NCBI GenBank assembly: GCA_973895155.1 | Contig: OZ316894.1 | Location: 13,308,828 to 13,372,827 of the forward strand | From: Marsupella aquatica | Taxonomy: Eukaryota > Plantae > Marchantiophyta | Direction: 5' to 3' | DNA length: 64,000 bases | In this document: positions 1-64,000 of the stretch, in pieces | Position numbering within the stretch: the first letter of the stretch is position 1 | How the letters are laid out: each line of letters begins with the position of its first letter | Position numbers and translations under genes: made by a program | The notes under the pieces: model-generated | Databases searched by the model: none | What the model saw: the letters and a program-made list of their open reading frames with translations, nothing else | What the model was told of the DNA's origin: nothing

Positions 1-260
1 AAAGGGCCTCCCGCGAGCTGGGAGGATCACGCGAGCGGGGGGGAGTTAAAGGGCCTCCCGCGAGCTGGGAGGATCACGCGAGCGGGGGGGAGTTAAAGGG
101 CCTCCCGCGAGCTGGGAGGATCACGCGAGCGGGGGGGAGTTAAAGGGCCTCCCGCGAGCTGGGAGGATCACGCGAGCGGGGGGGAGTTAAAGGGCCTCCC
201 GCGAGCTGGGAGGATCACGCGAGCGGGGGGGAGTTGAAGGGCCTCCCGCGAGCCGGGAGG
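1..260 (+). repeat. 47-bp GC-rich tandem repeat, about 5.5 copies, truncated by the window start
   Basis: Unit AAAGGGCCTCCCGCGAGCTGGGAGGATCACGCGAGCGGGGGGGAGTT repeats head-to-tail with no spacers. Each unit has an internal CCTCCC...GGGAGG hairpin. Confidence 0.95.
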
Positions 261-684
261 AATGGCCGCGCGCCCTGCATAGGGCCGCGCGCAGGAGGAC
301 GCAAGGGTAAGGCCCGAGAAATGGGCCGGGGCGCATGGCGAAGGCGCCAGGAGTTTTTTCGGTTCTATTTTTTTTTCCTTCCTTTTTCTTTCCCTCTTCC
401 TTTTGCACGACCCTCTCATTGCCGAAAGCAAAAACGGGGTTCTTCTCTCTCTTGCCGGAAGCTCTCTCCAGATTCTAATTATTTTTGAAGCTCTCTCTTT
501 CATGGTGGATTAGTGGGGCTTGCTGGCGTCATTCTTCCAGGCATTAGTGGCGGCCGCACGGAGTAGTGACGGGAAATTGAGAGAATTTAAGTGATCGGGC
601 TACGGGGGCTGTTTCGGGCCAGGGAATTGACATTGCCACGGGTGACGGGATTGGTGATTGAGAAATTGATTTCGGGATGCATGG

Positions 685-2541
685 ATGCTAGATCAACCAG
701 AGTTTAGTGCGTCACGCATTCGGAGATACAAGGCTGCTTACCGTGACTACGTGGAGACTCGGATTACACGGGAAAGGGAAGAGAGAGAAGTTATGATGAG
801 CACGGGATTGGCAGCGGGTTCCTCACCGGTGGGTAGGAAGATTTTTCGTCGAATTTATCCCAAGACCTCCACCAAGGTGATGGAGGATTGTCGGAACATT
901 TTCCAAGCCACCGGGCTTACAGAATTCATGAAGGTGGAGATTACCATCCCTTCAGGGAAGAGCTGGGACATTGAGGCCGGGATGGAGTTCCGAACGGAGG
1001 GAATCTACTTTGAATGTCTCAAACGTGTAGTGCCCCATGTGGAGTTGGCTAAGCTATTGTTTCTTGAGAATCAGAAAATCTCATTCACACCTCGGAATAT
1101 CAGGGGAGAACTCACGTTGAAAATGGTGGCCACTTGGGTGACCAATCCTACCTCCACCACCGCCATCCCTCTTTCTGCTGTCAAGGATGTTGAGTATAAG
1201 GGCTTCCTGGCCAAGGTGCATCAACGGGTTCTTGGCAACGTGCAATCCGGAGTGCTGAATGAGGAGCATTTCGTGGTAGCTATGGACATCAAGAACTACC
1301 CAGCCCATGTGTACGGATGGTGGTGCTACGGATTGAAGAAGCTATTGGCCGCTGAGCCCGGGAGTGTGAAACCAGGTGGGGCTGTACATTTGATGGGGTC
1401 ATTTGTATTGGCCAGGGCAGAAGGGTTGATTGGTTCTCCGGGGCATGAAGACACGGGATCATCTCTCACCACGGAGATCCGGAGTATTGCCACTACCGTT
1501 TTAGGGAAGCTCACGGAGGAATCATTGTCTGCTGGTGGGGAGGATAATAGAGAAGAAGAGAACCAGGAGGATGATTGCACATTGGAGTGGCTTGAATCAC
1601 TCGTGGGAGATCCGAAACAGCCTCTGGAATACAACATTCCGGATGTTTACTTGGCAGAGCTACGGGATTTCAGAGAGGGAGTCCACGAGGGACTCAAGCT
1701 AGTCCACGCATTGAGGGAGTCTCTCAAGCACGCCACAGTCAAAGTAGAGACGTTAGAGCAGAGCATCCTGTCACTGAAGGAGGTGATCAAGACCAAGGAG
1801 CAGACCATTCATGAGAAGGTCAGGCACATCAATGCAGCTCACGTAGAGATCACCAACTTGAAGGGAGCTTTGTCCACCAAGGCCAAGGAAGCAGAAGAAG
1901 TAGGAGCGTTGAGGCAAGCATTGGCCAAAGAGAAGCAAAATTCTGGAGAAGTGATGGAGTGGAGGAACCAGGTGGGAGCACTACGGAGTCAGGTGGCAGC
2001 CTTTGAGACACGAGCGAAGAGAAGTGAGGCCCTGAGTCTAGGGAAACGGAAGAGTCCCGGCACACCTGGCTCCACACTTTCCCCGGATGTGATCTCCCAA
2101 GCTATCGAGATGGTGGTGAAGGAGGTTAGTGGGAAGTATGGACCCTTGTTGGATGGAGCCAAGAAGAGTCAGGAGAAGAGTAAGAGCTTGGAGAAGAAGC
2201 TCCGGGAGGTACGGAAATCGTTACGGGAGGCTCAGGTCAGTACGGGGATGCCACCCAGGTCTGTCACCCCCGGGACTCCCATGGCCACGGGGCAAGTTCT
2301 ACCGTTGGAGTTGCGGTCCGGAGAAGAGGCTACCCTCTGGAAGGACACAATTGGTGAGGGGTACATCAAGGCGTGGCAGGCCTTGGCTGCTTTGAGGAAG
2401 CGCGGGAGCAGCAGCACTAAGAGTACTCCGTCGAAGAAGAAGAAAAGTACGGTGGCACTCACTCCCGTGAGTGATGAGGAGGAGGACCACTCACGGGGCA
2501 CAAGTCCGGGCACCGAGAGCGAAGAAGAAGAGGAGGATTAG
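685..2541 (+). CDS. 618-aa TE-associated accessory protein: globular N-terminal region, acidic linker, long coiled coil, basic/acidic tail
   Basis: Intact intronless ORF with a heptad-rich C-terminal half. Degraded look-alikes at 21213-23933, 28420-28760 and 52009-52170. Confidence 0.65.
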   Translation: MLDQPEFSASRIRRYKAAYRDYVETRITREREEREVMMSTGLAAGSSPVGRKIFRRIYPKTSTKVMEDCRNIFQATGLTEFMKVEITIPSGKSWDIEAGMEFRTEGIYFECLKRVVPHVELAKLLFLENQKISFTPRNIRGELTLKMVATWVTNPTSTTAIPLSAVKDVEYKGFLAKVHQRVLGNVQSGVLNEEHFVVAMDIKNYPAHVYGWWCYGLKKLLAAEPGSVKPGGAVHLMGSFVLARAEGLIGSPGHEDTGSSLTTEIRSIATTVLGKLTEESLSAGGEDNREEENQEDDCTLEWLESLVGDPKQPLEYNIPDVYLAELRDFREGVHEGLKLVHALRESLKHATVKVETLEQSILSLKEVIKTKEQTIHEKVRHINAAHVEITNLKGALSTKAKEAEEVGALRQALAKEKQNSGEVMEWRNQVGALRSQVAAFETRAKRSEALSLGKRKSPGTPGSTLSPDVISQAIEMVVKEVSGKYGPLLDGAKKSQEKSKSLEKKLREVRKSLREAQVSTGMPPRSVTPGTPMATGQVLPLELRSGEEATLWKDTIGEGYIKAWQALAALRKRGSSSTKSTPSKKKKSTVALTPVSDEEEDHSRGTSPGTESEEEEED

Positions 2542-4400
2542 ATAGGCGTACGGACGTGGGTGTACGGCCTCCAGATTTCCAACATTTTAGTGGGGGGTCA
2601 CTCATGGGCTTGTTGGGATGAGCTCGCGGAGCTGATTCCAACAAGAGGCGGCGCTCCTCAAACGGAGCCAGGATGAGCAAGTTATGGCCTGGAGAACTTA
2701 TGTTTTTGCGGTACGGAAACGGCCATAACTCAGGCGTCTGAAGTCCGTTGAGGGAGCGACTTAGTGATTCGGAAGCAGGAAAAGAAGAGCTATCCAGGGG
2801 TGAGCTCAGGTGTGCACTTGGAAGGGCACCTAGTTTCGGCCATTTTGGGGTGCCTCTCACTTTCAGGGTTCACGTGTACTGTTGGGGCGCCGTCGAAGGC
2901 ACCGTCGGCCCCCTTGTTTTGGGTTTAGGGTTTTAGCAGCATGTGTGTGCCGCATGCTCCTCTTCAGTTTAAGGATTTCTCTTAGTGCAAGGTTTTAGCG
3001 GCGCCGCTAGGGTAGCCGCCACCGTTGTGACCCTGTGAGGGGTGCTTTGGTGTGATTTTTCAGTATTTAGGGGGATAGCCCCGAAGTAGTTAGGGGGACT
3101 CAGTGTGAAGTTAGCAAGGAGGGATAGAGTGGAGCCTGAGGAGTTTGAAAGCGTGTTCAGAGTAGTGAGGGGGAGCCATACTCATTGTCCGGAGAGGCAG
3201 GAGTTGAGTAGACGGCAGGAGGCCGGGTTACTCATGCAATGTGTATCGTTTTTCCCAAGAGATATGGATCTGTACATTTGACTTGATGGGCTTTTGTTGT
3301 GTGTTCCTTCTCCCTTTTTCGCTTTCCGAATTGTGTTCTCCCGTTCTATGATTTGAAGAAACTTGCTTGGTTTGAGTCGGCCTTGTGAGTAGGGGTGGTG
3401 ACAGCACTCTTTGGGTGACTCCGAGTGAAGGTGTAGTGGGGTAGTCGGCAGGACTTGATCAAAAGCTGTGGGGTGAGGGTAGTCGGTAGACTTGATCAAA
3501 ACCTACATTTCCGGGAGCGGAAACCAAAATACTCATCCTGGTGTGAAAAGAATCCAAATAGCGTCCCTCCACGACCCCGTAATACGATACCAACGGTTTA
3601 AGCGAAGAAAAGTGCGGTTTGCACGTATTAACCGTTGGAGAGGCAAGTGACACCTACAACTAATTCAAACATCAAAACTTGAATACTTAGGTTTGACCCA
3701 TGAAATGTTTGAAATTCAATTGATGTGAGTGGTACAAGTCTTCTCCATTAGATTCTTTCTCCTAAGCCCAATTTGGCACAAGAAAAAGACCCATACTTGG
3801 TCAAAAATCAATGTTGAAGAAAAGACACAAGCATTTTCTTGTGAGTCCAAATGTAGGGAGCTCCCTCATAACATGGGAGAAACCAAAGGGTTTTCTCCTA
3901 AGTTGAGAAATCTATTCCTATCTAAAAGGAATTCTAGACTCTAAGAGACAAGGTAAAAGGTAAGACGCTTACAAATCTAAATCTGAGACTCCATAAGTGA
4001 CAAGTGATGTCATTCTAAATCTGATCCTAATTAACTAAAATAAAGCTCAAGTAAGAGGTAAAACGATTTATGAGTCAAGGGCCAAAACTATGTAGTCTTT
4101 GTTCCGTCAAAGTTGTTGCCGAAAGTCTAAACCGATTCTGTAGTGTTCAAGCGATTGTTTGTCCGAAGCGATTCTTCCTTCCAAACTCAAACTTCTTAAC
4201 TTTCTTCCATAACGTTCCTTTGAGGCTTAAAATGGGTTAAAGGGTGACGGATAGACCAAAAGAAGCTTCAAGTAAGGTTAAAATGTTTGAAAATCTGCCA
4301 TTTCCACTCCAATGCTTATTTTTGCCATTCCACAGGGGTATTGAAATCGACATCTTCTCCATCGCCCGAAATGTCACTTCCAGACAGATTAACAACAGGA

Positions 4401-7157
4401 TTAACTAGGCGTGGGGCCAGGGATAGCATCAAATGTCGTGCGATTAAGATTCTTCCTTTTCATCGATCTAGTATTGGGCGAGGTGACAAGGATTTTATCA
4501 TCCCTATGGGAGTCTTGTGGCGAGATATTCCCAGATGCATGTCCCTTCCTCTTCAAAGATTTGGTGACAACATCTCCATTGAGAGGTGCACGTCTCTCCA
4601 AGTCAAACTCGACAGCGTTGGACAGTAGCATATTCATTGCATCTTCATACAACTTGGGGGAGCCTGCCTGGTCTGCTGATCAGAAAGCGAGTTCCCAAAT
4701 CGTGGGACCTTTTCCTCTATGCAACCCTTTCCGATACGCAGTGTAAGCAGCAACCTGAGAAATAGCTCAATTTTGGTCCATTTCACATGCCTCAAAGAGG
4801 CCAACCTTTTTCTTCATTACCCATGCTTTCATACCTGCGTGCACGGACTCTGATCCTGTACAATTAGGAATCTTAGCCCCTTCTTCGACACTCTTGTTAT
4901 GCAATTACATAGAATAAATTGTCTGTTACGCAACAAGAAAACACTAGCGTCGGGCGCTAGAGAAGTGGAGTCGGTACCTAGAAGTCAAAACTGGCAATGT
5001 ACATTAAGGGACAACTTATTGCATCCTATTGTGTTATCTGACAGTTCGAATAAATGATAGTGCCAGGCGCTAGTATTAAAGGATGCTATGGTATTGTAAT
5101 ATTTGAAGTTTACACTATGGATACAATCATTTTGTAATGAGAATATAGCAGAGCAATACCTAAAGAGCAGAAAGCAAAGTAAAACAACTTACCAAGCGAA
5201 TAAAATTTCCCCATTGCCTCCACCTGACGACCCACCATGAAATCCAACTCTGGAGCATCCGGAGCTTCCCGGGGACACAATTACCGGACTGCCACCACAA
5301 ATCAATCTCCCTTGAAAGTCTGTAAGCCTCTACAAACGTGGGGGCATTTTGCATCTTATCCCAAAGCCTGCGATGCTCTGCTTGACTCTCTTGAATCACT
5401 CCTTCAACTGAATGGCGATGGAAGGCTTGGTAGAAATGGAATGCGTCAGTTCACTCACGCTTTGGGTTTGGATGCCCTCCAAAAAAGACATTTCGGACTG
5501 CCAGCCAACCAGCTTGAGCATTGTCCGCCATGAATCCATGAATAATCGGATTTTCTAATCCATTCTCCTTGGACACCTCAATCATTAGTCTCCAAGCCTT
5601 CTCGAACAACTCTGTATCCTCTGCTTTTAGTTCGCAGGTAAATAAGGTACACAGAGCGCGATAGTTGTGATCGTAAATATGCGCACTAAAAGTAACCCAG
5701 TCTTTTGTGAGTCGTTTCATCACATCAAAACTTACCCAAGCACCTTCGAGACTTCCACCAGGTTGCATTTGTCTCAAAAGATCGACGCCTGATCCATGGC
5801 CGATCGAAGTCATCTTGAATATGTGAGGACGGTCTTCTTGAGATCCTTGACCTGGTAGGAGGTACCTTTGTAGGAAAGGCATGTTGATATTTCTTTGATA
5901 CCGAACAAGAAAATCTAGTTCACCTCGACCTTTCTGGTCCTGTCTAACACTACGAAAGAGGGACGCAAACTTCTGGGGTGTGGAAACTACCATGAGCGAC
6001 TCAAATATCTCTGTTTCTTCAATATCTTGAATATCTTCCATACTTTCACACAAGGACTTTACAAAGGACCCTGTCGCAACATTTTTTACACCAGCAGGGG
6101 TGAAAATTGGATTTCCTTCTAATTTCTTTTTGATAACCTCCTCAACAATCTTCTCTTTGCTCTGAGAAAACACCTTTCTTGAAGGATGGTTGTGGATCCC
6201 CATATGAATTGTCAAGCGGGACATGTAAGTACAGGTTTCTGAGTCAACTAGAACCTGAGGGGAGGTGTTTACAAAAGACAGCAAACAGGAAACAAGATTT
6301 AATAACAGAAACTAGTAACAGGAAAAAAAACTGGTAATAGGAAAATGGGTGAAAAAAAAAATTGATTTTTTTTTTTTGAGAAAAAAATAAATAAATTTTT
6401 CGGTCGACCAGTTTTTTTTGCTAGCGCCCAAATCTAACCAAAAATGTTGCATTGTTAATTTTTTTTGGAAATAACATGTTTTAGGAGACATTTTTAAATT
6501 GTCATTTTTCCTGGTAACAATGATTTTTTCCTGGTAATAGCACATTAAAAACAGGAAAAAAATTCCTGTTTACCTGTTTCCTGTCTCTGTCGCTATACCC
6601 AACCTTAAGATTTCACTGGAACCAGTTGACTTGAGAATGGTATCCATTGCACTTCTCCGATACACAATGGAATTTTTGGTAAAAATTGCTGTAACCTCCT
6701 GTTTAACAACTGTGTGAGGGGGTTTAGCACTAGACTCAGGCAAACCAGAAGGTCCATCATCGTCGCTATCTGAAAGCAAGACAACATCAACAAAGGGTTT
6801 GGATGAAGATGGGAGATCGGATGCTACTGGTTTTCGAATGACAATAGAATACCGAATTCCTGCATTCAGGTGCCAAAAATGAATCTCGTCATCAACATCA
6901 AAAGAAGGAGTGAAATTAGACGCTTCATCTCCATTTCCCTCCTCCAAAATGTCCTCAATGTCGTTCAAATCCAAACCAAAGCGCCCACAGAGATAATTCT
7001 CACTAACTTGCTTGTATACGTCATTGGCCGACAATGGAATGGATACAAGGTCACCGGTAGACGGACGCGTCAGAACGATTGACCTCGACATTGTAAGATC
7101 ATCCAACCCAAAAACACTCAGTTCACGATAATGAATGACGTCTTCGAATGTACACAA
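4401..7157 (-). pseudogene. MULE-type DDE transposase, spliced and disrupted
   Basis: WRKY/FAR1-like Zn-finger end IHMGIHNHP. Candidate catalytic triad AWVSFD (~5727), HGFMADNAQAGW (~5525) and GSESVHAG (~4848), with DAFHF at the CxxH-like position. GT donor at 5192. Several in-frame TGA/TAG stops and a MITE insertion at 6261-6600. Confidence 0.8.
6261..6600. mobile_element. Non-autonomous MULE-type MITE inserted in the transposase
   Basis: Asymmetric ends GGAGGTGTTTACAAAAGACAGCAAACAGG and CCTGTTTCCTGTCTCTGTCGCTATACCC. Flanks AACCTGAGG (6252-6260) and AACCTTAAG (6601-6609) match 7/9 as a TSD. Degenerate palindrome at ~6422. Confidence 0.75.
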
Positions 7158-8107
7158 TGGTATTCATAGTGAATAATCCGTTTGTCAGAGCCGTTAGAAT
7201 ACGACAGAATCACTACCGGTCAAAAGCACATCTGACACAATAAATGTTTTTTGTCGTTATGTCAACGACATTTACACTATTGAGCCTAAGATGTCCATTT
7301 CCAAACAGCATAATCATGTTTATTAAATCACCATAATTGAGTAGCGTCGGGCGCTACTCAAACCCACACCCTAAATTGTGGTATAAAACTGGAATATTTT
7401 ATCCGGGGTTTCAGAATAAATCCTAAATTTTTGCAGCTATTTTCCAAATATTATCTAAAATTTTACCAAAATATGGATATTTAATATTAGCGCCGGGCGC
7501 TAATCTGAAACGGTAATCATGACATTTATTTAAGGACAAATATTCAAAAATTGAATTCATTTTGTTTTTTATTTTATACTTCAGGGTCATTGTTGTCCTG
7601 ACTAAGGGAAAATTTAGGGTTTAAATAGTGAGCGTTTTGGGTAGCGCCAGGCGCTACTATTGACCAATATCAGATTTCAACTAGGAATATAGATTAAAAT
7701 CACCAAATTATTCTTTAACCGTCATATTCAACGGTAACGTTAGGTCGTGTAACATTGAAGATATGCCAACGGTATTCCAACAACTAATCCGGAGTTGACA
7801 AGTGGCGCTCAGGAGAATGTCGTAAATAGATATCAATGTAGCGAGGGGATAGTTTAGAGATGATACTCTCCCCACCTTCCTTGTCCGCTGTATTTAGGTT
7901 CCGTTTTGGAGGTTCTTTGTGCAAGAATTCTCTAGAAGAAGTACGGTACGAATGAGGTACTCATCACAATCGTGAAGCATTTTGTGTATGTGAAACATGG
8001 ACCCTCTCCCCACCACCTAGCATGGGTATAGTGCTAATGGGCAGAGAGAGCAGATCTATTCCCAGACATCCCAGTGCTCATTTTCTGGATCTGTTTACAG
8101 TCGTCAA

Positions 8108-11100
8108 GTGACACGGTCTACAGCATCCCAAACTCCTGCAACAATCGCGGTAGTCACATTTCCGAAGAGCAAGAGAGCGAAGATGGACGATCTCGACACA
8201 TACGCTGTCGAAGATCAAGGAGAAATGTCGCTGACAATGTCCGACGTTATCTCCAAGCACGTTATAGTGTTTGGCAAGGATTTTTTAGGGCACGACAAAG
8301 ACCCCCCAAGGATTCCAATGTGTCACTTGGTTCACATGGAAGTTGTCCGCACCTTACAGAAGGGAAGTCCTTCAATTGAAAAGTTGAAGGACTCTTTTCG
8401 TAGCATAGGATATAACTCAAAAATTGGAATGTTGTTCTATGTCCAGCCGGCAGATTGGAATGGGAATGTCCAGACATGTACTCCGGAAATTCGAGCGACC
8501 TGGGACCTGATGTGGGTGGGCGAGAAAGAGAAGTTTGAAGCTGAATGTGTGGCCGATCCAGACTTCATGGTGTTACAAGATAAGATGTTTTATGTTTTTG
8601 ACGGTAACCATCAACTTTACGCATGGTCGATCGTTACGAAAGAAAATCCCAAAGATAGCAAGTATCACCCGCGTGTGCAATGTACTATTTTCAAGGGTGA
8701 AAAGGGATCTTTGATTGAGATTGAGGCGACTATGCATACTGTGAACCAGTAAGTCTCTCTTTGAATTTCACCTATCCTTCTTTTTCATAGTATTTTTTTT
8801 ACTAGCGCCTGGCGCTATTGACTGACAAATTCTTCTGTAGACTTGGACAGGCCGTGGTGGAACCTTCCTGGATACTTCATGCCGACCGAATTAAGAGGAT
8901 TTTTTCCAACAATCTAGAATACTATAAATCAATCATTGATGGGGCAAACTTCAAGAAGTTTGGGCAGGTGATGCAGAAGACTCGAAAAGGATCGTGGTAT
9001 TCCAAGAAAATGCCTCAAGAAGCACTTCTGTATATCTTATGCGAGAATAAGATTAAATCCTATTCTCGCCAATTCAAGATGGACTTGGAGTCGGCAACCG
9101 CTCAGGGAAATCCTTGGTCTCAGGAAAAGACATCCAAACGACATGCGGTCATGATGAAAGAAGCAACGAAGGATTGGGCGATCAAGGTCTCAAAGATCAC
9201 TCCCTTGTTGAGTCCAGAGTTTGAAGACTTCATGACAACTTGTGCTGAGATGTATCCGATGACAGAGGTGAACAAACGCAAGAAGAAACCGGATGCGGTT
9301 GTCTGTACCATGGATCGTGCCAGGTTATTTACAGTAGTCTTCGCCCTCAACCCCAAATTGAGGAGCACTTTGTTAGTAGCGCATTGCACGCCAGAGCTCA
9401 GGAAGTAGTTCTTTCACCCACAAAGCGTTAGCGATGACCCTGTGAAGCAGTGGTGCCAAACATGGCAAACTTGGAATAGCATGGAGGGAATTGCTATTGG
9501 TATGCTGCAGACTGCCCTCCAGCAAATCAGTGAAATAATTCCTTCCAATCGATTGGAGGAATGGAAGTGTGAGTCTTATGACTCACTCGTTGAAATAGTG
9601 TGCAATGATTTCAAAAAATTTGGGGATGCAGTGAAAGGTAAGTTTTTCAATACGATGTGGATGTCCAAGTACCCGGACAAGGAAGACTACACACTCAAGA
9701 ATCAAAAGCGAGCAAAATGATATGTCTATTGTTTCTTCATGCACGTGGAGATTGTGAAGCCTGACTATTTTTGGGCTTACCCAGCTGCTTTCCAGAATTG
9801 GGTCATCTGCGCAGATGGAGACATTTTGGCCAAACTGTATTCGATGTATCCCGCAGAGGGTATACTTCCACCAAGGAAATTGTCAGAGTGGGAGAGAATT
9901 CACTGCCCTTGGTATCTTGACACCGACAAATGGGATTCTCCTTTTGACGACACTGAGAAGGATGCTTTCCATAAACTGTCCAAATCCCAAGTTCCGAGAC
10001 AATTTGTCTCCGACATGAAGCAAGGAATTGAGGGGGACATCAACTCGTCGACGACTGAGTTGCAAAAAAAATGCGAAACCACTGTGGTTCATGTTGATCG
10101 AAGCCGAAAACCAAGAGCCAAAGCCAAGGCGAATGCCCCTATGGCAAGTGCTAGTGCCAAGTCTGGGAAAAATGTAAGCTACACCTCCTTCTTCCAACTT
10201 CCTTCTTTGGTAGCGCCTGGCGCTATCATGTGTCGTGAGTTTAATATGTTTTATTTCCCAAAATTAATGTGAGTGTTTGGTCAGCGCCTGGCGCTAACAC
10301 TCTTTATGTGCTTGACACCATTTTTTGGTAGGTGGGCAAAAATCTGATACTGCCACGGATGACACAAAAGTCGATGCAACACCAGAAGTCTCTGAGGCCA
10401 ACATTGGTGCCAATCCAGACCCCATCACCCCAGTTGAGAAGGGGAAGGTTATAGTTCCTATGGATGCTACAAGCACAAAGAAGAAGAAGAAAAGGACCAT
10501 CGATGCCTGGGAATCGTCACGAGATAATGCTTTTGGGGCCGGTATCCAACGGGATGTGGGGAATTTCAAGACCAAACTCGGAAGACACTGTATGGTCGAA
10601 TCAAGCTTGGCAGAATTCATTGATAGTAAATTTAGTAAGGAAGAGAAGCCAGATTGGGTCGCAGACGCTGAGAAGTGGGGTAAGGATTTGATCAAATTGG
10701 GGTGTAGAGATAAAGGAGTCATTCGAGGTGGGAAGGAACGATCATTTGGGGTGAATGCGGGTTTCATCTATCTCCCAACTGGTTTGAAACCCAATTGTTG
10801 ACCGTCGAGTCCCGAAATGGAATGTCACAGATCACATAGCAGCCAAATGGTTTTTTTGGGCGATGGATCCTTTCCTTTTGGATGACGGCATGCTCCCTAT
10901 CTTATACTTGGATGACCACGATCAGATTTCCCAGGTCATTTCTGCATGTCAGCAATCCAAGAAGTTCATGTGCATCAATACGCACAATGTTTTCATGTCT
11001 GTCCCAATGTACAGATCCAAGATAGATGTCCAGGTAAATGTTCTCTCTGAGTATAGCTATACTAGCGCCCGACGCTAATCTTTCTTTCTTAGGAAGTCTT

Positions 11101-11722
11101 CTCTCATGAATAAGAGATTTTTAAAATCCAGTTGGTTTGTCAACTTTTGTAGGTCTTCACTCTTAGACAAGATATATTTTGTCGAGTTTCTTTTAAAGGA
11201 AAGGTCCCAAAGGATCCAAGATTCAAGCCGTTATCTAGCGCTAAAGATCCTTCAATCTCGAACCTTATTGGGCTACAATCTTTGAAGGAAGATCATTGTC
11301 CTGAACTCCATTTTACTGGGAATTCCCGACTACCGGTTGGTTTTATGCAAACTGTCCTTAAACTCTTTACGACACCTAAGGATATTGTAATTGATTGGAC
11401 CGTCGGCTCAGGTAGTACGTTCATTGCTGGGGATTACTCGGGCCGTTTTGTCATCGGGTTAGAAAATCGTTGGGAGTTTGTTGAGACCGCTTCGAGGATT
11501 TTGTTGGACCTCATTTCTCCCAAACCTTTGGAGACACAACCTCCCCCTCCTCAAATAACTGGACAAAAAAAGAAAGATAGACTTAGATCTGTCCTCAACT
11601 TTGACTCGGACGAAGATGATGGGACGCCAAAAGATGATGTTCCTAAGGATGTCAATGACGGTGGGAAAGAGGAAACCCGACATGATGGGTCAACGGAGGA
11701 CAGCGAAGAGTCTTTGAAGTAA
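8108..11722 (+). pseudogene. ParB/Srx-like domain fused to a beta-class (N4C/N6A) DNA methyltransferase-like domain; multi-exon, disrupted
   Basis: N-terminal VRTLQKGSPSIEKLKDSFRSIGY...FYVFDGNHQLYAW resembles ParB (DGxxR). C-terminal FIYLPTG...FLLDDGMLPIL...RLPVGFMQTVLKLFTTPKDIVIDWTVGSGSTFIAGDYSGRFVIGLEN follows MTase motif order IV-VI-X-I-II. Frame-consistent GT-AG introns at 8749-8840 and 11034-11152; a probable intron at 10174-10331 does not keep frame. In-frame stops at 9406 and 9718, frameshift at ~10793. Confidence 0.8.
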
Positions 11723-11843
11723 TTTTTGTCTCTCGTAAGCTCCTTTATCCTTTCAATTGTTGGCTAACCTTCAATTCCACCGGTTCTATCGGTTAAGTAC
11801 TTACTTCCTCTTTCTCTTCCGCTTCTCTTTTGAGCAGGTCAGA

Positions 11844-12146
11844 ATGGAACCAAAGAAAATGGTTCAACTCCGGAGGAAAGTGGCTCAAAATGTAATCATC
11901 ACTCCCGAGAAGCCGTTTGTGTTGCCATCATATGCTGAGAACGTCGCGAGGAAGGTAGAGAAATTTAGAACGCTTTGCTGGGAAACAAAAGGACTTAGGC
12001 TTCTTAGGGGAGTAGACAGGAAGTTCATGAGGAACCCCTACGTAGATGATGTTTCTAGAAGCAAGTATATTGATGATGAGGCAGAGTCGACCGACAGATC
12101 TCATAGCTCCCAGAATGAGAGCTCAGAATCTGACACTGAAGGGTAG
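11844..12146 (+). CDS. Small 100-aa ORF of unknown function inside the MULE (separate gene or extra exon)
   Basis: Open frame MEPKKMVQLRRK...SDTEG, preceded by a pyrimidine tract and CAG acceptor at ~11837. Confidence 0.35.
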   Translation: MEPKKMVQLRRKVAQNVIITPEKPFVLPSYAENVARKVEKFRTLCWETKGLRLLRGVDRKFMRNPYVDDVSRSKYIDDEAESTDRSHSSQNESSESDTEG

Positions 12147-13241
12147 CAATTTTCTCCTCTATCAGGTCAAACTTCCTCCCAACTGTACGTGTATGCCCTT
12201 GGTTTTTGTTAGCGCCGGGCGCTATTGAATTTATTAAATCGGAATTGAGTTTGAGGGAGGTTTCCCCTTCCATTCAATGGTTAATGGGGTCTTTCGTAAC
12301 GTCCTTTGTGTGGGTTCCTCTCCTTGTTTAACTAGCACCCGACGCTCCCCAAAAAATACGTTGGAAGTTTCCGTTTGAATTTTTTTGTTTCCGCCCTAGT
12401 GTCATTTGGCTTTCAGTCGGCGACTGGTACCAAGAAGAGGACCAATAACGGGAAATCCAAGTCCCTTATAAACATACTATTGTTTCTTTCAAAGTCCATT
12501 GCTCTTGTTTTTCTCCTTCTCGATTCCATGGAAGTCCAGTGTGTCGACGGCCCACGAGAGCATATGTCAACTTCCGATTAGATGGTTTCCGCCAAGATCC
12601 AGATCGTCAGGACGCTGGGATTGACGATGATTGTCACTCTTTGAGCTAGGACATTGTACGAGGAAGCACCCACCAGGAGTATTAGCGCCTGGCGCTAGGT
12701 ACAATTGTACTGGCATCTTTAGTGTTCCTATGTAGCAATATTTGTACATCGAGGACAATATGTTTCACTTAAATAAAAAAGCTCGAGTTTCTTTTCTTTC
12801 AATTTCCCGTTTGAAGTTCTGACTCAGATACCTTGGTTAAGTCCTGCTTTTGTGCTTTGATATTGAACCTAGACTGTTAGAAATGTTTGGTTTCTATTTG
12901 GCTCTCAGCCTGAACATCAATCCTACGTTCTCATGATTTTCTCCACAAAGCATTTGAAGCGCCCGGCTCTAGTATTCGGCATGTTTGGGCGATTAATGTT
13001 TCATTATTTTGGGTTTGAACGCCCGGCGCTAGTATTCGGCATGATGCGTTTGTGTTTGTTTTGCCTATAAACTCCCGGTGCTAGTATTCAGCATCGCATA
13101 ATTATCAGTATTTTAGGAACGGTTTTTTAAAAATTTGCCACAATACCAGGAGAAATGTGCACCCAAAACAGGAAATTTTGCTGTTACCAGTTCCTGTTAT
13201 AGTTTGTTGTTTGCTGTTTACTGCCTTTTGTAAACACCTCC

Positions 13242-13954
13242 TAAAGCTGACCTTCCCGTCAAACTTCTCCACCTCAAACTTTGGCGCCACAAGCTTTCGT
13301 GAAGTCATTGATGCTGACACACACAATCACCAAAAATGAAAGTTGGCAAAAGTGGAACTATAATGCACCATCGCGTAGCCTGCAAGGTACACTACCAATA
13401 TCTTAAAATGATTTGGCAAAAAACTGCCTCAAAAAAGCTTATCTAGAAATATTTTTGTTTTCCTCTCCTCAAAGCACCCGCAGAACGGTGTTTGGTAAGT
13501 CACTCCTTCTGAACGCAAAACCTCCAGCGCACAACGACCAGTAACATGATCACAAAAATTGTTGAAAACAATCTGATCCGTCACCATGATTCAACACACG
13601 AACGTTCTCACCACTGCCCAGGCAACCGAACGTTGAACACAAAGCTTTGATACCACTTGTAGGAAAACCGATAGCTCCAGACTAGACAGCAATGCAGAAC
13701 ATGAGAGCACTCAATCTCACACTACACCAACAAGACACCACAATCATGGAGAAACTCTTGAAGGATCCATAGCTGATGAGATCAAACATGTGAAGAATGA
13801 GGGAGAGAATGCTCTTTCTCCAACCTATACCCCCTAAGGGGAACTAAGATGTGTGGGCCTAAATAAGTGGATCTTATCCTAAACTAACCAAGGGTCAATT
13901 AACCCTAGTAAGTCCAAACTAACTATAGTCAAGAACTCAAGTCAATTCCTAACA
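13242..13954 (-). mobile_element. Ty1/Copia 5-prime end: LTR (13658-13954), tRNA-iMet PBS, start of gag
   Basis: TG...CA-bounded LTR; PBS TGGTATCAAAGC (13644-13655, minus). gag N-terminus KFEVEKFDGKVSF is cut by the MULE end. Confidence 0.8.
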
Positions 13955-14900
13955 ATATTTATAGATGACTACTTGAGATATGTATGACCTAGCTAGCTGT
14001 GGCGGGCTAGGGACGGAGTCTGGTTTTTATTTTCGCGATTTAATCGGATTTTCGGGCTTACGACCGCAATTATTTCGCTGGCCAATTGAGGCGCTTGTAA
14101 TTTATTTCCTAGAGAAGAAGTCTGATGTTTTTGTCATTTTTCAAAAGTGAAAAGGTTGAGAATCAGACAATAAGCACGATGAAGTGCTTGGATGCAAGGG
14201 TGAGTACACAAGTTCTGACATTTTTGAAAGGTATTGTGAAGAATAGGAAATTACTCGTCATCTCACCATGATTATACTCCACAATAGAACGGTGTTGTTG
14301 AGCGGCTCAATCAAACACTATTGGAACGTGCTAGGTGTATGATGGGGCAATCCAATTTACCATATATTTTTTGGGCTGAAGCTATGAACACTGTAGCTTA
14401 TTTGGTAAACCTTTCTCCTTCTAGTGCCATTGATTACATGACGTTGTTTGAATGGAGGTATGAACGGCAAGCGGATTACCAACGGTTGGTAGTCTTTGGA
14501 TGTGATCTTTATCCTCTCACACCTAAGGAGCAGCGGTCCAAGCTCAAAGCAACGTCCAAGAAATGCGTCTTTCTTGGATACCAAAGTGGTGTGAAGGCTT
14601 ATTGGTTGTGGGATCCAAACACCGGTAAGATTGTTGTCAATAGGGATGTTTTCTTTAATGAGGATACCAGAACACTGAAGGAGGAGAAGAATTCTCAAGC
14701 TTCCCATATTGACATGGCAAAATCTTCCTTAGTTTGGTGGGAGGTTGAATTGGATGATGAGGCACAAGGAGATGCACAACAAGAAGCAGACCGTTGTCAT
14801 GCCAAAACATTTCAGCCCGGGGGTGGTCTTTTATAGTGAGTGATGGGTAGGTAGTCGCCATCCAGTCACGACTATGCGGATGCAAACAAGTTGTTGGGGA
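13955..14900 (+). pseudogene. Copia integrase fragment
   Basis: IFIDDYLRYV, NGVVERLNQTLLERARCM, FWAEAMNTVAYLVN, RSKL..KKCVFLGY, VNRDVFFNE; contains stops and frameshifts. Confidence 0.9.
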
Positions 14901-14989
14901 CCAATCAACTGGTGACTCATCATCATTCGTCTGAGACAATTGGTGTTTGGGTGGTGCTTGGCTGTTGGCAACTGGTCAGGCAACAATTG

Positions 14990-15458
14990 TGTTAATATCA
15001 AAGACAATTTACTTGATACAATAATATTTGATTTCCCTCTACTGTCCATCACTTGGTTTACAGCAAGGTGGAGTGCACTTTGACCATCACAAATAATAGA
15101 GCTTCACATTCCCATGTGGCAATCCCAATCTATCCAACCAAATTGCTTCCTTTGTTGCTTCTGCTGCTACAACAAACTCTAATTTTGTAGTAGACTAAGC
15201 TATACACTTTTGCAAAGTAGACCTCTAACTTATGCATCCAACACAAGTGTGAACAATACCCCATTGTTAATTTTCTCTGGTTTAGATCTTGTGTATAGTC
15301 AACATCTATATACCAATCAATGATCTAGCATTATCTGCATGTGCATCAAACAATAGACTATGATCCATATTACCTTTCATGTACCTGATAATCCATTTCA
15401 CTGCTTCCCAATGTACCTTTCTTGAATTTGACATGTATTTGCTTAGGCTTATTGCCAG
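14990..15458 (-). pseudogene. Copia RT C-terminus / RNase H fragment
   Basis: SKYMSN...HWEAVKWIIRYMKG, STTKLEFVVAAEATKEAIWL, CDGQSALHLA. Confidence 0.85.
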
Positions 15459-16033
15459 CTGAAAGATAGGGAGATATTGTATTATCTTTTTATTCATTAA
15501 AAGTGTATTTTATTTAGTTCACTTTTTGGTCATTTATACACTTTTAAACTCCAAAATGTACACTATAGTACAATATTCTACACCTAAAAGGTCAATTATA
15601 AACTTGAGAGAGAAAAAATGATCTTACTAGAAGGAGTCTAATCATAGTTCATTTACAAAAGATGAACATGGTATTCTCACAATACAATAAAAAGTACCCA
15701 AGCATTGCATCTCACTGTTACTAAGTGATACGAGATTCCCTCTTTCAAGCTGCTATAGTAACTTTAAACTTACTCCCATCTGCAAGTTTGGCATATGGCT
15801 CACAGCCAGTAGGTTTGGTCCTTATATTTTATCTTATGGTCTGGACTTTTCCTAGCTTCATTGCTAACATTGATGCATGTCTCCGAATTACCGCCATGGC
15901 TCTATGGTAGCAGAACCATGCACCATGAATCTGTCCATTACTTGGCGTGATGTGATTCGCCCTAGGGACAGGGGCTGAAAGACTACCTGTGGGCAATGTA
16001 ACAAGACTATTGCATTCTAATCTTACTTGAAGA

Positions 16034-16330
16034 CTAGCCCCAACTACCTTTTAATTGAAGGTGAATAGCGAAGAGGACAATAAAAGTGTCATCATCTTCC
16101 TTTCTATGCACATCCCTTTTTATGCCCATATGTTATGATGGGGCCATAAAGCCCATTTTTTGAATGTAAATAAAAATTATGACAAAAAACATGCATAATT
16201 ATCATTTGACATATATCATAACCATAAGTTTTACCATCCACATGGTGAGCCATGAAGTTACAATCCAAAAATTTCACTATAGAAACCTAGACCCCAACTC
16301 TAGCTTGTAGTTGGTGTTTTATAAATTAGA
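16034..16330 (-). mobile_element. Short non-autonomous Helitron-like element
   Basis: Minus strand starts TCTAATTTATAA and ends with a hairpin plus CTAG, inserted between A and T. Homologous copy at 36106-36513. Confidence 0.6.
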
Positions 16331-16656
16331 TTTGTCTTACCACTAGGTGAGAACAAAGTACTTGATATATTTATGTCATAATGCATGCAATGCCAATGTT
16401 CCTAACACTAGTTAAGTGCCACTCCGTTATATTCACTTGAAGGTCAAGGACACCAGATTTGTGGTGTCATCACTTTTATATCTGTTGTTTGTCTTGACTT
16501 GGCCATTCGTGGGTGTTTCTTACTTTACATCTCTCTCAGGTGGGTGAAACTTCTCGCCTGCTCTCAAAATTCTGGGTCGCCCTCTCCAGGCTTCCCACAA
16601 ACAGACACTCGAATTCATCTAACCCTGCCTATTCCCACCCTGCCCAAACTGTGTTC

Positions 16657-16932
16657 CAACAATGCCTGACTAAACTGAGTCAACCATAAACCCTCTGCAC
16701 CGCACACATGGGTGTCAAAAGTGGAATACCAAGAAATTTCATGAGACATTAACCCCACCAACAAAGTTTCTGTCCACAATAAACTCCATGAACTCCAACA
16801 ATGCCTGACTAAACTGAGTCAACCATAAACCCTCTGCACCGTACAAGATGGGTGTGAAAAGTGGAATACCAAGAAATTTCATGAGACATTAACCCCACAA
16901 ACAAAGTTTCTGTCCACAGTAAACTCCTCCAT
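16657..16932. repeat. Tandem duplication of about 140 bp
   Basis: The block CAACAATGCCTGACTAAACTGAGTCAACC...GTTTCTGTCCACA occurs twice, near-identical. Confidence 0.9.
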
Positions 16933-18235
16933 GAACAGAGTATCGCTGCCGCATGTGTCGAGAGGATACACTGCTGCATGCGTAGAGCTCTTGCTTAGTA
17001 ACGTTAAGCCTACACGAATCGTTGCATAGAGGCCAAAAGTGCTCGTGCTTCTTACTTGTTCTTAGTACCACTAAGACTCTAACAAGGATACTTGAATAGA
17101 GGCCAAAATTTGCTTCTAGAGGATTAGTTTAGTGACACCAATTAAAATGGGCGGTTTCATTTAACATTGCTAGTATTGCTAGTATGTGGTGCGGCAGTAC
17201 TGCTCTCGTGGGTCTCCAAAGTTCAATTAGTTGTCCACAAAATTCAATTAGTCATCTTTACCTGACTGGCCTTGGATCGCTCGTACATATTTGTCACTTA
17301 GCTTCACTTTTGTCACTACGGTATTTAGTGACAAAAGTGAAGCCCCTTTCAGTTATAGGATTGCCATCAGAAACCTCCTTGCCCTAAACAAAAAAAGTAG
17401 TAAGTCCGTAACTATGGAAATGCCCTTACTTAATTGACTACCAATCTCCTATGACTGCACTTGCGTATTGGTGTGGCCTCTCCAAAGTACAAAAATGTGG
17501 TGAGAGCAGCTTTTCATTCATAAAAACACTTCATTGCTGTTAGTGAGCATCTTGCTCTTACGTAAAAGTGGCGGTGACCGTTCAGTGTCACCAGCCCTGC
17601 TCTCAATTTGGACGTACACGAATTTGTGAAAGTGGACAATTACTACACTAGACTCACGCCCTAGTCTACGTTGTCTTGACTCATTAGAGAACAAGGCAGA
17701 TCAGGGGTCTACTTTCCTGGCCCAGTCCGTGAACATAAATAATTAAAACCAGAAAGTTTTCAGCTGCTGTACGTGACCCGTGTGGAAACACCTCATCCCT
17801 CAATCTTGCGTTATGTATCAAAACCTCGTAACAGTGAGAATCTCCAAACCAGTCAATAGCCCCAGAAGAGTCCACAGGGGAATCCGGCCTAAAACAAGGC
17901 TAGACGCTCACTACAATCTATCTCAAGACGATCAATCCCAAACGTCTTTAAAACATCTTGGCCGGTAATAGACGCAATGAAACTTAGTGGAAAAATCCCC
18001 TCAGGCAGACAGGAAAGAGGTAGATTGCTCAAAAACAAGACGCTAGCAGTTCCCTTTTCTGGACTGAAGACCCACAGGATTCCCTTCTCGCCTAACCAAA
18101 ATCGATAGGTGAAAGGGGAAATTAAAAGACAAGCAGGCTCACTTGATGGCAAATCTGGTTGGGAGGGAGTTAGATAATACTCTTATCAAGTAGGAAACAT
18201 GTCATTATGCACCACAATTACTCCATACAGTAGAT

Positions 18236-19421
<1,186 letters not shown>

Positions 19422-20830
19422 CTTTGCAAAAATTCCCGAGTGAAGTGAGGGATCTCACTAACAAAAGTGTTGTCCGTCCGTCAGCAGGGAGAAATCGCAA
19501 GGGACTGGGGAAGACACCGGCGACTTTCTTAATTCCTTTCAGTTCTTGCTAGACCACGATAACCAGAAGTTCAGATTGCCGCAGAGACGTTCAAGTAAAC
19601 TGCAGGGGCCATCATTACAGAAATTTTAGTACGTGAATATCAAAGGTCACTTACCCTTCGAAAAGGCCGAGACACAAACAGGGCGTAGGTCAAGTTATGA
19701 TTTGTGTGCTGAGCTCGACAAAATGCTTTCACCAAATGTAGCACGGAACAAAAACGAGACGGTATCAAAGATCATTGACCATTCGAGAAGGCCTAGACAC
19801 AAACAGGGTGTAAGGTCAAGTTAAGATTTGTGTGCTGAGCTTGACAAAATGCTTTCACCAAATGTAACAGTGAACAAAAAAGAGACAGACTTTGAGAGAG
19901 GTGGCGAAAATGATTCGACCTACACTCGTTGCGAAAGGCCTGAACAAGACACACTGTTCATTAATAGAGTAGAGAATAATGTTTCAACTTACTCCTATCA
20001 TTGCCAACTAATTCACGAATCAAACAGCTCTTACCAAAATGCTTCAACTCACTCCTATTGTTGCCAACTAACTCACGAATCAAACAAGGGTTCCCAAAGA
20101 CTGATTGAGGGAACGAGGGAGTACAATGAAGAGGCAACGCTATTGCCCATGCCAGCTTCCGGATGGTCTAGGGTTTCTTGTTGTCTTTGTTTTGGCCGGA
20201 CCCTCTCTGGCCTGCCCAACGGTGTCTAGGGTTTCTTGTGGTCCTTGTACATTGTACACCTCTCGAAACACTTACTCTATGTGTGTAAAAAACCTGCCTA
20301 CAAAATTACATCATGGAGTATTACAATACATATTTTATGTTGCGAGCCTAATTGCATATTCTTGAATATTAATACCAGGCCCGTGACTAAGAGGGTTTGG
20401 TCACAATAGTAAGTTAAAAGAGCAAATATTAAATTTAATTGAGTTAGGTCACACCATGTGAGTGTTTGGTAGGTAATGGATGAGAATGAGACTCAATTTA
20501 GAAGTTAACCAATAAGTTGAGGTTTTGAATATCTTGACTTAAGATATCCTAAAATCTTAAAAAAAACAAATTGTGATTAGATTACTCTTAGAAGTTTTGT
20601 TTCAAGTGATAGAATCATTATCCTTACTTTACAACACTTAGAAACGTGTATTCTCATTTGAATAAAGTCTAGTAAAAAGCCAGAGAGTATAGCATATCTA
20701 TTTATGTTCTTGAAGTAATATAACAATGACAAGGTAAAGATCATTCATTTTGTTTGTTTGGAAAAAGCATAACAAGTTACAAGGTAAAGAACATTTTTTA
20801 TAAAATATTATTATCAATAATAAGGAGGGA

Positions 20831-23800
20831 TGTAGTGGGGGATTTTTCGTAGACAAACCAACTTCTAAGACACTACCCTAAACGTATTGTTGACTATCAA
20901 TACTCTGGCATAAGTAGTTGACCTATGACCCTAATCCCTATAACCTGACTATCAATACTCTGGCATAAGTAGTTGACCTATGACCCTAATCCCTATAACC
21001 TAACTGTATATCCCCTATACTACGTTGATTAGCAACCTACGTCAACGGTCCTAACTGAGTCTCTTCTCTAATCCTATCTACTATATATGCTGCTAATTGA
21101 TGACTAATGGCAATTGTTTTGTCACTAACATTAGCCCAAAGATGTCCCCTGCCATCATGTTGTACATCGTTGCTGACTCACTGCCCCTTCCCTCAACCAT
21201 CCCCTACTTGTGCTATGTTATTGGCCCTGGGTTTATCGTCTTGTCGGGTTGGGGCCTAGAGCCGCCTTTGTCAAAGGCATCTCCTGACCCGTCCCTTTCG
21301 GTCAATAGTAGCGTAACCTGAGTCTGTAGGGTGTTGTTGTCTCGGGTTGCCTTCTCCGCCTCATTGGAGATGTCATCCCCCTTGGCCTGCAGATGCACCA
21401 CCTCATGATTAAGATTGCGAATCATTTTTACTATTGGCCTGGTGTTGTGTCAACCATTTATCCCAATCCGCAGTGACAGTTGTTACTTGTTGAGCGGCCT
21501 GCATAAATTGACCGTTGAGGTTGGTCAAACAACTAACCCTAGTGGCCACCTCCTTCTCAAGTCGAGCCATGGGGACATCATGAATCTGATGCATACTTGG
21601 ATGTTGTGCCACATCTCATCACAGTTGTTTGGAAGAATGACCCTCTTGTTAATCCCAGCTGCCGCCAAAATAATACAACTGGTTTTTTATCCCATTGCTT
21701 CATCTACTTCTACAACATTCCAGGATGTTATCTTCTGTCTCATGAATATTTTCCATGAGTTTAAGCTCACCTTCTTGAGCTGTTGCAACTTTCTTTTGTG
21801 CATAGGATCCGCTAGTGCCTCCTTTAATAACTTACTTGTCGTGGCAACTTTGTCCCGCAAGCTCTGCACTCCTAAATCTCAGGCCTCATACGTGTCTTTT
21901 GGGATTTGGACCACCTTATTGCATTGCTAAATAAACTCTTTACCAACTACGTTCTGTAACCATTTCTTCCTCTTCCTATCCCTTCTCTCTTCTCTTTCTT
22001 CTAGTGCAACAGAGCATGCTTGCTTCTCTTCTAATTGATTTCATAACTCATGGTTGGTCCTCTTAGCTTTTTGGAGCTTTTCATCATACTCCAAAGCCCC
22101 CAATCTTGCCAAAGCTTCTCTTTTGGCAAGTACCTCTGCAGATTTCCCGCGCTCTGCCAACTGTTTGGATAGATGGATTGTCAGTTTCCTCGCTCTGCCA
22201 GTTGTTCTTCCTCCCTACTTTTTGGTCCAATCCTTCTATCTCTTTCTGCAACTCATCCACCTTTCATTGGGAGATAGAACCACACAATGCATGTTGGCCT
22301 GTTACCTCTTTCAACTCCACACCGAGCTTCCTCTGGACATTTTGCTCATACTGTACTAGCTGGTCCATCTGCTCAATAGTTACCTTAGTTGCCAGGAGTT
22401 GAGTTTGCAAATCCCCCTCTTCTTCTTTGGCGATAGTCAAGCATATGCCCCACTCTTCTTCGTTATTGCACAACAGCTCTTGTAGCCTCCCCTTCTCTTG
22501 TCGGATCCATCCTAGCTCGGACCATAATTCTTGCACCCCGGCCTTCTTTGTCCGAACCTCTTTCTGAGCCTATTGAAGGGCTGACTTTGCTTCCTCGTTC
22601 TTCTTCTTCTCTCTATCTAGCGTTTCTTCTATCTTTGCCAGTTGCTTCCACGTCTCCTTGTTGGTCAGAGCCTTCTCATTTAACTTTGTAAGGAGCCGCT
22701 CAACCTTCTCATATGCGACTCTTAGCTTTTTTGAGTTGCTTGTCTTGCCTTTGGACTCTATGATCACAATTATTGCCAATGCCCTAGTGTCTTTCAAATC
22801 CCTTAATCACTAGCGTAGGTCCTTGGTATTGGGAACCGGTTTTCCTACAAAAGCTGGGCGTTGTGCAAAATTCACTATCTCTCCAGATTGATGGTGTCCA
22901 GAAGTTTGGAGAGCATGGGCTGTTGAAAGGTGACCTCTCTCCCTTCTTCTTCTTCCCCTTCCTCTTCTTCATCTTTGTCCGGTAGGTTTACTTTCCTCCT
23001 CTTCCTCTTGAGACTCTTACGGCGGCTTTTTCACTCAATGCTCGCAGCAGAAAAGCTCCTCCTTCACTTTCTGCATATGAATTTGGGGGTGAGTCCCCTC
23101 TTCTTCCTCCTTGTCATTCTCAAAATCCTCCTCATCATACTCTAGTTCATCCACATTGATGTTGGTTGTGGATCCCGATGTAGTCCCAACTTATGTTATC
23201 CACTGAGATTTAACTTGATCTTTTTTTTCATTCTTCCAAGTTTGAGTCATCCGACAGATCTCTACTGGTTGACTCTTGGAGCCCAAATATATTGTGCACA
23301 ACTACTCCTATCTGATAAGCTATGAGCAATGAGAACTTTGGACAGCCTTTGGAATCAATCATAGCAGACAAACTAGCCCTCCATAATTGGAGGGGATGAA
23401 GATTCCCCTCAAATAAAGCCCTCGCCACCGCAATTCTTGGCAAGGTGGCGTGATGGTATCTGCTCTTAACCATCACCCACTTGGTGCAGAACTCAATGAA
23501 GTTCCGGTACGTTTTCTACAATGGCTCCATGCTGTATACTCCCCCTTGTCATCCAAACCTCTAGTTGTTGTAAGAAGGATGCCACGCCTTCTACTTTGAT
23601 AAAGTCCACTTGGTACAAAAGTGACAACCCTCCTCTTGGTAGCTTGAACATTTCACACAGCTTCTGATTGAAGAAAGTATACGTGATGAACATAACTTCG
23701 AGTGACATTATCACCTTGGTAATCTGTGAGCAGATCTCTCTTGCTCATGCAATCAATAAGTAGTGGTCCATCCGGACCATGCCATAAACTCAGGCCCTGT

Positions 23801-24240
23801 CAAGGATTGCTTGACTCTCCTCAATGCGCTGCACCTCCATAATGGAGTTGAAAATCTTCTCCTCCAAGGATGGAGCTCCTTTCTTGTTCCTAGCTAGGGG
23901 AACCTCCGCCCTTCGTGTTCTTGACAAATCCATTTTGCCGGTGAATCTAGTAGTGTAAGTGTGAAGTGCAACCTTCTATCGAGAGCTTCTCATTCAAATC
24001 AAAAGGTGATGAATGAGCGTGTGAATTCCTTGTGAAACAAAATCCAACCCTCCTCGATCCCTATCTTATGTTCAAGGGGTTTTTCCTTTGAGCCTATAAC
24101 TATCCGGGTGGGTGGAATGTCCTTCTGCTGCTCAAGCATGAGGGCATCTTAGTTGAGTGCCTGACTAATGATGACCTTAGATACAATTTTTCTCTAAGGG
24201 GCCTGCACAGCGTACTCTCCAGGGTTTAGGGTTTACTCTA
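20831..24240. mobile_element. Decayed LTR-retrotransposon segment (PPT-like AAGGAGGGA then TGTAG) with an antisense accessory ORF
   Basis: Purine tract followed by TG at 20831; ~56-bp tandem duplication at 20891-21000; degraded ORF inside. Right boundary uncertain. Confidence 0.45.
21213..23933 (-). pseudogene. Degraded coiled-coil TE accessory protein resembling 685-2541
   Basis: Chain of broken minus-strand ORFs: EKIFNSIMEVQRIEESQAILDRA, then an acidic linker, then a long coiled coil. Confidence 0.55.
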
Positions 24241-24899
24241 CTCATTATTTAGTAACTTAGGCACGACACTTGACGTAGTTGTTATGCAAACCCCTCTTAC
24301 TAATGGTACCATTATGGTCATCCCAATTGTTTTAGGATAATAAATGTGCTCTATTGCAAACAAAAAAATATTTGGGGCCTGCACAATGTACTCTCTAGCC
24401 ATGAAATCATAAGGGAGGTTGTAGAAGGCCCGTGGCAACAATGTAGTACTGCTACTTGTAGGAGCACCAACCACAGGTTGAGCAGGGCATAACCACAGTG
24501 CCAGGAAACATGAAAAAGGAAACAACAAACAACAAACAGTAAAAAGCAAATGGATGAGAATTTTTGAGAATTTTTGGGGGATTTTTATTTTTTATTTTTA
24601 AAATTTTTTTGTTTGTATTTTTTACATTTCTTTACTAGCACCCAAAGCTAGCAATAGTAACGCCTAGCGCTAGCCAAAAATGATTGTTTTTAAAAATATT
24701 TTGAAAATTTTGAGTTTTAATGAGACCTTTTTGATATTTCATTTTTGCTCGTAATAGTAAATTTTTCCTCATAACTGGAAATAATTTTCCTGTTTCCTGA
24801 CACGGTGTAAAGCCTCGGTTGAGCATGACCTGCTGGTTGTATTGATTTGCCTTGGAGGGATGCCAATTGAGCTCGGACTGCATCCAACTCGTTGGTCAA
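24240..24899 (-). pseudogene. gag-like retroelement ORF fragment split by the MITE at 24485-24816
   Basis: The frame ...QPAGHAQP resumes as AQPVVGAPTSSS... across the insertion; the TSD duplicates AQP. Confidence 0.4.
24485..24816. mobile_element. Non-autonomous MULE-type MITE with a perfect 9-bp TSD
   Basis: TSD GGTTGAGCA at 24476-24484 and 24817-24825. Ends GGGCATAACCACAGTGCCAGGAAAC and GTTTCCTGACACGGTGTAAAGCCTC resemble those of 6261-6600. Palindrome variants at 24636 and 24658. Confidence 0.88.
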
Positions 24900-27800
24900 C
24901 CTTGAAGGTCAAAATTGAGTAGGATCTGACAAAATGCTATTGGAATATTACATGGTGAGATCAACAGTTCTAGATGATGTTTCCTTTGTGTGACACAAGC
25001 AATGTGTCAATTACACTTGATTAACTAGTAGACTAGGACATAAGGAACAATATGCATAGTGATTTAGCAATTATGATTAGGCTAAGAATAGGATAGCCAG
25101 CATAATGAGTATTGATTAAGATGCACACTATTAATTATGTCCATTTGTTGCACCCTGGTGGTGGTAGAGTGAAAGTTTGTTATGGCAAATTAGGCTTTGA
25201 CTCCAGGCAGTCACCTTAACTAGGAGATGGTGGCTGAGAGTATGAAGCAATGTCATGTCCAAGTTTCCTTGTGAGCGTCCATATGAACCCTTTCAATGAC
25301 TCGTCAGCTCATTTGTTACTTTGCACCTTGCCATCTTTTGCTTGGTCTAGCTTCCTCTCACGCTTACATTTGGCTGTCACTTGAGTACACATCTTTCTTC
25401 AAGGAAAACCAAAGGTTATTGCACATTGTAACAGAATCCATTGACATGCAATATAAGGCAATTGCTTGAGCTACCCACGAGACAAGTGCAGACCTACCAA
25501 GAGAGGAGGAGCAAGTGTTGCAAGGTGGAGGATCACTACCAACAAATAGTGAAGGTTAGTATGACCCTTACCGCTCTCAGATTTAATTTTAGACCCTATT
25601 TAGGGAAGTAGGAGCCAAGCCATCTTAGACTTATTGGTATTCTTGCCCCAAGAAGGTTGTTTACAAACAAAGCTACGCTAAGTGGTGATCAATTAAAGTA
25701 ACACAAATCAACTGCAATAAGGCACCTATCACAAAAGGTACAAAACCTGGGACTACATTACCAAGTTGTTCATCAACAAGGAAGGATTTTGGTCTATGGT
25801 AGAGGCAATTTTGGAGGTGCCGGCCAATTTTTACAAGTTGAAGGGTGGCCAAGACTGACCCAGGCAGAATGTGACCTAAAGGAGCATCACTTGGATAAAT
25901 TTGCTCACTTGAACTGGCTATATCTTGAGGATAAGTAAGGTGGGGAGGGTCTCAAGAACACAGTTTGCATGGCTACTTGCACCATAAGAACAAAGTCAAC
26001 TTGCTACAAACTGAACCTATTCATGGGATATCCCTATCATCTTGTAAGTGAATATGAGATCATAAGTCTTAGGCTCACATATTATTGGTTCAAATCAAAA
26101 CATTCAACTTGAAGTCCTGAGAATTATTTAGTTCTTACACCATATGGAAAACCAATATCCTTTTGTAAGTATGAATCTCTAAGGAGCTCTTACTCCCATG
26201 AGACCAAATCATTATATTTTAACTGACATTATACAACAAGAAAAAACCCCAAGAATCAAAGTGATCCCTCAAAATAAAAACATCCTAGCAAGACATAAAA
26301 TATTATCCATAAAAGTACTAAGTGGGATTGGTTTCCACTTCATTACTAATAACCCCACAAACTCCACCCCTCCTTGCTTACTCCTTACATACATCCTCCA
26401 ATGTTTCTCACTCCCAAACTGAGTGGAAAATTGGCCAGCGGTTCCGCACAAGAGTGAAGCCAACCCACTAAAAAGGCCAAGTTACTCATCCTCCAATGTT
26501 TCTCTTCCAAACCGAGTAGAAAATTGGCCAACGCTTTCACACAAGAATGGAAGGCAGCCAACATATCACATCTCACCTTCAATGCTCTGGTTGTTGGGCA
26601 AGGATTTCAAAAAAGGTGCCCCTTCCAAGCTACACACACCCCCAAGGCAAGACAAGCCCACACAAGTAGGTGAATGAACAAGTCAATTACAAAGATAGCT
26701 AGCTGCACTCAAGGTTGGACAACACACCTCCAAGCAAACATAAGCCAAATTCCTTCACATCTGTACTTCCCAAGGTCCTTCTTCTATCAAAGAAAGTACC
26801 TCCAAACTCTCAACTAGGCCTTTCAAACATTAGGCACCTAGAAAAGAGGTACTTTGGCTCTTTTACTCACTCTCGTGGCAATAGCTCTCTTCCTCACCTC
26901 CAAGCTCTCAACTTTGAGTAAGAATGAAGAATGGTTCCTCATTTCCCCCAAGCTACCCGTTAAGACCTTGGCCTACCTCCCCATCAAAATTCAAACCTTC
27001 CTCCTCCAACCCTCGGGGGGTCACTTTCATGGAAGTGGCATATCACGTGCGACGAAGTATAGGGCCATTTAAATGGTTTTGGTGGAAGACTTATTAAGTC
27101 TTCAATGGAAACATAGGGTTGTTTAATTACAAAATGCATACGTGTCATCACATGATTGGTGTCGTACAACTTTATAGAAAGTGACTTAGGGGGGTTATAA
27201 ATGACCCAAACCGTCGCACGTGATGTATGACCCTTCATATAGTGACCCCCCGAGCTCCAACCCACTTCTTTGCAGCCAAACACTTGGCAGTAATTAACTA
27301 GCAGCCTAACAACTGCCCGCCACTTCTCCACCATAAACCAAACACTAAATTAAGGTGAATCCTGAGCAAATAAGGACCAGCTAGTAGAAAAACCATGGAC
27401 CATTCCACACTCAACCTGAACTTGAGCTCTATCCACCCTCCAAGCCTTCCCAACACTGGTCAAGACCTAACTTGCAACCCAACTAGCTTTGCCACCTCTA
27501 TAAACTCAACCCACCCGATCAATTTCCAAAATTAGCAGATCTCCACCAAGGCAAGATTTGACTTTTCCCCCTAGCTTGAGTTGTTCTACTCAAGCTCAAG
27601 CTTCATCCCTAGCCATCATGCCAACACCAACACTTGTCTCCTTTTGAGTTGCATGCAAAGTAGAAATTACCACCATTTTGATTGAAATCCAATATTGAAT
27701 CATGGTTAAATTTGAGCAAGTAGGAGGCAGCCAACAAGCCATGCATGACCTACCCCTTCCTTTCTCAAACCAAAGCTACCACCTCACCACTAGAACAAGT

Positions 27801-28419
27801 AACCAGGGTTGTTTACCCCTTCAAAATAACTCTCCAACTCCAAAATAAGCCCAACGACAATCAAATGAAAAAATAGATAGCTAAGACTAAGCCAAAGATG
27901 CAACTAATGGGAGTTACTTCATCATCGCACCCATTAGACCTGAATTATTCTTGATGACTCAATGGCCGATAAATAATCCCGCTGACTCACTCTATTTTTT
28001 TGTTACTAAATATAGTAAAAACTGCCAAAAAAATTTGTCATTGGTCCATTTTGGTCAAACTCAACTTTGATGGAGAAAGGAACACCAATGGAATGCAGCC
28101 ATGTAGGACCTACAAACCAACTCCTCATTAGCTCAAAACTACTCTCATAATACCATTTTTTCACTTATATGGCACAAAAATGAAAAAGTTGCACATTTTA
28201 ATCTTTTTCTCCTCTTCTTTGCACAACCTAAATATGAGAATTTCTCCCAAGTTAGGAAGAAAAACCTCATGATAGCGACCTACCATATTGTGGGCACAAC
28301 AGATTTGAGAGTTCATTGAGAACTTTGATATCAAGACCTTGACTATAAGGGTGGTGGGACAAACCTTGTCCCTCAATGAGTACCGATTAGCCCTTATCTT
28401 TTCCCTGTCGGCAGGACCA

Positions 28420-28760
28420 ATGTTGGTGGAATTGAGGATTCACGATAAGGAGTATGTGCCCTGATATTTCAACCTGGCGGGTAAGACGGATAATGGATAC
28501 AAGCAGGGGTCGTGTACCAACCTGATCTGTATGGAGCGGCTCAACTTCATTAGGTCTACCCTGCACATGATTGAGCCTAGGTTTGAGATCTCCCTCTACA
28601 CCATTATGGAGGTGGAGCAATACAAGAATTAGAACTGGGCGCAATTCTTTAGCCGTTGATTCTTGGGGGAGCTGAAGTAGGCTAAGACCGGTCTGCATAT
28701 TGGAGGAAAGACATTCCTTGGCAGCCACATCATGATCATCCTTGAGTAGTTTGGGCAAAG
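28420..28760 (+). pseudogene. Fragment of a TE accessory protein family
   Basis: Translation through stops, EPRFEISLYTIMEVEQYKNxNWAQFFSRxFLGELKxAKTGLHIGGKTFLGSHI, aligns by eye with 52009-52170. Confidence 0.5.
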
Positions 28761-31700
28761 GCGCGAGGCCAAGGGTAAGAGTATTGCTACCTTGCCTCAA
28801 CCGGCGTCCACCCCGTCACCAACACACGGGCATCCCGACTACCATGACCAGTGCAGACAAAGCTCCTAGTCTGCTGCCTCTCACTCCCCCAGCTACTATG
28901 TTTGAGTTGCAGAACTTGATTACCTTAACACTTAGCTCCGACGTTGTTGACTTTGATGCCAAGCTCCTCTATGGTCCAAGCCCCCGGAACGGCCATCCGG
29001 TGGGGACTAAGTATGGGGAGACTAGTGGGCAACAAGGCCCACTAGCAAGGGCAAGGTGCTAAGTTGGTGATGCACATTAAGGACTTGATGCACATTAAGG
29101 ACTTAGACTGGCTTGCGGCTAGTTGGGTCACGTGGAAGGGTAGGGCTCAAGGTGGACGGTCCAGACCCCCGGACGGACTTTGAATTAAGAGGGCTTGAGT
29201 GAGAGCTCCTCTTGGGCCCAAGACTCATGAAGTTTACTTCATGCGCAACAAACACTTGGTGCATGAGATACAACCCGGCCCAAGTGCGACCGCCCGAGAC
29301 ACCCAAGTGACAACGGGTTCTTAGGTCCTAGGCACGAGCATTGGGTTGGCCCGATTACAACAGGCTGAGACACTCCATTGTTGTCGGGTCTGATTATGAA
29401 GGAGGGAAAGGAAATACCTTGTTTCTAAATTGGAGTTGCTTGAAGGTGATTTGTGTTTTTGAGTCTAAGGGTTTTTGTTAGAAAAGAACAGCAATAGGAC
29501 ATAAGATAAATAAAGGAAGAAGAATTTAGCTTAGGCTAAATGGATTTTATGGCAGATTATTGTGGTAGTGACACGTGGTGGCTTGAAGGATTCAAAAAAT
29601 TCATAAGTACAGGCAGTTGTTTGTTAGGAGGCAGACGTTAGAGTGGACTTTGGGGAGAGAAGTTGATGGTAGTGGCCGCGCACTATGTGGTTTGGGAGGA
29701 GCCCGTGCATGTTGTTGAGTAACTGTTGATTTGGTTTTTTTGAGTGAAAAGGATGAAGCAGACAAATGAAAGATGGAAGGCTATGGTGAATGAGGGAGGT
29801 AGATTGGGAGTACCAGGGAGCAAAGCAGACATAATACTAAGGGGAGGAGAAACAATCACAATCTGATGAAGTGGGCGAAGGGGCGGAACGTTTGTTGTGT
29901 GTGGGAATTTTGGTTGAAGTAGGCAAATGAGGAATGGGAGGCTGTGGTGGATGCAAAGATAACCAGAGAACAGGGCGAAGGAGGCAGGCTAAGGTTCGAG
30001 AAGGAGTTTGAAGTGCGTTGTGGTTGTTGTTGGGGATTCTTTTTGGGCAATTGAAGAGCGAAAGAGCATGGTATCATTTAGGGAGAATCAAGGAAGGATA
30101 AAAATTCATCGTTGCAGGCAAAGAAGAAACCCGGAAGGGAGAGTAGAATGTTTAGGGGTGGAGAGTACTGTATGTGTTTGAAAGATAAAGACTGAGTGTT
30201 GGAGAGTGAAGAGTTATGGTGAAGGTGTTCTTGGACGAAGACTTGTGAATCAGGAGTTTAACTATTTTGAATCAGAGCTGAAAACATTGAACGAATGAAT
30301 TCCAGGAAGAGTTGTTGACGTTAAAATCATAAGAAAAGAGGATCGGTGGCTAAGGAGCATTTGTTTCAATCCGCGGAGTGTAAAGGAATTTTCAAAAGAA
30401 AGGAGTTGACAAAAGTCAGAGAGCGATGATAGTGGTATAAGAATTCAATGATGGTAATGTGGAATGACTCACTAGAGACTTTAGTAGGAAATGCATCAGT
30501 TTTTTGCTTTGGAGTAGTAATAACATAGTTGTAGTGATGAGCAGAGTTATTAGGTTTCGGGTAACTTAATAACTAGGGAAATAGAGTAGGGAAATAAATT
30601 GAGGGGGAAGACATTTTTCTCTAAAAAGTATCAAGAGTTGAGTAAGTTATTCGGTAAGGGCAAAAAGAAGTTACGGTAGTCGGCAAGTCAGGCCGGAGGA
30701 ATGACCGATACTTTCAAGCAACATGTTTTGCTAAGACTCACCTTGTAGGTGATAGGTAATCCCAAGACCACACATAAAAGTTATGAAGTCAAGTGGGGTC
30801 TTAACCCAGGAGTTCAGAGTATTTTGGCAGAACTTAAAGTTACCAAATAGCGAGTCCCAAGAAAAATAGTTGATGGGGAAATGTAGGGGCTCCAAGTTGG
30901 GAAGTGTGTTAAATATGGTCTCCTCTATCTTTGGAACCTTGTGGAAGAACTTGGTTACCTTTGGTTACTTTTTGGGAGCATCTCAAAGTTGAGAAGAATT
31001 TTGGAAAATATAATAATTACCCCTCTTGACCTAATTATAGAAAATTACTTATAGGGTTTTGTTTAGATATTAGTAAACCAGGACATATTTCTATGTCCAT
31101 AGAATCTGTGTATCTACTCAGAAGTCCTTTTGGACTCATGGGTGATTTTTTGGGGCGGTCCAAAACAGCCACGGAATGCTGTTTTTTCCAAAAAAATCCG
31201 GAAATTTTCAAAGTGTTGGAACGACGACGCACAATATAAGCCACAACTCAAGCAGGAGGCCGGTGAGAAAGTCAAACACAAGAGGCTGTCCAGAGATGTT
31301 GCGTGTTGCTTGAGGTGCCAATTGAGCACAAGGGCGGCCGAATTGAAGGAAGGGCCGCTTGAATTGACTTGGATGCATGCTGCAAATCAAGTGAAGTGAG
31401 GGTTGGCGTTAAGTTGAGAAGGTAGGGGATTGAATTGAGAAGCTGCCCCACAAGATGTTGGGCTAGTGAATTGAAGGGGCAGCCTGGGAGAAAGTAGCTT
31501 CAAATCCTAAGGACCTAGATTGCAAATAGAACGTGCTGCTCCCGGGAACAAATGTTGCTTGAATTGGAAAGTTGTGAAGGAGCTATTAAATCAGGATAGC
31601 TGTGAAATTGAGAGGGCTGACTCCTGGAGAATGGAGCTATTGCTGGCTACACTAGGTGTGCTATAGTCAGCCTGCTAATTGAGTGAAGGGCGCAGCTATA

Positions 31701-32546
31701 GAATTCAAGATCAATGCAGCGATTAGAAGTGCTGCCTCCCAAATCAATTTGTGAGCTATGAATTGAAGAAGCTATGGATAACTGCAAAATTGACCAGAAG
31801 AGCTACGAATTGAGATGCTAGCTGCAAGCTATGGAGGACTATGGCAAGTTGCTGACCAACAACACGAGATTCATGTTGTTGCTTCATCCACGATCCTGTT
31901 GTGAGAAGAAACAAGCCATCTCCTTAGTGTCGTGCGAGAGTGCATGGTTATCATCGCCCATCACCATGCCCTGTGCACACCCGCTAGGATATTATGGTAG
32001 TTTAGGTTCATCGCTTAGAGGCCATATATGCAAGCTAAACCCTAAACCCTAAGCTATAATAGATATGCTTGGTGTTCTCTAAACAAGCATTCTCCTCTTA
32101 GTAGCACTTTGGGCAATGTTCTTGTAGCAAACCCTGGTTGTTCTTGAAGCAAATAGTCATTGTTAGGAGCACTCCAGAGCCAACATACTTAGATTGCTCA
32201 TTGCACATTCACTTCAGTTTTTCTTGAGTCTTAGCTTTAGCATTGCAAGCACTTGGCTATGGCAGCACACTCCATGGCACCTCCGCACATTTGAGGATTG
32301 GCTATGACTCTTTAGATGCTCCCAGCACATCATGGCATGCTGCTGGTTTTCCTATGTACTACTCACTCTACATGCTACATACGTATTATACAGGGGTTTA
32401 CTTTCATGCCCCAACATTTCTTCATCTTGGTGCTAATGGACAACCATGTATCATCTTTCTGGTTTTCTATTTTGTTGTGTTACTTGGATGCATATGATAC
32501 ATGTCTTGATATCTTATGCTACCGACTCTATATGTCACGACAGCCA

Positions 32547-34270
32547 CACTAGTAGAAACCGGGGTGTTTTATGACTAAGTTTTACGACTGCCCATGACTC
32601 CAACTATAGCTCCTTGATGGCAAACCGCAGGCTCTTCCCGGTTCTTCAACCAAAAACTCACCCAAAACACACCCTTGCAATGTCCTGAGTTAGTTGCAAC
32701 AACTCCAATCTAGCTTGCAGCTGCCAATCCGTTCCCTCCGCCCTCCTTGCCAATGCCAACTCCCAATAGCAATGAGGCTTGTTCAGCTGACCTCCTTTGT
32801 AGGAGCTCCCAACTCCCAAAGTGAAACCGTCACTACTTGCAGCTACGAAAAACGGTCCCTGGACCTTGTCGCTGCCAATGTGCGTCGTGCGCTCAGTTCT
32901 CCTCCCCACCAAGAACTGAAGAAGGATCGGCTTCAACTATAACTTCAACTCCAATGCCCAAGAAGATTGATGAGCTCCTTAGTCAAAGACGCAGCTGGAA
33001 GGGTATGCACGCACTTACAGTTCACTAAGCTCCAATGCCCGGGACGATTGAGGAGCTGCTCCTGAGACTGGTCGTAGCTTGAACGGTAAGACCACAGGAA
33101 TCCCGCGTACGTTGTTCGAGCTCACAATACGCTTGGAAGAGAGGATAGTAGTAGACTTCACCCTAAGCAATGAGATTAGACAGCATCGGGCTTTGATCCT
33201 AAGTCTTTACGCCTCCCACACAGGTCCCGCATTAGTAAAGCTTGTGCAGTGCCTTCCGCAGCAGTAGCAAAACTCCCGACTGACTCCCTCCTTCCGCAGC
33301 AGTAGTGATCACCTCCCTTGAAGCAGCTGTGAATGCACTCTACTTGCAATGGAAGACTCCAATATGTCCATCACGCAGCGATGGAAGCCACAACAATGGG
33401 AGCACGCATGGACGGGACCCACACCACCACAATGAGCTCGTAAACATCGAGGGAAAGTGAAGGAAATACGCACCCTAGCCAGCCGCAAGGATGCACTTTT
33501 GCCTTGGTGTCTGCAAACTCTCCCGGGACCCGATCGAAGGAAGCTCAGACATGTGTGACTAAACGGGATGTGCGACTAAACGGGACTCGGGAACGGAAAA
33601 GTTTGACCTGATGGTGGCGATCAACTCCATCCAATGGTGCGTGTCCTCCGATTAAACCCCCTCCCCCTTGAGATCGATATAACCCCCCCACCCTTGTGAT
33701 ATAACCCCCCTAAACCCCCTTTAGGTGTCTTGCTAAAACCCCCCCTAAACTTTGGCAGGAAGGGTTACATGCATGTGGATGAGTTAGGCCTAAACTGCAC
33801 TTCATGTAACACAAAACCACAAAAAAGCCTCCCTAGCAAACCCTTATGCCCCTGCATATAGTTCAGTCAATGGTTGTGTAAAGCGTAATCCCATGGCTCA
33901 GAATGTGTATGGGATCGGGTAAATTTCCTTTAACCAGGCATATGGCACCTACATTATTTAAAAAAGTGTTCAATGGCCACAATGAAAATTAATGGACAAG
34001 TCAATTTTGTTGACTAAATTGGACTTGGCTTACTATTGGCCATTGTCTTATGTTGACTAAGTATGACTATGTAGTCATACTTGAATGACTCATTCAATAG
34101 ATCATGATTTTTAAAAAGTTCAATGGTCTTAAGTTGTCATAAACATGACTACTGATGACTATCGAGTCTTATGGCGTCTCAAAAATAAGACTGATGTTCA
34201 AAGGTTGCACTTGCGTGGTCACCCCAGTCACAAGTGGTCTGGTCACGAAATGCCCCGGTTTCTACTAGTG
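32547..34270. mobile_element. Non-autonomous CACTA (En/Spm) element, 1724 bp
   Basis: Perfect 18-bp TIR CACTAGTAGAAACCGGGG / CCCCGGTTTCTACTAGTG and 3-bp TSD CCA (32544-32546, 34271-34273). Confidence 0.95.
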
Positions 34271-36105
34271 CCAGCAAATTTGCATAAGGATTGCAATGTC
34301 AGGATTGAAGGATGCTTACTGACCGAAGGGAATATTCGTGCACTCCTGTGCGACCTCATGGATGACAAACTCCTTGGTGTGTGTCAAACACAAGTGCAGG
34401 GTCGACAGTGGGAGACTGCGGGGTTGGCTGGGCACTCTCCCGCCCAGATTTTGAAAAGACGGACGGGGACAAAAAGGTTCCGTCATCCTCACTGCCAGAA
34501 CACAAACCAACGTTCGTTGCTTTGGTCGGGCAGGCTGCATTGGGCTTAGGGACGGGCAGCGTACGGTGGCCCACTAATTGGACAGCATTAAGTTGACGTA
34601 GATTTAACTCAGGGTTATTTCTTCCCTCCCTTGCACCGCATGCTTTGGAATGTGTACTTAATGACAGGTCACAGGCTTTGGGATTAATTTGAGCTTTTTC
34701 CTTTGTCTTTACTACCTCTTATATATTTTTTGGTGAGGTGGGGGAGTGGAACGAATGGTGAGGTGAGGTGTGAGGTGTGGGAATGGGAGGAAAGCATTTA
34801 GTTTGGTTTTTTGCAAATCCTTGCCACTTCAGACTTCAACTGGGGCCGGCCGGAGTGGAGGGAGTGTTTTAATAGGAGGGATAATAAGGACAAGAGGGCT
34901 TGTCTTTTGAGGGACATTAATTTTTTATTTATATCCTGGGGTAAATAAGGTGTTTATAACACAAAAATAAAAATTAGTTCATATTTTTTATGAAGCAAAA
35001 ATATGTCATTTAACATTATAAAATAGAATCTTCATAGAATATTTCTTTCTAACATAGAGTATTTTAATTAGGTTAGGATCACATGTGGTGGATGAAAAAC
35101 TTCTTACACTAAGTTAACCCAGCCAAGTGATATTACTATACATTATGTACCTATCTTGAGAGCTTCATATGCCAGCATTGTTGTTGTTGTGTTGGGGAGA
35201 GTTGGAATTGGAAGTTCCAAGATGCATGGTCCTCTTGTTTGAATGGTTGGATAGATTTATAACACAAACTGGATAGAGTATGGGGACTTACTTCCGATGT
35301 GCAGGAGGATTCCTCCTCTTTTTCAATGTTGTCAACCTCACTGGGAATTGAGGCAATCTTGTTAAGCCCCTTCACACTGGCCTTTGGTGTTAGGATGGTC
35401 AGGATAAGAAACCTCAATCTTACATTCAGCCCAACAAGGTGGTTGATTTCCTTATTGTCTTGTCTCTCTCCAATTTTGTGAGAACAGCAAATACGATGTC
35501 CAAGAATAAGACAATTTGAGGCAAAGAAGGTGGACCAAACTCTGGTCTTCAAACCTCTCAACCAAAGGGAAGTCATTCTTGTTGCAGATTATTGCTTAAG
35601 GTCTCTTCACTACCCATGTGTGCAAGAATTAGGAAGGAGAAAGGTGATTGCCATTTTCCCCTGGGATCAGTGAAAATCATCCCTCACCCTTTTTTTTGTT
35701 TTTGGGGAGGGGGGGGGGGGGGGGAGAGGGGGTTGTATACATGCTCGGAGATGTTGGTCTGTTGCTATCTCTTTTTGACTGGCAGATCCAACTCTCCACC
35801 TTTAATTTACTTCTCTTCTTGGACTCATCCTTGGACAATCGATCTTAACTCGGACAGACTGAATCCTACTTTCTGTTGGGAAATATTGCACAACATAGTG
35901 TCACATGGAACAAGTGTATAACATATAATAGACATTTACACAAAATTAAGTGGTTCACCTTGTCTAGGCTATGTCCATGACCCATAGAAGAAATCACTAT
36001 TGCAACGATGATAACTGAAATTGATAAATGAAATGACCCTACCACCACAATCACAACCAGACCAAAACAAGAGCACTTCCCCAACCACACGTGACATTGA
36101 GATAA

Positions 36106-36513
36106 CTAGCCCCAACTCCCCATTTTTTGAATGTGAATAGTGGGCAGTACAATAAAATTGTCACCAAAATATATTCCTTATTCATATACTTTTGAAGGTT
36201 AATAAAATGATATAACAATTATCATGCATGTCATCATTTTAATAATTATAAATAACATATCATACTATTTTCTATGCACATCCCTCTTTCTATACATGGG
36301 GGGCCATAGAGCTCATTTTTTCATATAAATAAAAATTATGACAAAAAATATACATGATTATCATTTGATATATATCATAGTCATGAGTTTTCACATCATG
36401 GAGTTGAGGTTTCACTCTAGAAGTTTAGGCCCCTTAAGGTTTAGAGTTTTCACTCTAGAAGCTTAGGCCCTAGGCCCCAATTCCAACTTGCAGTTGGTGC
36501 TTTATAAATAAGA
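36106..36513 (-). mobile_element. Short non-autonomous Helitron-like element, relative of 16034-16330
   Basis: Shared internal sequence and the same CTAG / TC termini at an A|T site. Confidence 0.6.
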
Positions 36514-37465
36514 TAGCCCCATGCCTGTGCGTTGCACAAAAGATGTTGAGGCGAGGAAAATATGCTATGATGAAAAAAGATGTCGATGAGAAAAAAGGAA
36601 GTTGAGGAGGAAAAAAGAAGTTGAGGTGAAAAAAGATGGTGAGGTGAGGAAAGGGTGTTGAGATGAAAAAATATATCGATGAGAGAAAAAGAAGTCGAGG
36701 TGAAGAAAAGTTGTTGGGGAGAGAAATGATGGCAAAGTGAGAAAAAGATGTAAAAATGAGGAAAATATGTTGAGGAAAGAAATGTTGAACATGAGGGAAA
36801 GATGTTGCAGTGAGATAAAGATGTCAAGGGGAGAAAATATGTCAAGTGAGGAAAAAATGTCATGGTGAGGTAAAGATGTGAATGTGAGAAAAATGGCAAA
36901 ATGAGAAAAAGATGTTGAAAAGCAATACATATGTAAAGATTAGAAAAATATCTGCAAGTGAAAAAAGATGCTAAGGAGACATATAAAAGAGCTTTGCCAT
37001 GTAGTTGTTGGTATTGGTGCAATTGTGGCCATACAATTGTTGTGGTTGTGTTCTGTAACTCGTGTTGCACATAAAAATTGGAGAAGTGAGATAACGACCA
37101 CTGCATCATAGAATCTAACCAAGTGACAGGAAAAATGTGTTTTTTAATTAAACTTTTCAATATGTAGAGAAATAAGCAATTTTCTGTGCTTTATTTACAT
37201 TCCATTTAAAAAAATAGAAATTTTATCCCCATCTTTCTAAATATAAATACAGTTGATTATTTAAAGTTAAGTTATTATCTTGGGTAGGTGCAGGCAGGCT
37301 AAATTGTAGTTAGGGTAAACATTTATTTGAAATGGTGTGTATGGATAGATCTGAAAGTGAAAAAAACATTATTTTGATAAAGGTCTAAGATTGATTCACA
37401 TTTTTTTATGAGTTTGGAAAAGAACTATTTCATCTTCTTGGTAGAATAGGGTATTATATGGGAGA
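36514..37465 (-). mobile_element. Non-autonomous Helitron with an internal degenerate purine-rich minisatellite
   Basis: GTGCGTTGCAC hairpin near the 3-prime end, AAAAGATGTTGAGGTGAG-type repeats, homology to 49969-51431. Confidence 0.65.
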
Positions 37466-39844
37466 CACTCGTTTCCCCCTATCATTACATCAAAGATACA
37501 TTAAAAGGGAAAATCAAATTTTAGCTTTTTGAGAAAGAACAAACAAACAAAACTGCAAAATTCCCTTCCCACTAATAATATATTGTTCAAAATTATCTAA
37601 ACCCATTTAGCTGGAGAGTATTTCTAATTATACATCTATTTTCTTCCAATAACACAAACTACTTTCGCATCTAATGATTGCATAGAATATTAAATATTCA
37701 TATGTGACAAAAAATTATGTTGTACCTGTTAGGTGTTCACTCACAATTATTATCACCTAGGTACCTTATTGTCTTGTTTGCTTTGGTTACATTCATTTGT
37801 ACAAATGATCAAAGGTGGGAATAAAGGATAACATAAATCCCAGGGTGAGCCAATGTTCCCACCAAATCTCATTTTGTAAAGGGGCTATTGACTACTTTTG
37901 GCGGGATACAGTATTATATATGTACTGTAGATTTGGACGGGCAGGTTAGTACTCAGTAGTAACCATTACTTTGGGGGTAGTTAAAAGGTGTCACAGTGTT
38001 CGTAAACTTGTGGCACTGACACCTTGTTCCAGATTTGTCTCGTTCCCGTTCCGTGTGTTCATACTCAATTTTGTTATATTCAACTCCTTTTTTGTTGGAT
38101 CCTCAAAAAATCGATTTGTTCAATCATGTGTCGTTTCGCGGCTCCACACACCGTTATGTATAAAGTGAGATGGTCATCTCCGTCGCATGGATTTCTTTTG
38201 ATGATCAGGCGGGCTTGCATTTACTGAGAGTTTGTGTTGCTGCCAGTCTCCATAACCTTCGTTAGAAATAGTTGCAAAGACACCTCGACCCTTAGTGAAG
38301 TGTTCTCATCTGCCTGCCTGATTGTCGGTGCGAAAGATCCGAAGTACGACGCCAAATTGGGCTTTCCAGGTTGAATTGGCAATGCCAGCATCTGTCTGTC
38401 TCAAACAACGGGTCAATCTCGTGATAGGGATTAGGGTTTATGAGTTGGTTTGTCCTATTCTGATTTGCTAGGGTTTTTTCTCGTGTCTCCAGGCAGTGAT
38501 CTCTACTAACTCACTCTTTCTATGTTAGTGTACTCTCAAATTCTACCTCCTGACATTAGAATGGTGTATGGCAGGAGACCTAGGTTTTATTTTATGGCAA
38601 TGCTTGTTTCTACTACTTGGTTTCCTCTTCAATTTGTGGACTTTTGCCTCAGTAGTGTCAGTTAATTAAGGCACCTATGATCTGTTCGAATGAAGATTGG
38701 ATGAAGTAGTATCGCTTTGATGGTTTGATCGTGAAGCTAGCACTGTCCAGGCATTTAGGAGGTCTTGTGTGCTATATGCCTTGGGAGAAGCTCTTTCATC
38801 GCTTGTTCCGGGTGTCTGGATACGCGATTTAATGATTACCTACAGCCTTTGACGAAAGGGTAGAGATTTTGCCATGCCGAGAATTTTATCAGTATGAACC
38901 AGCTTCGGAATTTAAGTCTTTGATCCGCAAGTTAAATAATTGGGGTATATCGTAGGTAGAATTTAGGAGAATGTTACACTTTGATCACTTGATAAGATTT
39001 TTGCGCTGAAAAATTCGAGTGGCCTGTCTCGAACGCCTTTGACGTTGGCTCCTTGGCTTACTATTTGCGGGAATTTAAGAACCCAATCTGCAGCAAGTCT
39101 TGATCGAGTAGTAGCAACTTGTGGACATGTCAGTGGACACATGCTTTTCTGCTCACCTTTGTCTTCCCTTGTCCAGGTTTAAGCAGTCTCTACACACGCA
39201 TTGTGATAGACCGATTCTTATTTTATAAGTGGGCAAAGGTATCCAGAGTTTTTGCATCTCCGAGTCATCTCTGAAATTGTGAGTGATATTGTTGATTGCA
39301 CCCGATTTGTGGCAGTTTTTTTCACTCCCTTTTCAGCCCATTAATTTCCGAGCTACTACACCACGGATATAACCATGCGGGTAGTCAGACCTTGTCCTTG
39401 TAGAGACAGCGCAGGAGGTCTTGGAGTATAAGTATCAAGTGCGCTTCGAATTCATCAAATACAACGCCTCTGTCGATTGATTTGTTGCACTTGCGGTTCT
39501 CATTGCGGTTCTCACTTTCCCTCGCAAGCACTGTTTCCTGTCTTGGTGATGTTTGGGTTATTGCAACTGAACAGGGAATGCGCAACTTCCCAGCTTTTGA
39601 TCCCGAAACATTCCGCCTCTCAGTAGCTGGAACGTCAGTCAGACTTTGCTATCATATGAGTCGGAGTAAATGCTGTTCCACACACTTGCGTGTGTCGCGA
39701 AAGGAGTTGTGATTCGGTGAGGTTCATGATCTTCATTCACCACAGGTGGCCTACTTGTCTGCCAGCAATCGACTGCGCAGGCCTTGCCTTGCGCCTTGCC
39801 TTGCGCCTTGCCTTGTCAAAATCTGCTTATCTCTAGACGGGGCG

Positions 39845-42800
39845 ATGAAGGTGAAAATTATTTCTCGGTCTGAGGATGACTTCACCAGGGAACGGCGTCA
39901 AGACTTGCAGGTGCGTTCTTACGCTCGGTTTAGGTCTAGCTTGGACCATGATTCTCCGCACATTAAAATTCGAATTCTTCATGTCTCTGTATTGTTTCCT
40001 CGATCGGTCGATGTATAGACTATCTTTGGAAAATGGCTTTCTGCTCGTGGAGCTCAGGTCTTTCAGTGAACTCGCAGAAAGTTTTTCGTAACCTTGATCC
40101 CCGCCTACATCCACAAGAACGAGCTCATGAATATACACGGGCTTTGATTGCTGCAAAGCTGGAAAAGGTAATGTTCCTACTGTGCGTCACTTATCTCAGA
40201 TTGAGCAACCGTAGGGTTGTCGTGGTAATCCTTGGTCGCTATTTTCTCATTTCCTTTCCAATTTCAGCAGAGGGATATAATTCAATGGTCACTCTCTAAT
40301 CAGGTCTTTTCCAAACCTTTTGTTGGAGCAATGAGTGGGCACAGAGATGCCGTTTCTTGCATGTGCAAAAACCCCCGAGTCTTGAACTGCTTGGTTTCCG
40401 GTTCGATGGATGGAGGTATGGTCCCATTGTCTGTCTTAAGCAGTCAATTTCCTCTTTATCGAAAAGGTAATCGACAATTTCCGAGATTGGGGATAGTTTG
40501 ACGATTGAGTAGAACCTATGACTTCAGTCTCAACGGCATGATGTATTGTAGTGACTATTCGATGGTACTTCTTTGAAGCTCTTCTCGTTAGCTATCCTTG
40601 GACATGTTGAGAGGGGCTGTTTGTGAAACCTTTGTTAGGATAATCCATTACAGCTTCATTATACTTCAGTTGACGTAAGATTTGGTCACATCTCGATTTT
40701 CCCTCATACTTTGTCTCGAACCATCTCACCTTTTTTTTCATGTATAACTGCAGACATTCGGCTTTGGGATGTTACTCACAGGTTGTTTCGTTCGTTGACT
40801 TTTTTGTCGACCTTATTCATGTCTTCTATTTCCAGTTTTTAGTTTGTTGGATTTAGGGTGACTGATATAGGTTTTGAGGTATATTTCGTTCCCGAATATT
40901 AACAAGCCGGGAGACTTACGTCGTGTGTGAGTCTGTGCTGGACGTGCATGCTGATTTGCGATATGTTCCTGCAGGGAAATGTTGACTCAGTTTCCTGGCC
41001 ACACAGGGGCTGTGCGAGGCTTGGCCGTTTCATCAGATGGAAGGAATCTCCTTTCTTGCGGGGATGATTGCACGTATGCTGTCCATCTTTGATATCTCCG
41101 TTGTTTTCAGGTGTTTGCCTTTTACTCAGTTTGAACCGCGGGCAAATAGTTTATTCCACGGTAGTATTTGATCTCTCAGACCTCTGAGTGTCTTCAATTC
41201 AGGGTGAGGTTGTGGGAGCTTCCAGGACCTCGTGGTCCCTCGCGGGAGGATGGAAAGGAGGAAGAGGTATCTTTTCCAACGAGACACTTTGTCTAGATGA
41301 GCCATCTGTGCAAGAAATGTAGAGATTTCCACTGCCTATACCATCCCTTTTGACACTAACAGGGTTTGTAATGCAGCCAGTTGCGATTTTCCAAGGGAAG
41401 AATGCTTTCAGGTAACTTCTTGGACTGTCGGTCGTTCGTATGCGATGTGTTTTGTTGGATGACATGAGTCAGCTTGTATATCGCAAGCAGGTTTGGAATA
41501 GTCTTGCCGTCATCCAGATATCTGCTGTCACTTACCACTGAATATTCTGCCCAGGGCGATTGATCACCACTGGAACAGTAGCCAATTTGCGACAGGTGGT
41601 GCCCAGGTTGATATCTGGGATCAGAATCGGTTGGTACTTTCTGTACTTTTTGTTGAGAGTTTACTTGACCTGTTTGGCCTCAGTGATGGTTTCTGTTCCG
41701 CTTTAATAATGAGTGTTCTGAGAGCTTGGCGTATGCTAAGGTCGGAGCCTGTGAGCACCTTTTCCTGGGGAGCAGACACAGTTGTCTCGGTGCGCTTCAA
41801 TCCTTCTGAGCCTGACATTCTTGCCTCTACCGCAAGGTTCGTGGTTTGTTATCAGCTGTTGCAAACTCAGTCCTTGATTCTTGTGCTTCTACCCGTGTAC
41901 CACGTTTCACTGTCTCCTTCCGAAATCGATCTAGTTCTGTCGCTCTAGCGTTACCCTGTATTTTCCAACCGAATTCATGTATGTGTGCAGTGATCGCAGT
42001 ATTGCACTTTATGATTTGCGGATGAGTACTCCGCTAAGGAAGCTGATTATGCAGGTATGTTTCCCTAGCATTGTTTGCATCTTTATATGTGGAAAGAGCA
42101 GTTTCATGTTTATCTCAGTGGTCCGATCATTCTTTTATGAATTTCGTTTCGATAAATTTGAGCGCTAGTCAGGTTTGTTGTAGAACATTTAATTAATGGC
42201 ACTTGAGAAAGGACAACAAATTCGATCGACGTTCAGGATGGATTATTACAAGTTCAACTCTAAATCGGAGTCCATCATGAAGGTGCTTGCCAAGCATTTC
42301 CTTGGAAATGCGTTTACTGACCCAATACTATTTGAGACTTGCAGACTAGAGCGAATGCTGTTGCCTGGAACCCGCGTGAAGCGTTTAATTTTACAGTGGT
42401 ATGGCTTTTATTTACAACTCGTTTGGTATAGCTAATTACGCAGACTTGATATTTCCCTTGTCTAGACTTGTTGTCTCCGCATTGCTGTAACAGTTGTCGG
42501 AGATTTCCAATGTAGATGCAGACTCACTCGCATTGAATGTTTGGGTGGATACGTGTGACTCAGGCTAATGAAGATTGCACCTGTTACAGTTATGACTTGC
42601 GCAAACTGAAGAGTGCAACTTGCATCCACAAGGATCATGTGTCCGCTGTGTAAGCCTCTTGAAGTGTGAAAGCACTGTGTTAAGGTTGCTTTTGACCAAG
42701 ATTGAAATTCATCTGACAAATTGGGCTGTTCTTGAATTGCAGGATGGATCTTGATTACTCACCAACTGGAAAAGAATTCGTGACAGGCTCATATGATAGA

Positions 42801-44005
42801 ACTGTGAGTGCATTACAGACTCATCTGGATTTTTGTCTTGTTATGAGTTCAACTCATCTAAGAAGATAGCAAGGCCTTTGGCTTTTAAACCGTAGAACTG
42901 ATGGTTTGGATGAATCGATATCTGACGTAACGATCGAATTCCTGTGTTGCAGATTAGAATCTTTGCATATAATGGTGGACACAGCAGAGAGGTCTATCAT
43001 ACGAAGCGCATGCAAAGGTTTATCTTTAAGATGTTGTTCTTGATGTTCTAAGAGATCTTATGGCATACAAAGAATCTGGAGGATAGTCTAGAATCTGCAC
43101 TCTCAAGTGTATACCCCCACAGGATTCGCGCAAGTAGACCTTCGACTAGCAACTCGAGAATTTTCGCCTTCTGAAGTTGCTAGTACTGGGTGTTAGCCTG
43201 GGCTGTCCTTTTCCCTGAGTCGATATGACTACTGACTACTTCTCTTCTTCCTCTCAGGGTTTTTTGTGTACGGTACAGTGGTGATGCCTCGTATGTATTA
43301 TCAGGGAGTGATGACACAAATATTCGCCTGTGGAAAGCTCAAGCATCAGAGCAACTTGGAGTGGTGAGTACGGTTACGCATTGAGTTTGGGATAGGACTT
43401 ATTGATCAACTCGCTGACTCTTGAAGTATATAATTGAATTATCCCCCCCCTGCAATGCAAAGATGAGATATTAACTGGAATTTCAATGTCTGACATCGCT
43501 GTACATGGATTCGGGCAGTTGGTACCCAGGGAAAGACAAAAACAAGCCTACTTAAATGCTGTGAAGGATCGCTATTCGCATTTGCCAGAAATGAAGCGCA
43601 TTGAGCGGTGAGTAGTAGAGTTCTTGATTCTGTTGTAGGGTTGTTTCCCTCCAGCATGTTGTTTGTGGGAAAGATTGTTATATTTCCAGGATTACTTAAA
43701 ACTGGATATGATTAGCTGTGATGAAGGTTTTGTGTTAGATGTACAGTCGAATTCTGTTCTCAATATGTTTGCCGAGAATTTTCTCGTCTGTCTGCCATGA
43801 CAAATCGGTGTGCAAAAGTTTCTAAGGTGGTTGTACTTCCAGACATCGCCACTTGCCAAAACCAATTTACAAGGCTGGCAAGCTGCGGCAATATGTTCAA
43901 GATGCTGAGAGTAAGAGGGTGAGCAGAAAACGGGCCCACAGTGCTCCTGGTGCAGTACCACATCTGTCTGTGCGGAAGAAACGAATAGTAACAGAGTTGG
44001 AGTGA
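39845..44005 (+). CDS. DCAF13: DDB1- and CUL4-associated factor 13 / Sof1 WD40 protein (U3 snoRNP/SSU processome), 17 exons
   Basis: Approximate exons, all GT-AG: 39845-39910, 40078-40167, 40304-40415, 40754-40781, 40975-41073, 41203-41266, 41377-41411, 41555-41629, 41740-41836, 41991-42054, 42345-42398, 42564-42649, 42743-42803, 42953-43017, 43258-43363, 43518-43607, 43843-44005. Motifs MKVKIISRS, RNLDPRLHP..RAHEYTRAL, VFSKPF, YHTKRMQR, SGSDDTNIRLWKA, RHRHLPKPIY. Confidence 0.96.
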
Positions 44006-44439
44006 GGTATTCTTAGTCAAGATGAGTACAAACAGAGAAGGGACATTGTATACATTGTGCAAAAGTGGTCCCACCAAAAGGGCGCTGGGACGCTCGTTTT
44101 GTGACCCTTGTATATTACTTTTATAATTGGGACAAAATAAATGCATGTCCATGGTGGGTGTTCTGATATTAGTTGTGTCAATTCTCTACTCAATTGAAAT
44201 TAGTTTGTGTAACCCTTATGCCTCTATGTTTTAATTATTGTAAGGAAGGTAATAAATTATTGTATAAAATTACTTCAAACATTCATTTTTTGTTAGTTAG
44301 GTGATTTCCATAAGTCTAGGGTAATAATAGTAAGGGGTCTAGTTAGAGACTCTTGCAAATTCATAAGAATTTCATGCCATCGATTTTATCACCTAATGAT
44401 AGTGAAAATATTTGCGAGACAGTCTATCACTAGAGGGAA

Positions 44440-44680
44440 GTTGAAAATGCTTGTTAGACAAGCATGAAAGTATGAAAGTCATGTGTGGTTGAGATGCAAC
44501 TTTCCAGAAAAGTATGAAAGTCATGTGTGATTGAGATGCGCAAATGATCCATATTCTTTAATGTCAAATTCAAATAAAAACCTTGGATAGTATTTTTAGA
44601 CATTAAAATAGGTTGAAAATGCTTGTGAGACAAGCATGAAAGTCATGTGCGGTTGAGATGTACGAATGATCTATATTCTT
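44440..44680. repeat. Local imperfect direct duplications
   Basis: GTTGAAAATGCTTGT..GACAAGCATGAAAG and ATGAAAGTCATGTG blocks repeated 2-3 times. Confidence 0.7.
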
Positions 44681-44749
44681 TACAGCTTTTTACTAATCTA
44701 TCCCCCTAACTAGGCAAAATTCCTGTCCTGTCCCCCAAACAGTTTTATT

Positions 44750-47029
44750 TGTCAGCTTGCCCCCCTTTCTGTATATGGGTTACTTTTAACTCATCACCGG
44801 GTTCCCGCTGCCACATGTGAAGTCACGATTCGACATCGCTAACCAGCCCGGATCTCCCTTTCCCCCCACCCCTGCCCTGCCGTGGGCCATCGCTTTGGTC
44901 CCGGGGAGCTTTGGTTTTTGGGCAGGACCCCTCTCAGGTGCAGCCCTGCAAAGGGGAAACTGTGACCCGGGAGCGGGAGCCCCGATGGCCCGATCGCTTC
45001 CCTCTTGAACCCCTGCCCGTTTTGCCTGGCCCTCGACACCTCTCGAAAGGAGATCAGCATTTTTCTGCATGGCGATCGTTTTTGCTCACGACAAAGGCTC
45101 GCGAATGTTTACACATTCGCCCCGACCCTGCATTGCACTCTCGAAGTTGCAGCGCCACACAAAGAATCAGTGATTTTGCACAGGAAAGACCGTGGCGAAC
45201 CTGGCGCGCGTGATTGACTGCTGGCTGATGGCATGAAAGTCTGTTTTGTGCTGCTTGTTCTGCCCACGTTTCTAAGCAGCATTTTTTGCCCTCGTCTTTT
45301 GCCCCAATATTTTTTGCCTCGTTTCTACGCAGCATTTTGGAGCTAGTCGCCCTGCAGCACACATAGGTCAATTAGTGGGTTAAATTAGTTTTAGGTTAGA
45401 TTTTTTCTTTTTTGTTCTAAGTAAGCATATTATGCCTGTAAATGAGTGGGAAGTAGAAGTGAAACTGAAGTAAACTCTCTTCAGTAAAGCAGAGTAAGAA
45501 AGTTTCATTAGTTTAAACCACGATTAACTTAACAGTGGATTAGATAGGTAATCAGATCCTTAGAGTTTGTAATTTAGGCTGAGATTTTTTCTGAAGGTTC
45601 TAGGCAGGCCCTGGAGAACCCTTGTAAAAGTGCAAGTCATTTCGACCGTTCAATTAGATTGAAGCTATTTACAGTGGAACAAAACTTAAAATAGCCAACT
45701 TGCAGGACCTAGGGAAAATAGCCAGAGAGCAAAAAATGTATTTTGAAGGCTAGCCATGGTGTTACTATACCTAACACTATCCCTTAGAATTACTAAACCT
45801 AGTTTTGGACTTATAGATACTTTTTGGGAGTGGTCCGAATTCTGTAAAAGTAACTATGAATTATGACGGATTGCAGACTTTGAACAATTATAGAAAAGCC
45901 AAGTTTAGTTATATATCAATTCTAAGAATTGTTTTAGGAAGCCCTAGGGCTAGGAAAGCCAGGAGTATGTTCATAATAGTTTTTTTTTCTTATGAGTGAG
46001 TTTTGAGCTATAGGTGAAGATGGCTAATGTTAAATGCCATATGTAGCACTTAAATGGAGACTTTGGAGGAACTTGGAGGGCCATTGGAAGTTGATCCCTC
46101 TACTATTTTTAGAGCTATTTGGTAGATAGGGATGACTGTACTTTGGAGGTTGACTTAGTCCCTGAATTGGAGGGATAGGACAGCCAAGTCAGGAGGTGAG
46201 GTGGACTTGAATGAAGGGTTGAAATCAAGGAGTTGATTTAGGCTCAAAAGGTCACCAACTAGCTCATTAGTTAGATAAGACAAACAAGTGAGTTAGTGAG
46301 ATAGTTAGGAGGATAAGTAAGGATCTTTGACCCCCTTGAAAGGTGGACTGGTCTTTTTTTTAGTGGTGAGTCACTTGCTGGCCTTTGGGTGGTTTTGGAC
46401 TTTGTGATGAGTTGGAGCCAAACAAGAAGTACTTAAGTTGATCTGAGTTACTTTGTGTGGGTCCAAGTACGGAGAATCAAGGAGTAGCACTAAGAGACCT
46501 TAGGGGAACTACGGTAGATGTTCTAAGGGTACTAGAACTCAAGTGTATGCCTTGAGGCTTGAAAGGACCATAGTGTTAAGTAGTAGGAGTTGAAGAAGCT
46601 AAAGTACAACAAGTAGGTAGTGACAACCTACCCATGTACTTTCTTTGAAATTCTTATGAAATTTCAGCGCATTTCCGGGAAAGAAATTGTTGATGTGCAC
46701 TCATCTGAAATCTTGAGGCCCTTGTGGTCTAACATGTTGCTTGTATGATCTTGTTAGTCCAGAAGTCTTCTCTTTGGGTAGGAGAGACCTAGATTAGTTG
46801 TCTTGCCGGGTAGGGGGACATTTCCAGCGGTGGAAACCAAAGAATATCCATTTATGGTGACGGAAACCAAATACATCTGCACAGACTCAAGGAGAAGCAA
46901 AGGCTTAATGGAAATAAAGATAGTTCCTTCTTATGGAACGCCTCTCCCGTAGTTCATGGTGATAAAGAGTTATCAAGTGCAAGCTTTTAGTACAATAAGG
47001 CTTATTAGCTCATAAGCGAGGGTCTGACA
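44750..47029. mobile_element. LTR-like remnant ending in CTGACA
   Basis: Subterminal motif shared with 3500-3652; no pol domains seen; left boundary uncertain. Confidence 0.35.
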
Positions 47030-48136
47030 CTTTTCACCACCACTGAGCGGCACGGGAACACTATTTTGTGGGAGACATTCTCATCACCATTGAGTTGTAG
47101 TGAAACATTGTTCTGTGGGAGAACATTCTCACTTTCACTCAAAACATGCACCAAGCACAATGTGATTTTTGGAGGAAAACACTATGCTCTTTTCGTTCTC
47201 TCTATGCCCTAACTAACCGTACCTCACCTCACCTCTGCTGTGCGCAACGACTACGTACTTGCACTTGTACTCCATCACAAAAATTGTTGGCCCCGCCATA
47301 AATTCTTGTGCAAAATGACCCAAGAGGTGAACGAAGGAAAAAATGAGAAAATGCAACGTCAACTTACAAAAGCTTTGATGTTTTTTGAGAAAACATCAAT
47401 CCAAGACCCCATAAAAGATCAAGTCGAGCACTTAGACTCCATAGCCAAAGAAATTAAGCTATAAAAGCAATATTAAACTTGATATTACTTCGCACTCGAA
47501 TAACAAAACTCTAGAAATTTTTGCCAACACGTGGTTCTTGCCGATGCGCAAAATAAAATGCAAGATTGTCCAATTGACTGTACATCAAAATCCATAGACA
47601 CATCCGACACTTTTGATGTGAAGTTTCAATTGAGAAACTCATTTTTTTTAATGCAAAATCTCCAATGCACAACGACCAATGACATAATCACACAATTGTT
47701 GACAACAATAAAATCTTTCACCCTGATTCAACACAAAGAACACTTTCACCACTGTTCAAACAATCGAATGTCAACCATAAAGCTCTAATATCACTTGTAA
47801 AAAATCATCAATTCTAGACTAGATATCAATGTAAAACATAACAACATTCAATCTCACACTATATAAACAAGACATCACAATGGATAAACTACTAAAAGAT
47901 CCATAACTCATGAGATAATATATGTGAAAAATGAAAGAAAGAATACTCTTACTCCGGACCTAAACAATTGAATTTTATCATAAACAAACCAAGTGTCAAT
48001 TAACCCTAATAAAACCAAACTAACTTAAGCCAATCAATTCCTAACCATTTGACTTACATAGTTGCCTCTTCAATCACACCTGAACAATTACTGCAATATC
48101 ACATGGGTCCCAGTCATCATTGTCTCCTATTCTTTC

Positions 48137-48352
48137 CCCAAGTTCACAATTCACTTTTCTTTCATCTTGCTCAACAAAACAAATGGGCACGCTTCCTCTT
48201 TCCCCATAGTCCTAAGTTCACAATTCACTTTTCTTTCATCTGGCTCAACAAAACAAAAACAAATGAGCACGCTTCCTCTTTCCCCATAGTCCCAAGTTCA
48301 CAATTCACTTTTCTTTCATCTCGCTCAACAAAACAAATGAGCACGCTTCCTC
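48137..48352. repeat. Tandem repeat of about 75-80 bp, 3 copies
   Basis: Unit CCAAGTTCACAATTCACTTTTCTTTCATCT..CTCAACAAAACAAATG.GCACGCTTCCTCT. Confidence 0.9.
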
Positions 48353-49968
48353 TATCAGCTCTCTCGCTTTCTTGATCTGTCATTTCATCTCTAATCAGTC
48401 TGAATTTCCATGATACGATTCACTCCTTGGCTTCCTCTTCTAGAATGGAACAACTTTCAAGTCAAAACGTCTCCATGCGAAGTAATAGAGCCCTCAATTC
48501 ATGAGTCCCTTCCCGAATCTTCACACATAGCTTGTGCTCCTTACAACGCAGCAATCATGTATCCGTTCAATTCTAATCGTTCTTGTTCCACTCAATCTTG
48601 CCGAGAACCTCTTTCAGCCTCCATTGCCCTCCGCTCTCTGCTTTCCCCTCGCCTCCCACACATATATAAAAAATCCTATCACAATGCCAACAAAGCCTTG
48701 CCCGCAAGTCCGGAGCTTCCTAACCTCCGCGCGCTAATGCCCTTCATCCTTCGAGATCCCGTTACACATAAACTTTGCCTCTATCCTTAAATGAATCTAG
48801 TCCGATTCTTCCATAAAACAGAAAACTTCCATGTAAAGGTCTCCTCTCATAGCCGATGCTCCCATAGCCGATGCTCACAGCTAGCATAAGCATGTCTAAA
48901 AGAATAAAAGGTTCATCTCACTGTTCAGTCTTCTACAGTCAAGTCTTCTTGCCCTTCGCCCTTCAATTTTCAAACTCCCTACCACGACCTAAACCCTAAA
49001 CCTAAATCTCCTTGTAAATCATCCTGAGCATTCTCATTCAAATTCACACAAAGCAGCGCAATTTAGCTTCACGTTCTCAATTCCTTTCCGCAACGGCTGC
49101 TTCAACACTCCATAGTCTACGCAACATGCAACAGAACAAATCAAAGACTCCATCCGCATACATGCATCATTCATCGTTTGAATCGCTCTTCATTTCTCAA
49201 TCTTCAAAGTCTCTGTGTTTTCTTCCCTTCACCGCAGCCTAAAAAAGAACGCTCATAACGAGCGCACACGTTATAGCTTTCCCCGATTTAACTCTTCCAG
49301 ACCGACTCCGTTGATTGTGATCTTATTATATTCACCGAATGAGAACATTCACCATGATAGCTTTATTTTGCTTTGCACATCCTTCCGCTTTAGACAGCAG
49401 GCATTGTTCCCTCACATCCGATCACTTCCAACATTCTCGACACCATACTCATTTCAGCCGAGCCCCTTTTCCTCGAGCTCCCTGTTCCTTATCTCTTCAA
49501 CAAAACAAGAATTTACTTCAGTCCTTGAATATCAAGTTCACTTCGGATTGTCGCCTCATCTTCTTGTATCATCACACTTCCTTCGCAAAAATCCACTAAA
49601 CTCCCTGAATTTCATAGGCTAGTGATTCCCTTCCCGGTTCTCTTCGACGCACAAAATGCAGCGTTTCTTCTGCATTCGATCAGAGACTACATGATGCTGC
49701 CCACTCAATCAGCATAGAGTGCAATCCCTTCCGTAGATTTCCTCACTCGACATCCTTTTCGTATACCTCAAAAATTTCAACCACAATACCCCACAACACA
49801 ACGCAGCGCACCACTCCATACAACACAATTTTTTTTCTCACTCCACAGACGTCGATCACACCCCCAAAACAGCGCGCGCGTCCAACTTCAAAATCTGCCC
49901 ATGATGGACAAGTCACCCACACCTCCCCATGTGTTGCAACCAGAATTTTTTCTTCACTTTATTCCTTA

Positions 49969-51431
49969 CTAGCTCAATACCCGTGCCTTGCACAAAAGAT
50001 GTCGTGTCGCCCAAGATGTAGTTAAGAACAAATATGTTGTGTCGCCCAAGATATCGTTAAGAACAAATATGTTGTGTCGCCCAAGATGCCATTAAGAAAA
50101 AAAGATGTGGTGTCGCCCAATATGTCGTTAAAAAAGAAAATGTAGTGTCGCCCAATTGAAGATGTCATGAAGACAAAAATGTTGTGTCACCCAAAATGTC
50201 ATTAATGAAGAAAAAAGATATAGTGTCACCCAAGATGTTGTTGACAAATTTTTTTTTGTGACACCCAAGATGTACTTAAGAAAAATGATATTGTGTCAAC
50301 CCAAGATGTTGTGGCACCCAATATGTCCTTAAGAAAAGAAATGCCACGTTGCCCACGATGTGGTTAAGAGAAAAGTTGTTGTTAAGTAAAAAAGACTTTG
50401 TTAAGACAAAAGTTGCACAAAAGATGGTGTGGTGAGAAAAATATGTTGAGGTGAAAATAGATGTTGAGGTGAGAAAAAGAAGTTGAAGTGAGAAAAAGAT
50501 GTCGAGGTGAACAAAGATGTTGATGAGAAAAAGAGATGTTGAGCTAAGAAAAAGAAGTAGAGCAAAAACTATGTCAAGGAGAGAAAAGATGACAATGTGA
50601 GAAAAATATGTGAAGATGAGGAAAACATGTTGCCGTGAGATAAAAATGTGAAGTTGAGAAATAGGTCAGATTTTGAGGTGAAAACAAATGTCAATGACAA
50701 AAAGAGATGTTGAGGTGAGACAAAGAAGTCAAGGTGATGTAGAGGAGAGAAAAAACATGGCGAGGTGAGAAAACAATATTGAGGAGAGAAAATATGTCAA
50801 GGGTGAGGGAAAGATGGTGTAGTGAGATAATGATGTCAAGGTGAGAAAAGATATCAAGTCAGGTGAGAAAATATATCAAGGACCTAAATGATGTTGAGGG
50901 TGAGAAAAAATTGTCGTGAGATAAAACTGTCAATGTCAGAAAAAATGGTAAGATGAGAAAAAAATGTCAAGGCAAGGTAGAGTTGTTGTGGTGGTGTGCA
51001 ACAACTCGTGCACTGCAAATAGAAATTGGAGGCTGAGATAACAGTCACTGCAACATAGAGTCCAAGCACAACCAAGTGGTAGAAAAAATATATTTTTTAT
51101 TTTAGATTTCTAGAGAAATTAATATCATATATATATAAATTATTAATACTCAAGTTTTTTCAGAACTTTAAAGTTATTATCCAATTCTTTAAGTCTCAAT
51201 TCTAATAATTTAAAGGAATAATATTCAATATTTTATTTTTTATCTTGGTTGGGTTTGGGTAGGCTATGGGTAGCTTGGGCAGAGGTAATTGAGATTAATA
51301 GAGATATGGATGGATCCTACATTTGCAGAAAAACAAATTTTTACTTAAGACCTAGGATTGTTCACAATTTTTCTTGAGTTTGTAAATAATATCCATATCC
51401 ATTTTTAGCAGATATGGTATATCACTTATGA
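49969..51431 (-). mobile_element. Non-autonomous Helitron with two internal minisatellite arrays
   Basis: Minus-strand 3-prime end GTGCAAGGCAC hairpin, then CTAG followed by T; 5-prime TC after A at 51431. Contains ~35-bp TGTCGCCCAAGAT repeats followed by ~19-bp GATGTTGAGGTGAGAAAA repeats. Confidence 0.75.
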
Positions 51432-52008
51432 TACTCTTGCATACAAGTGGGTTAGGTACCTTTTTTGTCTTTTGTTCCCACCATTAGATTCTTTTTCGTG
51501 TGAAAAGTGCATGCAAGAGGGTTAGTTACATTTTTTTGTTTTTTGTGTCCACCAATTGATTACTGTTTGTGTGAAAAAATTTCCTGTACTTTTTGGTTCA
51601 CTCTATATTTAATTTGCTTTTGGTTTTATCCCTTCTGTTTATTGCTTACTTCTTTTCTTGGCACTGTATTTTTGGATGACGATCACTGCATAAAAAGGTG
51701 CAACCTTGTATTATAGAAGTTATTTCCTTCTTAAACTATATTTCTCCCTCTTTAGTCTTATTGCACAAGAACACCTTAAAAGTCACTCGAACTATCCCTT
51801 TAAGTAACCAGGTCAAAACATGTAGTTCCATTTTCCCTTCCAACTCCATTTTCCCGACGACACCAAGGCACCAGGAGGAAAGGGGGCAAAGTATCACTCC
51901 TCCAGCTTTGCACCCGACGGGCACGTTGACAACGGCTTCCTTCTATGAAGGTGCCTCAGGCCAGAGATTGCGGAGCAGCTGGAGTTCTAGAGGTATAACT
52001 TCCATAGG

Positions 52009-52170
52009 ATGGAATCGAGAGGAGACATATCTATGGCACTGGTAACTCAGGTGGAGAATTACCAGCTAAGGAGGTGGGCTTCCTTCTTTGCAAATAAGTT
52101 CCACGAGCAAATGGACTGGTGCAGGAAGACCTTGTACATTGGGGGCAAGGCACATATGGCCAACCATCTC
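52009..52170 (+). pseudogene. Fragment of a TE accessory protein family
   Basis: ESRGDISMALVTQVENYQLRRWASFFANKFHEQMDWCRKTLYIGGKAHMANHL matches 28420-28760 by eye. Confidence 0.5.
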
Positions 52171-53599
52171 GAGCCGTTTCAATGGACAGGACCCCCCACA
52201 GTGCAATGTGCCGGAGATCATTGCATCCAAGTGGGTCTTCCCAGACAATCGAAGGCCCCAGCCCAAACCAAGGAGCCTTGTAGCCTTGCGGGCCAGTGCC
52301 AATCCGGACCCGATACCCTATACCCTAAACCCTACCTCTGTTTGGGCTGCTAGCCGTCTCAAAGCATGGTACCCTTAAATTTTGCTGATCTGCATGGCGA
52401 CCAGGCCCATATATTGGACATATTTCTTGGCGGTCACACGACCAAGAGCAACACTGGTTTGAGACTATTGAGGTAGCCAAAGTTAGGTCTTGGAGTACTG
52501 ATTGCGACGGTAACAGTTTGTTTTCATAGAGATTTTGACCAGCCAGAATGATTCTATTTATAACATTAATAGTGTTTAGGATTGAGGTGCTAAGACTAGG
52601 TCTGGAGTTTCTACAGCTACAGCTTGTGTTCATACATATTTTGGCCAACCAGCCAATCTAAAAATTAAGTGGCCTTAGGTCTGCCAAACCTGCTGAAGGT
52701 ACTCTTTTGCTGTGGACTTAGGTCTGCCAAACCTGCTGAAGGTACTCTTTTGCTATGGACCGTTCGTCCTGTAGTCTGTTTTCTGTCCCTTGATCTGACC
52801 TCAGGTTGGCAGTTCCCTCGCCAATGCTTTGGGTTTCTTTGTTAAACTCGTTGGGCATCCCTTCCCATTGTGGACTCCCCTGTGTTTCCCCCTGGAAGTT
52901 TTAATGTTATAAAAACTACTCTTAGGATAAGTTTACAACACAGAGCTGCTTGAAAACTGGGGCTGTTTATTTAGGAATGCAGATGCAATGGGGTATTTAT
53001 GGACCCCACTAGAGGTCCCTTCCAAAATTCGAGACTCTACAGTGCACCACGTCATCATGACGCGCTCCAAACAGGTATGGATTGGTTTACAAAATAAATA
53101 AAATTATTTCACCGTTCGTGTTTGTGGCAGGATTTTGGTAAAATTGAGGACGCCATGCCGTAAACCTTGATGTAAAAATGTTTGAAAAATAACCGGTTTA
53201 TTTACCCTATGTAACAGACTGTTCAATTAGTAGGAGGCCCACCTTCTGTGTTTTTTACCCTGAGTAACCGCTGTCCACCCGCATTCTGAATTGTGTTTCA
53301 ATTGAATAATAACTAAATCTCTCTCGGCAAGTTGATCTGATGACAAAGTAATCGTGGCAATTTTCTCGACCTTCTGCTCCCATGAAGGAAGAAGTGGACA
53401 TGATTCTATGTTGGATCACTCAACACTCCTTTCCATGGCGTGGACATGATTCTATGTTGGATCACTCATCACTCCTTTCCATGGCGTCATCATTGCAGTT
53501 CCTAACTCGGTGATGCCTCTCGCTACTGTTAGATTGTCCAACGCATGAGGCATGAGCGAACGAAAGAGAAGCAAGCTTAGCAGGGTTCAGTAAGGGCCT

Positions 53600-53728
53600 T
53601 GTCTACGTGCACATGGTGTTGAAGAGCCTGGGCATGAAAGAAAGACATAGTTATAAGAAGTGTCAACAGATGATCAAGTGAGTCGATGCGGACGGTAATG
53701 GGAAGGTGGACTTTCAGGAGTTCAAGGG
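53600..53728 (+). pseudogene. Calmodulin-like (CML) EF-hand gene fragment
   Basis: HMVLKSLGMKERHSYKKCQQMIK*VDADGNGKVDFQEFK: a canonical EF-hand loop with an in-frame stop. Confidence 0.7.
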
Positions 53729-53762
53729 GTCCACAAACTAATTACTTTTAGGTACAATTGTT

Positions 53763-54594
53763 ATATATATCAAACTGCCAAAAAACAGAGGGCGCCGAAC
53801 CGGGAGACATGATCCCTCAGGCAAAAGACCCAATCAAGGGGGGAGACCACCAAGGGGCCAAGAAAAGCAAACCCAAAGACAGGAACCCAAGCGCCTACCT
53901 ATCAGCAAACTAGAGAGCCTGGTAAAGCTCCTGTGTGAACTGCATGGGGGGGGGGGGGGGGGGGGGGTCAAGCAAAGGAATCCTACTAGCGGCCCTAAGA
54001 CCAACAGCCTCCCTCCTACGAAGAATAGTGAACGCCTATGCCCGCTGAAGCGCAACAGACACCCTCTGTCTAAAGAATGCAGTGATGACCGACACAGGGG
54101 GATAGGGCCTCCACTCGACGTACTGAACTGCGCAAGAGCGAAGAAAACGGTCAAAGGATGGGTGTAGCGCCCCAAAGACCTCCACGGCAAACGGATAGAA
54201 GAGGTCCCCGGGGTACCGCACAGCATAGGCCTCCTCCTTCAGCCGAGCTGCCCTCGCGGCGGCATGGCCTGGTATATGAGCCGCCGAAGCCACATTGACC
54301 CCACTAGTCGGATCAGCAACAATGACATCCCCAAGGGCACGAACACCAGCGCGAGAGAATACCAAATCTGCTCAACAACGATCAGAAACCCCATCCCGTG
54401 GAGGTAACACATGTCTCTGCTCCATCATGACATGGTAACCAGAATCACGGGCAATGGCCGCCACCACGTCCCGAATGTCGTCGTGTGTCGCAGTCCTCTC
54501 ACTACCATGACCGCACCTGAGAATGTGAATGCCTTGCCCATCAAGGGGCGCTCCACAGACGCAAGTGGGCTGACCCAAGAGGCAAGGGCGCTCC
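53763..54594 (-). mobile_element. 5-prime-truncated non-LTR retrotransposon with CCHC knuckle and restriction-like endonuclease (CRE-like)
   Basis: CVCGAPLDGQGIHILRC...THDDIRD; ADL...DV...AARLKEEAY; FYPFAVEVFGAL; QRVSVALQRA. Short (TA)n tail; TSD ACAATTGTT at 53754-53762 and 54595-54603. Confidence 0.85.
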
Positions 54595-56304
54595 ACAATT
54601 GTTGGCAGTGTGTACACTTGAATTTTGAGAATTAATCAGTAATTTCATTTTAGAGTTTTTGACTTTCTGGACAAATTAGACATAACTATTTTTGAATTGG
54701 ATGCTCGGATGGACCAAGCACCCGAACTTCACGTATAGGAGGGAGTCTACACACCTGTCAGTAAGGAGAAAGGACAAAATACATGGGAGAAAGGACAGAA
54801 TACATGGGAGAAAGGACAAAATGCATCTGAGTTCCTGGTTCATTGAGATTTTGGACCGACTCTGCTGACATTTAGCATTCTGTCAATGTTTAGCAGCCTT
54901 CCCATCAGGCCTTCCAGGAGGCATGCTTTGTACTGGACATTGCTAGTGAAAGTAATAAGCAGCCATTTGGTCAAGCCTTCCAGGACACATGCTTTGTATT
55001 GACAATGCTTGTGGAAGGGAGGGCAAACAAGGAAAAAAGGGGACTCAGTTACAGTATGAGCTTTTAACAAATTGTGAAACAACAAACCACTAGCGGTCTC
55101 TTCTCGTTCTCTTGCTAATTAGTCTCGATGCTAAGACAATAAAATTCTCAGTCAAATTGGTTGCTATTTAGTCTCGATGCTAAGCTCAAATAGTTTTGAG
55201 TTTGCCAGCTAGTCTTGATGCAACGCTTAGATGTTTCTGATTCAAATAGATTGCTAATTACTCTTGATGCTGAGCTCAAATGATTCTGAGTTGAATCAAT
55301 TAGACATCTCGGGAGAATAACTCTGTACAAGGAATATTGAGAAACTTCATTGATGGAATGTGAGAACATTTAGACAATAAAACAAAGCAAGAAACAAAGC
55401 AACTCAAAATTCAATCAATAAGAATGTAGCTCTCAATTTAAAAAACCAGAAGCAATCGAGGCTGAGCTTGAATGATCAGTTTTCAACAAGCTTGAATGAC
55501 TAGGTTGGACAAGAAAACTCAAGAACACCCACAAACAGGCTGCAATGATTCAGTATGGAAACACCAGTACTATTATGTTATCAATCAACCAGAAATTGTC
55601 AAATAATTGCATCAACATAATTTTTTTTGAGCAACCATTAACTTGTGCATTCATTCTGGTTCATAACTTTCTGGTCTGTTATCGAAATCAGGTGATTGTT
55701 GGCTCGCTAAAAACCTGATTCGATTCCACTTCTAACAAGTTACCTAAAGTTGACTATTCAAAGAGAAATGTCAATCGCAATTCTTGATAAGAGATTGGAC
55801 ACGTAATTTCTCAACATTAAACTGTCAAGGCTGTTTTCAGTCAATTCGATTCAATCTCCCTGACCTGAGCTCCATTCGTTCCAATTTCAATTGCATAAAG
55901 ATCGTAGCTACCTGGAGTTGAACAACAAAGTATCTTTATGAGACATTGCTGAATCGTTTTCTCAGCATAATTCAGAGAGTGACACCCAATTTTCTGCAAG
56001 GAGAAGAGATAGAGATGGAGCCAGAAGCTTCAACTCTAGTCAAGAGCATTTGACATTCAATTCCAAGCAAAGCGGATGCGTCATTTCATCTCTGAGTAAT
56101 CTTGAAGAAGGGGTGTAACGTTCAGCTAAGGCCGGTAAAGAAAACCTAGCAAACCATTCTGCAGCTTGAGTCGACTATTGTGGGTCAAGTGAAACAGCAC
56201 AGCACGGTAAAGTTGTGGATGGACTACCCGCTAATCTGAACAAATGGACTACCGGCTAATCTGAACGTAGAACTGGCTGTGGCAGGTGCACGCAGCTTTA
56301 CAGG

Positions 56305-59300
56305 TCACCGTAGGGACAAAAAATAATGCGTGCTATCCGAGCAAATAACAGCTTTGAGTGCAATCCAAGGGGCTTGCGCTTGTCCAGGGGAGCATTTTGT
56401 CCCAACGTCCTGGTCCATTCGAGCTTCACTTTCAAGTATCTTCACATCGGATAATGAAAATTTTGTAGCAAATTCGTGTCGCGCCATAGAAATTTGTACG
56501 TCTCGTAGCGGGTTTCAACATTAAATTATGTTTACAATAGGAACGGAAATGCGAATATTGAAAAACCTCTAATCTTGTAGTGTTCCGTTCTGTTCTATAA
56601 ATACTTGGCAATCAGAAGGAAAATTTCCCTTCACTGAAAAACTAAGCGGGAAAATTATTTCTGTCCCTCTGGCAAATCCTACTTATTTAGTATCTCAGTT
56701 GGCAAAGTAATTAGTTCTCACAAAAACACAAATCCTTTGACTTCCCTTCTACCAATAAGTAAACCATCCTGTTTCAACTTTATAAAAAAATAAATAAAAA
56801 TAAATTAGAAAACCTCATCAAAAGCCACTGTGCCCGGATCTCCATCTTCCCAGTCCAAATCTTTGGAATCTGGTTCCCTGTCAATATGGAATACAGGAGT
56901 TTCCAGAGCTGGAGGAGCCTGCACAAGTACACTCATAAAATGCCACGTCAATATCCTAAGCTGTAGAATAGCGCGACTACTCAGCGCACATGGAAGGCAC
57001 CCCCGATTAAGTGTGACGTCAACATGCTTACTAATTTTTCCAATTTAGAGGGAGCCAACCGATTCTGGCATGGTGCGGAGAGGGATTGGACTAGGGTCCC
57101 TGAATTGTGTACTGCTTGCTTTCAAAACAGTAATTCACTAGTAAGAATACAGTGATAAACTAAGGATGCGGATGTAGATTTTACTAACAAACCTAAATGA
57201 AACTGGAGATGTGTAGTTCACAAGAATCTCTAATAATTGAGCATGGATTTAAACGCGATCCATTTAACAAGTGAACGATTGAATCAACACCAAAGTCATT
57301 GAAACCATTGCAATTGGGCAACCCATCAACCGCCAGATCACCCGAGAGGAAGGTTACGCCCAGCTTCGGATTGGCCCAGAATGAGCATGAAACCTTATTA
57401 CCTGTGGCAAACATTTCATCACTAAAGGTTTTTTTACTATCTATACAGACCACTTTCCTATTTTTTATACCAACCTAACGAAGAGCATGAGGTAAGCCTG
57501 GTCCTCAAATGCGAGTTATATAATGAGGGTCTCGTAGAATGTCGTTCAAGCAAGAGTACATCGCTTTGTTGAGCAATTTCTTGGTAGACTTCACCATCAG
57601 ACGAGTTCGCATCTTTCGTTAATCTTGCCCATGATCAGAATTGCTGCTGGATAAAATATAGTTTCTGTAGAACTGCCGTACCTTGTGCAATGCAGCATTC
57701 AACTGCACACACTAAGAATTTTATAAAAGGTCTCCACTTCAACAGAATTCACAGTTTTCCAAGTAGCAAAGCTCAGTGTGAACTGGATCTGGCAGTTTCC
57801 AAATTGTGGCGAGTCATATTGAGCACTCCTGGCGCTGAAAAAACCCACATGAAATATACGGATGGCTTTACCATTCAAGTCTTCCAGTCTCCATTTTCGA
57901 ATGATCCTCTTCTTTGGTTAGTGACAACTCTTCTCCTCCTCACAGCTCGCCAGTGTCGGTTTCATAAGTGATTATAGAGAAGATGTTCCTCCAGTGTAGA
58001 GTTTACGATTGACTGGTAGTAAGGGAGGTCTGCTATTAGAGGGACAGTAAAGTCCAATAACTTTACGTCTTTCTGTCAGAACGATCCTCTGTAGGCAGTT
58101 AAAGTTCGTTATACTCAGACTTGGGTCTCAAGAAAACAGACCAGCGCATTAATAGCAGCTGTCCTTCAGATCTTTCAGGTTGGACTCAGCGAAAGGATTT
58201 TGGGGATAGCCAGTTATGAGTCTGAAATACCTACACAATAGGTCCCCACCGTTATCCATGCTTTGCAGAAGGACTCTTTGCATTGAGGTCTGATTATGAG
58301 CCTAGTTTTTCAAAAGTTTTGCCAGCACCACTTGTGAGCACATTCATCCAGATCAGTAGGATAACAGAGTTGGACCAGATTGACCGTGCATTCTTTGAGA
58401 ACACCTTTAAGGAAATCTCTAAGGTGAGTTCTAGGACAGGGTATCCACCGTGATTACACTTTGAAGGAACGTGTTGCTTCCGTCCACCACAATACAGGAG
58501 TTGAATGTCCATACAAGGATCACTAAAAACAGGATGGTAGTGTCAATACGATACCCCAGCTTCTCCTCCTAACAACAGTCCATCATTTGTTCAAAGGTAA
58601 CGCTTGTTCGTTCGCATATATACATAGAAGTATCCGACCAAAATAGGCAATGAGAGCTACCCTTTGGCACTATCTGTCCTCCTGCTCTGCGCCCGGAGCA
58701 AATGTGACCCAAAACTAGACGTGATCGGCGAAAAATTGATCGTCAACTTATTGCCCAACTCTTGTTAGACAACTCGATTCGTCCTTGACGCTTTGCTAAT
58801 GGTGTTGCAAATTTTCCACCAGGAAAGTTTGTATTTTCCTTTAGCACGTCAGAAGTACCTTCCTCACATTGAGACCAAAAAGAATCGTGTAAAACACGCA
58901 ACCACTAATTATATTTCATGGATCATGGCCTCCTTAGTGCTGACTAATTTCAGGCCACCTTCTGTATTGGAAGGAGCTGGCAAGGTAGACTAGGGTTTCC
59001 TTCAAAGCCAAGGAAGACGTTCATTTGCAAGTGGAGAACGGCGGTCTTGAAAGACAGGAACATCCATGGCTGCTGTGTTAACGGTCTGAGATGTCGAGGA
59101 TCCCAACTTGCTCTCTGATGGGCCTTTCTTAATCGGAAAATAGTGCAACATCTACTACAAAGGTGACCTTTTGTACGACGTTGTGTCAGGGCCAGCACTA
59201 CACTGGTGGTCTCCTGAACTGAAGGCTGAATCCCAAAATGTGGGGACTGCTACCGAACCGAAATTTTGTCGGAGTATAGGCGAATTTGGTGGGAGGTGGT

Positions 59301-62300
59301 GGAGGTGATGGAGGCTCACAAGGACGAAATTAAAAAGAGACGTACCTCCTATTTGAATGCGAATATGAAAGATAACCCCGAGAAATTTTCAGCCAGCTAC
59401 GCAAATCCATTCCACTAACAGACTTTATTTGTTCGGAGAATGTATGACTTGCATTCCGAATTGTTGGAACTTTCATAAACATGGATTGGCTAGGAATTGA
59501 ACCTAAAACCCTCCCGTGTATATCATAGTGCTCTACAGCTGAGCTACAACCCCTTCATGCCTGCACCGTCTCTGGTTTGAGTGTGGTTCATTTACAACAC
59601 CCTCCCTTGAGCCACACTTGCTTCAAGAGAATTACTGATCTTTGGCTCCGATACCATGTTGGAACTTTCAAAATGGACCGACGAAGAATTGAACTTAGGA
59701 CCCTTCCGTGTATATCGTAGTGCTCTACTACTGCGTTACAGGCCCTTCATGCCTGCACCGTCTGCACCATCTCTGGTTTGAGTGTGGTTCACTTCCAAAA
59801 GGAATGAAAATCACTTCAGTGTCGAGCATTAGCAGACCCAAATCCACCTTATCTAGAACAGATCTAGGCAGTGTGTGCAGAGAACGACCGCTGGATTACT
59901 GAGCAGGAGGTGACAATGTAGGGGTGAGTTTACGCCCCTGAGTGGCAATGGATGAACGAGCGTAACCCCCGAGTATACCTTTGCTCTATTTTTGACCTGA
60001 AAGTTGCGCCTGATATTTGATAACCCTCCCGACGAGCCTAGTCAAGGGGGATGAAATCTCATAACCCCCGGGGCCAGGCAGGGGGATTATAGCTCATAAC
60101 CAAACATAGATATACAAAGGGAAAAGTTGAGGGATTTACGTAAGGCTGAAGGACTCGAAAAACCACAAACCGGGTGATAGGAACCTTAGAAATACACTTC
60201 TCGGCTATTTTGAGGAAGCCCATGATCAGATCCATTGCTTCCTTAACTCCATCCGAGGACTGACATAACACCTGCCAGGTGGAGTCTAGACGTGATTGTT
60301 AACGGCTTCGACAAGAATTCCCAGATATTAAACTCATTAAGAAGTGTGCCTTACCGTTGTGGCCATAGAACCATATCTAAGGGAACTAACAATGGTCTGA
60401 GCTTCAGCACAAGAAACTCAAGGTTACCTGCGAAAAATCAAACCATGCGAAACTGCACCTGGATCAAAGCATGTGAGCTCGGAACCTTAGGATGAAATGA
60501 AGGTCAATCCAGCGGAAAGCATCAAGAAGGCGATGATCTAGGACCACCAGAAGCTTGGAGACAGATCTCTTCTATTCAGAGCTCGGGGGATTAGATTCTA
60601 GAATGATGTGGAAGCTTTTTAAGGGGTAGGAGGTCTTCACTGGATGAAACTGAGCTACTGAAGTTAGACTACGATGCATTGGCCTAACATGCTCAACACT
60701 AAGAAAAAGGATCAAAGAGCTGCAACGTGAGTGGAAGAATGAGCTTTGTACAGCCAAAACTTACGATGAGTACAGCTAATATAGGGTTTTAAAGTCTCGA
60801 CTCAACAGTTTCCACTGAAGCATCAAAACGAGAATACCAACCTGCAACAATCTATGTGATAATGGCTGCAGCTATCCTTTCCAAACTATTCAAACTATCC
60901 AAAAGCTCGTCAGGCATATACTCCGCAATATGCTCAAGTAAGTCCTTTCCCTCAGAACAGTATGCCTTGCGATGATTTAGGTAGTACATTTTTTCTTCTG
61001 CAACAACATACGCAAGAGATCTGATGTGGCGATGCCCGATCCAGTCATCATGCATGATATCCTTTTAGAAAACGTCCATATCAAACTTCTCTTCTCCGAG
61101 TTTAACTACATAGCGTCCAGATCACAAATATAATTCTTGAACTAAAGAATTTAAAGAACAATGGTAGGCCTCTAATGGAGTTCTCATCCGTTTTTCTTTG
61201 CCAACCTCTTTGAAAATTCACGAAGCTCACTTTTCATCTGTCGAAAAAATGTTTAGGCAAAAGGGTTGAAAAGAGCTCATATTGATGCGATTGCATATCC
61301 AGGTATCATCACGCAGGGCAATGGAAATAAAACAAAGAGCCTGCTCATTCAGTGCCTTCCGTAAGATATGATGAATGATACATTAAAAAGTTGGCCGTAA
61401 GAGAAATGTGAGATTTCAATAAATAAGTTCATCGAATATTTCAGATAATTGTACTGAGTTTTAAAGCACTAAATATAATTCCAGAGAGACGAAATGACTT
61501 AAATGAATAAGGACGCACAGCATGAATAACAACAATTTCCAAGAGACGCCCAGTGTCTAGAACCGGAACGACCTAAAGGTCCTGAAGCAAGAAGCTAAGT
61601 CGCTTGCCAATCAGATTCCCTGATCTCAGCCAGGTATTCCAATGAGCCGACCTATGTTCTCTAATCTGAACGGGATAGAATTTGGAAGACTGATTACAGT
61701 GCTTCTCTAAATAGGAGGGGGTCTAGCCCTAGCTTCAACGAACATGCATCGAATATGAAATGCTCCTAATCATCTTCTATTTGTCTATCACAATTGTTGC
61801 AGTACTCTCTCTGCTCACTTCTAAGACGGAGAAACTCCACTCGCACATCTCCACAATCTACAGGACCATCATGTAGTGTGTGCTGACTGATTTTTGTGAA
61901 ACTATGCAAGAAAAGCTTCTGGACACGTTTCAGCACATCATACCAGACTTGTTGCAGGCCTCTGCATCTATGTTTCGTATTGCCACTACTGGAAGATCTT
62001 AAAAAGAAGGTCAACTCCGCAAATTTCAGATGCTACGCATTCAGATTCCATAGCTAAAGCGTTCTTCATGTGAGTAGATCAGGCACTAGTCTCTTCAAAT
62101 TTTCTAACCCGCGTTCAAAGTTGAGACCTTCATACCGACATAAACGAAGTCCTGTAAAAATGGGAACACAAAGATGATTGATGGAAAATCAATCTGAGGA
62201 AGAATATGTCACTGTGCTCAGTTGGTGGCCAGACGGAGCCCCCAAAAAACATGTGCCGTATCCTCGAGGCCATAGACAAAGTCGGTGGCCAAAGAAGAGT

Positions 62301-64000
62301 ATGTTGGTCTAGTCCCAGTCTACTTGCATTAGTCATTTCCCTCAGGAGGACCTTCCTTATGAAAACTCCGAGTAAAACCTGGAAGATAAAGTAGATGCAA
62401 AAGAAATCAATTAAACTGGGAGAATAAATCTTGTGTCATGCCATGTAAAACGGATAGGCTCAGTTAACTCGTGCTTCGAGTGCACTCAACCTGAAGCGTC
62501 GTGGTATAAAATTTTGAATGAAGTCTGCAAAGGTTACAGGATCCCAATTTCTTGAAGATAATCCCATAGCTATTGCCTTGGACTTTAGACAAAAATCTTT
62601 GCTGAAATTCACTGTAGAGGACTCAATTTGGAGGCATCCACTGCAAGTACTTGGAGCCTGAGCCTGAGCTGTTTTGACGAGCTCAGTACGTTCAGTTCCA
62701 ATCGACGAGCCACAATTCAAGGTCAAATCTTCTGTGGCTACGTCATCAAATGACTCTGCTTGCTCATTCTGCGTTTGGGCACTAAACTCGCCAGGACATC
62801 CCCATTTCCCTGCATTGAATCACTCATCTGCAAGACGTAACAATAAGAATTTGTTTTGCCCATCATGACGAACAATGTCAGATGCCGAGAAACGGCAGGA
62901 GAATCGCAGCAATAAGCCTATCTTCATACAAACTAGCCTCTCTGAATTTTAATCCAAAGAAATCTGTCGAATCTAAGACTGCCTAAAAACTCCGCATTAC
63001 GCGTCCCGCTGGGCGTTTATATTAAGGTTCAGACGCAGATGGACGGGCCTCGGTCAGACAAGCAGACCTATATGCTTCCAAAACTTCTTTCTCTAGGCTT
63101 CAGTAACGTTTCGATTCCAGTTCACTTGGCTTGCACTCTTTAGCAAAACCATTTTCACAAGCTGATCATTCTGGCAGTTTTTCTAGCGAGGAGGTGCTGC
63201 TATGTCTTGAGCCAGGTCTCCTTTGATAACTCGAAACGATGAGGCCTTCTTTGAGTCAGCCCTTCTTGCAGTAGCAAACGTTGGTTTGCCCACTCCTTGC
63301 AAGGTAACCAGGTAATGACGCTTGCTGAGGAGCCACGTGATCAAGAAAATGTTTAGTCTACCTCAGGAGCAAGCTCCGGCCCAAAAAGGGCTTTAGCAAG
63401 AGTGAGACAGCCAAATGTCAGTCCCATAAGCAAGAGGGAACCCATTCAGGCACGAGGTCAAGATGAGAGCACAACCTAACGGCAATGGCAGAGAATCTAC
63501 CTGAGGCCACTTCACAACGCTCCAGTGTATGCTGAAGAAAGGTAATGAATTTCCAGCACTGACATTTTCCAGCACTGAAATTTCGCAGGAACTTGCCCAG
63601 AACCAGCGCAAGAGTATCAGATACAGTGCTGCCATGCTGTATTGAAACATTTCTGTAACCAGAACTTTTATGGCCTCTCCAAGCTGGAGGATATTGACCA
63701 TTGCTAAGGGGCTCACATTTCGTTCACACTAGGAATTTGAACCGTCTGCCTGGCCTGCAAGATGTGGATTTCGGGGGAGTAGCAAGAGTTCCATTTGTTC
63801 TCAAATATTTCTTTGTAAATTTCAAATAGCTCTAGCCTGGGATAGCGCCGTTTATCTGCGCTCAGTGGAGATCTTTGTCACAACGTACTCTAATCCCAAG
63901 TGTAACTGGTGACACTATCAATGTCTTCCTTACCGAATTTCCTTTTGCCTCTGGAGTCCATAATCCAAGGATTTTGTGGCCGCGAACCTTGAACCCTGAA
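56305..64000 (-). pseudogene. Probable large, degraded multi-exon gene of unidentified family
   Basis: Protein-like minus-strand segments bounded by splice-like sites (e.g. 56814-56918 APPALETPVFHIDREPDSKDLDWEDG; 60852-61110; 61766-62014) with frequent stops. No family recognised. Confidence 0.35.
59462..59800 (-). mobile_element. TRIM with tRNA-derived LTRs
   Basis: LTRs 59462-59599 and 59657-59800 start TGTTGGAA; 57-bp internal region with PBS TGGTATCGGAGCC and PPT AAGGGAGGG (minus); TSD CGAAT/GGAAT. Each LTR holds tRNA A- and B-box-like sequences. Confidence 0.9.

Follow-up and report, generated by a model that had tools for sequence, protein, structure and literature searches.

A predicted self-recognition cargo and its candidate palindromic sites in a Mutator/IS256-type transposon of the liverwort Marsupella aquatica

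Described transposon cargoes and the present locus

Sola1-1_Ec32 of Ectocarpus carries a gene with ParB-like and N4C/N6A methyltransferase domains, for which self-binding and self-modification were proposed, untested (PMC12477816). The element described here is similar in that a single gene, running against the transposase, encodes both domains, with 1,104 residues in Ectocarpus and about 1,150 inferred for the intact protein here, a likeness of domains, layout and size in which the ParB half is weakly supported here (PMC12477816). The carriers differ, however, in that Sola1-1_Ec32 has a Sola-1 transposase and a 4-bp duplication, whereas the transposase here is of Mutator/IS256 type and a clean 9-bp duplication flanks one related MITE. 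The passage on Sola1-1_Ec32 mentions neither binding sites nor loss of the catalytic motif (PMC12477816).

The Plavaka cargoes PAG2 and PAG3 of the red alga Bostrychia, present on Chondrus Mutator elements too, likewise combine a ParB-like cargo beside inverted-repeat arrays with a PF01555 methylase carried by the same transposon, and self-modification was again an untested proposal (10.1101/2025.02.11.637652). Plavaka has two genes, one for a fusion of ParB with a 2OG-oxygenase and one for a fusion of the methylase with a SET domain, whereas here ParB and a methylase-like fold are predicted in one protein and sites occur throughout the introns of cargo and transposase. The functions of the algal ParB-methylase cargoes are hypotheses; according to the Bostrychia preprint, no transposon other than VANDAL is known to bind its own sequence and modify it (10.1101/2025.02.11.637652). 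An earlier note on this locus, made from the sequence alone, knew of no description of the combination. Such descriptions exist: the Ectocarpus report has this fusion facing a transposase and proposes the function envisaged in the note (PMC12477816), and a ParB cargo with inverted-repeat arrays is described from Bostrychia (10.1101/2025.02.11.637652). Our literature searches found no Mutator-type carrier of a ParB-methyltransferase fusion, no such fusion with a degenerate catalytic motif, and no such fusion with sites that change between families.

VANDAL elements of Arabidopsis and their VANC proteins resemble the present family in the Mutator-type carrier, the accessory gene and motif turnover through tandem repeats (PMC5735166). 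Their short, family-specific motifs are intronic, intergenic and terminal, and VANC21 sites are placed as here. VANC motifs, however, are 8-9-mers that all face one way and are not palindromes, and VANC function has been shown (PMC5735166), whereas the present cargo has prokaryote-type domains and a function predicted from sequence. Starship DUF3723, a conserved transposon cargo of unknown function, is nearest to cargo exon 1 by language-model comparison; Starships use a tyrosine recombinase, and a methyltransferase fold is absent from the passages that describe them (10.1101/2021.12.13.472469; 10.1101/2025.02.28.640899).

A Pfam search with all cargo pieces matched N6_N4_Mtase only and nothing related to VANC, the comparison with VANC being by profile alone, and an HMM search gave no Pfam DUF3723 match on the cargo. 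Bacterial ParB-parS systems have dispersed palindromic sites, a GxxRxxA-like motif, HTH, CTP binding and a ParA partner; the likeness of the cargo is confined to its sites and an inferred DGNHRL motif. The palindrome in the window (the whole 64,000-nucleotide stretch of DNA analysed) is presumably unrelated in sequence to parS.

Transposase, termini and MITEs

The window copy is a dead, left-truncated member of a multi-copy Mutator/IS256-type DNA transposon family (Table 1). The head-to-head pair of spliced genes given by the earlier note was recovered, with the DDE transposase on the minus strand and the second gene on the plus strand; both genes are broken, on which that note was silent. In runs X1 and X3 the family is multi-copy across the whole gene pair; cover is lower in X5 and X6.

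Table 1. Features of the window copy and a related MITE
Feature	Position	Strand	Remarks
Transposase last exon	4316..4922	-	Approximate borders; catalytic-E motif PNCTGSESVH; 49% identity to L001
Transposase intron	4923..5192	-	Palindromes at 4945, 5058; intron position shared with relatives
Transposase catalytic part	5193..6260	-	Zinc-finger end HMGIHNH, then D/D/DxxH motifs
Same-family MITE in transposase gene	6261..6600		Replaces about 145 codons; degenerate palindrome at 6422
Transposase N-terminal part	6601..7091	-	Likely start MSRSIVLTRP; P0001, P0004, P0005 start similarly
Divergent intergenic region	7092..8182		Likely two promoters; palindromes 7342, 7488, 7642
Cargo exon 1	8183..8748	+	Likely ParB/Srx-type (DUF3723-like) domain; DGNHQLYAW at 8600
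Palindromes in cargo introns 1-3	8803..11077		8803, 10211, 10282, 11063
Cargo exon 2	8841..10173	+	About 440 residues, no known family; candidate site-reading part
Cargo exon 3	10332..11034	+	Linker and N-terminal half of methyltransferase-like fold
Cargo exon 4	11153..11718	+	Beta-class N4/N6 methyltransferase SAM-binding half (DWTVGSGST at 11393), acidic tail
Likely cargo exon 5	11838..12146	+	Approximate, inferred; another frameshift near 11862
Right non-coding palindromes	12210..13083		12210, 12333, 12683, 12957, 13017; degenerate 13069
Right terminus	13176..13241		GGAGGTGTTTACA read inward; abuts start of Copia-like gag frame
Related MITE	24485..24816		Outside the interval 4335..13241 first proposed; perfect 9-bp duplication GGTTGAGCA; degenerate palindromes 24636, 24658

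The catalytic part of the transposase contains the first D in WVSFD, the second D in FMAD and DxxH in TDAFH, and carries one stop, at 5451. In the last exon, three stops lie in frame and 2 nt are lost at 4406, a loss that many related contigs do not have. A structure model was built for the relative P0004 (51% identical; pLDDT 75.6). Its top four Foldseek matches are all ISCth4 transposase, which we take to be an IS256-family enzyme, with a best E of 1.3e-4 and a low whole-chain TM of 0.14; P element, Hermes and RAG1 rank below. The model also contains a GCM domain (1odh, probability 0.99, E 0.012). The Cys and His residues of this N-terminal GCM-like zinc finger are conserved among relatives and mostly deleted in the window copy. 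A Pfam profile search of the transposase gave no MULE match. The modeled DDE fold, the C/DxxH motif and the GCM/WRKY-type zinc finger place the predicted transposase in the Mutator/IS256 type.

Position 4335, previously taken as the left end, is not a terminus because it lies inside the transposase last exon once the loss at 4406 is allowed for. A search of the window for the left end, which is lost, and for the large element's own target duplication found neither. Loose ends at 13244 show the retroelement without interruption. As to terminal inverted repeats, the right end alone of the element is present, and the MITE ends are short, imperfect and asymmetric.

The MITE within the transposase gene has one end 83% identical to the element's right end over 66 bp, and the loose end at 6261 represents copies with an unbroken transposase frame. 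The 9-bp target duplications attributed to the MITEs are borne out for the one outside the element and not for this one, so only one of the two has a clean duplication, since the flanking bases here agree at 7/9 positions.

Cargo gene and palindromes

The palindrome TAGCGCC-N-GGCGCTA matches the window 11 times with at most one mismatch, and none of 100 shuffles yields any. Allowing up to three mismatches gives 15 matches (shuffle mean 0.53, maximum 2), 14 at 4945-13031 in the element and one in a MITE at 24658, in agreement with the roughly 15 non-coding copies noted before. No element site overlaps an exon (0/14) in a model with borders inferred from GT-AG sites and homologues; the element is 37% non-coding, giving a p of about 9e-7 under uniform placement. 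Four introns, the region of the divergent promoters and the right subterminal part together account for all 14 sites.

The cargo gene is interrupted by stops at 9406 and 9718 and a 1-nt loss at 10167 in exon 2, and by a 2-nt loss at 10791 in exon 3 that is missing from most related contigs. The two folds claimed for its product fared differently: profile searches recovered the methyltransferase half, whereas Pfam, PHROGs and PDB profile searches of the cargo gave no ParB match. An AlphaFold2 model of exon 1 was unusable (pLDDT 36.7). In the language-model ESM-Atlas, the best neighbours of exon 1 are DUF3723 (0.95-0.96, 187-194/256 features); a ParB_N-bearing cluster scores 0.91 with 124/256 features in common, its ParB_N row covering 11% of the cluster.

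The ParB/Srx nucleotide-binding motif is of the GxxRxxA type. The corresponding box-II reads DGNHQL in the window copy, with Arg in 2/8 relatives and CpG-decay codons in the other six. DGNHRL was probably intact once, because in 8/8 head domains compared the codon is either AGG (Arg) or one of CAA, CAG, CAT, TGC, TGG and TGT, each a single CpG deamination from Arg. The DGNH(R)L motif and the ESM-Atlas neighbours lend weak support to a ParB-type domain in exon 1.

The C-terminal half matches Pfam N6_N4_Mtase (PF01555) above the curated cut-off (E 1.2e-8), over profile positions 163-219 of 221 alone, which constitute the SAM-binding half. Motif I, for SAM binding, is also supported by PDB and PHROGs matches, and the closest solved chains are the beta-class enzymes 5hek, 1g60, 6pbd and 1boo. 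At the place expected for motif IV (DPPY), set by eye, the window copy has YLPTG (10769-10783). YLPT(G) is the family majority in 4/4 runs, relatives have DVPS, NVPS, YVPI or DILS, and the aromatic residue is absent from all aligned relatives too. A search of every frame of the cargo region for (D/N/S)PP(Y/F) found none. The fold is probably catalytically inactive because YLPT stands where DPPY is expected in the family majority, which speaks against the earlier idea of a methylation mark written by the protein on its own element. Similarity between the methyltransferase-like halves of relatives and that of the window is weak (ranks 2 and 12 among 1000 shuffles; HHalign probability 13%), and the halves of the relatives gave no match against methyltransferase profiles.

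Site turnover in relatives and competing explanations

A ParB-like domain was found in 13/20 relative loci with at least 5 kb upstream, on the opposite strand in 12 and downstream in none. Counted as distinct insertions, 9/14 have the domain and 8/14 are head-to-head, across transposases only 25-36% identical; the pairing of transposase and cargo is old. The copy number and linkage expected by the earlier note are borne out, as are family-specific palindromes in non-coding DNA. L001, with a transposase 61% identical, has three TATTGCTAGCGCC|GGCGCTAGCAATA sites in the same intron, composed of the window half-site without the spacer. The half-site is retained while the other intron letters align poorly. 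A distant family (L040, L043/44, L061/62, L064 and L070, mutually 76-81% identical) has TCAACTTT-N8-AAAGTTGA instead. Within the cargo gene these sites form 51-bp tandem arrays, and others are scattered between the two genes; a locus has 4-9 of them, and 10 shuffled 20-kb controls have 0-2. Recurrent palindromes at five or more copies occur in 5/9 cargo-bearing and 0/5 cargo-less insertions with at least 5 kb upstream, a contrast too small and too related to test because four of the five positives are one family. In an unbiased scan, the other cargo-bearing insertions (4/9: L033, L060, L069/70 and L072) and the cargo-less ones each have at most three recurrent sites.

The best explanation, which we hold with evenly balanced confidence, is that the cargo provides VANC-like self-recognition: predicted binding to the palindromes would shield the element from silencing without writing 4mC or 6mA. 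The sites are two-fold symmetric, with half-site and spacer changing between families, and the protein may bind each as a dimer. The ParB/Srx-type head would dimerise or clamp, allowing the protein to spread from the sites over the element, and the degenerate methyltransferase fold could serve as a SAM-binding contact to DNA or protein. The outcome would be a VANC-like escape from 5mC silencing, restricted to the element's own family, with both divergent promoters kept on. A bolder joint version appears unlikely as a whole. It envisages that eukaryotic transposons domesticated a bacterial ParB-parS-type clamp, which loads at the family palindromes and slides along the element with an inactive methyltransferase fold in tow as a block to host methylation; that protein and site co-evolve between families (spacer 1, spacer 0, unrelated 8-N8-8); and that the head domain is the Starship DUF3723 cargo, making the self-recognition module common to unrelated giant transposons.

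The palindromes could instead be bound by the transposase, through its GCM-like domain, to pair the ends or for self-activation, with the cargo doing something else for the element. We regard this as somewhat unlikely. The transposase model has its own such DNA-binding domain, degenerate sites occur near the right end as well as in each MITE, L001, L015 and L016 have palindromes on contigs too short to show the cargo, and the AtMu1 transposase alone binds and activates its own family (10.64898/2026.08.24.746577). AtMu1 binding, however, is at terminal repeats (10.64898/2026.08.24.746577), whereas here the best-kept sites lie 1-8 kb inside, and decay has gone furthest in those at the terminus and in the MITEs. 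The placement of the distant family's densest array within the cargo gene and the paucity of recurrent sites in cargo-less insertions also argue against it.

An active N4C/N6A methyltransferase recruited to the palindromes to write a protective mark, as first envisaged, seems very unlikely given the loss of motif IV in the window copy and its relatives, even though the SAM-binding half is kept and resembles beta-class enzymes. Beta-class 4mC writers do work in Marchantia, where 4mC and 5mC are mutually exclusive per cytosine (10.1101/2021.02.12.428880), and the same function was proposed for the Ectocarpus cargo (PMC12477816). Most improbable is that the palindromes are RNA hairpins or by-products of local duplication and the cargo a passenger. 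A 6-bp stem with a 3-nt loop could form, many sites are intronic and those of the distant family lie in tandem repeats; against this, there are intergenic sites too, the flanking DNA in the window is unrelated from site to site, letters rather than pairing alone are retained within a family, the half-site common to the window and L001 persists in a diverged intron, and the cargo stays head-to-head across highly divergent transposases.

The window copy has no evident host function. Its CGA-to-TGA-type stops reflect CpG mutation, which probably affected the whole family; any protection therefore failed in the end. If the self-recognition reading is true, Mutator elements would have a second anti-silencing system of independent construction, the cargo would be a palindrome-binding module that can be reprogrammed, and there would be a possible lead on DUF3723. 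The family offers exact candidate sites, several natural variants of them paired with diverged proteins, and a form that lacks the catalytic motif. Further palindromes in the relatives are a TATGGTC-N6 palindrome, present five times in L066/67, and two others in L015 and L016.

Layout and decay of the element

The divergent arrangement claimed in the earlier note, a minus-strand transposase and a plus-strand spliced cargo gene, is present in the window. The left limit at 4335 is rejected. This position falls within the last exon of the transposase, because many related contigs have 2 extra bases at 4406 and L001, a JGI metagenome locus with a transposase relative, continues across the same residues. 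No left end of the large element was found in the window. The 9-bp target duplication ascribed to related MITEs holds for the second MITE, and none was found for the large element itself in the window. The right end falls in the first codons of the Copia-like gag frame. At 13242–15100, the Copia-like retroelement flanks an LTR-like stretch on both sides; the remainder of the interrupted gag was not found left of the element in the window.

Features of the element and its surroundings in the window
Feature	Position	Strand	Remark
Transposase gene	about 7091 to 4316	minus	
Cargo gene, spliced	8183 to about 12146	plus	diverges from transposase gene
Right terminus of element	13241		adjoins start of Copia-like gag frame
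MITE, same family as large element	6261–6600		340 bases; inside transposase gene
Second MITE	24485–24816		perfect 9-bp duplication
NAC-alpha host gene, spliced	18236–18902	minus	

Both genes of the window copy are dead. Stops lie at 5451 and three times in the last exon of the transposase, and at 9406 and 9718 in the cargo. Small losses at 4406, 10167, 10791, and 11862 are not shared by many related contigs. The MITE inside the transposase gene takes the place of about 145 codons, which all seven protein relatives covering that part possess. Related contigs with a loose end at 6261 indicate that copies with an unbroken frame exist. On the transposase strand, the flanks of this MITE supply a GT at one border and an AG at the other, which might allow its removal by splicing in the manner of an intron.

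Transposase, cargo, and their linkage

The transposase had no match among Pfam or PDB sequence profiles. A structure model of its protein relative P0004 was built from a 20-row alignment (pLDDT 75.6). In a Foldseek search with this model, the ISCth4 transposase, an IS256-family member, occupied ranks 1–4 (best E 1.3e-4), a match at the domain level as whole-chain TM-scores are low. The GCM domain ranked 10, and the P element, Hermes, and RAG1 ranked lower. In combination with the 9-bp duplication and a D..D..DxxH..E motif series, these fold matches suggest that the transposase is best filed under Mutator/IS256, in agreement with the Mutator type proposed earlier. Distant relatives L002, L004, L005, L010, L016, and L019 have stop-free transposase exons of 630–700 residues. 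They are likely young families and the best candidates for intact cargo, though their contigs are too short to reach it.

Every bin of 4168–13341 is covered by contigs from two sequencing runs, X1 and X3, several-fold more deeply than the lowest bins of the flanks, a depth that does not equal copy number. The identities of these contigs to the element range from <90 to >99%, and single contigs cover parts of it, never the whole; 162 contigs of X1 map to one 411-base piece. Linkage was assessed in JGI metagenomes (51 of 64 parts scanned), from which the best 80 of 176 relatives of the transposase were kept. Of these, 20 loci extend 5 kb or more upstream of the match to the transposase and were used, the other 60 being too short upstream. 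The exon-1 domain of the cargo lies upstream in 13 of the 20, with 12 on the opposite strand, and downstream in no locus among the best 80. After merging by identity, it accompanies 9 of 14 insertions from at least four families, 8 head-to-head. With these insertions and the many contigs, the cargo is not a single-copy gene unlinked to the transposase elsewhere. In L060, cargo pieces (2447–2959 and 7267–7524, plus) lie on the transposase strand, the sole exception to the head-to-head order and possibly an inversion or a neighboring element.

Cargo exon 1 gave no profile match, and fold prediction failed to yield a structure. Its language-model neighbors are DUF3723 clusters (0.95–0.96) and, at 0.91, a cluster in which ParB_N accounts for 11% of members. 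Its DGNHQL motif was probably DGNHRL originally, as this position is Arg in two of eight relatives and, in the remaining six, a single CpG deamination separates the codon from one for Arg. The ParB-like domain claimed earlier is thus likely from these neighbors and the probable motif, and lacks a profile match. The available text of two reports (10.1101/2021.12.13.472469, 10.1101/2025.02.28.640899) describes DUF3723 as a recurring Starship cargo without assigned function. Our literature search found no publication naming both DUF3723 and ParB.

Cargo exon 4 scores above the curated Pfam cut-off for N6_N4_Mtase, only in the SAM-binding half, and matches beta-class enzymes in PDB and PHROGs. Upstream, where the catalytic motif is expected, exon 3 reads FIYLPTG (placed by eye). 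When four runs were aligned to 10690–11100, no change within 10690–10807 reached 45%, except two bases reopening the frame at 10791. FIYLPTG is therefore the majority state of the family, not decay of the window copy. Of the proposed methyltransferase, the SAM-binding half stands and the catalytic motif does not. The corresponding position in relatives, aligned by eye, holds DVPS, NVPS, YVPI, or DILS. Their methyltransferase-like region resembles that of the window weakly (ranks 2 and 12 among 1000 shuffles; HHalign 13%) and had no profile matches.

Palindromes and their candidate reader

The palindrome TAGCGCC-N-GGCGCTA occurs in the window in 11 copies at ≤1 mismatch and 15 at ≤3 mismatches (shuffle mean 0.53), bearing out the earlier count. 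Fourteen of the 15 lie within 4945–13031, in the transposase intron, the intergenic region, cargo introns 1–3, and the right non-coding part. None of the 14 overlaps an exon of our gene model, though the element is 63% coding. Their flanks are unrelated to one another. The core has CCNGG at its center and two CG per strand, which could make the predicted binding responsive to CG/CHG methylation by the host.

The palindromes are family-specific, as proposed. None of the best 80 of 176 relatives contains the exact window site. In L001, a 26-bp palindrome that contains the window's half-site in spacer-less form occurs three times in the same intron, which aligns poorly with the window intron outside the half-sites. 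One distant family carries TCAACTTT-N8-AAAGTTGA, with 4–9 sites per locus versus 0–2 in ten shuffled controls, both in 51-bp tandem arrays within the cargo gene and dispersed over the region that separates the two genes. Three further palindromes occur in L066/67, L015, and L016. An unbiased scan found at least five recurrent sites in 8 of 13 loci with cargo and no more than three in any of 19 other loci of at least 9 kb; shuffles reach 2–3.

The sites are two-fold symmetric, and their half-site and spacer differ from family to family, which suggests that a dimeric, element-encoded DNA-binding protein would recognize them. We favor the cargo as this reader over three rivals and give it an even chance; it would act through occupancy or spreading, without methyl transfer. 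Among insertions with enough upstream DNA, at least five sites are present in 5 of 9 with cargo versus 0 of 5 others, a contrast that only leans to the cargo, since four of the five positives are one family.

Recognition by the transposase is unlikely. The occurrence of the window sites in introns and in the divergent promoter region resembles the placement of VANC21 sites (PMC5735166) more than the terminal binding of the AtMu1 transposase (10.64898/2026.08.24.746577). An active methylase, for which the SAM-binding half speaks and the FIYLPTG majority does not, is improbable. An RNA or neutral origin of the palindromes is the least probable.

Relation to described systems and neighboring features

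The feature is real and is a variant of a system type already described as a hypothesis; the earlier suggestion that the combination may be undescribed is not supported, as related ParB/methylase cargo has been published in that form. As far as their available text goes, one preprint describes Plavaka elements with ParB cargo and inverted-repeat arrays, the methylase being separate, and homologs on Chondrus Mutator elements (10.1101/2025.02.11.637652). Methylases linked to ParB are noted for algae and fungi in another paper, without, in that text, the layout seen here (PMC4738411), and a third reports Marchantia 4mC writers (10.1101/2021.02.12.428880). Within the literature searched, which excluded subscription journals and preprint supplements, no description turned up of a Mutator-borne fusion that combines a degenerate catalytic motif with family-specific palindromes. 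Palindrome turnover between families makes the published hypothesis directly testable.

Elsewhere in the window, a very high-depth repeat at 1–4250, probably part of an LTR element, contains a 47-bp tandem array (1–308) and a 623-residue coiled-coil ORF (670–2541) without a curated Pfam match. Two related arrays of degenerate 18–19-bp and 35-bp tandem units lie at 36531–36965 and 49994–50998. At 32547–34270, 29-bp inverted repeats 1.7 kb apart, beginning CACTAG/CACTA-like, mark a possible non-autonomous CACTA element.

Follow-up and report, generated by a model that had tools for sequence, protein, structure and literature searches.

Palindromes in the non-coding DNA of a decayed MULE-like transposon from Marsupella aquatica as candidate recognition sites of its ParB-methyltransferase cargo protein

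A 64,000-nucleotide stretch of Marsupella aquatica DNA (the window) contains what is, by its sequence, a MULE-like DNA transposon, multi-copy and decayed, with a divergently oriented cargo gene of five exons, and a 15-letter palindrome occurs about 15 times in this single element when degenerate downstream copies are counted. These palindromes are probably recognition sites of the cargo protein, a ParB-methyltransferase (ParB-MTase), in a self-targeting system similar to VANDAL/VANC and working with ParB-type chemistry. Enrichment, exon avoidance, the ParB fold and family-specific palindromes in relatives count for this reading. The features are listed below; introns were inferred via GT-AG ends and homology.

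4340–13241, no strand: visible extent of the decayed MULE-like transposon, with the right end at a TIR-like terminus
4340–4892, minus strand: second exon of the transposase, broken, ending before the C-terminal SWIM-type region of the homologues L004 and P0008
4893–5192, minus strand: inferred transposase intron with palindromes at 4945 and 5058, a GTAAGT donor and an acceptor placed to within about 30 nt, matched by an intron at this position in L001 and L004
5193–6260, minus strand: catalytic part of the transposase (FDVMKR, FMADNA, DAFHF), in-frame stop at 5451–5453
6261–6590, no strand: 330-bp MITE-like insert replacing about 146 transposase codons (Cys/His-rich GCM-like region) and carrying a degenerate palindrome at 6422
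6591–7094, minus strand: 5' part of the transposase gene, inferred start at 7094, tblastn match of 33% to residues 1–146 of P0005
7342–7656, no strand: three palindromes (7342, 7488, 7642) in the gap separating the two divergent genes
7997–8748, plus strand: cargo exon 1, ParB/Srx-fold domain, start inferred, stop at 8018–8020, GNHQ
8749–8840, plus strand: inferred cargo intron 1, palindrome at 8803
8841–10173, plus strand: cargo exon 2, all-helical region (homologue model) with unmatched fold, two in-frame stops
10174–10331, plus strand: inferred cargo intron 2, palindromes at 10211 and 10282, corresponding to the LAPGAS tail of P0016
10332–11033, plus strand: cargo exon 3, linker and N-terminal MTase half, GFIYLPTGL without Asp at the motif-IV position, frameshift near 10791
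11034–11152, plus strand: inferred cargo intron 3, palindrome at 11063
11153–11718, plus strand: cargo exon 4, encoding the half of a beta-class N6/N4 MTase that binds SAM (PF01555, E 1.2e-8; DpnA and MboIIA matches)
11719–11837, plus strand: inferred cargo intron 4, no palindrome
11838–12146, plus strand: cargo exon 5, with a frameshift near 11862 and a tail that ends in RNPYVDD and resembles that of L008
12210–13083, no strand: six downstream palindromes at 12210, 12333, 12683, 12957, 13017 and 13069 (0, 3, 0, 2, 2 and 4 mismatches)
13169–13241, no strand: right terminal region with short repeats of the CAG[GC]AAA type, a second motif class
24494–24807, no strand: second MITE-like element, matching the first MITE at 71% over 100 nt, with a degenerate palindrome at 24658

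Scanning of the 64-kb window yielded 11 copies of the palindrome with at most one mismatch, six of them exact (7488, 7642, 8803, 10211, 12210, 12683) and five with one mismatch (4945, 5058, 7342, 10282, 11063), against a chance expectation from 100 dinucleotide shuffles of 0.00 exact copies and 0.03 copies at up to two mismatches. An earlier note on this DNA had named coordinates for the palindrome, each of which indeed holds a copy, and had described the copies as absent from the inferred exons, which is borne out by all 14 of the 14 copies with up to three mismatches in 4340–13241; for the 11 best copies this avoidance of exons has a P of 1.7e-5 under uniform placement. One or two copies per cargo intron had also been reported, which is correct for three of the four introns but not for intron 4. 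Six copies downstream of the cargo gene are all present as described, but two only are exact and the others carry two to four mismatches. That no copy should occur elsewhere except in the two MITEs holds at up to one mismatch, as the remaining 55 kb or so of the window contain none at this level and a single one at up to three mismatches (24658, in the second MITE), but the MITE copies themselves are degenerate, with four mismatches at 6422 and two at 24658. Flanking sequence around the 11 best copies is close to background, with a mean best-orientation identity of 0.34 versus 0.31 ± 0.01 (16 of 1000 null sets were equally high), and no tandem array spans these copies. The view that the palindromes did not arise by simple tandem duplication thus stands for the 11 best copies but not for 12957, 13017 and 13069, which look like short duplications because they have a common 3' flank, GTATTC[GA]GCAT, and a spacing of 60 and 52 bp.

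That the element encodes a ParB-type protein, as had been proposed from the letters, is supported at the level of predicted structure. The N-terminus of the cargo protein is predicted to adopt a ParB/Srx fold with a pLDDT of 92.5, and among the 33 Foldseek rows listed 28 are of the ParB/Noc/KorB/Srx/SerK/SbnI type, including every listed row to rank 40, at E-values which are all at least 0.08. In VIA, which re-aligned Foldseek's own matches only, all 32 of the 32 rows listed have a ParB-type fold, and the predicted model aligned to ParB and Noc with a Z of 8.2 and an rmsd of 2.8–2.9 over 97 residues; a homologue model of the ParB domain reached a Z of 9.2. The arginine of Box-II GNHR is found in 51 of 58 aligned rows, R56 (53/57) and N188 are near-invariant in the aligned homologues, and the GNHQ of the window copy is likely due to decay. 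Structural matches end with the ParB N-domain. The helical region behind it aligns poorly to the HTHs of ParB, no HTH could be made out in it, and a single row reaches weakly into it (7ng0, rmsd 4.7). With Pfam, the exons in the window gave no match to a ParB family, nor did, at cut-off, the 58 aligned homologues, among which weak matches to DUF1015 (4/58) and DndB (3/58) occurred. Fungal DUF3723 clusters were top in the ESM Atlas (0.96), and one ParB_N cluster at 0.91 is to be taken as a lead only.

The cargo protein is collinear with proteins of Riccia sorocarpa, and P0169 is a full-length collinear relative with PF01555, to which cargo exon 2 shows 27% over about 410 amino acids. A phmmer search with cargo exon 1 found 183 proteins (the best 150 of 183 listed), a word-seeded search with the same exon found no match, and named multi-copy homologues occur in Riccia sorocarpa and Adiantum nelumboides. 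Searches of PDB sequences with the transposase profile, the ParB profile and P0169 gave nothing meaningful, and no match to P0169 was found in 50,697 phage records. In a tree of 32 ParB-domain rows, 31 chosen relatives and the window, the window row is unplaced and nearest to unnamed proteins. Cargo exon 5 weakly matches the C-terminus of P0032 (E 0.14), and the idea that the reading frame 11838–12146 is a separate gene was discarded as it matches the tail of cargo homologues. The transposase and the cargo are the only genes found in the element, which is not filed as a ParABS system because it has no ParA partner. On sequence grounds the window copy of the element is dead.

Comparison with relatives supports the view that a palindrome is kept while the flanks change. 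In L001, whose transposase identity is 61%, the corresponding transposase intron contains TATTGCTAGCGCCGGCGCTAGCAATA-type sites in three copies, with unrelated flanks (0 in 200 shuffles); the spacer of the palindrome is 0 in L001 versus 1 in the window, and the 2-kb contig shows no cargo gene. P0016, with 36% cargo identity, reads through cargo intron 2 as LAPGAS, the translation of the motif, its palindrome thus being known from the peptide alone; P0016 and P0172, which form one cluster, are the two proteins among 172 with the motif peptide (about 8e-6 for 20 positions). In L008, with 30% cargo identity, a different palindrome of 22 bp, centred on GGATCC, occurs four times upstream of an apparently intact ParB-MTase gene; the four copies lie within a 106–107-bp tandem array, and none occurs in the introns of L008, including the one at the same place as cargo intron 1. 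Two further candidates were dropped, L003 as a chance match to a transketolase-like gene and L002 as too short to cover the intron. In sister copies of the element, 1 of the 39 variable places listed falls in the three promoter motifs, with p = 0.06 or 0.026 by span; this conservation test is weak because p depends on the span, 6 rows lie outside the listing and variants are under-listed inside the motifs, where contigs often end. In agreement with the earlier note, the copies behave like selected sites tied to the element.

Members of the MULE superfamily have TIRs and an 8–11-bp target-site duplication (TSD). The left end and the TSD of the present element were not found in the window, where it has a single TIR-like end at 13241; read depth covers 30 of 30 bins of 3800–14200 in 4 of 4 runs. 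The catalytic part of the transposase has 10 homologues at 29–58%, and the transposase gave no Pfam family at cut-off and no meaningful PDB match. Residues 147–292 of P0005 have no counterpart in the window transposase by tblastn, and sister contigs continue past 6261 with different letters. A clean insertion of the MITE, or a spliceable intron with a 9-bp TSD, was rejected as about 146 codons are gone, and 6261–13241 was rejected as the whole element since the transposase extends left of 6261. The left 66 nt of the first MITE are 83% complementary to 13176–13241. A WRKY-GCM1-type zinc domain, a DDE core and a C-terminal SWIM domain are given as marks of MULEs (PMC1702500), and all three were read by eye in the homologues P0005, P0008 and L004; both zinc regions are absent from the window copy. 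No relative of the transposase or the cargo and no paired motif was found in viral contigs.

It is unlikely that the palindromes are internal sites of the transposase, bound by its GCM-like zinc domain for synapsis or autoregulation, with the cargo binding elsewhere or without sequence preference. L001 links the motif to a transposase gene only, a degenerate copy is kept in both MITEs, and the tandem array of L008 could consist of subterminal transposase sites; these observations, together with the empty intron 4, also speak against sites for the cargo protein. The known end of the element and the ends of the MITEs, however, bear the CAG[GC]AAA repeat, which is distinct from the palindrome and is the better candidate for a transposase site. 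Furthermore, L004 of the same family has a full-length transposase, yet no such palindrome in the same-position intron or in its 4.1 kb, and 9 of the 15 copies are more than 2 kb away from the known right end.

It is improbable that the element captured the palindrome as the site of a host factor, acting in transcription or on chromatin, that aids expression of the element. Such a site would suit the three copies in the divergent promoter gap and the position of all copies outside exons, but one would not expect a conserved host factor to follow the change in spacer in L001 and a wholly different word in L008, and the other 55 kb of the window lack copies at up to one mismatch. Somewhat less credit still is given to RNA or DNA hairpins (a splicing signal, a small-RNA source or a cruciform) in place of duplex protein sites: GC-rich palindromes do occur in introns and the second copy in L001 has 29-bp arms, but copies are also located in the promoter gap and downstream, their arms measure just 7 bp, and no Rfam match was found within 3000–15000.

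The C-terminus of the cargo protein resembles beta-class N6/N4 MTases in permuted order, with the catalytic motif before the SAM-binding motif. Motif IV reads DLPT, DMPS, DMPT, DVPF, DFPI or DVPE in relatives instead of (D/N/S)PP(Y/F/W), the aromatic residue being missing in most of them, and the window copy has YLPT, in which the aspartate is absent. Under the cargo-protein reading, the MTase half may possibly be an atypical amino-MTase which marks the element or, just as possibly, a catalytically weak or dead fold which serves binding. The earlier note had regarded the central CCNGG/CCWGG as a target of Dcm or M.MvaI, and methylation of CCNGG by the cargo, acting as a Dcm- or MvaI-like N4C enzyme, would be in line with the PF01555 match and the inner C, which does not vary among the 22 half-sites that the 11 best copies contain. 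This we hold to be very improbable: the central pentamer is CCWGG in 6 of these 11 copies and CCSGG in 2, CCNGG is missing from the other 3, from all 3 copies in L001 and from the motif of L008, and CCNGG was rejected as a conserved core; a C>T variant of the outer C at 7493 is common among sister copies, and motif IV is not the SPPY carried by N4C enzymes (PMC8885841). That the palindrome spread neutrally, through slippage, gene conversion or repeated micro-insertion, and has no present function might be suggested by the three terminal copies with their shared flanks and by the flank identity slightly above null, but is hardly credible given the flanks of the 11 best copies and a CpG-rich word kept at 36–61% protein identity despite a CpG o/e of 0.58 in the window.

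If the palindromes are sites of the cargo protein, a protein dimer would read their two-fold symmetry, and the nucleotide-binding ParB domain would load there and spread. Gaps between sites are at most about 2.3 kb, so that the loaded protein could cover its own element and protect it. Such coverage might counteract 5mC silencing by the host and keep the element active, in the manner of VANC on VANDAL elements, with sister copies supplying the protein in trans for the dead window copy. A far more speculative proposal, doubtful as it stands, is that transposons of seed-free land plants run a nuclear version of bacterial ParB-parS loading, in which an NTP-gated clamp would load on family-specific intron palindromes, slide and either set 6mA/4mC marks or shield the DNA, whereby families would recognise themselves and escape 5mC silencing, protein and palindrome changing together.

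VANC21 is described as binding motifs that lie in introns, in intergenic DNA and in non-coding terminal regions, the VANC motifs being 9-nt, non-palindromic, in the same orientation and spread by tandem repeats, with binding and hypomethylation shown (PMC5735166). Compared by description, the VANDAL/VANC system of Arabidopsis and the window element both have family-specific short motifs confined to non-coding element DNA, whereas the account of VANC mentions no ParB or MTase domain (PMC5735166) and the window cargo has ParB and PF01555. Bacterial ParB reads palindromic parS, and ParB-PF01555 fusions are reported to be common in phages (PMC12704722). ParB, Noc and KorB, with their sites parS, NBS and OB, have in common with the cargo the ParB N-domain fold, the GxxR arginine (in cargo relatives) and a palindromic site of similar length; in the cargo, unlike bacterial ParB, neither an HTH nor a C-terminal dimer domain could be made out, a ParA partner is absent, and the fold contains insertions of about 50 residues. 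The permuted beta-class amino-MTase fold is also known in eukaryotes from bdelloid N4CMT, which has SPPY and is host-domesticated (PMC8885841), and from Marchantia MpDN4MT1, described as without extra domains (bioRxiv 10.1101/2021.02.12.428880); these are host-domesticated for silencing or sperm marks, whereas the cargo sits on a transposon, is joined to ParB and reads D-x-P-[T/S/F/I/E] at motif IV.

ParB-MTase accessory genes have been noticed on brown, red and green algal transposons, and for the fused type self-targeting was proposed without a defined site (PMC12477816). The Sola1-1_Ec32 accessory protein is encoded on a Sola transposon of the brown alga Ectocarpus, and the main text of that paper has 0 occurrences of 'palindrom' and describes no target site (PMC12477816). 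Compared by description, it has in common with the window element a ParB-like domain and PF01555 in one gene on the opposite strand to a DNA transposase, which is of the Sola type there and MULE-like here. For Plavaka PAG2/PAG3 of Bostrychia, a ParB-like accessory protein is described with inverted repeats proposed as its sites; these elements also carry a PF01555 gene, and related accessory genes are found on Chondrus Mutator elements (bioRxiv 10.1101/2025.02.11.637652). According to this description, Bostrychia has a fusion of ParB with a 2OG oxygenase, a separate gene that carries the MTase together with SET, and repeats arranged, as in L008, in tandem arrays beside the gene, whereas the window element encodes ParB and MTase in a single gene and has its sites scattered through introns. 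In the literature searched, with subscription papers mostly outside the search, no land-plant description of a ParB-MTase transposon protein was found; the supplements on Bostrychia and Ectocarpus may list such elements or repeats. The window element supplies an exact candidate site for the fused ParB-MTase type, and L001 and L008 provide two naturally different sites which can be used in swap tests.

The palindrome TAGCGCCNGGCGCTA, two half-sites around a 1-nt spacer, is a real feature of the element: six exact copies and 14 at up to two mismatches were counted, where shuffled sequences yielded 0.00 and 0.03, respectively. The 11 copies with at most one mismatch span 4945–12697, and neighbouring sites, with the weaker copies counted in, are 52–2284 bp apart. 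The element carries two divergent genes:

~7094 to ~4340, minus strand, transposase, by homology
cargo gene, plus strand, five inferred exons, GT-AG introns 8749–8840, 10174–10331, 11034–11152 and 11719–11837

By this exon model 5630 of the 8902 bases of the element (4340–13241) are coding. All 14 copies within it at up to three mismatches are non-coding in the inferred model, as the earlier note had claimed, and for the best 11 copies such a placement has P = 1.7e-5 if they were placed uniformly. The claimed restriction to the element and the MITEs likewise held within the window, the sole match at up to three mismatches beyond the element being at 24658. That flanks differ was borne out in part: for the best 11 copies flank identity is near background (0.34 versus 0.31 ± 0.01 in the null, 16 of 1000 null sets reaching that value) and no tandem array was found over them, but the last three downstream copies, which are degenerate, have a 3' flank in common. 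Of the five single mismatches, four are C>T or G>A changes at CG or CCG, the pattern that deamination of 5mC, here a presumed host mark, is expected to leave. Among sister copies, one of the 39 listed variable places in 7310–7690 falls inside a motif (7493 C>T), and comparison of motif with surroundings gave p 0.06 or 0.026; conservation of the motif is weakly indicated by these figures, because six rows of variable places fall outside the listing and contig ends bias the count. Loose contig ends contain more motif-like words within promoter gaps of other element copies.

Relatives of the element have palindromes too. A 2-kb metagenome contig (L001), with a transposase 61% identical to the window copy, has three copies (1111, 1195, 1285) of a longer palindrome, built on the same half-site without a spacer, all in the same-position transposase intron, compared with none in 200 shuffles; outside them the intron aligns poorly with that of the window. 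A perfect 14-bp palindrome at 2996–3009, TAGCGGCGCCGCTA, lies beyond the mapped element and has two mismatches to the L001-type site. P0016, the sole hit of the exon 2 search (36% identity), extends into the counterpart of intron 10174–10331, and its peptide there, LLAPGAS, is what the 15-mer would encode in frame; read-through of the window's own intron gives LVAPGAI. Among 172 proteins the motif peptide was found in P0016 and its cluster mate P0172 only, and it was absent from 99,996 background residues. A eukaryote-like contig (L008) has an apparently intact ParB-methyltransferase gene (30% identity) and, upstream, four copies of TGGGTCTCGGATCCGAGACCCA within a 106–107-bp tandem array; a scan of it did not find the window's palindrome, and no TGGGTCTCGGATCCGAGACCCA copy was found in its introns. 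The transposase of L004, from the same assembly (G001), is 30% identical with an intron at the same position; the palindrome was sought in this contig and not found, whereas several GATAC[CA] words lie in the contig's 3' region. A second cargo copy (L009) is on a contig ending short of the upstream region. L004, L008 and L009 (G001 contigs C80, C58 and C134) hold intron-containing eukaryote-like transposon genes in a cyanobacterial assembly and are likely contamination.

Exon 1 of the cargo matched 183 proteins at E <= 0.001, 150 of them listed; the cargo relatives with a named source belong to Riccia sorocarpa, a liverwort, and Adiantum nelumboides, a fern, which makes a seed-free land plant the likely host. 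The predicted structure of exon 1 (58 rows, pLDDT 92.5) gave no Foldseek match below E 0.08, and among the rows listed 28 of 33, including every one to rank 40, are of ParB, Noc, KorB, PadC, Srx, SerK or SbnI type. Re-alignment to Noc and ParB yielded Z 8.2 and rmsd 2.8–2.9 over 97 residues, and the Riccia homologue model Z 9.2. The box-II arginine of ParB, required for nucleotide binding (PMC12704722), is present in 51 of 58 aligned rows and is Q in the window copy. Exon 2 is helical in a homologue model, and structural comparison found no assignable HTH in this region. Exon 4 matches PF01555 and the beta-class methyltransferases DpnA and MboIIA, and Riccia P0169 (1207 aa) is collinear with the cargo across the ParB, helical and methyltransferase parts. 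The motif-IV position reads DLPT in P0169, DMPS, DMPT, DVPF, DFPI or DVPE in further relatives, and GFIYLPTGL, without Asp, in the window copy. As this differs from the canonical SPPY of N4C and DPPY of N6A enzymes (PMC8885841), methyltransferase activity is in doubt, and the motif gives no indication of specificity for cytosine. By ESM Atlas features of 8183–8749, the nearest neighbours of the ParB-like exon are fungal DUF3723 clusters (0.96), and a ParB fold is possible for DUF3723 as well; within the literature covered, no paper named both. The UniRef automatic name of Riccia P0167, P0169 and P0170, 'Trimethylguanosine synthase', is probably a wrong name for the methyltransferase fold.

The palindrome is probably, though by no means surely, the cis site of the cargo protein. 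From the placement of the palindromes, the domains and the family-specific palindromes we infer all further steps: a cargo-protein dimer would read the symmetric palindrome, and the protein might spread through its ParB domain between sites and cover the element, as the ParB domain gates loading and sliding in bacteria (PMC12704722). This might keep the element active despite host methylation, by analogy to VANC21, which does so for its element and whose motif has a similar placement, in introns, between genes and in the non-coding DNA of the termini (PMC5735166). Whether the methyltransferase half methylates is close to an even bet.

The main rival, that the palindromes are transposase sites, is unlikely; a degenerate palindrome is kept in both MITEs, but a separate CAG[GC]AAA repeat is found at the ends. 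A host-factor site is considerably less probable and a hairpin somewhat less again. Slightly below these ranks a methylation target at CCNGG, which the earlier note took for a Dcm or N4C target: CCWGG is found within six of the best 11 copies, CCSGG in two and neither in three, and cargo motif IV is not SPPY; the claim is not supported. Neutral spread of the copies is the least credible; all these gradings are rough and the readings not strictly exclusive.

A transposon-borne ParB-methyltransferase is already published as the divergent 1104-aa gene, ParB plus N4/N6-methyltransferase, of Ectocarpus Sola1-1_Ec32 (PMC12477816). Bostrychia Plavaka elements have ParB-oxygenase genes adjoining tandem inverted repeats (bioRxiv 10.1101/2025.02.11.637652), and in chlorophytes and chytrids a ParB-type HTH is fused to another methyltransferase clade (PMC4738411). 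In the part of the literature covered, neither a land-plant description nor a defined dispersed site for the fusion was found. The system resembles ParB-parS and VANDAL/VANC in its way of working but is a member of neither: it is outside ParB-parS because the element is without ParA and no HTH was resolved in the cargo, and it is provisionally set apart from VANC, the cargo's domains being of ParB and PF01555 type.

Ten transposase homologues were found (29–58% identity), in which a Cys/His-rich N-terminal region and acidic catalytic motifs were recognised by eye, as was a CxC...CxH region at the C-terminus of P0008 and L004; MULE transposases have WRKY-GCM1 and SWIM domains in the same layout (PMC1702500). 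Since a Pfam search gave no family confirming the assignment, the element is called MULE-like by inference. In the window copy a 330-bp MITE (6261–6590) replaces ~146 transposase codons, one stop lies at 5451–5453, and both the transposase 3' end and the left terminus of the element are missing. At 13176–13241 the element's right end is 83% complementary to the left end of this MITE. In all four runs, which come from two studies and carry two organism codes, contigs with many variants span 3800–14200 with each of the 30 bins covered, and sister copies differ at 5453, 9406, 10167, 10791 and 11862, each change opening an inferred reading frame; the element in the window is therefore dead, one member of a multi-copy family. 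The MITE-like elements 6261–6590, in place of the transposase zinc region, and 24494–24807 are related, differ in terminal sequence, and both have a degenerate palindrome followed by CCAAAAATG.

A coding-like minus-strand frame with one stop (12400–12680), between the palindromes 12333 and 12683, is possibly a remnant third gene. To the right of the element, 13242–14836 consists of higher-copy repeats with rising depth, where we take a junction near 13657 to be LTR- and primer-site-like and ORF 14288–14836 to be integrase-like; 13676–13932 resembles 47813–48033. Minus-strand reading frames at 18236–19272 presumably resemble nascent polypeptide-associated complex alpha; introns seem to be few or absent in the part examined. 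The window starts with a GC-rich 47-bp tandem repeat of at least four near-identical copies (1–308), and two related arrays ~13.6 kb apart (36531–36994 and 49994–50998) have degenerate 18–19-bp units and a 35-bp unit array. At 32547–34270, 29-bp inverted arms starting CACTA enclose about 1.7 kb, a likely non-autonomous CACTA element.

Follow-up and report, generated by a model that had tools for sequence, protein, structure and literature searches.

The window analysed here, a 64,000-nucleotide stretch of one strand of the Marsupella aquatica genome, carries a Mutator-like transposase gene and, head to head with it, an intron-bearing gene that appears to join a ParB-like N-terminal domain to a beta-class amino-methyltransferase (MTase) domain. 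A 15-bp palindrome recurs in the non-coding DNA of both, and two MITE copies and a likely terminal inverted repeat (TIR) are related to the same element (Table 1). With an X at each break, the spliced model of the fusion gene comes to 1056 residues.

Table 1. Annotated features, in window coordinates.
Feature	Coordinates	Strand	Description
Mutator-like transposase gene	4400..7163	-	head-to-head with fusion gene; stop 5451-5453; intron ~5192-4923; split by MITE; 3' limit near 4400 approximate
Palindrome TAGCGCCNGGCGCTA (15 bp), 14 copies	4945..13031		4945, 5058, 7342, 7488, 7642, 8803, 10211, 10282, 11063, 12210, 12333, 12683, 12957, 13017; none in exons
MITE	6261..6600		340 bp; terminal inverted repeats imperfect and akin to the right end of the element; sits within transposase frame
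Exon 1	8183..8748	+	ParB/Srx-like (DUF3723-like) domain, probable; DGNHQ in window copy, DGNHR in family
Intron 1	8749..8840	+	GT..AG; palindrome at 8803; site common to 5/5 close homologues
Exon 2	8841..10173	+	conserved middle region; 30% identity with Riccia across model residues 190-560; stops 9406, 9718; one-base frame break near 10167
Intron 2	10174..10331	+	GT..AG; palindromes at 10211 and 10282
Exon 3	10332..11033	+	charged linker, then N-terminal half of MTase domain; motif-IV position YLPTG (~10771-10785); frameshift near 10791
Intron 3	11034..11152	+	GT..AG; palindrome at 11063
Exon 4	11153..11722	+	SAM-binding half of beta-class MTase (DWTVGSGST ... IGLE) and acidic tail
Right terminal inverted repeat (likely)	13176..13241		cuts Copia gag remnant at ~13243
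Second MITE copy	24482..24817		same family; sole palindrome match outside element (24658); limits approximate

A sequence-only reading of this DNA had proposed a ParB-MTase fusion interrupted by two introns that preserve the frame. The peptides it quoted were all found in the sequence, and its two junctions (8748/8841 and 11033/11153) are of GT..AG type and keep the frame, but it had overlooked the third intron at 10174-10331. Its start at 8108 was the GTG of a bacterial-style ORF call and has been abandoned: the ATG at 8183 agrees with the starts of homologues P0002 and P0005, with a longer start possible from P0001. Introns conserved in homologues, and flanks made up of plant repeats and intron-bearing plant genes, bear out its view of a eukaryotic gene rather than a contaminant. 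Exact look-ups of eight window ORFs returned no match (0/8).

A search with exon 1 returned five close homologues at 42-70% identity, all carrying DGNHRL and an aligned intron site. Their HMMER profile reached 382 clusters (at 50% identity) at E <= 0.001 and 184 at 1e-10, and found the longer proteins of which word-index searches with exon 1 or exon 4 had returned none. Ten long profile matches that were looked up divided equally between gene models of Riccia sorocarpa and of Adiantum. One of the former, P0157 (R1sor_027256, KAL3677308.1, 1207 aa), covers model residues 10-1006 in an alignment of 27% identity (E 4e-80), with 26-36% identity in every segment and without gaps at either 8748/8841 or 11033/11153. 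We regard the ParB-like and MTase parts as one gene because this single Riccia gene model matches the whole window model, as the earlier proposal of a single ParB-like and beta-class MTase gene had held. R1sor_027256 and its paralogues belong to the same family, with the domain order of the window gene and 27% identity over ~1000 residues, and Adiantum nelumboides L7F22_036188 and L7F22_045304 likewise combine a ParB-like domain with the motif IV region; these relatives are uncharacterised automatic gene models. In a tree of 111 N-terminal domains, built by a quick method, midpoint-rooted and holding 0 prokaryotic rows, the window sequence belonged to a group of 41 rows (support 96) that also includes the 7 labelled Riccia rows, but lay outside the Riccia clade.

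The window copy of the fusion gene is broken by two stops (9406 and 9718) and two frameshifts (near 10167 and 10791). Contigs of public runs keep the frame open at 9406 (3/4 runs), 10167 (4/4) and 10791 (4/4), the last difference being seen again in 3/4 runs in a second contig comparison; position 9718 aligns with an Arg in Riccia and does not figure among the best-supported 40 of 67 variant rows. Because other copies read open at 9406, 10167 and 10791, the family as such retains open frames, and the window gene is one of its pseudogenes. The eukaryotic, intron-bearing character of the gene as first described thus stands, but the frame of this particular copy does not.

We consider the N-terminal domain to be probably ParB-like. 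The hallmark of ParB/Srx domains is a DGxHR-type motif after a hydrophobic strand, together with an upstream conserved Arg, and both the motif and the Arg are present in the family: R56, G141, N142 and H143 are at least 90% conserved in 57 sequences, and DGNHR occurs in 87 and EGNHR in 18 of 159 proteins, whereas 32, often fragments, show no motif of this type. In the window copy the final R of DGNHR is replaced by Q. That its CAA codon derives from CGA, giving DGNHRL, had been conjectured from the window alone and is upheld by five of five close homologues. Profile evidence for the ParB assignment is weak, however. Pfam, PHROG and NCBIfam gave no match to the N-terminal domain, Pfam ParB matched 0/57 family members, and ParB was absent from the matches of a PDB search. 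Among the same 57 members Pfam returned weak matches to DUF1015 in two and to DndB in two, both of which we take to be ParB-like. An hhalign comparison with one phage ParB family, in which the DGxHR motif lay at the centre of the alignment and was paired with the phage DGQHR, reached a probability of 4% (P 0.01), and fell to 0.2% from a smaller 6-sequence alignment. Structure models were of low confidence (pLDDT 35 and 41), and Foldseek found no match. The look-alikes of exon 1 in the Atlas language-model comparison were fungal DUF3723 clusters (0.96), followed by one from cnidarians (0.95) and another in which 11% of the members carry ParB_N (0.91), so that the nearest are eukaryotic DUF3723 clusters; Pfam DUF3723 itself matched neither the window pieces nor the 57 members. 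Searches of viral contigs, prokaryote genomes, phages and plasmids returned no relatives of this domain beyond four chance-level phage rows.

The C-terminal motif, by contrast, passes the Pfam threshold for N6_N4_Mtase (35.6 bits against a cut-off of 26.7, E 1.2e-8). Exon 4 matches phage DNA methylases, the best at 26-36% identity over the C-terminal half, as well as CcrM and PRK13699 in NCBIfam, both below their cut-offs, and the structures of DpnA and M.MboII in the PDB. The family profile matches 8/8 phage beta-class MTases, chiefly in the C-terminal half (hhalign 97.4%), and motif I and an acidic motif II are retained.

Upstream of the fusion gene, the transposase finds its best Atlas matches among MULE/ZSWIM RNaseH-like proteins (0.93; 10/10 in one clan), while Pfam gave no match on its broken pieces. 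Its stop at 5451-5453 is different in 3/4 public runs. The MITE that splits it matches the second copy over its full length (score 186, shuffled maximum 100), and two contigs of run X3 have 12 other letters where the MITE sits, which puts both halves of the transposase in one frame. A transposase intron at 6258-6570 was considered and rejected, since it misfits the frame and the 12-letter stretch from the X3 contigs fits. The left end of the MITE resembles 13176-13241 over 66 nt (83%), which is likely to be the element's right end. No sequence similar to this repeat was found in 1-6250, between the two genes or in 11723-13100, so that the left end is lost, and no 9-bp target-site duplication was found. 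A single element bounded by 6261 and 13241 was also discarded: the flanks differ, and 6261-6600 has its full-length second copy. Across 3500-14500, all 30 bins are covered in 4/4 runs by contigs of mixed likeness (85-100%). From its sequence, we identify the element as one of many copies of a Mutator-like plant transposon, now in decay; VANDALs, too, are Mutator-like. The sequence-only reading had spoken of transposon cargo, a suggestion that can now be made specific: the transposon is Mutator-like, with a head-to-head transposase, a shared palindrome and many diverged copies.

At up to two mismatches, TAGCGCCNGGCGCTA has 14 matches in the window against 0.03 expected; the second MITE accounts for one, and the other 13 fall within 4945-13031. 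At up to three mismatches, all 14 element copies are non-coding where 40% of the element is non-coding (p ~2.5e-6), as judged against the exons of our own gene model. Every intron of the fusion gene holds at least one copy, and so does the transposase intron. The same intron, with three palindromes that lack the central base, recurs in a metagenome locus (L001) with a 61%-identical transposase; this locus is short, and the transposase alone is visible in it. A further locus, L003, was dropped as a relative, its likeness being an 8-residue chance match to a bacterial transketolase. We read the transposase and the fusion gene as one unit because they share the palindrome, no TIR lies between them and a TIR lies beyond the fusion gene.

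What the fusion protein might do can be approached through VANC, which binds short motifs in the non-coding DNA of its own element, whether in introns, between genes or at the ends (PMC5735166). By analogy, we tentatively favour, as plausible although far from settled, a VANC-like role in which the fusion protein would bind the palindromes and work against silencing by the host, and would lack standard methylase activity in the window subfamily. The fusion protein, rather than the transposase, would read the palindromes in the element's introns and spacers, perhaps loading there as a dimer, like ParB at parS; the retained SAM-binding half could serve DNA or base binding, and the outcome would be to shield the element from host 5mC silencing, much as VANC shields VANDAL elements. 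A rather unlikely alternative reverses the roles, with the palindromes as transposase-binding sites and the ParB-MTase gene as genuine, selected cargo that acts independently, e.g. as a nucleotide-binding or chromatin factor. The palindrome is common to the MITEs, which a transposase must recognise, and to L001 with its lone visible transposase, and Mutator transposases are reported to be sequence-specific activators of their own, cognate copies (10.64898/2026.08.24.746577). A set of transposase sites is harder to reconcile with palindromes that are spread over the internal introns of both genes and the spacer, instead of clustering at the ends, which is the pattern described for VANC targets (PMC5735166).

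Whether the protein methylates DNA turns largely on motif IV. The pattern [DNSH][PLI]P[YFW] is absent from all three plus-strand frames of the window fusion gene, a point that the sequence-only reading had passed over. At the corresponding position, VNAGFIYLPTG aligns column for column with VDAIICDPPYG and lies 168 residues before motif I (references 167-258), which is the permuted order; this call is positional and bridged by homologues with DLPT or DVPF, and a small profile of the N-terminal half alone gave no match. Four Riccia proteins have DLPTG, DMPSG or DMPTG and two fern proteins DVPFG, which is near-canonical, and DFPIG, as against YLPT in the window. YLPT has neither a polar residue in first place nor an aromatic one in last place, the Riccia forms lack only the aromatic one, and N4CMT loses its activity when the two outer residues of SPPY are changed (PMC8885841). 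We attribute the loss of motif IV to the subfamily and not to decay because other copies show no change at 10757-10791 among the differences listed; one loose contig end reads VYLPT. The MTase-like frame is under purifying selection: among other copies 14/23 differences are synonymous against 26% expected (p 4e-4), in contrast to 1/12 of the window-private differences, in a test on 35 exonic rows among the best-supported 40 of 67 variants, which are not a random sample.

These observations bear on a further, unlikely reading, in which the protein would be a working amino-methyltransferase, its active site of a non-standard kind, and would mark self by placing 4mC or 6mA at the palindromes (core CCNGG or GCGC). 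Such an enzyme would account for the retention of motif I and the acidic motif II, for the purifying selection on the frame, and for D-x-P-x-G being kept in 4/4 Riccia and 2/2 fern proteins that reach the motif IV region, one of them as DVPF. It would nevertheless have to work without the polar first and aromatic last motif IV residues in the window subfamily and without the aromatic residue in Riccia, and inactive amino-MTase domains borne on transposons are known in DIRS1 (PMC4738411). The amino-methylase activity implied by the sequence-only reading is thus not supported, motif IV being degenerate in both the window copy and Riccia, and the protein is probably without methylase activity in the window subfamily; the fern DVPF form suggests that the family as a whole need not be inactive.

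We give still less credence to the transposase and the fusion gene being neighbours from separate elements, or the fusion a host gene, joined by nested insertion. The element's left end is indeed missing, and none of the contigs listed covers the whole element stretch, so that this very unlikely arrangement has some room; yet both genes share a palindrome confined to the element region and the MITE, no TIR-like sequence separates them (score 23 against a shuffled maximum of 28), and the fusion gene itself occurs in many diverged copies. That the C-terminal domain methylates RNA caps or proteins, as the automatic UniRef name 'Trimethylguanosine synthase' on three Riccia members might suggest, or the locus bacterial contamination, is largely refuted and scarcely credible, given that the Pfam, PHROG, NCBIfam and PDB matches are DNA amino-MTases, that motif IV precedes motif I in the permuted order, whereas TGS1 is unpermuted, and that homologues share the introns while plant repeats and genes flank the locus.

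An ancient horizontal acquisition had been proposed for the fusion gene. For the MTase domain a prokaryotic origin is likely, given its matches to phage and other DNA MTases; the import of a ready-made phage fusion lacks such support, since the searches of viral contigs, prokaryote genomes, phages and plasmids yielded no prokaryotic relative for the N-terminal domain, and for that reason the joining of the two domains may have taken place in eukaryotes.

Taken together, the locus represents a real and probably undescribed family of accessory genes that Mutator-like transposons carry, with named members from a liverwort and two ferns; a literature search, which covered few subscription papers, returned no description of a ParB-MTase fusion in plant transposons. 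If so, plant transposons carry a DNA amino-methylase domain of bacterial type in an apparently undescribed family, which offers (i) alongside MpDN4MT1, a second candidate source of plant 4mC/6mA; and (ii) a candidate anti-silencing system outside Arabidopsis VANC, for which the protein and the putative target site are both known. Were the protein to target the 15-bp palindrome, it would be a potential sequence-specific epigenome tool. A broader conjecture, which we put forward as improbable, is that seed-free plants harbour a large Mutator-like transposon family with a ParB/parS-like system, in which a ParB-domain protein would sit at dispersed palindromes and the methylase domain would still modify transposon DNA with 4mC or 6mA in some lineages (the fern DVPF form) but would serve elsewhere as a shield without catalysis.

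Parts of this arrangement are familiar from other systems. DUF3723, the best language-model look-alike of exon 1, belongs to fungal Starship transposons, where it is a conserved auxiliary cargo gene (10.1101/2021.12.13.472469); Starships, however, use tyrosine recombinases, whereas the window element is Mutator-like and is without a Pfam DUF3723 match. DIRS1 retrotransposons, like the window element, keep an amino-MTase domain with altered catalytic residues on a transposon, although theirs is PCIF1-derived, of an unpermuted group and part of a retroelement polyprotein (PMC4738411). In the same survey the link to ParB consists of an HTH carried by the group-2 enzymes found in chlorophytes and chytrids, and the available portion of its main text shows no ParB-MTase clade of plant transposons. 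Phage loci that pair ParB with N6/N4 methylases, either as ParB-terminase loci (PMC4738411) or as adjacent genes in Klebsiella phage VLCpiS13f, place a ParB-type domain before a beta-class MTase as the window gene does; the latter differs in its spliceosomal introns, its ~570-residue linker, its degenerate motif IV and its lack of a detectable prokaryotic N-terminal relative.

Closer to home, Marchantia MpDN4MT1a/b and rotifer N4CMT, beta-class 4mC methylases of horizontal origin, also carry a permuted, bacterial-type amino-MTase domain in a eukaryote. Compared by description, these are active host genes with TSPPY/SPPY, whereas the window gene is multicopy transposon cargo with a ParB-like fusion and without the motif; the accessible part of the MpDN4MT1 report gives the TSPPY motif and leaves ParB unmentioned (10.1101/2021.02.12.428880). 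With respect to VANC, the predicted window protein is set apart by its ParB-like and MTase folds, no VANC-type Pfam family being found on the window pieces or on 30 long homologues, and its motif is a dispersed 15-bp palindrome rather than a 9-base motif in tandem repeats. The window element nonetheless shares with VANDAL elements the combination of an accessory gene and a short motif accumulated in introns and in intergenic and terminal non-coding DNA (PMC5735166).

Directly downstream of exon 4 of the fusion gene, which joins a ParB-like region to a beta-class methyltransferase-like one, an open frame ends in NPYVDD, and this ending is similar to the tail of P0021, a Riccia sorocarpa homologue of this gene. 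A GT..AG intron is possible at ~11719-11838, and other copies of the element, in contigs of public runs, differ from the window by one base at position 11862. The frame may represent a fifth exon of the fusion gene.

At the left flank of the Mutator-like element, a 47-bp tandem array (1-261) is followed by a 623-codon frame without a family match and then by LTR-like sequence; this frame probably belongs, as an accessory ORF, to a retroelement by which the Mutator-like element is truncated on its left side. On the other side, the element's right end cuts a Copia gag start on the minus strand, and the accompanying integrase-region piece, on the plus strand, matches SH3_retrovirus (Pfam, E 4e-26).

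Features next to the fusion gene and on the flanks of the Mutator-like element
Feature	Position	Strand	Description
Open frame	670-2541	+	623 codons, coiled-coil region
Open frame	11739-12146	+	135 codons, directly downstream of exon 4
Copia remnants	13243-14840	- and +	gag start and integrase-region piece

Elsewhere in the window, at 36530-36960 and 49990-51000, a larger duplication with a spacing of ~34 kb contains a 35-bp array and a pair of degenerate arrays, related to each other, whose units measure 18-19 bp. A 29-bp inverted repeat beginning CACTA, its copies 1.7 kb apart (32547-34270), likely represents a small CACTA-type element, and two copies of a tRNA-like 94-bp sequence (59478-59763) are possibly SINE remnants. 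Intron-bearing genes for a NAC alpha subunit (17900-19300, minus strand) and a WD40 protein (~39970-42000, plus strand), the latter resembling DCAF13/Sof1, are consistent with a land plant host.

In L001, a metagenome locus encoding a 61%-identical transposase, the palindrome (1106-1305) lacks the central base and so measures 14 bp, while the complementary sequence on either side of it extends further; this suggests that targets are subfamily-specific.
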